DNA of 44,613 bases from Chloroflexota bacterium (GTDB taxonomy: Bacteria; Chloroflexota; Dormibacteria; DASZGP01): positions 1 to 44,613 of the forward strand of contig JAXDLV010000079.1 in NCBI GenBank assembly GCA_034666445.1, in the 5' to 3' direction. Under the pieces are notes generated by a model that had not been told where the DNA came from, did no database searches, and worked only from the letters and a program-made list of their open reading frames with translations. This document shows, one piece after another, positions 1 to 44,613 of the stretch; the first letter of the stretch is position 1; every line of letters starts with the position of its first letter. A program made the position numbers and the translations under genes.

Positions 1-1
1 G

Positions 2-367
2 GTCCACGCCGTCCGCGCCCACCACTACGACGAGCAGCCCGCCACCCTCGAGGCGATGCTCGTCATCGCGGCCGACGCCATCTCGGCTGCGCGGCCCGGG
101 GCCCGCCGGGAGACGCTGAGCAACTACATCAAGCGCCTGGAGCGCCTGGAGACCATCGCCAACTCCTTCCCGGGCGTGGAGCGCTCCTTTGCCGTCCAGG
201 CCGGCCGCGAGATCCGGATCATCGTCAAGCCCGAGGAGATCGACGACGCCACCGCCCAGGTGATCGCGCGCGACATCGTCAAGCGCATCGAGGGCGAGCT
301 CACCTACCCGGGGCAGATCAAGGTGACGGTGATAAGGGAGACCCGCGTCGTGGACTACGCCAAGTGA
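2..367 (+). CDS. rny: Ribonuclease Y, C-terminal fragment (5' end outside window)
   Basis: The frame is open from the window edge. The translation ...[45 protein letters not shown]...[20 protein letters not shown] matches the end of the HD domain and the conserved C-terminus of RNase Y. It is followed by ymdB, as in Bacillus. Confidence 0.9.
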
Positions 368-1167
368 GCGACACCATCAGGGTGCTCGCGGTGGGCGACA
401 TCGTGGGCCGCCCGGGAAGGCACGCGGCCGTGAGGCTGATCCCGCGCCTGCGCCGTGAGCACGACATCGACATGGTCGTCGCCAACGGTGAGAACGCCTC
501 GGGGGGCTTTGGGCTGACGGGGGCCGGGGCACGGGAGCTCTTCAGCGCCGGGGTCGACGTCATCACCAGCGGTAACCACATCTGGGACCAGCGGGAGGTG
601 CTGCCCTCGCTCGATGAGCTGCCCATCCTGCGGCCGATGAACTACCCGGCCGGCACGCCGGGCCGGGGCTGGCTGGTCCACGACCTGGGCGCCAAGGGCT
701 CGGTGGCCGTTGGCAATGTCCAGGGGCTGGTCTTCATGCCCTCAATCGAGTCGCCCTTCCGGACGGTCGACGCCTACCTCGAGGCGGTGAAGGACGTACC
801 TGTGCGGCTCCTCGACCTGCATGCGGAGGCGACCAGCGAGAAGATGGCCATGGGCCACTACGTCGACGGCCGCGTCAGCCTGCTATGGGGTACCCACACC
901 CACGTTCCCACCGCCGACGCGCGGGTGCTGCCTAACGGCACCGCGTACGTGAGCGACCTCGGCATGGTGGGGCCGCGCGACTCGGTCATCGGAATGGAGC
1001 CGGAGGGCTCGCTGGCGCGCCTGCTGACGGGCATCCCGCAGCGTTTCAAGGTCGCCGGGGGCGTGGTGACTTTCAATTCGGTTGTGGTTACAATCAGCGG
1101 CACCTCTGGACGGGCTGAGAGTATCGAGCGCGTGGACCACGTGGTCGACCCCTCACCTTCCGCCTGA
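364..1167 (+). CDS. ymdB: YmdB-family metallophosphoesterase (2',3'-cyclic-nucleotide phosphodiesterase, TIGR00282-like)
   Basis: 267 aa, with a GTGA start/stop overlap with rny. Family motifs present: [41 protein letters not shown]. Conserved rny-ymdB synteny. Confidence 0.9.
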
Positions 1168-1169
1168 CG

Positions 1170-1448
1170 ATGCAGACGATCACCACTTTGGAAATACTCA
1201 AAGTCTCAGCAACATCGAAGCCGGTCGCAGTGGCAGGCGCGATCGCGGGAGTGGTGCGTACCCAGAGCAGGGTGGAGGTGCAGGCGATCGGCGCCGGCGC
1301 CATCAACCAGGCGGTCAAGGCGATCGCGATTTCGCGTGGCTACGTCGCCCCCGGGGGCATCGACCTGGTGTGCATCCCGTCGTTCATCGACATCTCGATC
1401 GACGGCGAGGAGCGCACCGGCATCCGCCTCCTCGTCGAGTCCCGCTAG
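1170..1448 (+). CDS. spoVS: Stage V sporulation protein S family protein
   Basis: 92 aa. LKVSATSKPVAVAGAIAGV...VQAIGAGAINQAVKAIAISRGY...IRLLV is the characteristic SpoVS pattern, in the rny-ymdB-spoVS order. Confidence 0.9.
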   Translation: MQTITTLEILKVSATSKPVAVAGAIAGVVRTQSRVEVQAIGAGAINQAVKAIAISRGYVAPGGIDLVCIPSFIDISIDGEERTGIRLLVESR

Positions 1449-1499
1449 GCCCTCGAGCCGCCGCCTCCGGTCCCGCGCGCGACCGATAAGCTTGCCCCG

Positions 1500-4139
1500 A
1501 TGGGGCAGGGGCTGACAGGAGAGAAGCCGGGGACGAAAGGGTCCGCCAGTCGCGGCAAGCCGCCCCTGAGCCCCGTCCTGGAGCAGTACCTCCGAGCCAA
1601 GGCCGATCACCCGACCGATGTCCTGCTGTTCCGGCTGGGCGACTTCTTCGAAACATTCCAGGAGGACGCCGAGGTCGCCGCGGCGATCCTGGGGATCACG
1701 CTGACGTCGCGGGACTTCGGCCGCGCCGGCCGCCACCCGATGGCCGGCTTCCCGGCGCACGCCGCCGAGGGCTACATCGCCAGGCTCCTGGCGGGCGGCC
1801 GCTCGGTGGCGGTCTGCGACCAGGTGGAGGAGGCGTCGGCGGCAAAGGGCCTGGTGCGGCGCGAGGTCACCCGGGTGCTGACGCCGGGGACGCTCGTCGA
1901 GGGCGCGCTGCTCGACCCCGGCCGGGACAACTCGCTGGTGGCGCTGGCATGGAGCGACACGGCCATTGGCATCGCCCTCCTCGAGGCCTCCACGGGGAGG
2001 ATCGAGCTGACCGAGCTGCCCGCCGACGACCTGCCGCTGCTGGCCGAGGTGCTCGGGCGGATCGCTCCGTCGGAGGTGCTGGTCTCGGATTCCGCCGAGG
2101 CCGCGGTGGCCGCCTGGCGCCCGGTGGGGGCGACCTGGACCCTCACCCGCCTCGACGACTGGCGGTTCGAGAGCGCCCGCGGCCGGATGCGAGCCATGGA
2201 GGTGCTGGGGGTCGCCAGCCTCGGCGGCTTCGACTGCGACGACCTCGAGCCGGCGCTGGGCGCGCTGGGCGCTGCCTTCGACTATCTCCAGCGCAACCAC
2301 CTCACGCTCCCCGGGGAGGTCATCCGGCTGCGGCGGACGCGGGTCGGCGACACGATGCACCTCGACGTGCCAACGGTAATCAACCTTGAGCTGGTGGCCA
2401 CCATGGGCGCCGAGGGACGCGGGCTGCTGGAGCTGGTCGACCGCACCCGCACGCCGATGGGGGCGCGCAGGCTGCGCGCCTGGCTGCTGGCGCCGCTGCT
2501 GGACGCCGGCGCCATCGACCAGCGGCTGGTGGCGGTCGAGGAGCTGGTGGCCGGCGACGGCCTCCGGCAGTCGCTCACCGACGAGGTGCGCCGGGTGCGC
2601 GACCTGGAGCGGTTGACCACGCGCGTCGCCGCGGGCAGGGCGACGCCGCGCGACCTCGGCGCGATCCGCGACTCGCTCCCTTCGCTGGCGCGGTTGACCG
2701 CGCTGCGGGGCGAGGTGAGGGGTGGACGCCTGCGTTCCTTGCTCGCCGCTGTCGAGCCGGAGGATGCGCTGCACGACACCCTGACAAGCGCGCTGGAATC
2801 GGACCTGCCCATCCCCGTGACCGAGGGGGGCATCATCCGCCCCGGTTACGACGCCCGGCTCGACGAGCTGCGGCTGGCGATCAGGGAGGCGCAGGAGTGG
2901 ATCGCGGGGCTGGAGCACACAGAGCGCGAGGCAAGCGGCATCAAGAACCTCAAGGTGGGCTTCAACCGCGTGTTCGGCTATTACCTCGAGGTCAGCAACG
3001 CCAACCGGCTGCCCATCCCGGACGGTTACCTGCGGAAGCAGACGCTGGCCGGCGGGGAGCGGTACATCACACCCGCCCTGAAGGAGAAGGAGAGCGTTGT
3101 GCTCAACGGCGAGCAGGCCATCTTCGCGCGCGAGCGCGAGGTCTTCATGGACCTGTGCGCCGCCGTCGGCCGCCGCGCGTCCTCCCTGCTGGCCACCGCC
3201 GAGGCCGTCGCCGAGCTGGACGCCCTCGTGTCGCTGGCGATGGCCGCCGTCGAGCACGGCTGGACGCGCCCGGAGGTCACCGACGGCTTTGACATCGACA
3301 TCGAGGACGGGCGCCACCCGCTGGTCGAGCGCTCGCTGGGGCCGGGAAACTTCGTGCCCAACGACGCCCACCTCGCGGAGGGCAGCCGGGTGGTGCTGCT
3401 CACGGGCCCGAACATGGCAGGCAAGTCGACCTACCTGCGGCAGACGGCGCTGCTGGTCCTGATGGCGCAGGTCGGCAGCTTCGTGCCCGCCGCGTCGGCA
3501 CGCGTCGGGCTGGTGGACCGGATCTTCACGCGCGTGGGGGCGCAGGACAGCATCGCCGGGGGGCTGTCCACCTTCATGGTCGAGATGGTGGAGACGGCCA
3601 ACATCCTCAACCACGCCAGCCCTCGCAGCCTGCTGGTCATCGACGAGATCGGTCGCGGCACCAGCACCTATGACGGCATGAGCATCGCCCAGGCGGTCGT
3701 GGAGCACATCCACGACGCCCCCGGGCTCGGGTGCAAGACGCTGTTCGCCACCCACTTCCACGAGCTGACGGCGCTGGCGGCGCGACTCCCGGCGCTGCGC
3801 AACTTCCGCGTCGAGGTCAGCGAGGAGGGCGGCAAGGTGACGTTCCTGCACCGCATCGTGCCGGGCGGGGCCGACCGCAGCTACGGCATCCACGTGGCCG
3901 AGATCGCGGGGCTGCCTGCAGGCGTCACCGCACGGGCGCGGGAGGTGCTGGCGTCGCTGGAGGCCGAGGCACCGCCGGGCGAGGTGGTGCCCGCCGGCGA
4001 CCAGCTGAGCCTGCCGATGCCGCTGCCGCACCGGCTCGTGCGCGAGCTGCAGGAGCTCGAGATCGACAAGCTCAGCCCGCTGGAGGCGCTGAACCGACTC
4101 GCGATCCTGAAGCGGATCGGCGCGGAGGCAGGTGCCTGA
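1500..4139 (+). CDS. mutS: DNA mismatch repair protein MutS
   Basis: 879 aa. N-terminal SPVLEQYL...GDFFETF mismatch-binding region, Walker A GPNMAGKST, STFMVEM, DEIGRGTSTYDG. Confidence 0.97.
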   Translation: MGQGLTGEKPGTKGSASRGKPPLSPVLEQYLRAKADHPTDVLLFRLGDFFETFQEDAEVAAAILGITLTSRDFGRAGRHPMAGFPAHAAEGYIARLLAGGRSVAVCDQVEEASAAKGLVRREVTRVLTPGTLVEGALLDPGRDNSLVALAWSDTAIGIALLEASTGRIELTELPADDLPLLAEVLGRIAPSEVLVSDSAEAAVAAWRPVGATWTLTRLDDWRFESARGRMRAMEVLGVASLGGFDCDDLEPALGALGAAFDYLQRNHLTLPGEVIRLRRTRVGDTMHLDVPTVINLELVATMGAEGRGLLELVDRTRTPMGARRLRAWLLAPLLDAGAIDQRLVAVEELVAGDGLRQSLTDEVRRVRDLERLTTRVAAGRATPRDLGAIRDSLPSLARLTALRGEVRGGRLRSLLAAVEPEDALHDTLTSALESDLPIPVTEGGIIRPGYDARLDELRLAIREAQEWIAGLEHTEREASGIKNLKVGFNRVFGYYLEVSNANRLPIPDGYLRKQTLAGGERYITPALKEKESVVLNGEQAIFAREREVFMDLCAAVGRRASSLLATAEAVAELDALVSLAMAAVEHGWTRPEVTDGFDIDIEDGRHPLVERSLGPGNFVPNDAHLAEGSRVVLLTGPNMAGKSTYLRQTALLVLMAQVGSFVPAASARVGLVDRIFTRVGAQDSIAGGLSTFMVEMVETANILNHASPRSLLVIDEIGRGTSTYDGMSIAQAVVEHIHDAPGLGCKTLFATHFHELTALAARLPALRNFRVEVSEEGGKVTFLHRIVPGGADRSYGIHVAEIAGLPAGVTARAREVLASLEAEAPPGEVVPAGDQLSLPMPLPHRLVRELQELEIDKLSPLEALNRLAILKRIGAEAGA

Positions 4140-5937
4140 CGTAGTCACGATCCGGCAACTGGCGCCCGAGGTGGCCGACGCGATTGCCGCCGGCGAGGTG
4201 GTGGAGCGCCCCGCGTCGGTGGTGAAGGAGCTGGTGGAGAACGCCCTCGACGCGGGCGCCCACAGCGTGACGATCGAGGTCGACGGCGCCGGCCAGGGCC
4301 GGGTTGTCGTGGTGGACGACGGGGTGGGCATCCCAGCGCCGGAGCTCGCCCTCGCGCTCACCCGCCACGCCACGTCCAAGCTGGCGTCGATCACGGACCT
4401 GGGCGCGATCGCCACGCTGGGGTTCCGGGGCGAGGCGCTGGCAAGCATCGCGGCGGTGGCACGCGTCGAGCTTCGGAGCACCGTGCCCGGGGCGCCGGAG
4501 GGCGCGGTTGTTCGTGCCGAGCACGGGATTGTCGGTGATGTCGAGGTCGCGCCGCCGCTGGTGGGGACGCGAGTGGAGGTGCTCGGCCTGTTCGAGAACA
4601 CCCCCGCGCGGCGGGCCTTCCTGCGCAAGCCCGCCACCGAGGCCGCCGCGGTGGTCCGCGTCGTCGCGGCCCTGGGGCTCTGCCACCCGGAGGTTGCGTT
4701 CCAGCTGCGCGTCGACGGGCGCCGCGCGCTCGATCTCCGGCGCGAGCAGGACCTCGCCGCGCGCTTCGGTGCCATCCAGCGCGGCGCCGCGGCGCCCCTG
4801 GCGGTGGCGGGTCGCCGCGAGGGTATCGCCGTGTCGGGGCTGGTGGCCGAGCCGGCGGCGCTGCGACGCAGCCGCGAGCACCTCTACCTGGCGGTCAACC
4901 GGCGCCCGGTGGTGAGCCGCTCGCTGGCCTTCGCCGTCGAGCAGGCGTACCGCGGGCTGGTCGAGCCGGGGCACTTCGCCGTCGGCGCGCTGAACCTGGA
5001 GGTGCCCGCCGACACCATTGACATCAACGTTCACCCGACCAAGCGTGAGATCCGCTTCCGCGAGGAGCGGAAGGTCTTCGGGGTGCTCCAGGAGGCGTGC
5101 CTCGCGGCGCTGGCGGGGAGCGCCGCGTACGCCGGGTCAGGCCTGCTGCGGGAGCGCGCGGCAGAGCCGTACGCGCCGCTCGCCGGCGCCCCGGGTCCTG
5201 CTCCCGAGGGGTTCGCGCAGGCGGTCCCGCCGCCCCCGCGGCAGCCCGCCGTAGCGGAGCTGCGCCTGCCCGCCATCGCCGTCGCAGCCAACTCGGCAGA
5301 GACGGGACCGGCGGATGCCCGGATAGCGGATGCCACTCTGGGGGCGGTGCGGCTGCTGCGCGGGCCGTTCCGCCTCGTCGGCCAGGTTCTCGATTCCTAC
5401 ATCGTGGCCGAGGGACCCAGCGGCCTGGTCCTGGTCGACCAGCACGCCGCGCATGAGAGGGTGATGTTCAATCGCCTCGTCGCCGCGCGAGATCGCGGCG
5501 GCCGTGACATCCAGCCGATGCTGGTGCCGCCCGTGCTGCATCTCACCCCCATCCAGGCCGCCTGCCTTGCCGATGTCGCCCCCGACCTCGCCGCCGCTGG
5601 GATCGTCCTCGAGGAGTTCGGTCCTGACGCGGCCCGGCTGCTGGCCCACGAGCCGATGCTGCCCGACCGCGGTCTCGACCGCGTGGTGATCGAGGTCCTG
5701 GACTCGCTGGTCGCGGAGGGCCGCGAGATCGACCACGCGCGCAGGCTGGAGCGGGCGACATACACGGTCGCCTGCCACTCCGCGATCCGTTTCGGGCAGC
5801 GGCTGGCGCGGGAGGAGATGGAGGGGTTGCTGCGCGACCTGGAGGTGGCCGACCCAGGGATCACCTGTCCCCACGGGCGGCCGACGCTGCTGGAGATCGG
5901 CGAGGGCCAGCTGCGGCGGGAGTTCAGGCGCAGCTGA
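4132..5937 (+). CDS. mutL: DNA mismatch repair protein MutL (endonuclease-type)
   Basis: 601 aa, with an 8-nt overlap with mutS. GHKL motifs are present (VVKELVENALDAGA, DDGVGI, GFRGEAL). The C-terminal DQHAAHERVMFNRL motif is typical of MutH-independent MutL. Confidence 0.95.
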   Translation: MPDVVTIRQLAPEVADAIAAGEVVERPASVVKELVENALDAGAHSVTIEVDGAGQGRVVVVDDGVGIPAPELALALTRHATSKLASITDLGAIATLGFRGEALASIAAVARVELRSTVPGAPEGAVVRAEHGIVGDVEVAPPLVGTRVEVLGLFENTPARRAFLRKPATEAAAVVRVVAALGLCHPEVAFQLRVDGRRALDLRREQDLAARFGAIQRGAAAPLAVAGRREGIAVSGLVAEPAALRRSREHLYLAVNRRPVVSRSLAFAVEQAYRGLVEPGHFAVGALNLEVPADTIDINVHPTKREIRFREERKVFGVLQEACLAALAGSAAYAGSGLLRERAAEPYAPLAGAPGPAPEGFAQAVPPPPRQPAVAELRLPAIAVAANSAETGPADARIADATLGAVRLLRGPFRLVGQVLDSYIVAEGPSGLVLVDQHAAHERVMFNRLVAARDRGGRDIQPMLVPPVLHLTPIQAACLADVAPDLAAAGIVLEEFGPDAARLLAHEPMLPDRGLDRVVIEVLDSLVAEGREIDHARRLERATYTVACHSAIRFGQRLAREEMEGLLRDLEVADPGITCPHGRPTLLEIGEGQLRREFRRS

Positions 5938-5975
5938 GCCCGGCGCGGCCGGCCGGCACGGGATCGTCGCCGGCG

Positions 5976-6869
5976 CTGGCGATCATCGGTCCCACCGCGG
6001 CGGGCAAGACCGCGGTGGCCGTGGAGGCGTGCTTGCGGCTCGGCGGCGAGATTGTCTCGGTCGACTCGCGCCAGCTCTACCGCGGCCTGCGGGTGACGAG
6101 CAACGCGCCGACCGACGAGGATCTGAGGGGTATCCCTGCCCACCTGGTGGGGATCGTCGACCCGGGCACCCGCATCAACGTGGCGAGCTTCGTGGCCATG
6201 GCGCGCCCAGTGCTGGACGAGATCCGCGGCCGCGGTCTCACGCCCGTCATCACCGCCGGCACCGGGCTCTACCTCAAGGCGCTTGTCGACGGGCTCGAGC
6301 TGGGCGAACCGCCCCCGCCCGCACCTGTCCGCGCCGCCCTGGAGGCGGAGGCCCTGGCCGACCTTCCCGCGCTGGTTGGACGGCTGCGCGACCTCGACCC
6401 GGCGGCTGCCGACGTGGTCGATGTCGACAACCCGGCGCGGGTGGTGCGACGGATGGAGATGGCCCTGGCGCGCGGGGCCCACGGTCCAGGCGCCCCCGCG
6501 GCCAGCCTCGTCGCCACCATCAAGGTGGGTCTCGCGGTTGACCGCCAGGTGCTGTACCGGCGCATCGAGGCCCGCGCCGACGAGATGCTCTCCGGCGGGT
6601 GGCGCGATGAGGTGGAGGCACTGATCGCGGCCGGCATCGACCCGGGCGCCCAGGCGTTCACCTCGATCGGGCTCGCGGAGCTGGCGGCGGTCGCGCGCGG
6701 TGATATGGCGCTGGCGGACGCCCGGGCGGTGATCGTGCAGCGGACGCGCAATTACGCGAAGCGTCAGATGACATGGTTTCGGGCCGACCCGGGCGTGAGG
6801 TGGATCGACGTGACTGCCCTACCGCTCTCGGATATCGTTGACCGGGTCGTGGCATCGGTTTCGAGTTGA
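5976..6869 (+). CDS. miaA: tRNA dimethylallyltransferase MiaA (start codon uncertain, apparently non-canonical)
   Basis: LAIIGPTAAGKTAVAVE...VSVDSRQLYRGL... is the MiaA N-terminus. The Walker A motif (5988-6011) lies upstream of the first ATG/GTG/TTG in this frame (GTG 6015). The frame is open back past 5650. Candidate starts are CTG 5976, CTG 5934 and ATC 5982. Confidence 0.85.
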   Translation: MAIIGPTAAGKTAVAVEACLRLGGEIVSVDSRQLYRGLRVTSNAPTDEDLRGIPAHLVGIVDPGTRINVASFVAMARPVLDEIRGRGLTPVITAGTGLYLKALVDGLELGEPPPPAPVRAALEAEALADLPALVGRLRDLDPAAADVVDVDNPARVVRRMEMALARGAHGPGAPAASLVATIKVGLAVDRQVLYRRIEARADEMLSGGWRDEVEALIAAGIDPGAQAFTSIGLAELAAVARGDMALADARAVIVQRTRNYAKRQMTWFRADPGVRWIDVTALPLSDIVDRVVASVSS

Positions 6870-7723
6870 GGTTCCACAAGCTCCACGGGGCTTCCAACGA
6901 CTTCGTGGTGGTCGACGGCCGTGTGGCCGCCGATGCCGCCGCGGCGGGCGGTGGCGACGAGGCGCGCTGGGCGACGCTGGCCGTCGCGCTCTGCGATCGC
7001 CGGCGCGGCGTGGGTGCCGACGGGCTGCTGGTCCTCGAGGACAGCACCGCACAGGACTTCCGCATGCGCTACCACAACGCCGATGGCAGCACCGCGGAGA
7101 TGTGCGGGAACGGCATCAGGTGCCTGGCCAAGTTCGCCCTCGACACCGGTGTCACAGACCAGCGCGCCCTGAGGTGGGAGACCCTCGCCGGCCCGATCGC
7201 CACCGAGGTCCTGGCCCACGACGGGGCGTCTGCGCTGGTCCGCGTGGACATGGGCCCGCCGCGCTTCGCCCCGGCCGACATCCCGGTGGAGGCCGAGGGC
7301 AGCGATGTTCGGGAGACGCCATTCGACGTCGCCGGCGAGGCCATCACCCTCACGTGTGTGAGCATGGGCAACCCGCACGCGGTGACGTTCGTGGACAGCG
7401 TCGACGGCTATGAGCTCGCCCGCATAGGGCCCGCCGTCGAGCGCCACGCGCGGTTCCCCGAGCGCACCAACTTCGAGGTCGTGGAGGTCCTCGGCCCGGC
7501 CCACCTGCGGATGCGGGTCTGGGAACGCGGGGTGGGGGAGACGATGGCCTGCGGCACCGGCGCCTGTGCCGTCGCCGTCGCCGCCCGGCTGGTCCGCGAC
7601 GCCGGCCCCGAGGTCGATGTGGACGTGCCCGGCGGACGGCTCCATGTCGGCTGGGACGAGGGTGGCCCCGTGATGCTCACGGGTCCCGCCGAGACGGCGT
7701 TCACCGGTGACTTCGCGGGTTGA
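6866..7723 (+). CDS. dapF: Diaminopimelate epimerase
   Basis: 285 aa, with a TTGA overlap with miaA. NDFVVVD, the first catalytic Cys in CGNGIRC and the second in MACGTGACA. Confidence 0.93.
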   Translation: MRFHKLHGASNDFVVVDGRVAADAAAAGGGDEARWATLAVALCDRRRGVGADGLLVLEDSTAQDFRMRYHNADGSTAEMCGNGIRCLAKFALDTGVTDQRALRWETLAGPIATEVLAHDGASALVRVDMGPPRFAPADIPVEAEGSDVRETPFDVAGEAITLTCVSMGNPHAVTFVDSVDGYELARIGPAVERHARFPERTNFEVVEVLGPAHLRMRVWERGVGETMACGTGACAVAVAARLVRDAGPEVDVDVPGGRLHVGWDEGGPVMLTGPAETAFTGDFAG

Positions 7724-8895
7724 CGCGGCTGTCTGAGGGCCTCGCCGCGCGGCGGATGTCGCGCATCCCCCCGTACCTGTTCGCGGAGATCGACCGGAAG
7801 GTGGCGGCCAAGCGCGCAGAGGGTGTCGATGTCATCGCGCTGGACATCGGCGACCCCGACACCCCGACGCCCGCGCACATCGTGGAGGCCGCGCGCCTCG
7901 CGCTGGCCGACGGCGCCAACCATCGCTACGCCTCGTACTACGGCATGCCCGCCCTCCGCGACGCCGTCGCCGGCTGGTACCGCGGCCGGTTCGGGGTGGA
8001 ACTCGACCCCGCCACCGCAATCCTGCCCACCCTGGGCTCCAAGGACGGCATCTCGCACCTGCCCTTCGCATTGGTCGACCCCGGCGACGTGGTCCTGGTG
8101 CCCAGCCCCGGCTACCCGGTCTACCTGACAGGCACGGTGATGGCCGACGGCGAGCCCCACCTGCTCCCGTTGACCGCCGCCAACGCTTGGCTGCCAGACC
8201 TCGACGCGATCCCGGCGGACGTCGCCACGCGGGCACGGATCCTGTGGCTGAACTACCCCAACAACCCTACGGCGGCGACCGCGCCGATCGAGTTCTACCG
8301 GTCGGCGGTCGAGTTCTGCCGCCGCCACGACATCGTCCTCTGCCACGACTTCCCCTACTCGGAGATCGCGTTCCGGGGCTATCGCGCCCCGTCCGTGCTG
8401 GAGGTGGAGGGTGCCGCCGACGTCGCCGTCGAGTTCCACTCGCTGTCCAAGACGTTCAACATGACCGGCTGGCGGGTCGGCATGGCGGTGGGCAACGCGG
8501 AGGTGATCCGCCTCCTCGGCCAGGTCAAGACCAACATCGACTCCGGGATCTTCCCGGTGGTCCAGCACGCCGCCATAGCGGCGCTGACCGGCCCTCCCAA
8601 CGACGCGCTCAACACCGAGTACGAGGCGCGGCAGGCGCGGGCCCTTGCGGTGTTCGCGGAGCTGGGCTGGAGTGACCAGCGGCCCCCGGACGCCACCTTC
8701 TATCTATGGCTGCCCGTACCGGACGGGTTCACGTCCGTGTCGTTCGCCACCCACGTCCTCGACGAGGCCGCGGTGAACCTGACCCCGGGCAACGGCTTCG
8801 GCGAGCATGGCGAGGGCTACTTCCGGGTGTCGCTCACCGTCCCCGACGACCGATTCGACGAGGCCCTAGAACGGCTACGCGGCCTGAAGCTGTAG
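7720..8895 (+). CDS. dapL: LL-diaminopimelate aminotransferase-type class I aminotransferase
   Basis: 391 aa, with a TTGA overlap with dapF. RIPPYLFAEIDRKVAAKRAEGVDVIALDIGDPDTPTP resembles the short DapL (TIGR03540-like) family. The PLP lysine context is SLSKTFNMTGWR. Confidence 0.8.
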   Translation: MTRLSEGLAARRMSRIPPYLFAEIDRKVAAKRAEGVDVIALDIGDPDTPTPAHIVEAARLALADGANHRYASYYGMPALRDAVAGWYRGRFGVELDPATAILPTLGSKDGISHLPFALVDPGDVVLVPSPGYPVYLTGTVMADGEPHLLPLTAANAWLPDLDAIPADVATRARILWLNYPNNPTAATAPIEFYRSAVEFCRRHDIVLCHDFPYSEIAFRGYRAPSVLEVEGAADVAVEFHSLSKTFNMTGWRVGMAVGNAEVIRLLGQVKTNIDSGIFPVVQHAAIAALTGPPNDALNTEYEARQARALAVFAELGWSDQRPPDATFYLWLPVPDGFTSVSFATHVLDEAAVNLTPGNGFGEHGEGYFRVSLTVPDDRFDEALERLRGLKL

Positions 8896-8920
8896 CCCGC
8901 CGGCCGGGCGGCCGCCACTG

Positions 8921-10216
8921 ATGCCGCGCCTCGACGAGTTCGTCTTTGCGCCCGACCAGGAGGCCGAGAAGGTCTACCTCCTGGGGCTCGGCCTGCCGGG
9001 GGTCAGCAACGAGAAGCTGGAGGAGGAGATGAGCGAGCTTGGCGAGCTTGCCGTCACCGCCGGGGCGGAGGTGGTCGGCGCCGACGTGCAGCACCTCGAC
9101 CGGCCCAACCCGCTGACCTGCTACGGCAAGGGCAAGGTCGAGGAGCTGAAGAGCCTCAAGTCGGACCTGGGCTTCACCACCGTCGTGACCAACGACGACC
9201 TGGCGCCGCGGCAGCAGCGCAACCTCGAGGACATCCTCGACATGAAGGTGCTGGACCGCACCGAGGTGATCCTCGACATCTTCGCCCGCCACGCGCGGAG
9301 CCACGAGGGCCGCCTCCAGGTGGAGGCCGCCCAGCTGCGACACCTGCTGCCGCGCCTGGCCGGGGGTCGCAAGCTGTCCCGCCTCGGTGGCGGCATCGGC
9401 ACCCGCGGTCCCGGCGAGCAGAAGCTGGAGGTCGACCGCCGCCGGATCCGCAACCGCATCAGCGAGCTGGGCCGCGACCTGACCAAGATGCAGAAGTCCC
9501 GCCGCCTCCACCGCCAGGCCCGCGTCCGCAACCAGGTGCCCGTGGTCGCGGTGGTGGGCTACACCAACGCGGGCAAGAGCACGCTGCTGAACGCCCTCAC
9601 CGGCGCGGGCGTGCTGGAGGCCGACCAGGTCTTCGCCACACTCGATCCCACCACCCGCGCCGTCGACCTGCCGGACGGCCGGAAGGTCCTGCTCACCGAC
9701 ACTGTCGGGTTCATCCAGAAGCTGCCCACCGACCTCGTGGCGGCCTTCAAGGCGACGCTGGAGGAGGTGACTGAGGCCAACGTCCTGGTGCACGTCCTGG
9801 ACGCGTCCCACCCCGCGATGCGGGCCCATTTCGCGGCCACCAACGAGGTGCTGGACCAGCTCGAGGCGCTCGACAAGCCGATGGTGCTTGCCCTCAACAA
9901 GGTCGACCTCCTCGACCCGGGCACAGTGGCCATGATGCAGCGCCGCGGCGACTGGGCGCCGTACGACGAGGTGGTGCCGGTGTCGGCGAGGACGGGCAAG
10001 GGGATGGACCGGCTCCTGGCCGCCATCGAGCGGCTGACCCGCGACGGCCTGGTGCAGCTCGACCTGCTGCTGCCCTACGACCAGGCGGGCTTGGAGTCAG
10101 AGGTGCTGAAGCGCGGCCGCGTACTGAAGCGGGAGTACCTCAATGAGGGCACCCACCTGGTGGCCGAGGTGCCCTCTAGCGATGCGCCCCGCTTCCGGGA
10201 CTTCGTTCGAAGCTAA
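8921..10216 (+). CDS. hflX: GTPase HflX
   Basis: 431 aa. HflX N-terminal domain followed by a G domain (GYTNAGKSTLLNALT, DTVGF, NKVD). Confidence 0.93.
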   Translation: MPRLDEFVFAPDQEAEKVYLLGLGLPGVSNEKLEEEMSELGELAVTAGAEVVGADVQHLDRPNPLTCYGKGKVEELKSLKSDLGFTTVVTNDDLAPRQQRNLEDILDMKVLDRTEVILDIFARHARSHEGRLQVEAAQLRHLLPRLAGGRKLSRLGGGIGTRGPGEQKLEVDRRRIRNRISELGRDLTKMQKSRRLHRQARVRNQVPVVAVVGYTNAGKSTLLNALTGAGVLEADQVFATLDPTTRAVDLPDGRKVLLTDTVGFIQKLPTDLVAAFKATLEEVTEANVLVHVLDASHPAMRAHFAATNEVLDQLEALDKPMVLALNKVDLLDPGTVAMMQRRGDWAPYDEVVPVSARTGKGMDRLLAAIERLTRDGLVQLDLLLPYDQAGLESEVLKRGRVLKREYLNEGTHLVAEVPSSDAPRFRDFVRS

Positions 10217-10219
10217 GGC

Positions 10220-10867
10220 CTACAGGCCGCGCGGGTTGACGCGGACGACGCCGACGACCAGGCCCTCGATGTTGAGGTCGCTGACCCGGATCGGCTGGTG
10301 CTTGGCATTGGCGGGCTCGAGGCGGAAGCCGCCGGCCTCGCGATAGAAACGCTTCACGGTGGCCTCTGACTCACCCGTCTCGGGGTTCTGGATCCGCGCC
10401 ACGACGACGGCGCCGTTGGAGGGCTCGCCGCCGGGCTTGACCGCGACGAGGTCGCCGTCAAGGATGCCGTCATCGATCATGCTGTCGCCGCGCACGCGCA
10501 GGAGGAAGGAGTTGTCCCCGAACAGGCCGCCCGACATCTCGACCCGGTCCTCGACGTTGGCCTCGGCCAGGATCGGCGTACCGGCGGCGACCGAGCCGAT
10601 GATCGGCAGGGCCACGATCCGCCCGTACTGGTCGCCGGCGCCGCTGGTGTCCTTCTCGACCATCTCGATGGCGCGGGACTTGGAGGGGTCGCGCTTGATG
10701 TAGCCCTTCCGCTCCAGCGTGTTGAGGTGGTTCTGGACGGTGGAGCTCGAGCTGAGCCCGATGGCCAGGCCGATCTCACGAACGGTGGGAGGGTAGGCCT
10801 TCTCGCGCAGCATCTGCTTGAGGTAGTCGAGGATCTCTCGCTGGCGCTGGGTCAGGACCTCTGGCAT
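10220..10867 (-). CDS. lexA: LexA repressor
   Basis: 215 aa from ATG 10867 (MPEVLTQRQREILDYL...). Winged-HTH N-terminus, cleavage site VAAG, S24 peptidase residues (RVRGDSM ... VKRF). The longer track ORF (to 11371) runs through the ferredoxin gene and is not credible. Confidence 0.95.
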   Translation of the reverse strand: MPEVLTQRQREILDYLKQMLREKAYPPTVREIGLAIGLSSSSTVQNHLNTLERKGYIKRDPSKSRAIEMVEKDTSGAGDQYGRIVALPIIGSVAAGTPILAEANVEDRVEMSGGLFGDNSFLLRVRGDSMIDDGILDGDLVAVKPGGEPSNGAVVVARIQNPETGESEATVKRFYREAGGFRLEPANAKHQPIRVSDLNIEGLVVGVVRVNPRGL

Positions 10868-10928
10868 TAGCTTCCTCCGCTTGTCGGGCGGCCGGGGCGT
10901 CCCGGACCCCCTCGTGAGTGGTGAATCG

Positions 10929-10968
10929 AAACTAGCACATCTGTTTGCGTATTGCAAACGCATGTTCG
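10929..10968 (-). promoter_or_regulatory. Putative lexA promoter with overlapping one-mismatch SOS box
   Basis: The minus strand reads CGAACATGCGTTTG (10955-10968; GAAC-N4-GTTT). It overlaps TTGCAA (10952-10957), followed by a 17-nt spacer and TAGTTT (10929-10934), about 60 nt upstream of the lexA ATG. Confidence 0.55.
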
Positions 10969-11053
10969 GGGCGAGATTTCGGTCTTCGCCGAGGCTCGCC
11001 TTGTATACAATTGCCACCGTACTGACCGTCCACCCACAAGGAGTGACGCACCG

Positions 11054-11311
11054 ATGACTTATGTAATCGCCGAACCCTGCATCGGTACCAAGGACAAGTC
11101 CTGCGTCGACGTCTGCCCGGTGGACTGCATCCACGGCGCCGACGAAGACCAGATGCTCTTCATCAACCCGGAGGAGTGCATCGACTGCGGCGCCTGCGAG
11201 CCGGCCTGCCCGGTGACCGCGATCTTCGTGGACTACGACGTCCCAGAGCAGTGGAAGGCGTACACCGAGCTGAACGCCGACTACTTCAAGACCGGCCGCA
11301 ACACCCTCTGA
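11054..11311 (+). CDS. 7Fe ferredoxin ([3Fe-4S][4Fe-4S], FdxA-type)
   Basis: 85 aa from ATG 11054, preceded by AAGGAG. MTYVIAEPCIGTKDKSCVDVCPVDCI (Cx7Cx3CP) plus CIDCGACEPACP. Confidence 0.92.
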   Translation: MTYVIAEPCIGTKDKSCVDVCPVDCIHGADEDQMLFINPEECIDCGACEPACPVTAIFVDYDVPEQWKAYTELNADYFKTGRNTL

Positions 11312-11363
11312 CCGGCGCCCCGGGGAACGGGGAGATGAGGGACCCGGCGATGTCTCACCAGGC

Positions 11364-12770
11364 ATGAGCACGCGCGTCGAAAAGGACTCGATGGGCGAGC
11401 TGCCCGTACCCGCCGCCGCGTACTACGGCGCCCAGACCCAGCGCGCCGTGCTCAACTTCCCGATCAGCGGGCTCACCATGCCCGAGGGCCTGGTTCGCGC
11501 CGGGGCTCGCATCAAGGCGGCCGCCGCGGAGGTCAACCTGGAGCTGGGGCTGCTCGAGCCTGAGGTCGCCGAGGCGGTGACCGCCGCGGCAAGGGAGGTC
11601 GCGGAGGGCGGGCTGGCCGACCAGTTCCCCATCGACGTCTACCAGACCGGCTCGGGGACGTCGACCAACATGAACCTCAACGAGGTCATCGCCAACCGCG
11701 CCACCGAGGTGCTCGGCGGCGAGCGCGGCAGCAAGCTGGTCCACCCGAACGACCACGTCAACATGGGGCAGTCCAGCAATGACGTCATTCCCACCGCGAT
11801 CCACGTCGCCGCCCTGGTCGCGATCGAGACGGAGCTGGTGCCGGCGCTGGAGCACCTCCGCGACGAACTGGAGAAAAAGGCGGTCGAGTTCTGGGACGTC
11901 ATCAAGACCGGTCGCACCCATCTCCAGGACGCCACCCCCATCCGCCTGGGGCAAGAGTTCCGCGGCTGGGCCGGCCAGGCGCAGCTGGGCGTGACCCGCC
12001 TCCGCGCGGCCCAGGCCGAGCTCGGCGCGGTGGCGCTCGGCGGCACCGCGGTGGGCACCGGCGTCAACACCCACCCGGAGTTCGCCGCACGGGTGTGCGC
12101 CCGGCTGTCGAAGGAGCTGGGCGTGGACGTGCGCGAGACCGAGAACCACTTCCAGGCGCAGTCCAGCCTCGACGGCGTCGTGGCCACCTCGGGTGCGCTT
12201 CGGACCGTCGCCGTCAGCCTCTACAAGATCGCCAACGACATCCGCTGGCTGGGGTCGGGGCCTCGCGCCGGCCTCGGCGAGCTGTCGATCCCGGCGGTCC
12301 AGCCGGGGAGCTCGATCATGCCGGGGAAGGTCAACCCCGTCATCTCGGAGTCGACCACGATGGTCGTCGCCCAGGTGGTCGGCAACGACGCGGCCGTCGC
12401 CTTCGCCGGCGCCGCAGGTTCGATCTTCGAGCTGAACCTGATGATGCCGGTGGCAGCCCACAACCTGCTCTCGTCGATCCACCTGCTCGCCGCCGCGGCC
12501 CGCAACCTCGCCGACCAGTGCGTCACCGGCATCGAGCAGACGGGCCACGGCCCCGAGATGGTGGAGCGAGGGCTCATGCTGGCCACCGCCCTCGCCCCGG
12601 CCATCGGGTACGACGCGGCCGCCGACCTGGCCAAGACCGCCTTCAAGGAGGGCAAGACGATCCGCGAGCTGGCGCGGGAGAAGACCGACCTCTCCGATGC
12701 GCAGCTGGACGAGTTGCTGGACCCGGCGCGTATGACGGAGCCGGGCGCCAGCGGTCCCGGCGGAGGCTAG
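11364..12770 (+). CDS. fumC: Class II fumarate hydratase
   Basis: 468 aa with the GSSIMPGKVNP signature. EKDSMGELPVPAAAYYGAQTQRA, QTGSGTSTNMNLNEVIANRA and HPNDHVNMGQSSNDVIPTA resemble FumC more than aspartase. Confidence 0.85.
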   Translation: MSTRVEKDSMGELPVPAAAYYGAQTQRAVLNFPISGLTMPEGLVRAGARIKAAAAEVNLELGLLEPEVAEAVTAAAREVAEGGLADQFPIDVYQTGSGTSTNMNLNEVIANRATEVLGGERGSKLVHPNDHVNMGQSSNDVIPTAIHVAALVAIETELVPALEHLRDELEKKAVEFWDVIKTGRTHLQDATPIRLGQEFRGWAGQAQLGVTRLRAAQAELGAVALGGTAVGTGVNTHPEFAARVCARLSKELGVDVRETENHFQAQSSLDGVVATSGALRTVAVSLYKIANDIRWLGSGPRAGLGELSIPAVQPGSSIMPGKVNPVISESTTMVVAQVVGNDAAVAFAGAAGSIFELNLMMPVAAHNLLSSIHLLAAAARNLADQCVTGIEQTGHGPEMVERGLMLATALAPAIGYDAAADLAKTAFKEGKTIRELAREKTDLSDAQLDELLDPARMTEPGASGPGGG

Positions 12771-12780
12771 CCCCTAACCG

Positions 12781-14055
12781 TCAACGGTTGGCGCAGGTCT
12801 CCGTGTAGGCGCCGCTCAGCGGCGTCGCGTGGGCGTTGCCCGCCTTCAACGCGGGGAGGTTGCCGAAGGCGACCGTGTCGTTGCCGTCGGCGCCGAGGTT
12901 GATCTTCACCACCGAGCCGCCGTTGCTGGCCCACGACTGGGACTGCTTCGACGTCTCGCCGCCGGGGGCGACGAGGTCGATGGTGACCGTCGAGTTGGTC
13001 TGGTCATACGAGCCCGGGCCGGAGGGGTGCTTGACCTTGATCGTGGCGGCGCCCTCGGGCAGCTGGAACGTGGCCGTCAGGCCGGTGCTGTTCTTGGCGA
13101 GCGCCGTGCAGTTGGGCGAGGTGCTCTCGGTGCCGGACGACGTCTTGGGGGAGGGGGTGATCCCCGCCAGCGTGAGGGTGTTGGTGTAACGGGTGCCGGG
13201 ACCGGACAGGGTGCTGGTCGCCCCGCCGCTGCTGATGGCGGGCTTGGCGAGGGGGCTGAAGGCCGCGAAGACGCCCGCGCCGCCCAGGAGAATCGGCACG
13301 ATGATGATCGCGCCCACGATCCAGGCGATCATCCGGCCGGTGCGGGCGACGGTCTCCATCACCGGCATCACGGTCCCGAGCTGGATGTCCGACAGCCGGG
13401 TGAACTGGGCGTAGGGGTTCTGCACCGGCTGGGTTCGCACCAGCACCCAGTCGTACTGACCGCTGGTGACGGCCGCCTGGCAGTAGCTGCACGCGCCACT
13501 CTCGTTGAGGTTGAGGGGCGCGCCGCAGTTGGGGCACTTGTCCGCCATGGCGCCGGCGCCCACCACTGTGACCGCCCCGGCCGAGCGCTGGAAGCTCCAG
13601 TCCTGGGCCTCGCCGCCGCCCTGGGGGGTGAAGCGGACCACGATGGTGTCGTAGGAGGGGTCGGTGTGGGCTGCGGCGATGGCCGCGGTCGCGTTCAGCG
13701 GGACGGGGACGGCCGCGCCGCCACGCTGGGCGGCGAGGATCGCATCGCGATGCTGCAGCCACATGGTGTCGGCCATGACCTGCCGGCTCATCGCCGGCTG
13801 CCCCGTCTGGATGGCCTGCTGCACGAGGTGGTAGGCCCACTCGGCGCGGGACAGGAAGCGGGTCTCGTCGAAGCCGGGGTCGTGCGCGGTGATGTCCGCG
13901 AGCGCCTTCTGCGGCGGCTCCAGCTGGGCCTGGACGTCGGTGCCGGCCATCAGGGTCCCGAACTGCACCTGGATCGCCTGCGCCATGTACTGGTTGTAGT
14001 CGGGCGCCTGGCCGGGACCGGGGCTCGGGCCAGCGCCGGAGCTGAATCTGGGCAA
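12781..14055 (-). CDS. Membrane protein: Tim44-like domain + zinc ribbon + TM + Cys-containing extracytoplasmic domain
   Basis: Tim44-like pattern: DETRFLSRAEWAYHLVQQAIQTG...VVRFTPQGGGEAQDWSFQR. Zinc ribbon CPNCGAPLNLNESGACSYCQ and TM helix MIAWIVGAIIIVPILLGGAGVFAAF. The TTG start at 14055 has GGAAGGAGG 5 nt upstream. The alternative ATG 14091 lacks an SD. Confidence 0.8.
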   Translation of the reverse strand: MPRFSSGAGPSPGPGQAPDYNQYMAQAIQVQFGTLMAGTDVQAQLEPPQKALADITAHDPGFDETRFLSRAEWAYHLVQQAIQTGQPAMSRQVMADTMWLQHRDAILAAQRGGAAVPVPLNATAAIAAAHTDPSYDTIVVRFTPQGGGEAQDWSFQRSAGAVTVVGAGAMADKCPNCGAPLNLNESGACSYCQAAVTSGQYDWVLVRTQPVQNPYAQFTRLSDIQLGTVMPVMETVARTGRMIAWIVGAIIIVPILLGGAGVFAAFSPLAKPAISSGGATSTLSGPGTRYTNTLTLAGITPSPKTSSGTESTSPNCTALAKNSTGLTATFQLPEGAATIKVKHPSGPGSYDQTNSTVTIDLVAPGGETSKQSQSWASNGGSVVKINLGADGNDTVAFGNLPALKAGNAHATPLSGAYTETCANR

Positions 14056-14099
14056 GCTGTCCTCCTTCCTCGTCTGGGTGAGGTGGATCATCCCTTAAC

Positions 14100-14143
14100 T
14101 TGACACGAACAGGCGTTCGTGCATAATGGCGAACATGAGTTCG
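14100..14143 (+). promoter_or_regulatory. Near-consensus sigma-70-type promoter with two perfect LexA (Cheo/SOS) boxes
   Basis: TTGACA (14100-14105), a 16-nt spacer, CATAAT (14122-14127). Box 1 CGAACAGGCGTTCG (14106-14119) fills the spacer. Box 2 CGAACATGAGTTCG (14130-14143) covers the predicted +1 and ATG 14135. Confidence 0.8.
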
Positions 14144-14467
14144 TATGCCGACGTCCACCAGGGATACCGCCGATCGCGCTACTACGCGCCGCGGGTGCCC
14201 CGAAGGAAGGCAGCCCGCATCAAGGTCGGGCGGATCGTGGTGGTCGTCGGGATACTGTGCGCCGCGTTCACCCAGGTGGCCTATGGGGGAGGGCGGACGG
14301 GTACCGAGAGGGTCACCGTCAGGCCCGGCGAGACGGTGTGGAGCATCGCCTCCGAGCGCTACCCCGAGGACGACACCCGGGCCCGCGTGAGCGACATCGT
14401 GCGCCTCAACAACCTCGGCGACGGGCCCATCCACTCGGGCGACGAGTTGGAGGTTCCGGCCGGCTAG
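14135..14467 (+). CDS. Small TM + LysM protein, YneA/ChiZ-like candidate SOS cell-division inhibitor (probably leaderless; alternative in-frame ATG 14126)
   Basis: About 110 aa. Basic N-terminus, TM helix IVVVVGILCAAFTQVAY, C-terminal LysM (VTVRPGETVWSIASERY...IVRLNNL...IHSGDELEVP). There is no SD. ATG 14135 lies 7 nt after the -10. Confidence 0.85.
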   Translation: MSSYADVHQGYRRSRYYAPRVPRRKAARIKVGRIVVVVGILCAAFTQVAYGGGRTGTERVTVRPGETVWSIASERYPEDDTRARVSDIVRLNNLGDGPIHSGDELEVPAG

Positions 14468-14501
14468 ACTCGCCGGCCAGGTGCCGAATTCAACTCGGCA
14501 C
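14458..14501 (+). terminator. Two tandem 7-bp-stem hairpins at the end of the LysM gene (weak intrinsic terminator candidates, no U-tract)
   Basis: GGCCGGC-TAGACTC-GCCGGCC (14458-14478; the loop contains the stop codon) and GTGCCGA-ATTCAAC-TCGGCAC (14481-14501). Confidence 0.3.
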
Positions 14502-14657
14502 TCGCGTTAGGCCCCCCACAGGTGCTACAACTACTTCCTCAACGTCATATTTGGCATGACGGACACCCGGTGCGGGCCGGGCGGGAGGTTCTAGAAGCTT
14601 GAGTCGGCGGGAATGCGAAGAGCGGTCGGTGCGCGAGCGCGATAGGGGGGGCGAAGC

Positions 14658-16079
14658 ATGAAGCAGTCTGTACGCGACAAGGTCGCCGTCGCGTTCATTA
14701 CGCTATCGGTCGCGTTCTCGGGCCTGATGGCCGTCCTCGTTGTGAGCGCGTACAACTCGAACAAGCGACCGGTGGCGGTTGCAGGCGGAGACACCGGCGC
14801 GCTTCCCGCTGATGCCGGGGGCGCCGACCAGGTGACAACCAGTGGCGGGTCCGCGGGTGGTAACAGCGGCGGTGGTGGCGGTGGTGCCGTGGCGAAGGCG
14901 GGCAAGCTCGCCACGTCGCAGGCTGAATCGGGCGTCACCGGTGACACCATCACGGTGGGTGGGATCTTCGATGAGACCAACGCGGTGGACTCCTCGGTTG
15001 AGCGCGACACCGTCAGGGCGTACTTCAACAAGGTCAATGCAGCCGGTGGCATCAATGGCCGCAAGCTCCAGATGATCCAGTGCGACTCCCAGTACGACGC
15101 GGTCGTGACCCGCCGATGTGCCTCGCAGATGGTCGACGCGCACGTCCTCTCGATCGTGGGCTGGACGGCGCCGAAGGGCGAGAACGAGCAGGTCCCGTAC
15201 TTCACACAGCAGGGCATCCCCATGATCGGTGGCCTGGGTACGCCGGATGAGTACAACTCGCCCCTCTCGTACCCGGTCTCCACGCCGTTCACCCGCTACG
15301 GGGAGGGTCTTGCGGCCCGCGCCGCAGAGCTGGGCATCAAGCACCCGGCAATCGTCGCGATCTACGACGTGCCGTGGGTCAAGCCGGTGATCAAGGCGCT
15401 CCAGGATGCCCTTCACGCCAAGGGCATCCAGGAGACGCACATCGACCAGGCCAGCGCCACGCAGCAGAGCTACGACCAGGACGTCCTGGCACTCGAGCAC
15501 CAGAACGACCTCGGGCCGTGTGCCAACCAGCCGCCGGACCCCTGCCCCGACGCTCTTCTCCCGGCGCTCGACCCGTTCAGCTATTCGCGGCTCTTCCAGG
15601 CAATGGACCGTGCCGGCTGGCACACCAAGATCATTGGCGGTGGACTGGACAAGGGCAGCTCCCAATCCGGCTACCACGACCAGATCGAGAACGCCAACTC
15701 GCTGGTGCCGTTCCTTTCTCCCTACGACAACCCGAACAACCCCACCGTCAAGGACTACCTCAGCACGGTCCAGCTGTACTACCCCGGGCAGTTCCAGGCG
15801 CTGGACATCTACACCCAGCATTCGTGGACCGCGGCGATGGTGTTTGTCGAGGCGCTGAAGCGCGCCGGCAAGGACGTGACTCGAGCGTCGTTGGTCGACG
15901 CCCTCAACACGATCAAGAACTTCGACACCGGGTGGTCCAAACCGCTCTCCTACAAGGCGGAGGATCACCACGATCCCAACCACTGCTTTACGTGGACGCA
16001 CCACGACGAGAAGGACGCCGACCACGGCGGCACCTGGCACACAATCTCGGACTGGCAGTGCTTCGACCCGCCGTTCTAG
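14658..16079 (+). CDS. ABC transporter substrate-binding protein, LivJ/LivK-like (membrane-anchored)
   Basis: 473 aa. N-terminal TM anchor (VAFITLSVAFSGLMAVLVVSAY), a Gly-rich linker, then a type-I periplasmic-binding-fold-like sequence. It is the first gene of the permease/ATPase operon. Confidence 0.8.
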   Translation: MKQSVRDKVAVAFITLSVAFSGLMAVLVVSAYNSNKRPVAVAGGDTGALPADAGGADQVTTSGGSAGGNSGGGGGGAVAKAGKLATSQAESGVTGDTITVGGIFDETNAVDSSVERDTVRAYFNKVNAAGGINGRKLQMIQCDSQYDAVVTRRCASQMVDAHVLSIVGWTAPKGENEQVPYFTQQGIPMIGGLGTPDEYNSPLSYPVSTPFTRYGEGLAARAAELGIKHPAIVAIYDVPWVKPVIKALQDALHAKGIQETHIDQASATQQSYDQDVLALEHQNDLGPCANQPPDPCPDALLPALDPFSYSRLFQAMDRAGWHTKIIGGGLDKGSSQSGYHDQIENANSLVPFLSPYDNPNNPTVKDYLSTVQLYYPGQFQALDIYTQHSWTAAMVFVEALKRAGKDVTRASLVDALNTIKNFDTGWSKPLSYKAEDHHDPNHCFTWTHHDEKDADHGGTWHTISDWQCFDPPF

Positions 16080-16094
16080 GCGCGCGCACCTAGG

Positions 16095-17027
16095 ATGCTG
16101 CTTCAGCTGGAGGGCGCTACGATCTTCGGCCTTGCGACGGGCGGGATCTTCTCCCTGGCCGCCCTGGGCATGGTCCTCGTCTACCGGGTGACCGGCGTGC
16201 TCAACTTTGCCCACGGCGCGATGGGCATGTTCTCCACCTTCGTCGCCTGGTCGGTGATCTATGAGTGGCATCCGCTCGCTGCCAGCGGGGCCGAAGCCGC
16301 CACCCAGTGGCCTTCGATCCTCCTGGCCGTCGCCTGCGCTCTGCTGTTCGCGGTTGTCCTGGGTTTCGTGGTGGAGAACGTCATCTTCAGGTGGCTCCGT
16401 GGCCGGCCCCAGGTCACCAAGGCCGTGGTAACGGTGGGGATCCTGCTCGTCCTGCAGGCGGCGGCGTCCCTGCGGTTTGGCAGCACCCAGTACCACGACG
16501 CCATCCACTTCCCGGGATTCGCGGGGGTGGTACATGTGACCCGTGACCTCGCGGTCAGCTATGACCAGATCCTGGTGATCGTCGTGGCCCTGGCCCTGGC
16601 CCTGGGCATGGCCGCCTTCCTGCGGTTCTCCCGGTTCGGCAAGGCGATGCGGGCCGTTTCGGACGACCCCGTGGCGGCGCGGCTGTGGGGCATCCGGGTG
16701 AACGTCGTGGGCAGCGTCTCCTGGATTGTCGGCAGTCTCATCGCCGCGATCGCGGGCATCCTGATCACACCCTTTATCAACTTCGACACGGTCAGCCTCA
16801 CGGTCCTGATCATCGATGCGCTGGCGGCAGCCCTGATCGGGGGGCTGACGTCGCTACCCCTGACTGTCCTCGGGGGGTTCGTCCTGGGGCTCATGGAGTC
16901 GTACCCGAAGATCTGGATCCAGTCGCCCGGGTTCTCTAAGGTGGTTGCAATCGCGGTGATCCTGGCCGTCCTCCTGCTGCGGACGGATCGGAACCTTCTG
17001 CGCGTGGGCGCCACCGACGATGGGTAG
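16095..17027 (+). CDS. livH: Branched-chain amino acid ABC transporter permease (LivH-type)
   Basis: 310 aa, multi-TM. LNFAHGAMGMFSTF and the C-terminal LivH-like pattern. Confidence 0.85.
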   Translation: MLLQLEGATIFGLATGGIFSLAALGMVLVYRVTGVLNFAHGAMGMFSTFVAWSVIYEWHPLAASGAEAATQWPSILLAVACALLFAVVLGFVVENVIFRWLRGRPQVTKAVVTVGILLVLQAAASLRFGSTQYHDAIHFPGFAGVVHVTRDLAVSYDQILVIVVALALALGMAAFLRFSRFGKAMRAVSDDPVAARLWGIRVNVVGSVSWIVGSLIAAIAGILITPFINFDTVSLTVLIIDALAAALIGGLTSLPLTVLGGFVLGLMESYPKIWIQSPGFSKVVAIAVILAVLLLRTDRNLLRVGATDDG

Positions 17028-18075
17028 CATTTCGGAGCTCGTCGCCGATCGGCGCGTCCGGATGGTGGGCGGGCTCCTCGCCCTGGTGGTCGCCGGGATC
17101 CTGCCGGCGCTGAGCGGCAGCATCGCGATCCGGGCTGACGCCTCCTTTGCCGTGATCTTCGCACTGGGGATCCTCTCGGTCGTCGTGCTGACCGGCTACG
17201 TGGGCCAGGTGTCGCTATGCCAGGCAACCTTTATGGGGATCTCGGCCTACGGGACGGCCTGGCTGGTCAACAGCGGCGTCAACTACTGGGTTGCTGCGGT
17301 GGTCGGTGTGATCCTCGCGTTCGGCCTTGGCGTCCTGGTTGGCATTCCGGCGCTGCGGCTCAGGGGAATCCTTCTGGCGATCGTGACCGTGGGCGTCGCC
17401 CTGAGCTTCGACGTCTACTTCTTCCAGGACGACGCCTTTGCCTGGTTCAACGGCGGCGGCGGCGGCTGGGGCGTCGACGGCGCCACCCTGTTCGGCCTTC
17501 AGCTCGACGCCATCAACCCCGAGAACGTTCTGCACACCTACTGGCTGTTGCTTGCGGTCTTCGCTGTCGTGGCGATCCTGCTGGTCAACCTCCACGACTC
17601 CGGTAGCGGCCGCCGCTTCCGGGCAATCCGGGACTCGGAGCTTGCCGCCGCGACCATGGGGGTCAACCTCACCAAGTACAAATTGCTCGGCTTTGGCATC
17701 TCGGCGGCGGTGGCTGGAATTGGAGGTGCTTTCTTCCCAGTGGTCCTGGGAAGGGTGAGCTCACAGCCGTTCTCCTTCTTCTACTCCCTCCAATTCGCGG
17801 CGTTCGCGGTGCTCATGGGCGTTCGATTCGTGCCCGCGGCAGCGATGGCCGGCGTCTTCATGGCGTTTGTCCCCGAACTCTTGATCCGCCTCAGTGGGGC
17901 CATGCATGTTGAGATCTCGTACGACTACTTCAGCATCGTCCTCGGCGCCCTGCTGGTGTTGCAGTTGATCACAGCGCCGGAGGGCGTATGGGGCGACTCA
18001 GCAGCCCGGATCCATCACCTCTTACATCGGAACAAGAGAGTGGTGGCCGAACCCACCAAGGTGATCACCACGTGA
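17020..18075 (+). CDS. livM: Branched-chain amino acid ABC transporter permease (LivM-type)
   Basis: 351 aa, with an 8-nt overlap with livH. GYVGQVSLCQATFMGISAYG is typical of LivM. Confidence 0.85.
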   Translation: MGSISELVADRRVRMVGGLLALVVAGILPALSGSIAIRADASFAVIFALGILSVVVLTGYVGQVSLCQATFMGISAYGTAWLVNSGVNYWVAAVVGVILAFGLGVLVGIPALRLRGILLAIVTVGVALSFDVYFFQDDAFAWFNGGGGGWGVDGATLFGLQLDAINPENVLHTYWLLLAVFAVVAILLVNLHDSGSGRRFRAIRDSELAAATMGVNLTKYKLLGFGISAAVAGIGGAFFPVVLGRVSSQPFSFFYSLQFAAFAVLMGVRFVPAAAMAGVFMAFVPELLIRLSGAMHVEISYDYFSIVLGALLVLQLITAPEGVWGDSAARIHHLLHRNKRVVAEPTKVITT

Positions 18076-19808
18076 GCCTCCTGTCGGTCGAAAAGGTCTC
18101 CCTGAACTTCGGCGGCGTCCTCGCGCTCGACAGCGTCTCCTTCCAGCTCAACCGTGGGGAGATCCTGGGGCTGATCGGCCCCAACGGTGCAGGCAAGACG
18201 ACCATGTTCAACTGCATATCCGGGGTGCTCACGCCCACCGCGGGCGAGATCACATTCGAAGACCAAAGCCTGCTCGGGCTGAAGGCGCATGAGCGCGCAG
18301 CGCGGGGCATCGCCCGGACGTTCCAGAACCTGCAGCTGTGGAGGACCATGACCGTCCTGGAGAACTGCAAGACCCCGATGGATGCCCTGGGCAACAGGGG
18401 TATTGTCAGCGACGCGCTGCGGATGCCGTGGGCGACCCGAGCCGAGCGGGCGGGGGACGAGCGCGCCCGTGCTGTGCTCCACGTCCTCGACCTGCTCCAT
18501 CACAGGGATGAGCTCGCGGGCGATCTTCCGGTCGGGATCCAGCGCCGCGTGGAACTGGCGCGCGCACTCTGCATGCGTCCCAAGCTGCTGCTGCTGGATG
18601 AGCCGGCGTCCGGTCTGGACGCTGGCGAGACGGAGCATCTCGCCGATACCCTCCAGGTCATTCGCGACCGGTTCAAAGTCAGCATTCTGCTCGTCGACCA
18701 CGATATGAGCCTGGTGATGCGCGCCTGCCACTACATCTACGTGCTGGACTTTGGTGAGGTCATCAGCACGGGGCGCCCCGAGGATGTACGGGAGGACCCC
18801 ATCGTCATCTCCGCGTACCTGGGGGAGGGGAGCGGCGCCGCGGACCAGGCGCCTGCCGCGGGTAATGGGCGAAAGAGGACGAAGTCCCAGGGCGGAACGC
18901 TCGAGTCCGACACGCTGCCAGAGCGAGAGCCCCTCCTCGTCGTTTCCGGCCTGCGCGCCGGCTACGGCGGGATCGAGGTCATTCGCGATGTCTCCATGAC
19001 CGTTGGGGTGGGCGAGGTGGTCGCCTGCATCGGTGCGAACGGGGCCGGAAAGACCACCACGCTCCGGGCGATATCGGGGGTGGTCAGACCATCCGCAGGC
19101 AGGGTGATGCTGGACAACGTCGACATCACCAAGAAGACTTCCGAGAGCATCGTGCGGTTGGGCATGGTCCACGTACCCCAGGGCCGCGGTCTCTTCCCGA
19201 AGCTGACGGTCGATGACACGTTTGCCCTGTCCGCGTACAGCGGCAAGGCCGGCGGCGGCCTCGATGCCGTGTATGAGGCCTTCCCGGCGTTGAAGGACCG
19301 CGGCAGTCAGCTGGTTGGCACGCTTTCCGGAGGCCAGCAGCAGATGGTGGCCATGGCCCGGGCGCTCCTGGTGAAGCCAAAGCTCCTGCTCATCGATGAG
19401 ATGTCCCAGGGCCTCGCCCCAGCGGTGGTGAGCCAGCTGTTCGAGCGGTTGTCGATCTTCAAGCAGCAGGGGATCGCGGTGCTGCTGGTCGAGCAGTTCG
19501 TCGACAGCGCCCTGGCGATCTCGGACCGCGTGTACGTGTTCGAGCAGGGCCACGTTGCCCACGAGGCGGTCGCCTCCGTGCTCCGCAGAGACCAGGCCCT
19601 GATCGCCAGCGCCTACCTGGGGACTGCGGTTGACGTGACCTCGACGGGCGGCGAGGAACCTCGCGAGCTCGAGCCGGGGCTGATGGACGAGCTGTCGGTG
19701 AAGCTGCCGGCAGAAATAAAGCGGGCACTGCAGGAGCGGGCGTTGCAGGAAGGCAAGGACACGGATACATTGGCAATGGAACTTCTGGGGGGTAAGGCGA
19801 AGAAATGA
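18072..19808 (+). CDS. Fused LivG-LivF-type double ABC ATPase with an RHH-like C-terminal tail
   Basis: GTG 18072 (GTGA overlap with livM). First half: GLIGPNGAGKTT ... LLLLDEPASGLD. Linker: GEGSGAADQAPAAGNGRKRTKSQGG. Second half: CIGANGAGKTT, SGGQQQMVAMARAL, LLIDEMSQGLAP. A roughly 60-aa tail follows SAYLG. Confidence 0.88.
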   Translation: MSLLSVEKVSLNFGGVLALDSVSFQLNRGEILGLIGPNGAGKTTMFNCISGVLTPTAGEITFEDQSLLGLKAHERAARGIARTFQNLQLWRTMTVLENCKTPMDALGNRGIVSDALRMPWATRAERAGDERARAVLHVLDLLHHRDELAGDLPVGIQRRVELARALCMRPKLLLLDEPASGLDAGETEHLADTLQVIRDRFKVSILLVDHDMSLVMRACHYIYVLDFGEVISTGRPEDVREDPIVISAYLGEGSGAADQAPAAGNGRKRTKSQGGTLESDTLPEREPLLVVSGLRAGYGGIEVIRDVSMTVGVGEVVACIGANGAGKTTTLRAISGVVRPSAGRVMLDNVDITKKTSESIVRLGMVHVPQGRGLFPKLTVDDTFALSAYSGKAGGGLDAVYEAFPALKDRGSQLVGTLSGGQQQMVAMARALLVKPKLLLIDEMSQGLAPAVVSQLFERLSIFKQQGIAVLLVEQFVDSALAISDRVYVFEQGHVAHEAVASVLRRDQALIASAYLGTAVDVTSTGGEEPRELEPGLMDELSVKLPAEIKRALQERALQEGKDTDTLAMELLGGKAKK

Positions 19809-21157
19809 CGGTTCTGAGGTTGAGCAGGGTGTTGGCGATAGGAGCCTTGCTGGCCACCCTCGCCCTGGTGGTTGCGGCGACCGCGGCGTTCGCCGACATT
19901 CCCGCGGGTGTCGACAGTTATGGGGGCGTCGCTCATGCGGCCGGCGTTCACGTCGTTGGCGGCACGAGCCAGCTGCCGAACTTCTCCACCGGTGCGATCG
20001 ATAATCGCTACCCGCTGGCCGCGGCGGGCCAGGATTCGTCGCCTTCAACCCATGCCACTGGGGCGGTCGAAGACTACGGCCCGCTGGCCGGGAATATCTT
20101 CTCCGGGGATCCGCCCCAGCCGCTGTGCCCGGACCCGCCGCCGGCGCCAGGCTTCCCCTGCACCAAGATTCCGTTCCCGCCGCATGCCCCACCACCCGAC
20201 CTCTACGCCAACGCGCAGTACCCGGGAGCGCCTGCGGATTCGACCTACACCAGCGGTCAGAACGCGAATCCACCGGCCGCCACCCCTGACCACGCCGAGG
20301 CTCACGCCAAGGAGCTTTCCGCCGATGCCCTGGCCACCTATAGCGGCGATGCCAGCAGCCCATTCCATAACACAACCGCTGAGAGCCACACCAAGGTCAA
20401 CGCCGACGGCTCGATTGAGATCAACACCCACTCGCATGTTGGCTCCGCCAGCTTCAGTAACGGGGTGGTGAAGGTATCAGACGTTGACGTCATCACCTAC
20501 TTCAAGTCGGTGGCCGGACGCGCCGTGGTGGCGGACACGATCACCGTTGGTTCGGTGACCGTTACCGAGAACGGACAGGAACACCCGATCGCCCTTACTG
20601 ATGAGGGTGTGACGATTCCGAGCCAGCTGATCAAGCCGGTTCCCAACGTGCCCACGCTTCCGGGTCAGGTCGTCGTGCCGACAGGATCGGCTCTGCAGAC
20701 GCCCGTGTTTCATATCTTCACAGTGAAGCCAGAGCGGCAGACGGAGGGTGGTAACGGCAGCATGTTCGCCACTGGCCTGCACATCGGAATGACGACGCCC
20801 GAGGTCAACGGCATCCCTTCCTGGTACATCGAGTACATCCTCGGGGAGGGACAGGTGGTGGGGAGCCACACGCCATCGCAGCCGCTCTCCGACTTCACCT
20901 CAGGCTCGGGCAGCGACTTCGGACTCAACGACAGCTCCTCCAGCCCGGCGTTCCAGGAGAGCTTCACCGGCGCGGCGCCAAGTACGATCATCACAAAGAC
21001 CAAGCCAGGCACAGCAACTGCGACTCGCCCTGGTTTCCTGCTGAGCGCGGCCGAAAGGATCCCGCTGGCGTACCTCTTCTTCCTATGGGAGGCCCTTGTC
21101 CTTGGGGCAGCGGCGTCCTGGGTTTGGGCGCGCCGCGGGCGGCTGAAAACGGCCTGA
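19805..21157 (+). CDS. Secreted, C-terminally membrane-anchored protein of unknown function
   Basis: 450 aa, with an ATGA overlap with the ATPase. Signal peptide (...AATAAFA/DIP), a Pro-rich segment, a Ser/Thr/Val-rich (probably beta-rich) region, then a C-terminal TM plus basic tail (LAYLFFLWEALVLGAAASWVWARRGRLKTA). High GC3. Confidence 0.75.
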   Translation: MTVLRLSRVLAIGALLATLALVVAATAAFADIPAGVDSYGGVAHAAGVHVVGGTSQLPNFSTGAIDNRYPLAAAGQDSSPSTHATGAVEDYGPLAGNIFSGDPPQPLCPDPPPAPGFPCTKIPFPPHAPPPDLYANAQYPGAPADSTYTSGQNANPPAATPDHAEAHAKELSADALATYSGDASSPFHNTTAESHTKVNADGSIEINTHSHVGSASFSNGVVKVSDVDVITYFKSVAGRAVVADTITVGSVTVTENGQEHPIALTDEGVTIPSQLIKPVPNVPTLPGQVVVPTGSALQTPVFHIFTVKPERQTEGGNGSMFATGLHIGMTTPEVNGIPSWYIEYILGEGQVVGSHTPSQPLSDFTSGSGSDFGLNDSSSSPAFQESFTGAAPSTIITKTKPGTATATRPGFLLSAAERIPLAYLFFLWEALVLGAAASWVWARRGRLKTA

Positions 21158-21417
21158 TGGCAGTCGTCTCGAGGGCGTCGCGGACCAAGGAGGTCGCGCA
21201 CTGCCGCCTCGACGACTGGGACTTCGACCCCAGCATCACGGATGGCGCATGTCCCATCTGTGGCTGGGTCGCTGATGGCTATCCCAAGGTCAAGCCCAGG
21301 TGGCGCCAGGTCGCCGAGACCATCGAGTGGGAGTACGTCGGCTTGCTGGTGCTGTTCGCGGTCCTTGTGTGCCTGGGGGTGCTGGTCGCGCAGGCGGCTG
21401 GGATCATTCACCTGTAG
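21157..21417 (+). CDS. Small tail-anchored protein with an HC...CxxC motif, unknown function
   Basis: 86 aa from ATG 21157 (TGATG overlap with the upstream stop). AHCRLDDWDFDPSITDGACPICGW, then TM helix YVGLLVLFAVLVCLGVLVAQAAG. Confidence 0.6.
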   Translation: MAVVSRASRTKEVAHCRLDDWDFDPSITDGACPICGWVADGYPKVKPRWRQVAETIEWEYVGLLVLFAVLVCLGVLVAQAAGIIHL

Positions 21418-21447
21418 CGACCCCAGCCGGTGCTTTCCGGCGTGCGA

Positions 21448-21999
21448 CTAGACGCTGAGCATCCGCCAGGCTGAGTAGGCCTCGGCAACGCCGGCGATGC
21501 TCATGCCGGCGAGAAGCGCCTCGACGGGGACCCCGGTGCCAAACGGCGCAGTGCTGATCGTCCAGGGCGGCCGGTTGCCGGCGAGGAAGGCGATGTTGAC
21601 CGCGGTGACCGCACCGATCAAGGAGGCCGAGCCCGCCGCCAGGATGGCCCAACGCCGCACCCGCCCAACCGGCAGCAGGACGACGACCGTGGCCACGAAC
21701 AGCGTGACCCCGAGGACCAGCTCGACGCCCTCGACCACCCGGGGGAACAGGCCGGGGGCGAGGTTGACCAGCGCCAGCATCTCGTCTCGGTAGGGGACGT
21801 GTGAGCCGGCGATGAAGCCGACGAACTGGCGCACGAAGACCGGGTTCTGCACCTTGGAGAGCCCGGAGAACAGCCACTCCCAGGCCTGTACGGCGCTCAG
21901 GGTGGCAAGACCGACGAAGGCGCCCATGCGGGGCACCGCCACGGGGGCGGCAAGTGCCCGCAACCTGGACTTGGACGGAGAGACCGATGTAGCAGCCAT
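21448..21999 (-). CDS. Integral membrane protein, DoxX-like (tentative)
   Basis: 183 aa, about 4 TM. AAGGAAG lies upstream of the ATG. The family call is by general resemblance only. Confidence 0.6.
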   Translation of the reverse strand: MAATSVSPSKSRLRALAAPVAVPRMGAFVGLATLSAVQAWEWLFSGLSKVQNPVFVRQFVGFIAGSHVPYRDEMLALVNLAPGLFPRVVEGVELVLGVTLFVATVVVLLPVGRVRRWAILAAGSASLIGAVTAVNIAFLAGNRPPWTISTAPFGTGVPVEALLAGMSIAGVAEAYSAWRMLSV

Positions 22000-22146
22000 C
22001 TGCTCTTCCTTCTATTCGGTTGCTTCTTCCAAAAACATCTCGGAAGTAGCTCCATAACTTCCAACCATCGCTACGTTCTGGAAATTCCGAACGCCGAGGC
22101 GGGTCTCGGTCGCCGGCAGGCATGGCGGGGGGCCTAAACTGCCGTC

Positions 22147-22323
22147 ATGGGGCGGCGGGGTCTGACCCGACGGGCGGTGGCGATGGCGATGCTTCTGCAG
22201 GGTGTGTTCCTTGCGTACATCTGGCTCCGGGAGGCGTTCACCGCCAGGCCGGCGGGGGAGGGGACCCCGATCTACATCGAGCTGATGGGCCCGCCGGCCG
22301 AACGACCAACGATGGCCGCCTGA
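22147..22323 (+). CDS. Possible 58-aa single-TM mini-protein (not in the ORF track)
   Basis: ATG 22147 ... TGA 22321-22323, with a TGATG overlap with the next gene. Product MGRRGLTRRAVAMAMLLQGVFLAYIWLREAF... Its third positions are mostly G/C, whereas the track extension of the downstream ORF in this region is Gly/Arg-rich. Confidence 0.4.
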   Translation: MGRRGLTRRAVAMAMLLQGVFLAYIWLREAFTARPAGEGTPIYIELMGPPAERPTMAA

Positions 22324-22823
22324 TGCCCCGCGTCAGCACCGTCCGCCTCCTCACGGGCCTGAGCATGATGTGCGCCGCGGGGCTAGCTGTGTTGGTTGAC
22401 GTCGGACGAGGTGCCGACCTCGACAAGGTCATCATGGTCACCGTGATGTCTGTCGTGGCGGCCGGCGTGGCCGTCCCCCTCGGCAGCCTGACAGCGCGGT
22501 GGGCGTGGAGCGCGGCAGAAGAGCGCGAGCCCCCTCGGCAGGCCGCCACATCGAGCGTTACGACGGCACGTCTGGTGATCGCGGCGGCCATCATCGCCCC
22601 TGCCGCGCCGGTCTTGGCCTTCGCAACGCTGGGGCCGCTGCTGCCTGCTGTCTACGCCACTGCCGGCTTCGTCGCCGGGGGTGCGGCGACGGCGGCATCA
22701 GGCCTGCGCCTGCGCCAGCGGGAGCGCCGCGAGGGTCTTGAGCTGAAGCAAGACTCGCTGTGGGTTGGCAGCCCCTACCTGGCGCGGGCTTCAGCCATCT
22801 CCAAGGGGGGTACGACTGGATAG
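22323..22823 (+). CDS. 4-TM membrane protein, paralog A of a tandem pair
   Basis: 166 aa from ATG 22323. It ends ...GLRLRQRERREGLELKQDSLWVGSPYL, parallel to the next gene. Confidence 0.65.
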   Translation: MPRVSTVRLLTGLSMMCAAGLAVLVDVGRGADLDKVIMVTVMSVVAAGVAVPLGSLTARWAWSAAEEREPPRQAATSSVTTARLVIAAAIIAPAAPVLAFATLGPLLPAVYATAGFVAGGAATAASGLRLRQRERREGLELKQDSLWVGSPYLARASAISKGGTTG

Positions 22824-22850
22824 CCTCGTTCCTCGGGCCCAGAGCCGTCG

Positions 22851-23327
22851 ATGACGCCCAGGCTCAGCAGGTACAACGTGACCCTCGGCGCCGCCGTAGT
22901 CGTGGTCGCCGCTGTCGCGACTCTCCTCAACTTCGCCCGGACAGGGGAATCGGGCGTATTGATGGTCGTCATCGCCATCGGTCTGGTCGTTGGTGTGCTG
23001 AATGTCGCCCTGTCAGGAAAGCTGGCCCGCCGCGTTTGGGGCAGGGCAGGACCTCCCGCCACCGAGCCACCGCCGTCACTCTCCGCAGCGAGTTGGTTGG
23101 CGTTCGCACTGGTGATGCTGGGCCTCGGCGTCGTCGTCATCGTCTACAGCGTTTTTGCCCCGTTCCGTGCAGCCATAGGACTGCCGGGCATCCTGATGGG
23201 CGTCGGCAGCGGATACATCGCGGTGGGCATTCAGCTCCGGCGCCTGGAAGAGCGTGAAGGCATGCAGATCAGGATCGGCTCGATCTGGAGCGGCCGCCCG
23301 GTTCTCTGCCCGCCCCCAGTTCCCTAA
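22851..23327 (+). CDS. 4-TM membrane protein, paralog B of a tandem pair
   Basis: 158 aa. It ends ...GIQLRRLEEREGMQIRIGSIWSGRPVL, with the same topology as paralog A. Confidence 0.7.
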   Translation: MTPRLSRYNVTLGAAVVVVAAVATLLNFARTGESGVLMVVIAIGLVVGVLNVALSGKLARRVWGRAGPPATEPPPSLSAASWLAFALVMLGLGVVVIVYSVFAPFRAAIGLPGILMGVGSGYIAVGIQLRRLEEREGMQIRIGSIWSGRPVLCPPPVP

Positions 23328-23410
23328 CGCCGTCAGATCAACCACGGCTTCAAGCGTCCCGTGGTGTGGTGGGGGACGCCACGGCGCCACCCTCGCTCCG
23401 GAAAACACTT

Positions 23411-23440
23411 AGCGTCGTAAATGGTATCTTTTACGACGTT
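23411..23440 (+). other. AT-rich hairpin / inverted repeat in an intergenic region
   Basis: GTCGTAAA-TGGTATCT-TTTACGAC (23414-23437), extendable to 23411-23440, followed by TCTAGAGATATC. It could be a weak terminator for 22851-23327 or an operator for 23513-23872. Confidence 0.3.
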
Positions 23441-23512
23441 TCTAGAGATATCAGGGCAAAAGGGGGCCTCGTCAGCCCTCGACACCGAATCGGGCCTATC
23501 TTCAGCCCATCG

Positions 23513-23872
23513 ATGCAACGGCGTTATCTTGTCCCGGTGGACGCCCTCGAGCGGGTTGCTGCCGACGAAGCCGCGAGGGCCATCTACCAACGGCTGCTAG
23601 CTGCCCTGGATGCGATCGGTCCATACACCGTTGAGCCCGGTCATGCCTCTTTCCTGGTCCGCAACGGTCGGGCCTTCCTGGGGATACATCCCCGCCGCGC
23701 CGGGCTCCTGGTAAACGTGGTGACTGACGACGAAATCGACAGCCCGCGGATGGCCAAGGTCGAGCGCCTGTCCCGGAACCGGGTTCACAACGAGGTCCGG
23801 TTGGAGCGGCCTGGCGACGTGGATGCCGAGCTGATCGACTGGATCACGCGGGCTTACAACCTGACGCGTTAG
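23513..23872 (+). CDS. DUF5655-like small cytoplasmic protein (tentative family)
   Basis: 119 aa from ATG 23513. ...YTVEPGHASFLVRNGRAFLGIHPRRAGLLVNVV...NEVRLERPGDVDAELIDWITRAY resembles DUF5655-type proteins. Confidence 0.65.
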   Translation: MQRRYLVPVDALERVAADEAARAIYQRLLAALDAIGPYTVEPGHASFLVRNGRAFLGIHPRRAGLLVNVVTDDEIDSPRMAKVERLSRNRVHNEVRLERPGDVDAELIDWITRAYNLTR

Positions 23873-23878
23873 CCCGCC

Positions 23879-24535
23879 TCACGCGAAGCCGAGTATCACC
23901 AGGAAGGCGCCGATCACCATGAGGATCGTGCCGAGCAGCCTCCCCGGCAGCAGGCATATCGCCGCCAGCAGGATAGCTGCTGCGATGATGAAAAGAAGCC
24001 CTTCGTCCGTGCTTTCGAAGCCATTCAGGACATTGAGGGCATCGGCCGCGCCCGACCCCCTCGATCCTCCAGGATCGGGTTTGAGCACCCTCGACACGAG
24101 GGCGTCGTGGTCCAGCGCGAAGACGATGCCGCTGACAATCAAGATGACCAACCCGGCCACAGTGGCTCTCGACGGGAACAGTCCCGCGGCGACGAGGGCC
24201 TGGTTTCCCAGCATCAGAAGGCCAAACGTGCCCGCCAACGTGACCGCCCCACCCGCTATCAGCCCGATGGCGGTGACCCGCGCCCGGACAATCCCGAACA
24301 CCAGTGACACCTCCGGCTCCCGCCAGCGCATCTGCCGGACCGCCACCACCCCAAGTGCCACCGTCAGGACGACGCCGGTGCCGAACACGATGAGACCCAG
24401 GCGTGCGTCGAGCGAGCCGACGCCCTGGCCGTGCCGGCTGACGTAGTCGGCAAGGCCCCCGGCGGCGATGGTGAGCGCCAGCGCCAGCACAAACAGGACG
24501 GCGGTGAACAGCCCGGGCCTCGACTCATCCATCAC
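23879..24535 (-). CDS. Polytopic membrane protein, unknown function
   Basis: 218 aa, about 6 hydrophobic helices, high GC3, GTG-ATG start. Confidence 0.7.
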   Translation of the reverse strand: MMDESRPGLFTAVLFVLALALTIAAGGLADYVSRHGQGVGSLDARLGLIVFGTGVVLTVALGVVAVRQMRWREPEVSLVFGIVRARVTAIGLIAGGAVTLAGTFGLLMLGNQALVAAGLFPSRATVAGLVILIVSGIVFALDHDALVSRVLKPDPGGSRGSGAADALNVLNGFESTDEGLLFIIAAAILLAAICLLPGRLLGTILMVIGAFLVILGFA

Positions 24536-24791
24536 TCCGTACTAATTCGCCGGCTGCGCCGGGGTTACGGTCAGGCGCCAGCGGCGGTGAGATGACTGAC
24601 ATCTGGAGCGGCGCCATCTCCGACCACCAGGACTACTACGTAGCAGCCCGGCCATGTAACACCGTGTTGCGCGCGTAGCCGGGATGCACGATGATTGCCT
24701 CGCTGGCGTAATACAGCGCGGCGGGCGGCTACCAACGGCAACAGCGCGTCAAACGACGCGCCGGGGGTGGGCGGGGTACCCAGGAGAAAGA

Positions 24792-26021
24792 GTGGCGGGG
24801 CTGATCTTCCGACGACTGCGGCAGGCGATCTGCGCGGCGGCCATCCTGGCCACGGGCACGGCGGGCGCGCTACCGGCGAGCCCGGTGGCCGCTGCCAACG
24901 GGTTCACCACCCCGCTGCTGCTTGGCGGCGGCGAGTACGAGCCTGACCTCAAGATCGCGCCGAACGGCACCCTGTGGATGGCGCAGAGTGACGTCGATGT
25001 CGGGGGCGAGAGTTTCCTCCTTCGCTCCACCGATGCCGGCTCGACCTGGTGGAGGCGGCCCGCGACGTCCGATGTAGGAAACGCCCACGTCGCGATCGCG
25101 GCGTCCCCGGACAACAGCCTGTACATGCTCGACAGCTCGGACGCATCCAGCACCGCGACAGTGACCCACGACGGGGGCGCGACGTGGGGATACAACCCCG
25201 CCGCGACCGGTCCGATGCCCAACCGGCCGTGGCTTGCGTCCTCCGCGAGCGCCCAGTACGTGGTGGAGCCCACCGGGGACGCGATAACAGTCTCGAAGTC
25301 CCCCCAGACAGGCCTGACATACCCAATCACAACCGTCGCGGTCAGCCCGGCGGAACTGAAGAAATGCCTCTGCCTGCCGGGGAACATAGTCGCCGAGGGC
25401 ACCAAGAACCTGGGCAAGGGTGACCGCGTGGGGTTCGCTTACACCACGGCCCACGGGGTCGGCTTCGCGCGGTCGACCAATGGCGGCCTGGCTTTCACCC
25501 AGTCCACCGTTCGCTTCGCCGGGGCAGCGACACGGGTCCACGGGATCCCCAGGATCGCCAACGGCGGCAACGGCCGACTCGCCGCCGTATGGGTCGAGCT
25601 CGCAGGCGGTCGGACCACCCTGGTGTCAAGCCAGTCCATGGATTTCGGCCTGACCTGGAGCGGACCAGCGGTGCTGGTGGCCGGTGGCACCTCGCTGCTC
25701 CCCGCGATTGCCGTAAGAGGCGACAAGGTGTCGGTGAGCCTGCTACATGCCGACGCCCCTGTGGACCCTGAGACCGAGTATGCGTCCTACAGGATGAGCT
25801 ACCTGGAGAGCGACGACGGCGGTGCTTCCTTCACCAGCCTGGTCACGGTCGACGACAACGTGGCCCGCATCAACCCCAATTGCGTCCCTGCCGCCCTATG
25901 CCCGGAGAACCTGAACACCTCCGTGGAGATCGACACCCAGGGCCGCGCCAATGTTGTGTGGCCGACGTACAGCCCGAACCACTATGCGTTCCCCTACATC
26001 GCGTACGCGCGCCAGGTCTGA
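24792..26021 (+). CDS. Secreted BNR/Asp-box repeat (sialidase-fold-like) protein
   Basis: GTG 24792 lies 5 nt after AGGAGA. Signal peptide, then repeated SxDxGxTW-type boxes: STDAGSTW, THDGGATW, STNGGLAF, SMDFGLTW, SDDGGASF. Confidence 0.8.
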   Translation: MAGLIFRRLRQAICAAAILATGTAGALPASPVAAANGFTTPLLLGGGEYEPDLKIAPNGTLWMAQSDVDVGGESFLLRSTDAGSTWWRRPATSDVGNAHVAIAASPDNSLYMLDSSDASSTATVTHDGGATWGYNPAATGPMPNRPWLASSASAQYVVEPTGDAITVSKSPQTGLTYPITTVAVSPAELKKCLCLPGNIVAEGTKNLGKGDRVGFAYTTAHGVGFARSTNGGLAFTQSTVRFAGAATRVHGIPRIANGGNGRLAAVWVELAGGRTTLVSSQSMDFGLTWSGPAVLVAGGTSLLPAIAVRGDKVSVSLLHADAPVDPETEYASYRMSYLESDDGGASFTSLVTVDDNVARINPNCVPAALCPENLNTSVEIDTQGRANVVWPTYSPNHYAFPYIAYARQV

Positions 26022-26173
26022 TCGGCGGCTGCGTTCGCGCGCCCACCAGCTGACCCTGTAGCCGCGGAGCGCCCCGGCCCCGGGGTGATAGATTTGCGCT
26101 GCAGGTCGCCGCGTCCGGGGGTTGCGACGTGGTCCAGTCCTGTTCATCGTGATGCGAAGGAGATTGCCGGCTG

Positions 26174-26989
26174 ATGCGTGTCCGTAAATTTGCCCTGATC
26201 GCGGCCGTGTGCGCCGCCACAGCCGCCATCGGTGGCGCCTCGGCGCCGCTGGGGGCCGTGGCCGCCACGTGGGCGCCCGCAAAGACCGCGGCGATCCACC
26301 CGGGCGTACAGACGTTCACCGCCGGCGCCCAGTGCACCTCCAACTTCGTGTTCACCGATGGCAGTGCCACGTACATCGGCCAGGCGGCCCACTGCTCGGG
26401 CACCGGCGGGTCGTTCGCCACCAACGGCTGCAACAGCGGGACGCTGCCCGTCGGCACAGCGGTGCAGGTCACGGGCGCAAGCCGCCTGGGGACGATGGTC
26501 TACAACTCGTGGGCGACGATGCAGTCGGTGGGCGAGTCCGACGCCAACACCTGCCAGTACAACGACCTCGCCCTGGTCCGGCTCGACCCCGCCGACGTCG
26601 GCCGCGTGAACCCGTCGGTTCCGTACTTCGGCGGCCCCACGGGCCTTCGCTCCGGGGCGGTGGGCTTCAAGCAGAAGGTCTTCAGCTACGGCAACTCGGA
26701 GCTGCGCTTTGGAGTGGCCAAGCTGAGCCCCAAGCGCGGTGTCATCCTCAGCGAGGGCGCCGGTGGCTGGACCCACACGGTGTACACGGCGACGCCCGGC
26801 ATCCCTGGCGACTCCGGTAGCGGCTTCCTCGACAAGGACGGCCGTGCGTTCGGCGTGCTGAGCACGATCTCGGCGGCCGGTGGCACGAACGGCGTCGGCG
26901 ACCTGGGTTATGAGCTCAACTACCTCGCCTCGCACACGTCCTTCAGGGTCTCGCTGGCCCTTGGGACCGAGCCCTTCTCCCCTCTCTAG
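26174..26989 (+). CDS. Secreted S1 (chymotrypsin/streptogrisin-like) serine protease
   Basis: 271 aa with a signal peptide. The catalytic triad contexts are AAHCSG, NDLALVRL and GDSGSGF. Confidence 0.85.
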   Translation: MRVRKFALIAAVCAATAAIGGASAPLGAVAATWAPAKTAAIHPGVQTFTAGAQCTSNFVFTDGSATYIGQAAHCSGTGGSFATNGCNSGTLPVGTAVQVTGASRLGTMVYNSWATMQSVGESDANTCQYNDLALVRLDPADVGRVNPSVPYFGGPTGLRSGAVGFKQKVFSYGNSELRFGVAKLSPKRGVILSEGAGGWTHTVYTATPGIPGDSGSGFLDKDGRAFGVLSTISAAGGTNGVGDLGYELNYLASHTSFRVSLALGTEPFSPL

Positions 26990-27459
26990 GAGCGCAGCCT
27001 CCAGAGGTCCCGGGTGACCCAGGCCTGGCCCAGGTGCTCCCGGGCGTGGCTGAGGCTGTGGACCAGGTGGTACAGGCCGCTGTACGGCGTGTCGGTCGAG
27101 GCCGCCGGCCGCACCATCAGCGTCTCGAGCCGCTCCGGGGTGATCCGAGGCGCCACGTCGCCGTGGACGGCCCTGGCCTGGCCGATCAGCTTCCGCAGGG
27201 ACTCCGGGGTCGCATCGCGCACTTCGAACTCGGCAGCGCGGTTGCGGGCGGTCGGGTCGCCGGCGACGGTGCGCAGCGTCTCCAGCTCGTTGCCCAGCGT
27301 GTGGGTGACCAGCACGGCTACTGAGTTGGAGCCCTCGTACGGGAACCAGTTGAGGCCCTCGGCGTCGAGGCTGTCGACGACCTCGAGCAGCGCCTCGTGG
27401 AGCTCGGCGTACTTCTCGCTGAAGACATCGATGAAGCCCATCTCCGCAAGCCTACGCAA
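26986..27459 (-). CDS. DinB-family (DinB_2, four-helix-bundle metalloenzyme-like) protein
   Basis: LHEALLEVVDSL...VAVLVTHTLGNE...HSLSHAREHLGQA. The start is either TTG 27459 or ATG 27441. It shares a CTAG stop with the protease gene. Confidence 0.75.
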   Translation of the reverse strand: MRRLAEMGFIDVFSEKYAELHEALLEVVDSLDAEGLNWFPYEGSNSVAVLVTHTLGNELETLRTVAGDPTARNRAAEFEVRDATPESLRKLIGQARAVHGDVAPRITPERLETLMVRPAASTDTPYSGLYHLVHSLSHAREHLGQAWVTRDLWRLRS

Positions 27460-27504
27460 CCCCGGGGGGCTGCGCCGAAGTACACGATTGCTACGATCGG
27501 CCGC

Positions 27505-28005
27505 ATGGTATTGAAGGTTCTCCCCGTCCTGGTTGCTGCTGTCGCGCTGGCCGGCTGTGGTAGCTCGTCAGGTGTGGCCAACAGCAGCCCCAGCCCAGCG
27601 TCCGGGGCGAGCCCCTCCCCTTCGGCCAGCGCCGCGACCGGTGTCGCCATCAAGGACGCCGCGGACGCGCGCGACAAGCTGGTCGCCGCCATGAAGATCG
27701 GCACCCAGGTGCCCAGCGACGGCGAGATGACCGACACCTGGTCGGCTGTCCTCCCGGGTGTCAAATTCAGCGGCTACGGCATCGAGGCGACCACCAAGTC
27801 GGTCTCGGGCTTCGCGTTCGTGTATTCCAAGACGAAGCGCGTCGAGTTCCTGGCGTTCACCGTCCTCGACACCGGCGGGAACTGCGAGGGCGGGGTTCTT
27901 GAGGCCGGCAGCGACGGCGAAAAGATCACGCAGACGGTGAAGATGACGGTCCCCACCGGGACCAAGTGCAGCGGCAGCGCCCTGTCGGACCTGAGGGGCT
28001 ACTAG
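27505..28005 (+). CDS. Lipoprotein, unknown function
   Basis: 166 aa from ATG 27505. Lipobox VALAGC, then a Ser/Pro-rich linker. Confidence 0.75.
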   Translation: MVLKVLPVLVAAVALAGCGSSSGVANSSPSPASGASPSPSASAATGVAIKDAADARDKLVAAMKIGTQVPSDGEMTDTWSAVLPGVKFSGYGIEATTKSVSGFAFVYSKTKRVEFLAFTVLDTGGNCEGGVLEAGSDGEKITQTVKMTVPTGTKCSGSALSDLRGY

Positions 28006-28040
28006 CCTCCAGCACCTGCCCTGAGGCGTAGCCTCTAGGC

Positions 28041-28517
28041 ATGCGATTCCGGCTCCTGCGGGTTGCCGAGGTGCTGGCCTGGATGGCGGCGGCGTTCGCG
28101 GCCTTTCTCGCCTTCCGGGTCTTCTTCATCTTCCTCAGCATCATCAATCCCGCGTGGTGCGACATCAGCTGTGAGCTGGCCCGGACCCCGGTGCCGGTGG
28201 GCCTCAGCGTCTTCGTCGTCGGGTGGGCGCCGTTTGCGGTGATCGGGTTCATCCGCTACTCAAGGCACCATGCCCACCTGTGGTGGCTGCCCCACGTGGC
28301 GATCATCACGGCAACCCACGCGGTGGCGATGGGCTACGTCGCCCAGCTGGCGCTCGGTTTCCGCACCGTCGACGACCGCAATGTCGTGCTGGCCGGGGGC
28401 GCCGGTGTTGCGCTCCTGCTCGCCACGGGCCTGCTGTTTGCCGCCGTGCTGCTGGATCGCAACCTCCCCGAGCGCGAGGCGGAGATCCGCTTCTTCCAGG
28501 AGGACGCGGGCGACTAA
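28041..28517 (+). CDS. Integral membrane protein, unknown function
   Basis: 158 aa, about 4 TM helices, acidic C-terminal tail. Confidence 0.7.
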   Translation: MRFRLLRVAEVLAWMAAAFAAFLAFRVFFIFLSIINPAWCDISCELARTPVPVGLSVFVVGWAPFAVIGFIRYSRHHAHLWWLPHVAIITATHAVAMGYVAQLALGFRTVDDRNVVLAGGAGVALLLATGLLFAAVLLDRNLPEREAEIRFFQEDAGD

Positions 28518-28557
28518 ACGTCGTTAAACGGCAACCGCGGGCGTACACTGCGCGCAG

Positions 28558-29565
28558 GTGGTCTCATCCTCTACGCGTCTTCAAGACCAGGTGGTTGCGT
28601 TCCTCGAGCACTGCGAGATCGACCGCAACCTCTCCCCGCTCACGGTGCGGATGTACCGCCAGTACCTCGACTTCTTCGTCCGCTGGGCGGAGGCCGAGGG
28701 CGCCGACGCCGCTGAGAAGGTCACCCCGGAGTTGGCCCGCGCCTACCGGGTCCACCTCAACCGTTACCTCTCCCCCGTCACCCGCCGGAACCTGGCGCGC
28801 GGCACCCAGACCTCGTACCTGGTGGCGCTGCGCTCGCTGCTGAGGTTCCTCGCGCGGTCCGGCGAGGACACGATGCCACCCGACCGCATCGAGCTGGGCA
28901 AGGGCGGCGGTCGCAGCCTCAAGTTCCTCGACTCCCACCAGGTCGATCGCCTCCTCGCCGCCGTCGACACCACCGATGAGCCCGGCATGCGCGACGTCGC
29001 GATCCTCGAGCTGCTCTTCTCGACCGGCCTCCGGGTCTCGGAACTGGTCCACCTCGACCGGCACGACGTGAACCTCGAGAGCCGCGAGTTTTCCGTGATG
29101 GGCAAGGGCCGCAAGGTCCGCGTCGTCTTCCTGACCGACGCCGCCGCGGAGCGGATCGGGGCCTACCTGCTGATGCGCAAGGACCGCTTCAAGCCACTGT
29201 TCATCCGCTACCGGGGCCACTCATCCGACGAGGCGACGGCGGGCGGGCGCGCCGCAATGGAAGGCGAGGGCTGGCGCCTCAGCGTCCGGTCGGTGGAGCG
29301 CATGGTGGCCAAGTACGTGCGCCTTGCCGGCCTTGGTATCAAGGCGACGCCCCACACCCTGCGCCACTCCTTTGCCACCGACCTGCTGTTCAACGGCGCC
29401 GACCTCCGCGCCGTCCAGGAGATGCTCGGCCACGCGAACCTGGCGACCACCCAGGTGTACACCCACGTGACCAACCCGCAGCTGCGCGCGACTCACCGGG
29501 AGTTTCACAGCGGCAACCGCCGCCGTGGCCCCGTGGCCGTCGCCTCGGATGAACCCGGGCCCTAG
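28558..29565 (+). CDS. Tyrosine recombinase, XerC/XerD family
   Basis: 335 aa. SAM-like N-domain (LSPLTVRMYRQYL). Catalytic residues are present in LFSTGLRVSEL, HTLRHSFAT and LGHANLATTQVYTHV. Confidence 0.88.
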   Translation: MVSSSTRLQDQVVAFLEHCEIDRNLSPLTVRMYRQYLDFFVRWAEAEGADAAEKVTPELARAYRVHLNRYLSPVTRRNLARGTQTSYLVALRSLLRFLARSGEDTMPPDRIELGKGGGRSLKFLDSHQVDRLLAAVDTTDEPGMRDVAILELLFSTGLRVSELVHLDRHDVNLESREFSVMGKGRKVRVVFLTDAAAERIGAYLLMRKDRFKPLFIRYRGHSSDEATAGGRAAMEGEGWRLSVRSVERMVAKYVRLAGLGIKATPHTLRHSFATDLLFNGADLRAVQEMLGHANLATTQVYTHVTNPQLRATHREFHSGNRRRGPVAVASDEPGP

Positions 29566-29828
29566 GCGCCGGCCCGGGCGGCCGCCCGCCGCCGCCACGC
29601 CACGACCCCCGTCCCCACCGCGGCGATCACCAGGAACGAGAGGCAGTCGAAGCACTCGAAGGCCAGGCACCCCCAGCCGGCGGCCTGCACCGCGTCACCG
29701 ACGATGCTGTCGTCATCGGGAGCCTTCTCCTTGCGGTTGGGGTTGTCGGCGTACGTGGGCGCACCCCGGTTGGGATCGGGGGCTCCCGGGTCGGGTCCTG
29801 GGGCCGTCGGCCCCACCCTCATCGGCAT
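29562..29828 (-). CDS. Small Pro-rich, Cys-containing tail-anchored protein, unknown function
   Basis: 88 aa with a consistently G/C third position. GWGCLAFECFDC is followed by TM helix LSFLVIAAVGTGVVAW and an Arg-rich tail. Confidence 0.5.
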   Translation of the reverse strand: MPMRVGPTAPGPDPGAPDPNRGAPTYADNPNRKEKAPDDDSIVGDAVQAAGWGCLAFECFDCLSFLVIAAVGTGVVAWRRRAAARAGA

Positions 29829-29857
29829 CGCAGCTGCTTACCTACGACGCCCGCGGG

Positions 29858-30142
29858 TCAGTGGACCTGGACGCGAACCCTGTCGAAGCAGTCACTGCAG
29901 TAGACAGGGCGGCCCTCACGGGGCTCGAAGGGGACCTGCGTCGCCTTGCCGCAGTCGGCGCACGTGACGTCGAACATGCGCCGCGTGGATATCCGCTCCT
30001 GCTTGCGGGCCGACCTGCACTCCGGGCAGCGCTGCGGCTGGTTTAGCAGGCCCTTCTCCTGGAAGAAGCTCTGCTCGCCGGACGTCCAGATGAAGTCCGC
30101 GGAGCAATCTCGGCAGCGCAGTGTGACGTCTTCGAAACCCAT
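29858..30142 (-). CDS. Double zinc-ribbon protein (zf-trcl-like N-half + CxxC-x17-CxxC C-half)
   Basis: 94 aa. CRDCSADFIWTSGEQSFFQEKGLLNQPQRCPEC and CADCGKATQVPFEPREGRPVYCSDC. GGAGG lies upstream of the ATG. Confidence 0.8.
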   Translation of the reverse strand: MGFEDVTLRCRDCSADFIWTSGEQSFFQEKGLLNQPQRCPECRSARKQERISTRRMFDVTCADCGKATQVPFEPREGRPVYCSDCFDRVRVQVH

Positions 30143-30273
30143 GGAAACCTCCTACATCCCAGCGTCGAGCCCGTCCTCGGGGGCAGCGACCCGCATACCA
30201 TAACGCCGACCGCTGACCGGCTGCAAACGGGGCGGCTCAGGCCTCGGGCGACGGCCTCAGGAAGTAACGGAAG

Positions 30274-32217
30274 CTACCAGTAGGGCCAGCCACGGTTCCC
30301 CGTCGTGGTCCCGAACATCTCGCCGTAGACGATGAAGTCCGCGGGTGACCCCGCGTTGATGGCGCGGATGAAGGCCCCCGGGGTGGCGGTGCAGGTGCCG
30401 TTGGCGCCCACCATGCGGACGACGTTGAGGCGGTTGGAGGCGTCCCGGTTGGACAGGTCGAAGCCGGTCAGCGGACCGCAGGAGGCGGCGTTGTAGGTCG
30501 AGCCGAGGTAGCCCTGGATCTCGGCCAGGGTGTGCGGCGGCGTGTACCAGGTGTGCAGCGGGGAGACGTCGTGGTTGTCGATCACGCCCCTGAGGTACGC
30601 CGGGGTGCAGGGGTTGTCCCCGCTCCCCCACTCGGCGCTGGCGCACTGGGTGTGGCCGCCATCACTGGAGGAGAAGACGGCATTGATGATGCTGCCCTGG
30701 TAGAAGATCGCCTGCCCGCGGGTCATCGCGACCGCCTGGTTCTGCGATGCCGCCTCGCGGTCGACCCCGCCGTAGACCTGCGACGCGGTGGTGTCATCGA
30801 CGTCGTACAGCCCTCCGCCCAGGTGATACAGGGCGTAGGTGCGGGCTGCGACCGTCTGGGCGGCGATCGCCTGGATCGGCCAGCTGGAGGGCACCTCCGA
30901 TAGGCCCTGCAGGTAGTCCTCCAGGTCGACGTGGTTGATCACCTTGTAGCCGGTTGACGCGTCCAGCCACGCCTCGCCGCGATAGCGGATGTTGGCGCCA
31001 CCGTTGGTCTGGAAGATGCCGCCGGCGTTGGGCACCACCCTCAGGGGCCGGGCCTGGGCGCTGCCGCCGGGCCACGCCGCGGTGATGCTGCCATCGCCGT
31101 TGGGGGTCATCGCCATGGCCTGGTCCTGGCCCACGTTGCCCACCACGACGCCCGCCCCGTCCTGGATCGTCGCACCGGCGTTGCGGGGGGTGATGGTGCG
31201 GCCCGCAGCGTGGAGGAAGACGCGGACCGTCTCCGCGGGCGCGGCCCCGATCCCGACGCCGCTGTAGAAGCTGGTGATGATCTGTGGCCAGGCGGTCCCG
31301 GACTGCGCCATGCCCAGCGCGCCGTACTGGGCCAGGCCGACGCCGTGGCCCCAGCCGTGACCGCAGAAGCTCAGCTTGCCCGCGGGCGCGGCCGGGCAGA
31401 TCGGACCGTACGAGCGGCCGGCGCCCTTCTGCGCGGCGGCGTTGGCCGCGGCCTGCGCGGCCGCCAGGGCCGCCTCGAGCTGCCGCTCTCGCTTCTGCGT
31501 GCCCAGCAGCGCGGAGAGCTGGGCGCGCTGCTGCGACTCGATGCCCGACGTCAGGGCGGCCTGCTCGTTGAACGTCGACTGGGCCTCGGCGAGCTTGGCG
31601 GCGGCAGCCTGGAGCAGCGGCTCCAGCTCGGCCCGCAGCGCTTGGCTCTGCGTGCGGGTTTGCTGGAGGTCCTCGCGCTCACGGCGGAGGGCCTCGGCCC
31701 GGTCGTAGTTGGCCTTGCTCAGCCGGCTCAGGTAGATCGTGCGGTCGAGGAAGTCGGAGAAGCTGTCGGCTCCGAAGAGGAACGTCAGCGCGCTCAGCGG
31801 CCCGGTCTTGTACAGGCCGCGGACCTCCAGCGAGAACTTTCGGACGTGCTCCTCGTGGTCCTTGAGCAGGTCGTTCTCGCGGGCCTCGAAGGCCGAGATG
31901 CGGTCGGTCAGCGCCTGGGCCTGGTCGTGGATGGCGGCGTAGTCGGCTTGCTTCGCCCCCAGCTCGCCGCGCAGCTGGTTGAGGATCGCGCGGGCGGCGG
32001 CCTGCTGCCCGCCGAGCTGGTTGAGGGTCGACCGCTGGTTCGCCTCCTGGGCCTGCAGCGCCGCCAGCTGGTCGTTGACGGAGTCAGCCCGGGCTGTCAG
32101 CGGCGCCGCCCCGGCCGACACGACGAGCAGCGCCGCCACCATCGGGGCGAGCCGGCGGCGGGCCCATGAATGGCAGCGGGAATTCAAAGCGAGGCGAACA
32201 TACGTGCTAGAGCGCAT
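30274..32217 (-). CDS. Coiled-coil + SpoIID/LytB-domain cell-wall protein
   Basis: 647 aa. Signal/anchor sequence, then about 250 aa of heptad-like Q/A/L/E-rich sequence. SpoIID-type motifs follow (AIAAQTVAARTYAL, ASQVYGG, AVFSSSDGGHTQ). Confidence 0.85.
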   Translation of the reverse strand: MRSSTYVRLALNSRCHSWARRRLAPMVAALLVVSAGAAPLTARADSVNDQLAALQAQEANQRSTLNQLGGQQAAARAILNQLRGELGAKQADYAAIHDQAQALTDRISAFEARENDLLKDHEEHVRKFSLEVRGLYKTGPLSALTFLFGADSFSDFLDRTIYLSRLSKANYDRAEALRREREDLQQTRTQSQALRAELEPLLQAAAAKLAEAQSTFNEQAALTSGIESQQRAQLSALLGTQKRERQLEAALAAAQAAANAAAQKGAGRSYGPICPAAPAGKLSFCGHGWGHGVGLAQYGALGMAQSGTAWPQIITSFYSGVGIGAAPAETVRVFLHAAGRTITPRNAGATIQDGAGVVVGNVGQDQAMAMTPNGDGSITAAWPGGSAQARPLRVVPNAGGIFQTNGGANIRYRGEAWLDASTGYKVINHVDLEDYLQGLSEVPSSWPIQAIAAQTVAARTYALYHLGGGLYDVDDTTASQVYGGVDREAASQNQAVAMTRGQAIFYQGSIINAVFSSSDGGHTQCASAEWGSGDNPCTPAYLRGVIDNHDVSPLHTWYTPPHTLAEIQGYLGSTYNAASCGPLTGFDLSNRDASNRLNVVRMVGANGTCTATPGAFIRAINAGSPADFIVYGEMFGTTTGNRGWPYW

Positions 32218-32273
32218 GGGGGTTCACTCTCATTCATACGGGCCTCGTAAGGGCGTGTCAAGACAGATTGAGA

Positions 32274-33224
32274 TCAGGTGAGCGCGCCAAGGACCTCCGC
32301 GACCCCGCCCGCGAGGGCTTCGAGGTTGTACCCGCCTTCCAGCGTCCACACCGAGCGGCCGCCGCCGAGCTCCTCGCTCCAGCCCCTGATCCGGCGCGCC
32401 AGGGTGCCAAATGCGGGCGTCGTCATCTCCATCTGGGCAAGGGGATCGTCGGCGTGGGCATCGAACCCCGCGCTGACCATGAGCAGGTCGGGTTGGAAGT
32501 CGCGCAGCGCCGGCGCGAACACCTCGTCGAATACCTCGAGGTACTCCGCCTCCCCGCCTCCCGCCGCCATCGGGGCGTTGACCGTGAAGCCCTCGCCCGC
32601 GCCGCGGCCGCGCTCGCCGGCCGCGCCGGTTCCGGGGTACAGCGGGCTCTGGTGGCTCGAGATGTAGAGGACGTCGGCGCGCTCGAAGAAGAGGTCCTGG
32701 GTGCCGTGGCCATGGTGGACGTCGAAATCGACGATGGCGACGCGCTCGGCCCCGCGGCGGCGGGCGTGCTGGGCCGCCGCCGCCACGTTGTTGAAGAGGC
32801 AGAAGCCCATCGCGGTGTCACGGGTGGCGTGGTGCCCCGGCGGGCGACAGAGGCTGAACGCGACCGCGTGCTCGCCATCGAGCACCGCGTCGACGGCCGC
32901 GATCGTGGCCCCGGCCGAGGCCAGCGCGGCCTCCATGCTGCCGGGGCCGACCCACGTGTCGGCGTCGAGCCAGGCGCCCCTGCCCTTCTCCTCCACCTCC
33001 GCGCCGGCGCGCTGGATTGCCTCAACGTAGCCGGGGTGGTGCACCGCCGTCAGCGCGTCCAGCGGCGCGGGCGACGGTTCCCGGCGGGGCAGCCTGGCGA
33101 GGCCTGGGTCGGAGTCCAGCCGGGCGACGATCGCCTCGAGGCGCTCGGGTCGCTCCGGGTGGTTGGGCGCGCGGTGCTTGAGGGAGGCCGGGCTGAGGAG
33201 GAGCAGCGGCCCCGCCTCGCTCAC
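32274..33224 (-). CDS. Histone deacetylase-family (arginase-fold) deacetylase / acetylpolyamine amidohydrolase-like
   Basis: 316 aa from GTG 33224 (GGAGG upstream; GTGA overlap with the upstream stop). PPGHHATRDTAMGFCLFNN, DFDVHHGHGTQ, SAGFDAHADDPL, EGGYN. Confidence 0.88.
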   Translation of the reverse strand: MSEAGPLLLLSPASLKHRAPNHPERPERLEAIVARLDSDPGLARLPRREPSPAPLDALTAVHHPGYVEAIQRAGAEVEEKGRGAWLDADTWVGPGSMEAALASAGATIAAVDAVLDGEHAVAFSLCRPPGHHATRDTAMGFCLFNNVAAAAQHARRRGAERVAIVDFDVHHGHGTQDLFFERADVLYISSHQSPLYPGTGAAGERGRGAGEGFTVNAPMAAGGGEAEYLEVFDEVFAPALRDFQPDLLMVSAGFDAHADDPLAQMEMTTPAFGTLARRIRGWSEELGGGRSVWTLEGGYNLEALAGGVAEVLGALT

Positions 33225-34438
33225 CCCGCCTCCAGGTCCGCCGCCAGCTCGCGCAGGAAGGACTCCACGTCGGTCACGATGCCGATCGTCTGGAAGGAGC
33301 CCCGGTCGGCCAGCTTGGTGACCACGGCGGGCTCCATGTCGACGCACACGGTGCGCACCGTCGCGGGCAGCAGGTTGCCGGTGGCGATGCTGTGCAGCAT
33401 CGATCCCATCATCAGCGCCAGCCGGATGTCGCGGTCGTGGATCACCTGCCGCATCCGCTTCTGGGCGACCACCACGTCGGTGATGACGTCGGGCAGCGGG
33501 CCGTCGTCGCGGATCGAGCCAGCCAGCACCACCTCGACGCCGCCGCGCACGGCGTCGTACATCACGCCCTGGGTGATCACGCCCGTCTCCACCGCCGCGG
33601 CGATCGAGCCTGCCGCCCGGACCCTGTTGATCGCCCGGATGTGGTGCTCGTGGCCGTGCTCGGTGCCCATGCCGGACTCCAGGCTGATGCCCAGCGAGGT
33701 GCCGAACATCGACGACTCGATGTCGTGTGCCGCCAGCGCGTTGCCGCTGAAGATCACCTGCACCCAGCCGCCGTTGATCAGTGCGGAGAGGTAGCGCCCG
33801 GCGCCGGTGTGGACGATGGCGGGGCCGCCCACCAGGAGGATGTCGCCGCCGGCGGCGCGGATCTCGCGCATCCCCTTGGCGATCTCGCGGATGACCAGCT
33901 TCTTCGGCTTCTCGGCGGACACCTGCGACTGCATGAAGCCGAACAGCTCGCGGTCGCGGGCGCGCTCCAGCGGTCGTACCCGGATGCCCTGGTAGCCGCA
34001 GACGACCTGCTGGCCGACCGCGGCCTCGTCGACGGGCAGCACGAACGCGCGGCCGTCCTCCACCGCGATGCCGCAGTCCATCTCGATGTGCTCCACCTCG
34101 ATCCAGCCGCCGCCGTGGCGGATCTCGGTCGGCTGGTTGCTGGTGGAGTAGAAGTCCTCGGGGAAGACGCCCGCCTGCTCCACGGCGCTGAGGCGTGCCT
34201 CCTCCTGGTCGACCGGCTGGGCGCCGTGCTGCTGGATCGCCGTGAGGATCTCGGTGAGCTGCGCCTCCGTGTCGGCCTTGACCAGGAGCCGCACGTAGGA
34301 GCCCTCGTCCTTGTGCTTGCCGACGCGGAACTCCTCGACGTCGAAGTCGCCGCCCAGGTCCATGATCGTGTCCCAGACCTTGGGCAGCGCCAGGCTGTCG
34401 ATCACGTGCCCCTCGAGGGCGATCACGGCGCTGTGCAT
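33221..34438 (-). CDS. TIGR00300 / LOR-SDH conserved-region family protein (putative archaeal-type ornithine cyclodeaminase)
   Basis: 405 aa from ATG 34438. The N-terminus AVIALEGHVIDSLALPKVWDTIMDLGGDFDVEEFRVG matches the LOR/SDH conserved region. The rest resembles TIGR00300 proteins. Confidence 0.75.
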   Translation of the reverse strand: MHSAVIALEGHVIDSLALPKVWDTIMDLGGDFDVEEFRVGKHKDEGSYVRLLVKADTEAQLTEILTAIQQHGAQPVDQEEARLSAVEQAGVFPEDFYSTSNQPTEIRHGGGWIEVEHIEMDCGIAVEDGRAFVLPVDEAAVGQQVVCGYQGIRVRPLERARDRELFGFMQSQVSAEKPKKLVIREIAKGMREIRAAGGDILLVGGPAIVHTGAGRYLSALINGGWVQVIFSGNALAAHDIESSMFGTSLGISLESGMGTEHGHEHHIRAINRVRAAGSIAAAVETGVITQGVMYDAVRGGVEVVLAGSIRDDGPLPDVITDVVVAQKRMRQVIHDRDIRLALMMGSMLHSIATGNLLPATVRTVCVDMEPAVVTKLADRGSFQTIGIVTDVESFLRELAADLEAG

Positions 34439-34479
34439 GCGGCGAATTCTACGGACGGGGCCTGGCCCCGCCCTGTGCC

Positions 34480-35331
34480 CTAGAGGGCGCGGCGGATGCG
34501 GTCGCGGAGGTCGCGAGCGGCGTCGGCGGCGGCGTGCTGGTAGTCCGGCCCCGACCCGGCGTGCATGATCGCGCGGGACGAAGCCAGCAGGAACGGCTGG
34601 TCGCCCCCCTCCCCCGCCACCGCCTTGATGGCGGCGGCGACATCGCCGCCCTGGGCGCCGACGCCGGGTATCAGCAGCGGCATGTTGGGACACTCGGCGC
34701 GCACCGCCGCCAGCTCCTCGGGCCAGGTGGCGCCGGCAACGAGCCCGATGTTGCCGTTGGTGTCCCACTCCTTGGCCAGGCGGGCGACGGCGCGGTACAG
34801 CGGCTTACCGCCGACGTGCAGGTCCTGCAGGTCGCCCGCGCCCGGGTTCGACGTCCGGCAGAGCACGAACACGCCCTTGTCGGCGTGGTCGGCGAAGGGC
34901 TTGATGCTGTCCCAGCCCAGGTACGGGTTGACCGTGACCGCGGCGGCGCCGTAGACATTGAAGGCCGCATGCGCGTAGCGCTCGGCGGTGTTGCCGACGT
35001 CGGCGCGCTTGACGTCGAGGATCATCGGGATCTCCGTGGGCGCCGCGGCGATCACGGCCTGCAGCACCTCCATGCCGGGCGGTCCCATCGCCTCGTAGAA
35101 GGCCGAGTTCGGCTTGTAGGCGGCGGCGAACTCGGCGGTGGCCTCGATGATCCCGGTGACGAAGCGCAGGAGGTCCTCGGGGTCGGGCGCGAAGCCGGCA
35201 GGCAGCGATCGCATGTCGGGGTCCAGCCCCACGCAGACGTGCGACTCGCGCGTGGCGCAGGCGCCTATGAGGCGCTCGCGGAAGGTGAGTAGTGGACCGG
35301 CTTCGAGTGTGCCCGAGGTTGAGTCCATCAC
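34480..35331 (-). CDS. pyrF: Orotidine 5'-phosphate decarboxylase (type 2)
   Basis: 283 aa. HVCVGLDPD, ILDVKRADVGNT, and the long actinobacterial-type PyrF layout. Confidence 0.9.
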   Translation of the reverse strand: MMDSTSGTLEAGPLLTFRERLIGACATRESHVCVGLDPDMRSLPAGFAPDPEDLLRFVTGIIEATAEFAAAYKPNSAFYEAMGPPGMEVLQAVIAAAPTEIPMILDVKRADVGNTAERYAHAAFNVYGAAAVTVNPYLGWDSIKPFADHADKGVFVLCRTSNPGAGDLQDLHVGGKPLYRAVARLAKEWDTNGNIGLVAGATWPEELAAVRAECPNMPLLIPGVGAQGGDVAAAIKAVAGEGGDQPFLLASSRAIMHAGSGPDYQHAAADAARDLRDRIRRAL

Positions 35332-35349
35332 CCGCCGCCCCCCGCGCCG

Positions 35350-35610
35350 CTAGCCTTCGTGCGTCGAGAGGACCTTGAAGCCCTGCTGCTCGAGCTGGGC
35401 GATGCGCTTCTCCTGGTAGCCCCTCATGCCCGGCAGGGGGAAGGCGCCCGACTCATCCAGCGGTTCCTCGAACAGGACCCGGACCTCCTCCAGGAAGTCC
35501 ACGTCGGGGCCGCTGATCCAGCCGGTGTCAGTAACCTCCACCGCCGGCCCGCCCTTGCTCAACGTCCACACCTTCATGCCGGGACTGATCTTACCGACCG
35601 GCACGCGCAT
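35350..35610 (-). CDS. Small acidic protein, unknown function
   Basis: 86 aa, good GC3 bias, no recognisable motif. Confidence 0.55.
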   Translation of the reverse strand: MRVPVGKISPGMKVWTLSKGGPAVEVTDTGWISGPDVDFLEEVRVLFEEPLDESGAFPLPGMRGYQEKRIAQLEQQGFKVLSTHEG

Positions 35611-35640
35611 CCTGCCGATCGCGCGTTACCGAGGCTTGCG

Positions 35641-36723
35641 TCAGGTGCCCGTGTTGCCCTCGAGGTTGTGAGCGAGGGTGACGGAGAGCTGCCGGATCAT
35701 GGTCTTCCAGCCCTCGTCCTCAGCCTCGCTACAGCACCTGCCGACAATCATGTGGGCCGTGACTCGTCCCTGTGCGACGTGGACGTCGGTCTCATGCATG
35801 ACCTTGTTTTCGCCGTGCAGCCGATAGGGCGTTTGGAGCTCGTAGACGATCGACGGAGCGGCCACGTCGGGCGCGGGCCCTACCCGCCTCACTATGGTCT
35901 TGCCAGTTGGCGACGTGTCCGGTCCGGTAAGCCCCTCTTGCGACCAGCTGGTCAGGCACGGAAGGTACTGATCGGACGTGATTACCGCCCAGCTGCGGTC
36001 GCTGTCTGCGGCGGTGGCGGCGGTGGACACCGCGACATAGAGGTCCCCGCTGTAGCCATGGGCCGTCACGTTGTACTGGAAGGCACGATAGAAGTTGGAC
36101 GTCGGAGTGGCGAATGCCGTCGAGGCGCAGCGATGCTGGGCGAGGTCTTCCGGGGAGGAAAAGCCCTCATCGGCGAGGCGCCATCCGGGCGAGAGGGAGC
36201 TGGTGTCGATGGCGACTCGCCGCGCGAGCGCGCCGTCCACCTCCTGCCCCGCGGGCGCGCTCACTGGCTGCCGCGTGCTCGCCTGGGTGGCCGTCCGCGT
36301 GATCGGGTTGCCCCCGACGATCAGCACCACGATGATGCCCAGCGCGGACAGCCCGATGAGGCCGCCGCCGGCCGCGACCATGGCGGTCGGGTTGCGGAGG
36401 AAGGACCTGGTGCAGCCGACCGGCATTGCCATCCTCGCCGGCTCGGGGAAGGGCGGCGGTGGCGCGGCGCCAGGGAAGGTCGGGGGTGGTGTGAGCCCGG
36501 TGGCCACGGGCGGAGGCGCCGCCGGGGTGATCGCGTGGGAGTAGGACTGGAACGACCTGCCCGCCGCCAGTCCGGCGGACGTCGCGGCGGCGGCGTCAGC
36601 CCCCCTGGCAGCCGCGGCCGCCGCGGCCCTGATCGCCTCCTGCTGGGCCGCCTCGTCGCCGGGAAAGTGCCTGTTCGCCCACGCGGCCCAGTTGGCCGCG
36701 GTTTCGGATCCGCCCATGCGCAT
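35641..36723 (-). CDS. Single-pass membrane protein with a 4-Cys extracytoplasmic domain, unknown function
   Basis: About 360 aa from ATG 36723 (the track start at 36834 would overlap the cyclase). Ala/Pro-rich cytoplasmic N-terminus, TM helix LIGLSALGIIVVLIVGG, and an external domain with C...C...CC. Confidence 0.6.
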   Translation of the reverse strand: MRMGGSETAANWAAWANRHFPGDEAAQQEAIRAAAAAAARGADAAAATSAGLAAGRSFQSYSHAITPAAPPPVATGLTPPPTFPGAAPPPPFPEPARMAMPVGCTRSFLRNPTAMVAAGGGLIGLSALGIIVVLIVGGNPITRTATQASTRQPVSAPAGQEVDGALARRVAIDTSSLSPGWRLADEGFSSPEDLAQHRCASTAFATPTSNFYRAFQYNVTAHGYSGDLYVAVSTAATAADSDRSWAVITSDQYLPCLTSWSQEGLTGPDTSPTGKTIVRRVGPAPDVAAPSIVYELQTPYRLHGENKVMHETDVHVAQGRVTAHMIVGRCCSEAEDEGWKTMIRQLSVTLAHNLEGNTGT

Positions 36724-36797
36724 CAGGATGGGGTCTCGCTCCGCGCATGCAATCGAAAGGGCGCCGGTCGTGACAGCAGCGTGACATCTGTGGCGCC

Positions 36798-38135
36798 TCA
36801 GCCGGCGGCGGCGTCGAGGCTGAAGAGGCGCCACTCATCGGGAACGCCCTTGAGGCTGTGCCCGCCGCGGTCGGTGAACTGCAGCCCCGAGCCCGCCACC
36901 AGGTCCTTGACGGTGCTCGACACGAGCACCTCGTCGGCTGCTGCCGTGGCGCCGACCCGGGCCGCGATGTGCACCGCCAGCCCGCCGAAGCTACCGCCAA
37001 TGAGCTCGCACTCGCCGGTGTGCAGCCCGGTGCGCACCTGGATCCCCAGCGGCCGCAGCTGGTCGCGCAGAGATGCCGCACAGCGGACGGCGCGCGCCGG
37101 GCCGTCGAAGGTGGCCACCAAACCATCGCCTGTGTCCTTGACCTCCCTGCCGCGAAAGCTCTCCACCTCCGCCCGTAGGACCTCGAAGAAGCGCGTGACA
37201 AGCTCGGACCAGCGGGCGTGACCAAGGTTCGCGGCGCGCTCCGTCGAGCCGACCATGTCCGTGAACATCACCGTGGAGAGGACGTGGTCTGGCTCCGCCT
37301 CCGCGCGGGCGCCGGTGATGAACTCCTCGATCTCGCCGAGGATGACATCCTGTGTCTCCAGGTCGGTGACCATGTGGTCGCTGCCGGGGATCTCCGCGTA
37401 GCGCGCCCCAGGGATGCTCGCGGCCAGCTTGCGCCCAGCGTCGACATGCACCATCTGGTCCCCGGCGCGGTGAAGGATGAGGGTGGGTGCCTGGACCGTG
37501 GGCAGGAGGTGGCGCACGTCGATGTCGTAGTTGGCCCGCATCAACGCCACGATCCCGCCAGGGCTGGCCGCCGCCCGCTCGAACCTCGAGAACCAATCCA
37601 GGAACGCCGGGTCGCCACGGCGGCTGGGCGCATTCGCCTTGAGGAGCGCTCCCTGGCCCCAGTTGTCCGTGAGCCTGTCGAGGAACCGTTCAAAAGCCTC
37701 CGGGGTGACCTCCGGGGGGCCTTCGCGAATCGATGCGAACGTCCCATAGAGGACGAGGGCCGATGTCCGCTCGGGATAGGTCGCCGCGAACATCAGGCAC
37801 ATCGGGCCACCCTCCGACCAGCCGTAGATGGTCGCCTGCTCAGAGCCGGCCGCGTCCATCACCGCGCGGACGTCGCTGATCCGCCCCTCGAGGGTTTGCT
37901 CCCCGGCCCGGTCGGAGAGGCCCTGGCCCCGTTTGTCGAAGACGATCACCCGGGCGAACCGGGTCAGGCCCTCAAGCAGGTGGCGGTTGCTGGGGATCTC
38001 CCACAGCAGCTCGACATGAGAGATCGTTCCCGGGATCACCACGATGTCCCGAGGTCCCTCCCCGAACACCCGGTAGGCGACGTGGACATCGCCGTTGCGC
38101 GTGTACCGCACCGAGCTGTCCATTTCTTCCTGCAC
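36798..38135 (-). CDS. Alpha/beta-hydrolase fused to a class III adenylate/guanylate cyclase (LipJ/Rv1900c-like architecture)
   Basis: 445 aa. The N-half has an alpha/beta-hydrolase pattern (IYGWSEGG nucleophile elbow). The C-half has cyclase motifs (VMFTDMVGST, KDTGDGLVATF, RTGLHTGE, GLAVHIAARV). Confidence 0.88.
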   Translation of the reverse strand: MQEEMDSSVRYTRNGDVHVAYRVFGEGPRDIVVIPGTISHVELLWEIPSNRHLLEGLTRFARVIVFDKRGQGLSDRAGEQTLEGRISDVRAVMDAAGSEQATIYGWSEGGPMCLMFAATYPERTSALVLYGTFASIREGPPEVTPEAFERFLDRLTDNWGQGALLKANAPSRRGDPAFLDWFSRFERAAASPGGIVALMRANYDIDVRHLLPTVQAPTLILHRAGDQMVHVDAGRKLAASIPGARYAEIPGSDHMVTDLETQDVILGEIEEFITGARAEAEPDHVLSTVMFTDMVGSTERAANLGHARWSELVTRFFEVLRAEVESFRGREVKDTGDGLVATFDGPARAVRCAASLRDQLRPLGIQVRTGLHTGECELIGGSFGGLAVHIAARVGATAAADEVLVSSTVKDLVAGSGLQFTDRGGHSLKGVPDEWRLFSLDAAAG

Positions 38136-38171
38136 CCCTACCAGAAGGACAAGGCGACCGCGGATCGAGGG

Positions 38172-38248
38172 TGGTCGGCGAGACAGGATTTGAACCTGCG
38201 ACCCCCAGTCCCCCAGACTGGTGCGCTACCGAGCTGCGCCACTCGCCG
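38172..38248 (-). tRNA. tRNA-Pro (anticodon GGG)
   Basis: 77 nt, folded by hand. Acceptor CGGCGAG/CTCGCCG, D arm GCGC-AGCTCGGTA-GCGC, anticodon arm CCAGT-CTGGGGG-ACTGG, T arm GCAGG-TTCAAAT-CCTGT, discriminator A, encoded CCA. Confidence 0.93.
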
Positions 38249-38261
38249 GCCGGAGGCGATT

Positions 38262-39296
38262 CTAGCCCAGCCCCAGTCCCTCGACCTCACTGCGGCCGGT
38301 TCGGGTCATCAGCTTCGCCGTGACCGTCAGGACGTCGGCGCCGTCGAACAGGATCTCGCCGAGCGCGGTGGCGATCGGCAGCTCCAGGCCCAGGCGCTCG
38401 CCCAGGCTGATGGCCACGCGGGTGGTGTTGACGCCCTCCGCCACCATCGTGAGCTTCCCCTCGATATCGGCCAGGCTCTCGCCCTTGCCAATGCCCTCCC
38501 CCACCATCCGGTTGCGGCTGTGCGGCGAAGAGCAGGTGACGATCAGGTCGCCCAGCCCGGTCAGCCCGGAGAAGGTGCGCGCCCGCGCCCCGAGCGCCAC
38601 GCCGAGGCGCGTCATCTCCACCAGGCCGCGGGTCATCAGCGCGGCCTTGGCGTTGTCGCCGGCCCCCATCCCGTCGGCGATGCCGGCGGCGATGGCGACC
38701 ACGTTCTTCATCGCCCCACCCACCTCCACGCCCACCACGTCGTCGTTGGTGTAGGCGCGCAGCCGGCTCCCCGACAGCCGCCGCTGGGCGTCCTCGGCGC
38801 GGGGGCCGTTGGCGCAGGCGATCACCGTCGCGGTGGGCAGCCCCTGGGCCACCTCCACCGCGATGTTGGGCCCCGACAGCGCCCCCACCACCGCGCGCTC
38901 GCCGAGCGCCTCCGCCAGCACCTGGGACATCAGGCGCCCCGTGTCGGGGTCGAGACCCTTGGCGGCGCTCAGCACCAGCGGCGCGTCGGTGCCGCGGCGC
39001 GACTGGGTGCGCATAACTGCCGACATCGCCCGGGCCGTGACGGCCATCGCCTTGGCGGGCACGGCCATGATGACGATCGGCACCTTGTAGACTGCGTCGG
39101 CCAGGTCGTCGGTCAGGAACACCTTCTCCGGCAGCTCGGCGTCCGTGAGGTAGCGCGGGTTGCGCCGGGTGGCCTTCATCGCCGCCACCTGGGTGCTGTC
39201 GCGCGACCACAGGTAGACCTCGCCCGCCCGGGCCAGGTTGCACGCCAGCGCCGTGCCCCAGCTGCCCGCCCCGACGATGGCGACGCGGTCGCTAAT
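38262..39296 (-). CDS. gpsA: NAD(P)H-dependent glycerol-3-phosphate dehydrogenase (probable ATT start)
   Basis: The Rossmann motif VAIVGAGSWGTALA is encoded upstream of the first canonical start (GTG 39188). Between an in-frame TGA and that GTG there is no ATG/GTG/TTG. ATT at 39296-39294 has GGAG 6 nt upstream and overlaps the der stop. Confidence 0.88.
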   Translation of the reverse strand: MSDRVAIVGAGSWGTALACNLARAGEVYLWSRDSTQVAAMKATRRNPRYLTDAELPEKVFLTDDLADAVYKVPIVIMAVPAKAMAVTARAMSAVMRTQSRRGTDAPLVLSAAKGLDPDTGRLMSQVLAEALGERAVVGALSGPNIAVEVAQGLPTATVIACANGPRAEDAQRRLSGSRLRAYTNDDVVGVEVGGAMKNVVAIAAGIADGMGAGDNAKAALMTRGLVEMTRLGVALGARARTFSGLTGLGDLIVTCSSPHSRNRMVGEGIGKGESLADIEGKLTMVAEGVNTTRVAISLGERLGLELPIATALGEILFDGADVLTVTAKLMTRTGRSEVEGLGLG

Positions 39297-40641
39297 CGCG
39301 TTCTCCGTCGGCGCGCTTGCGCAGCAGGACCCGCAGCGGCACGCCCGCGAAGCCGTACGCGTCCCGCAGCCGGTTCTCGAGGTAGCGCTTGTAGGAGAAG
39401 TGCGTCAGGGTCGGGTCGTTGACAAAGAGCACGATCGTCGGCGTGCGCTCCTTGCCCTGGGTGGCGTACAGGACCTTCAGCTGCTTGCCCTTGCGCATCG
39501 CCGGCGGGTTGGCCTCGACCGCCTTGCGCACCACGCGGTTCAGGTCGGGCGTGGAAATGCGCCGCCGCCGCGCCTCATCGACGGCGATCGCCGCGGGCAG
39601 CACGTCGGCCACCCGCCGGCCGTTCTTCGCCGACGCGTAGATGACCGGGACGCCGGGGATGAACTTGAACGCGTTGTCGACCTTGTGCCGCCAGATCTTG
39701 TCGTCGCGCTCCTCGGGGGGCAGCAGGTCCCACTTGTTGACCGCCACCACCACGCCCTTGCCGGCGTCGATGGCGTAGCCGGCGATGTGCTGGTCCTGCA
39801 GAAGGATCCCCTCAGGGGCCTCCACGACCACCACGGCGACGTCGGAGCGCTCCAGCGCCTTAAGGCCGCGCAGCACGCTGTAGTGCTCGACGCCGCCCTT
39901 GGTGACGCCCTTGCGGCGGATGCCGGCGGTGTCCACCAGGCGCACGCGGCGGCCGTCCACCTCCAGCTCGGTGTCGACGGGGTCGCGAGTGGTCCCGGGG
40001 ATCGACGCCACCAGGCTGCGCTCGTCGCCCAGCAGGGCGTTCAGGAGCGACGACTTGCCGACGTTGGGCCGCCCCAGTATGGAGATCGACGTCACCTCCG
40101 AGTCCTCCCCGGGCGGCGTCTCAACGGGCGCGGGCAGCATGTCGACAACCTTGTCCAGCAGGTCGCCCACATTGGTGCCCTGCAGGGCGGAGACGGCGAT
40201 CGGCTCGTCGAAGCCGAGGCCGTAAAGCTCGTGCAGGTAGCCGGGGTCGCGGGGGCTCTCGGATTTGTTCGCCGCCACGACGACCGGGAGCCCGCCGGCG
40301 CGCAGCATGTCGGCCACCTCGGTGTCCAGCGGCGTGAGCCCGGCGCGGACGTCGACCACGAAGATCAGCGCGTCGGCCTCCGCCAGCGCCGTCCTGGTGC
40401 CCTGCTGGGTGTTCTCCACCAGCTCGCCGCGCGCCTGGCTGTCGAGCCCGGCGGTGTCCACCACCGTGAAGTCCCGGCCGCCCCAGTCGGTGACCCCGTA
40501 CAGCCGGTCGCGGGTCAGCCCGGCCTCGGCGTCCACGATCGCCTGGCGCCGGCCCACCAGCCGGTTGAAGAGCGTGGATTTGCCGACGTTGGGGCGCCCG
40601 ACGATCGCCACCATGGGCAGGGACGCGCGCGCGACGCTCAT
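39292..40641 (-). CDS. der: Ribosome-associated GTPase Der (EngA)
   Basis: 449 aa. Two tandem G domains (GRPNVGKSTLFN; GRPNVGKSSLLN) plus a KH-like C-terminus. The start may instead be the internal ATG 40614. Confidence 0.95.
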   Translation of the reverse strand: MSVARASLPMVAIVGRPNVGKSTLFNRLVGRRQAIVDAEAGLTRDRLYGVTDWGGRDFTVVDTAGLDSQARGELVENTQQGTRTALAEADALIFVVDVRAGLTPLDTEVADMLRAGGLPVVVAANKSESPRDPGYLHELYGLGFDEPIAVSALQGTNVGDLLDKVVDMLPAPVETPPGEDSEVTSISILGRPNVGKSSLLNALLGDERSLVASIPGTTRDPVDTELEVDGRRVRLVDTAGIRRKGVTKGGVEHYSVLRGLKALERSDVAVVVVEAPEGILLQDQHIAGYAIDAGKGVVVAVNKWDLLPPEERDDKIWRHKVDNAFKFIPGVPVIYASAKNGRRVADVLPAAIAVDEARRRRISTPDLNRVVRKAVEANPPAMRKGKQLKVLYATQGKERTPTIVLFVNDPTLTHFSYKRYLENRLRDAYGFAGVPLRVLLRKRADGERD

Positions 40642-40690
40642 GGCCGAAGGCTAATGCACCGCCGCGCCACCAGGGCCGCGATGGTGTAGC

Positions 40691-41425
40691 TTGGCAGCCA
40701 TGCCCGGTATCGGCTCGGTCTTCGGTCTGCCATTCAAGACACCCAACTGGCTGGGCACCTTCGCGGTCATGGGGTTGATCACCCTGATCCCGATCGCCGG
40801 CCAGATGAACCTCTACGGCTGGGTCCTCACGCAGCTGGACTACTACCGCGCCGGCCGCGAGGACGTGCCTCCCGCCGGCCTCCACTACATCTCCCGGGGC
40901 GTGAACATCTTCATCGTCACGCTGGTCTGGGCGCTGCCGATCATCCTCGTGCTCGGCCTTGGCTTCGTGGTCTTCTACGGGTCGATCTTCGCGGCGGCGG
41001 CCTCGTGCACCGGCAGCTCCTGCCGTGGCTCCAGCGGCTCCGCGGCGGGGGCTGCGATGGGGGTCAGCTTCACGCTCTTCTTCGTCGCGATCATCCTGGT
41101 CTCCATCTATGGCCTGCTGCTGCAGTTCCTGCAGCCCGCAATCTGGATCGCCACCGAGCGCGGCGGGACCCGCGCGGGGATGTCACCGCGGTACGTCTGG
41201 GCGCTGGCCACGCACAACACCGGCAACACCCTGATCGCGGCGCTGCTGGAGTACGCGGCGCGCTTCCTCGGCAGCCTCGGCATCTACGCGTGCTATGTCG
41301 GCTACATCTTCACCGCCCCCTACGGGGCGCTGGTCATGGCCGGGATCCTGCGCCACTACGAGCACGCGCTCGACAACCAGCAGGCGGCGGTGCCGCCGTC
41401 GCTCCCGCCCGCGCCGGCGGTCTAG
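40691..41425 (+). CDS. Polytopic membrane protein, DUF4013-like (tentative)
   Basis: 244 aa. FGLPFKTPNWLGTFAVMGLITLIPIAGQMNLYGWVL resembles DUF4013 N-termini. The start is TTG 40691 or ATG 40700. Confidence 0.7.
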   Translation: MAAMPGIGSVFGLPFKTPNWLGTFAVMGLITLIPIAGQMNLYGWVLTQLDYYRAGREDVPPAGLHYISRGVNIFIVTLVWALPIILVLGLGFVVFYGSIFAAAASCTGSSCRGSSGSAAGAAMGVSFTLFFVAIILVSIYGLLLQFLQPAIWIATERGGTRAGMSPRYVWALATHNTGNTLIAALLEYAARFLGSLGIYACYVGYIFTAPYGALVMAGILRHYEHALDNQQAAVPPSLPPAPAV

Positions 41426-41841
41426 TCCCGCATCGCCTCCTCCCGGAACACCGGGGGGTCCTCGGAGTCCAGCACCCACGCGGTCACGTCCACGTGCTTC
41501 CCCGAGAGGATGGCCATGATCACGTAGACGTAGGTCGCCCAGGCGTGGTCGGCGTCGTACTCCGAGGGGCGCGCCGGGTGGTCCGGGTGGGTGTGCCAGA
41601 ACCCGACCACCTCCAGCCCCCGCTCGCGGGCGTCGCGCTCGGCCTGCAGCTGGTCCCTGGGATCCATGATGTAGCGATCACGGGCGCGGTCCTGGCGCAG
41701 GTTGGTGGCGCGCCGGACCTCGGCCACCTCGGCCTCGCCGCCGTCGCCGAAGCTGCCCAGGAAGATGCCGCAACCCTCGTTGGGATAGGCCGCCTCCCCC
41801 ATCACGCGCATGTCCTCGCGCTGCGCCGCGGTGATCCTCAC
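41422..41841 (-). CDS. mec: JAMM/MPN+ metalloprotease (Mec/CysO-cysteine peptidase-like)
   Basis: 139 aa from GTG 41841 (GTGA overlap with the cysM stop). EGCG and the JAMM motif HTHPDHPARPSEYD. Confidence 0.85.
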   Translation of the reverse strand: MRITAAQREDMRVMGEAAYPNEGCGIFLGSFGDGGEAEVAEVRRATNLRQDRARDRYIMDPRDQLQAERDARERGLEVVGFWHTHPDHPARPSEYDADHAWATYVYVIMAILSGKHVDVTAWVLDSEDPPVFREEAMRD

Positions 41842-42749
41842 AGCCGGCTCTGGTAGAGGCCGCCGGAGAGGTAGCGGTCGCCCCCGTCGGGGAAGATCAT
41901 CACCACCACTGCGGACTCCAGCCCGCGTGTGACCTCGGCGGCGCCCCACAGCGCGGCGCCGCAGCTGTGGCCGCTGAGGATGCCCTCACCGCGGGCCAGG
42001 GCCCGGGCAAGGTCATACGCGTCCTCGGTCTCGACGTCGACCAGGATGTCGTGGACGCTCTCGTCATAGATGCCAGGGCGGATTGCGGTCGGGATGTGCT
42101 TGAGCCCCTCCAGCCCGTGCCAGCCGCTGGACGGCTGCACCGCCACCACCTTGATATCGGGGTTGTGCTCGTGAAGGCGGCGCCCCGTGCCCACCACCGT
42201 CCCGCTGGTGCCGAGGCCGGCGACGAAGTGGGTCACCCGCCCGTCGGTCTGCTCCAGGATCTCGGGCGCGGTGGTGTGGTAGTGGGCCAGCGGGTTGTTG
42301 GGGTTGTTGTACTGGTCGGGCATGTAGTAGGTGTCGGGCTCCTTCTCCAGCATCTCGCGGGCCACCAGGATGGCGCCGTCGGAACCCTCCGCCGGGTCGG
42401 AGAACACGATCTCGCCGCCATAGGCGCGGACGGTCTCGATCCGCTCCTGGCTCACGTTCTGGGGCATCACCAGCCGCAGGCGGTAGCCCTTGGCGGACGC
42501 CACCATCGCGTAGCCGATGCCGGTGTTGCCTGACGTCGAGTCAAGGATCACCCGGTCCCGGGTCAGCTCACCGGAGCGCTCCGCCTCCTCGATCATCCGC
42601 TTGGCGGCGCGGTCCTTGACCGACCCGCCGGGGTTGAACCACTCGGCTTTGGCGTAGAACTCGACGCCGGGATGGCTGTCCTCGAACAGGTGGATGCGAA
42701 TCAGCGGCGTGTTGCCCACCCGGTCCAGGATGCTGTCGGCGACGTTCAT
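41838..42749 (-). CDS. cysM: PLP-dependent cysteine synthase (CysM/CysK family)
   Basis: 303 aa. GNTPLIR, PLP lysine in NPGGSVKDR, STSGNTGIG. Confidence 0.88.
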   Translation of the reverse strand: MNVADSILDRVGNTPLIRIHLFEDSHPGVEFYAKAEWFNPGGSVKDRAAKRMIEEAERSGELTRDRVILDSTSGNTGIGYAMVASAKGYRLRLVMPQNVSQERIETVRAYGGEIVFSDPAEGSDGAILVAREMLEKEPDTYYMPDQYNNPNNPLAHYHTTAPEILEQTDGRVTHFVAGLGTSGTVVGTGRRLHEHNPDIKVVAVQPSSGWHGLEGLKHIPTAIRPGIYDESVHDILVDVETEDAYDLARALARGEGILSGHSCGAALWGAAEVTRGLESAVVVMIFPDGGDRYLSGGLYQSRL

Positions 42750-42789
42750 CGGGGCCCCCGGGCGGTCATCCCGCGAGTATATGGACGGC

Positions 42790-42987
42790 CTATTTGACGA
42801 CGTAGCGGATCAGGACGACGGTGATCCCCGCCAGCAGCACCAGGCCGACGCCGTAGCCGACGGCGCTCCGCGTGATCACCGAGTACTGCCGCGGCAGGAT
42901 GTTCATGATCGCCTTGCCTGCGAGCAGGCCGATGCCGATGGCGGCCACCGATGGGTGCCCCGCCACGATCCCGAACACCGCCACCAC
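42790..42987 (-). CDS. Small two-TM membrane protein, unknown function (N-terminus possibly longer)
   Basis: 65 aa from GTG 42987. The in-frame upstream sequence LGPYTALQLVETAIFA continues the first hydrophobic helix back to CTG 43035, 1 nt after the upstream stop. Confidence 0.5.
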   Translation of the reverse strand: MVAVFGIVAGHPSVAAIGIGLLAGKAIMNILPRQYSVITRSAVGYGVGLVLLAGITVVLIRYVVK

Positions 42988-43036
42988 CGCGAAGATGGCG
43001 GTCTCGACCAGCTGGAGGGCGGTGTAGGGCCCCAGC

Positions 43037-44122
43037 TCAGGCCTGTTGCTGGCGGAAGCCGTAGTCGAGCATGCCCGCGGCGTCCGTGAAGATCAGCGGG
43101 TCGTTGAGCTCGACGAGGAGAAGGGTGCGGTCGCCGCGGTGGGCGCCGGTCACCAGGCAGGTGCCGGCGTCGTCGGTGAGGCCGGTCTTGAACCCGATCG
43201 AGCCCTCGTAGGTCCAGAGCAGCTTGTTGAAGTTGATCGGGCCGAAGGCCTTGTGGTCGTCGTTGCCGGTGATGCTCACCTCCCGGGTCGTGGCCACCTG
43301 CTCCAGCAGCGGGTAGTTGTGGTACAGGTACGCCGCGATCGTGGCCAGGTCCTGGGCGTCGCTGTACTGGTCGGGGTCATCAAGCCCCGACGGGTTGGCG
43401 AAGTGGGTGTTCTCCAGTCCCATCGCCTTCGCCTTCTCGTTCATCGCGGCGATGAAGCGGGGGCGGCCCATCGTGGTCTCGGCGAGGGTCTCGGCGGCGT
43501 CGTTGCCGGAGTCCAGCAGCAGGCCGTAGAGGACGTTGTTGATCGTGATCTTCTCGCCCGCCGTGAGGCCCATGACGTCGGGCTCCACCTTGGTGGCCGC
43601 CTCCGGCACCACGATCTCCTTGTCGGGCGCGGCGTTGTCCAACGTGACCATCGCGGTCATCAGCTTGGCGGTGCTGGCCACGGCCATGCGCCTGTGGGGG
43701 TCGCGCTGCCACACCACGTGCCGGCTGTTGAGGTCGACCATGATGCCGGTCACGGAGCGGTTGCCCGGCGCGTCGGCGCCCGGGTGGTCCAGCCCCCAGG
43801 TGTAGTCCCAGCGGTAGGCGGCCATGTCCAGCTGGGGCACCCCCGCGCCGGCCGGGCCGTGGTCGGCCGCGGCGGCCTCCTGCGGCCGGGTCGCGCCGCT
43901 GGACTGTGGCCCACCGCCGCCGAGCCGTGAGGAGACCAGCCCGGCGGTCACGATGAGGATCGCCAGCACGGCGATGGCCACCGCCCACTGCCGGCGCAGG
44001 CTGCGGCGCCGGGGCCGCCGGTATGACTGGATCGAACTTGCGTGCGCGACTGAGACGCGTGTCGAGTTCTTACGCTGGTACAAGTCGGCCCCCATGAAAT
44101 CAGGCCCCTCCCCCGGTGTCAA
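43037..44122 (-). CDS. D-alanyl-D-alanine carboxypeptidase (S11 family)
   Basis: 361 aa with an N-terminal TM. SxxK (ASTAKLMT), SxN (DSGNDAA) and KTG (FKTGLTDDAG) motifs. Confidence 0.88.
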   Translation of the reverse strand: MTPGEGPDFMGADLYQRKNSTRVSVAHASSIQSYRRPRRRSLRRQWAVAIAVLAILIVTAGLVSSRLGGGGPQSSGATRPQEAAAADHGPAGAGVPQLDMAAYRWDYTWGLDHPGADAPGNRSVTGIMVDLNSRHVVWQRDPHRRMAVASTAKLMTAMVTLDNAAPDKEIVVPEAATKVEPDVMGLTAGEKITINNVLYGLLLDSGNDAAETLAETTMGRPRFIAAMNEKAKAMGLENTHFANPSGLDDPDQYSDAQDLATIAAYLYHNYPLLEQVATTREVSITGNDDHKAFGPINFNKLLWTYEGSIGFKTGLTDDAGTCLVTGAHRGDRTLLLVELNDPLIFTDAAGMLDYGFRQQQA

Positions 44123-44184
44123 ACGCTCCCAAAGACTATCCGAATGGGTTTTACTATCAAGCGATCTAAATCAAGGAGGGAGTC

Positions 44185-44613
44185 ATGGCCGATGGAGCCG
44201 AGCTGATCGCCAACCTCGCGCACTGCAAGTTGTTCGAGGACCTGTCGCAGGCCGAGCTCGCCCAGGTGGCGGACTCGATGGACGAGGACCACTTTCCCGG
44301 CAACACGCAGATCCTGAAGGAGGGCGAGCAGGGGATGGGCTTCTTCTTCGTGGTGCTCGACGGCTCGGCCACCGTGGTGCAGCACGGCAAGGAGGTCGCG
44401 GTCCTGAAGCAGGGCGACTTCTTCGGCGAGGTCACCTCCCTCAACGGCGGTCCCCGGACCGCCTCGGTCACCACCAACGAGCCGCTCTGGGTCGTACGGC
44501 TGACCGACAGCAACTTCCGCCCGTTCCTCGAGCGATTTCCCAAGGTCACCTTCCGGGTCCTCGAGCGGGTGCTGATGCGCTTCCAGGCGCTGGCCACCAA
44601 CGCCGGCTCCTAG
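44185..44613 (+). CDS. Stand-alone cyclic-nucleotide-binding domain protein
   Basis: 142 aa with AAGGAGGGAG upstream. The CAP-effector-domain pattern includes the phosphate-binding cassette GDFFGEVTSLNGGPRTASV. The TAG stop is at the window end. Confidence 0.85.
   Translation: MADGAELIANLAHCKLFEDLSQAELAQVADSMDEDHFPGNTQILKEGEQGMGFFFVVLDGSATVVQHGKEVAVLKQGDFFGEVTSLNGGPRTASVTTNEPLWVVRLTDSNFRPFLERFPKVTFRVLERVLMRFQALATNAGS

Follow-up and report, generated by a model that had tools for sequence, protein, structure and literature searches.

Do the two palindromic LexA boxes at the start of a small LysM gene in a MAG of an uncultured soil bacterium (Candidatus Dormibacterota) place a cell division inhibitor under SOS control, and how does the locus relate to the known genes of this kind? 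The gene (14135..14467, forward strand) encodes a bitopic LysM protein of 110 aa, probably from a leaderless mRNA, and lies in a stretch of 44,613 nucleotides that was analysed as a whole (the window). We favour, with moderate confidence, the reading that it is an SOS-controlled YneA/ChiZ-type gene of Candidatus Dormibacterota, the role in division being assigned by analogy. Sixty-three homologues of 106-115 aa and 54-89% identity were found, and those carrying a taxon name were nearly all assigned to Dormibacterota or 'Chloroflexota' MAGs. The LysM gene and its complete promoter/operator module occur together in 14/14 orthologous loci. No paper on SOS or LexA in Dormibacterota was among the top-ranked literature results.

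The protein has three parts, all encoded on the forward strand. Residues 1-34 (14135..14236) form a predicted cytoplasmic, Arg-rich tail with ten Lys or Arg and a single acidic residue; residues 1-20 have AF2 pLDDT values of 52-55, R12, R13 and Y16 are invariant in the family, and R15, P19, R24 and R28 are nearly so. A transmembrane helix is predicted at residues 34-50 (IVVVVGILCAAFTQVAY, 14234..14284; best 17-residue Kyte-Doolittle window 2.27); the AF2 model is helical over residues 23-50, with a pLDDT of 92 for residues 31-40. After the helix come the conserved juxtamembrane motif AYGGGRTGT, in which Y50, G51, G52, R54 and G56 are invariant, and a predicted extracytoplasmic LysM domain (Pfam PF01476) at residues 57-108 (14303..14458). 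Residues 61-108 score 29 bits with PF01476, above the cut-off of 20.9, and AF2 models the beta-alpha-alpha-beta LysM fold (strands 57-61 and 104-108, helices 68-75 and 81-91, pLDDT 85-90). The top-ranked Foldseek matches in the PDB were LysM domains or LysM-containing proteins; the sequence and fold searches of the PDB returned generic LysM domains and no ChiZ or YneA entry. Pfam, hydropathy, AF2 and Foldseek thus confirm the basic N-terminus, single TM helix and C-terminal LysM domain of the original prediction, and the modelled topology (N-in/C-out, one N-terminal TM) is that of the YneA/ChiZ class.

The sole NCBIfam match was the YneA model NF010723 (E 5e-9), which spans the TM segment plus the LysM domain by aligning residues 36-109 to positions 9-86 of the 87-position profile; its 36 bits lie below the equivalog cut-off of 60 bits. 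Alignment of the Dormibacterota family to the proteins of other phyla, most of them products of genes adjacent to lexA, with hhalign gave a probability of 99.2% over the LysM domain only; the TM segments did not align, so that homology across phyla is seen for LysM alone. A profile search with the cross-phylum alignment returned hypothetical proteins, generic LysM proteins or generic mis-labels (YgaU, FimV), and no bona fide YneA or ChiZ. The toxicity of YneA needs the PG-binding LysM residues D46, T47 and I81 (PMC13396833). Unlike the GDT motif of YneA, the corresponding motif is G(E/Q)T in the Dormibacterota protein: it reads G65-E66-T67 in the window and, across the family, G-(Q/E)-(T/S), a positional match and not a residue-level alignment to YneA, with the Gly invariant, the Thr mostly kept and the Asp, essential D46 of YneA, replaced by Glu or Gln. 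Neither the RRxRY tail nor the AYGGGRTGT hinge was found in the aligned relatives from other phyla.

LysM proteins have many other roles in the envelope. The product could accordingly be a LexA-repressed, damage-induced PG-binding membrane protein that serves, for instance, in wall remodelling, in anchoring or in protecting the cell while it filaments or is dormant, and does not inhibit division, a reading that we consider possible but doubtful. It is favoured by the restriction of demonstrable cross-phylum homology to the LysM domain, by the score under the YneA equivalog cut-off, by the replaced Asp of the GDT motif and by a tail and hinge without counterpart in the aligned relatives; even for ChiZ, the exact role has been described as still open (PMC7355643). 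Against it, all characterised LexA-controlled TM+LysM mini-proteins encoded near lexA (ChiZ and the YneA proteins of Bacillus and Listeria) inhibit division (PMC6851548, PMC3989709), a toxic product would fit very tight control by a double operator, and the only family model that recognises the protein in NCBIfam, covering both TM and LysM, is that of YneA.

The promoter proposed originally was recovered at 14100-14127 of the forward strand, with the -35 hexamer TTGACA (14100..14105) and the -10 hexamer CATAAT (14122..14127) separated by a 16-nt spacer. Together the hexamers match the consensus at 11/12 positions, and this was the only sigma-70-like match of the promoter scan in 10000-15000, where shuffled sequences gave 0.3. 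TTGAC is invariant in the alignment of nine loci, and TTGACN is present in 14/14 orthologous loci. In the phylogenetic footprint, TTGAC, the arms of the boxes and box 2 are the sole invariant parts, while the flank upstream shows no conservation. In the orthologues, the ATG is preceded at a distance of 6-7 nt by a -10-like hexamer of only loosely conserved sequence.

ATG 14135 lies 7 nt 3' of the -10 hexamer, with GGCGAAC between, and is not preceded by a Shine-Dalgarno sequence; nor is the in-frame ATG 14126, which overlaps the -10. Both the -10-to-ATG geometry and the absence of a Shine-Dalgarno sequence recur in 14/14 loci, and the reading frame from the ATG in box 2 is preserved in all of them despite 3n indels. 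The lexA genes of the same genomes are led by GGAGGA. The suggestion of a leaderless mRNA is therefore favoured by the short distance from the -10 to a universally present ATG and by the missing Shine-Dalgarno sequence next to an SD-led lexA, and the transcript of the LysM gene is probably leaderless as judged from these features. Several gene callers picked the ATG at -9 or a downstream ATG as the start. For start-codon annotation, the locus is a useful case of a repressor site that doubles as the coding sequence of a probably leaderless gene.

The regulation could also be as proposed with an mRNA that carries a leader. Its transcription would begin further upstream, either at a different promoter or by read-through out of fumC or the slot gene, and translation would begin at ATG 14126 or 14135. 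The ATG follows the end of the upstream gene by only about 40-70 nt in relatives, and a scan of 10000-15000 detected no intrinsic terminator; an in-frame ATG or GTG at -9 is present in 6/14 loci, and a leader of some 30 nt, with GGAG in it, precedes the distant homologue L009. Nevertheless, the start at -9 is missing from the other 8/14 loci whereas the ATG in the box is universal, neither ATG has the Shine-Dalgarno sequence seen at lexA, the distance from -10 to ATG is fixed at 6-7 nt, and a Solirubrobacterales locus has matching geometry, and we regard a leadered mRNA as distinctly unlikely. Downstream, RNA folding indicated an 8-bp hairpin 3' of the stop codon (14480..14502, forward strand), at best a tentative candidate for a terminator as it lacks a U-tract; its sequence is not conserved among relatives. 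An Rfam scan of the whole window returned one tRNA only and nothing near the LysM locus.

Box 1 (CGAACAGGCGTTCG, 14106..14119) is a perfect Cheo-type palindrome in the spacer between -35 and -10, and box 2 (CGAACATGAGTTCG, 14130..14143), which begins 24 bp after the start of box 1, covers the predicted +1, the start codon ATG 14135 and codons 2-3. They are the only perfect GAAC-N4-GTTC sites in the 44.6 kb of the window (shuffle mean 0.38), and in each of 13 orthologous loci the two boxes are likewise the sole perfect sites. From base composition, 0.043 sites per window are expected for the full 14-mer and about 2e-6 pairs within 40 bp. A survey of orthologues for the box pair, which had been proposed earlier, found both operators, the promoter and the box 2 ATG in 14/14 loci. 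The arms of box 1 are invariant in these orthologues and its central N4 varies, the first base always being a purine and the last a pyrimidine. Box 2 is identical throughout and encodes ATG AGT TCG (Met-Ser-Ser); AGT accounts for 1.4% of the Ser codons among sampled genes of the window and is nevertheless fixed as codon 2 in 14/14 loci, and the use of this rare codon points to constraint on box 2 at the DNA level. The motif equals the SOS box of the B. subtilis/M. tuberculosis type, TCGAAC-N4-GTTCGA (PMC3381160).

That the palindromes are chance matches or the sites of another regulator, and not LexA operators, is highly improbable: coding constraint at the start codon explains part of the invariance of box 2, but the expectation of such a pair by composition is minute, invariant arms enclose a variable N4 across 14 genomes, the motif with mismatches also precedes lexA in 10 genomes and is that of known SOS boxes (PMC3381160), and a rare AGT codon is fixed. 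LexA control of the LysM gene is very likely on this evidence. The original prediction had named the pair as the only GAAC-N4-GTTC sites apart from that of lexA, which holds for perfect sites but overlooked two of the three one-mismatch 14-mers in the window: besides the lexA site at 10955-10968, these lie at 32029 and 44033. Both of the latter are inside ORFs, probably arose by chance and were set aside as operators. We also rejected the divergent Tim44-like gene as the target of the boxes, since 11/13 relatives lack it and the module is always there; the module accompanies the LysM gene whatever lies upstream, be it fumC, the Tim44-like gene, a SpoU methylase or a 656-aa unknown.

The presumed cognate repressor is encoded by lexA at 10220..10867 on the reverse strand (Pfam LexA_DNA_bind and Peptidase_S24), with an Ala-Gly cleavage site, the GDSM serine and the VKRF lysine. 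The 14-mer scan placed its own putative operator, CGAACATGCGTTTG, with one mismatch at 10955..10968 (reverse strand), where it overlaps a putative -35, TTGCAA. At this position, a one-mismatch box CGAAC-N4-GTTTG is present in 10/10 genomes, in 7 of them with exactly the same sequence. A degenerate second site with three mismatches, CAAACAGATGTGCT, lies in the spacer of the lexA promoter (10934..10947, reverse strand); a related degenerate site occupies this position in 10/10 genomes, as GCAAACAnnTGTGCTA in nine and as AGAACATATGTGCTA in L008. Judged by these features, LexA is canonical, with a related, weaker pair of putative operators and an SD-led start. The operator CGAAC-N4-GTTCG, perfect at the LysM gene and imperfect at lexA, provides a first high-confidence anchor for the SOS regulon of Dormibacterota.

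The LysM gene lies 3,268 bp from the start of lexA, with fdx, fumC and the Tim44-like gene between them. The description of the gene as unlinked from lexA was overstated, since the order hflX, lexA, fdx, fumC, variable slot, LysM gene, ABC transporter is kept in 13/13 loci long enough to judge. The slot holds the Tim44-like gene in the window and a 48%-identical homologue in L021, a locus on the 2.7-Mb contig Ga0467060_0000001; in relatives with an empty slot, the LysM gene is about 2 kb from lexA. Gram-positive SOS division inhibitors follow a synteny rule (PMC6851548). The direct divergent adjacency to lexA that is usual for YneA/ChiZ-type genes was not found at this locus.

Returning to the SOS-controlled YneA/ChiZ-type gene as the favoured reading, we infer the following course of events. 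In undamaged cells, LexA dimers would hold both operators, the one in the spacer and the one over the transcription start and start codon, and this dual occupancy would block both RNA polymerase binding and initiation. DNA damage would activate RecA and thereby trigger self-cleavage of LexA, and the LysM gene would be among the last to be derepressed because both of its operators are perfect and those of lexA imperfect. The A of ATG 14135 or an adjoining nucleotide would then be the first base of the transcript, and translation would be leaderless. The product is expected to insert N-in/C-out, with the disordered Arg-rich tail in the cytoplasm, followed by the TM helix, the AYGGGRTGT hinge and the extracellular LysM domain. 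The TM helix of YneA binds TM7 of FtsW, and ChiZ binds FtsI/FtsQ; packing of the TM helix on FtsW TM7, with LysM above the glycosyltransferase cavity, has been reported for YneA and ChiZ. By analogy with YneA, the TM helix may dock on the septal peptidoglycan synthase FtsW, and LysM may bind nascent glycan, stalling septum synthesis until repair is complete. Loss of the FtsZ ring had been put forward as the expected phenotype; current work on YneA predicts an FtsW-dependent block of septal PG synthesis instead, in which the Z ring is undisrupted (PMC13396833).

With this locus, the range of the LexA-controlled TM+LysM checkpoint module, known in Bacillota and Actinomycetota, grows by an uncultured candidate phylum, which speaks for an early origin of the module in Terrabacteria. 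One could go further and view promoter, operator pair and start codon as a self-contained leaderless SOS cassette that is ancient in Terrabacteria and moves with the gene away from lexA, encoding a protein with perhaps a different target or a ChiZ-like, tail-dependent mechanism in place of the FtsW/LysM block of YneA. The antiquity is suggested by the same geometry in a Solirubrobacterales MAG, and the altered mechanism by the invariant RRxRY(Y/H)xP tail, the AYGGGRTGT hinge and the missing PG-binding Asp of YneA; we consider this combination unlikely.

Among known systems, SosA (S. aureus), DivS (C. glutamicum), SidA/DidA (Caulobacter) and SulA (E. coli) are likewise damage-induced division inhibitors but lack a LysM domain and are unrelated in sequence to the Dormibacterota protein. 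SosA, DivS and SidA are small membrane proteins acting late in division (PMC6851548, PMC13396833), whereas SulA is cytoplasmic and targets FtsZ. The TM+LysM genes L010-L015 of Actinomycetota and Negativicutes share the LysM subfamily signature V.PG[EQ]TVWSIA...D.R, and loci of Acidimicrobiia, Solirubrobacterales and Negativicutes show the -35/box/-10/box layout, L015 (Solirubrobacterales) also having its ATG within box 2, 7 nt after the -10. Unlike the gene in the window, however, L010-L014 are directly divergent from lexA, and the N-terminal tails and TM segments of L010-L015 are not alignable to it.

The flanks resemble the actinobacterial order miaA-dapF-hflX...lexA, which we take to be that of M. 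tuberculosis. The window contains no match to the RecA-NDp pattern, presumably TGTCRGTG-N8-TANNNT, with one mismatch allowed. Induction of M. tuberculosis Rv2719c (ChiZ) is mostly RecA-independent, through the RecA-NDp promoter (PMC3381160). ChiZ shares the disordered Arg-rich cytoplasmic N-terminus, single TM and C-terminal LysM (PMC7355643) as well as several SOS boxes in its control region (PMC3381160), but is longer (165 versus 110 aa, with a tail of 64 versus 34 aa and a linker of 26 versus about 6 aa), and its three boxes carry 2-3 mismatches where the two here are perfect; the LysM gene, in contrast to that of ChiZ, is not adjacent to lexA. The three boxes of Rv2719c (PMC3381160) and the layout shared with the loci of other phyla also mean that the double operator, taken at first to imply very tight repression, is no special feature: several operators are normal for YneA/ChiZ-type genes.

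YneA of Bacillus subtilis and Listeria differs in that the Dormibacterota protein has a 34-residue Arg-rich cytoplasmic tail, that its gene lies 2-3.3 kb from lexA, beyond fdx-fumC, and is not a divergent neighbour, and that an operator contains the start codon of its probably leaderless mRNA. Despite these differences, both are small bitopic proteins in which an N-terminal TM precedes a C-terminal LysM domain outside the cell, encoded in the neighbourhood of lexA under Cheo-type LexA boxes that lie over the promoter, and the locus belongs to a known kind of system and does not represent a new mechanism.

The LysM gene, which encodes a small transmembrane protein with a LysM domain and starts at ATG 14135, is preceded at 14100-14143 by TTGACA, CGAACAGGCGTTCG (box 1), TG, CATAAT, GG and CGAACATGAGTTCG (box 2), in this order. 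A promoter scan of positions 10000-15000 detected no other sigma-70-like site; this one matches the consensus at 11 of 12 positions and has a spacer of 16 nt. ATG 14135 lies within box 2, 7 nt after the end of the -10 hexamer and without an upstream Shine-Dalgarno sequence; the sequence details given in the original prediction for promoter, twin boxes and ATG placement were all verified. GAAC-N4-GTTC occurs twice in the 44.6-kb window (shuffle mean 0.38), both times in this promoter, which bears out that the boxes are the only perfect sites. From base composition, the full CGAAC-N4-GTTCG is expected at 0.043 sites per window, and pairs spaced no more than 40 bp apart at about 2e-6. Tolerating one mismatch added three sites, at 10955-10968 upstream of lexA, at 32029 and at 44033; the last two had been overlooked in the original prediction. 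They lie inside open reading frames near the 5' ends (32029-32042, SpoIID-like; 44033-44046, S11 D-Ala-D-Ala carboxypeptidase) and probably arose by chance, though both host genes encode cell-wall enzymes.

The box pair was surveyed in 13 orthologous loci, eight found by scanning species-representative genomes (L001-L008) and five by exact-protein look-ups (L017-L021), and was kept in 14/14 loci with the window included. Common to all are TTGACN, then CGAAC-N4-GTTCG at a distance of 0-2 nt, a segment of 9-11 nt with a -10-like hexamer, and an identical box 2 with its ATG 6-7 nt past the -10; each locus contains exactly two perfect boxes, both within the LysM promoter. In a nine-locus alignment the invariant columns cluster in TTGAC, both box 1 arms and the entire box 2, while box 1 differs between loci in its four central bases and almost nothing is conserved in the upstream flank. 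The first of these four bases is a purine and the last a pyrimidine in every one of the 14 loci, and this lengthens the palindrome in the manner of the Cheo-box consensus of B. subtilis. The codons within box 2 are ATG AGT TCG (Met-Ser-Ser). Among the 211 Ser codons of nine confidently assigned window genes AGT appears only 3 times (1.4%), and it is nonetheless fixed as codon 2 in all 14 orthologues, indicating that the operator and not the protein sets the codons of box 2.

The repressor gene lexA (10220-10867, minus strand) encodes LexA DNA-binding and S24 peptidase domains, an Ala-Gly cleavage site and the catalytic Ser and Lys. Two operators were found on the minus strand of its promoter: CGAACATGCGTTTG at 10955-10968, with one mismatch and overlapping the -35 TTGCAA, and CAAACAGATGTGCT at 10934-10947, with three mismatches and located in the promoter spacer. 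Equivalents of both are present at the same positions in 10/10 genomes compared. Both sites of lexA are thus imperfect, and both of the LysM gene perfect. From what is generally known of SOS responses, this contrast would fit a lexA gene that is derepressed early and a LysM gene that is tightly controlled until late, its product being potentially toxic. Judged by their mismatches, the lexA sites are probably weaker than the perfect boxes, which suggests graded derepression; in Streptomyces, LexA is documented to bind its sites with graded affinity (PMC9380542).

With respect to the translation start, the ATG in box 2 is present in 14/14 loci, but an in-frame ATG or GTG at -9 in 6/14 only (ATG 14126 in the window, which yields the annotated 113-aa form). 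The frame from the box ATG to the conserved body is preserved across 3n indels, with ORFs of 110-112 aa, and at L018 the gene call begins at a downstream ATG, four codons after the box ATG and in frame with it. Public gene calls for the family disagree between the -9 ATG, the box ATG and a downstream ATG (P0036, P0062, 113- to 115-aa entries); comparison across the loci speaks for the box ATG in every case, so the annotated start is probably off by 3-4 codons in many database entries. In the ten genomes compared for lexA, that gene has a leader of 70-100 nt with a GGAGGA Shine-Dalgarno sequence, so that such sequences are used where needed and their absence at the LysM gene is meaningful. A leaderless transcript from A14135 appears to be the best-supported reading. 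The prediction of a leaderless mRNA, based on the missing Shine-Dalgarno sequence and the 7-nt spacing, was thus strengthened by the universal box ATG and the contrast to lexA, but has to be restricted to the clade of the window: in L009, a Dormibacterota homologue at greater distance, the -35/box/-10/box layout is retained with one mismatch in box 2, but a leader of ~30 nt is present.

The start codons of lexA and the LysM gene are 3,268 bp apart in the window, with the ferredoxin, fumC and Tim44-like genes in between as predicted, yet calling the gene unlinked from lexA was an overstatement. The order hflX, lexA (opposite strand), ferredoxin, fumC, a variable slot, LysM gene and liv-type ABC transporter operon was found in 13/13 loci long enough to judge. 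The slot is empty in nine loci (L001-L008, L017) and holds a 656-aa protein without Pfam domain at L018 (2968-4938), a SpoU-type methyltransferase at L019 (4141-4962) and, on the opposite strand, a Tim44-like gene in the window (12781-14091, minus strand; 436 aa, zinc-ribbon, TM) and a 48% identical homologue at L021 (3616-4908). That the promoter module controls the divergent Tim44-like gene was rejected, because the module always immediately precedes the LysM gene and is thus the latter's own control region. The first ATG of the Tim44-like ORF (14091) and the -35 of the LysM gene are separated by just 9 nt; since the N-termini of the homologues are unaligned before residue 41 (window) or 33 (L021), the true start probably lies further in.

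In Demequina, two Acidimicrobiaceae MAGs, another Actinomycetes MAG and a Negativicutes MAG, lexA is flanked directly by a related TM+LysM gene in divergent orientation. The -35/box/-10/box design recurs at Acidimicrobiia and Negativicutes loci, and L015 (Solirubrobacterales) reads TTGACG-box-TACACT-box and has its ATG within box 2, in the geometry of the window. Together with the conserved order, these relatives indicate that the LysM gene was displaced yet is still syntenic in the lexA neighbourhood. The window reads ymdB, mutS, mutL, miaA, dapF, aminotransferase and hflX, then lexA on the opposite strand (364-10867), and its miaA-dapF-hflX...lexA part resembles the actinobacterial chiZ region as mapped in M. 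tuberculosis. In Demequina (L010), hflX is also upstream of lexA-LysM; both likenesses fit positional orthology of the LysM gene.

Downstream, a conserved palindromic element, GGTTCTAGAAGC, lies at ~14584-14602 upstream of the liv-type substrate-binding gene (14658-16079), with GTTTCTGCTAGAAA or a close variant ~60-75 nt past the LysM stop codon in L003-L007. It is a candidate operator for some regulator, and its 190-nt intergenic region matched no Rfam family. The only Rfam match in the window was a tRNA (38175-38248, minus strand); neither this nor a XerC/D-type tyrosine recombinase (28558-29565; Phage_integrase and SAM-like N-terminal domains) showed a link to the LysM gene.

The exact 113-aa product is deposited under a MAG labelled "Chloroflexota bacterium", on a contig of 44,613 bp. 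Its 63 homologues have 106-115 aa and 54-89% identity, and those with a taxon name are nearly all Candidatus Dormibacteraeota/Dormibacteria or "Chloroflexota". [quoted passage not shown] Residues 1-34 contain 10 K+R versus 1 D+E, and a pLDDT of 52-55 over residues 1-20 points to N-terminal disorder. The top Kyte-Doolittle window spans residues 34-50 (AF2 helix 23-50, core pLDDT 92). The LysM domain scored 29 bits in Pfam (cut-off 20.9) and adopts a beta-alpha-alpha-beta fold in AF2 (pLDDT 85-90); the top-ranked Foldseek PDB matches were LysM domains or LysM-containing proteins. The positive-inside rule places this domain outside the cell. Family-invariant residues outside LysM are R12, R13 and Y16 in the tail and Y50, G51, G52, R54 and G56 in the juxtamembrane AYGGGRTGT motif.

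Promoter, operators, start codon within an operator, cognate repressor, architecture and synteny are observed by sequence and conservation. We are highly confident that the LysM gene belongs to the SOS genes under LexA regulation. LexA on both boxes would occlude RNA polymerase at the spacer and +1, RecA-stimulated self-cleavage of LexA would release the leaderless mRNA, and the product would insert N-in/C-out. In YneA the TM helix is reported to target FtsW and the LysM domain to block septal peptidoglycan synthesis without dismantling the Z ring, a mode predicted by AF3 models also for ChiZ (PMC13396833). By analogy, the TM helix of the window protein would target FtsW and its LysM domain would block septal peptidoglycan synthesis with the Z ring left standing; FtsZ-ring loss, originally proposed as read-out, is unsuited, and septal peptidoglycan labelling fits instead. 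We moderately favour division inhibition as the function of the product.

No publication on SOS control in Dormibacterota was found among the top-ranked results of a literature search, which makes the gene a well-supported addition to the LexA-controlled TM+LysM class from an uncultured phylum. Its novelty is modest and lies in the displacement from lexA by fdx-fumC and a variable slot, and in an operator that doubles as the first three codons of a probably leaderless gene. The locus provides an anchor for the Dormibacterota SOS regulon, corrects start-codon annotation and supports an old Terrabacteria origin of the LexA/TM+LysM module.

In NCBIfam the sole match was NF010723, "cell division suppressor protein YneA" (E 5e-9, residues 36-109 covering TM and LysM), at 36 bits and thus below the equivalog cut-off of 60 bits. 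The Demequina, Solirubrobacterales, Negativicutes and L009 relatives behaved likewise (4/5 other-lineage relatives scanned), and the Acidimicrobiaceae protein L011 matched no NCBIfam family. Profile-profile comparison with LysM proteins of other phyla, mostly encoded beside lexA, gave 99.2% probability over the LysM domain only, with the common signature V.PG[EQ]TVWSIA...D.R..V..I...N.L....AG..L.(V/L)P. The canonical GDT Asp is Glu or Gln in the Dormibacterota protein; in YneA, D46A and T47A abolish peptidoglycan binding and toxicity (PMC13396833). The overall plan is nearer to ChiZ (disordered Arg-rich tail 1-64, TM 65-86, linker, LysM 113-165; PMC7355643) than to YneA, but compact, its tail comprising 34 residues and its linker ~6. 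The gene for ChiZ, M. tuberculosis Rv2719c, has three SOS boxes, yet most of its induction comes from a RecA-independent promoter (PMC3381160), whose motif was absent from the window in a pattern search. The double operator is not special to the window: several operators per gene, and synteny with lexA, are typical of LexA-controlled TM+LysM proteins.
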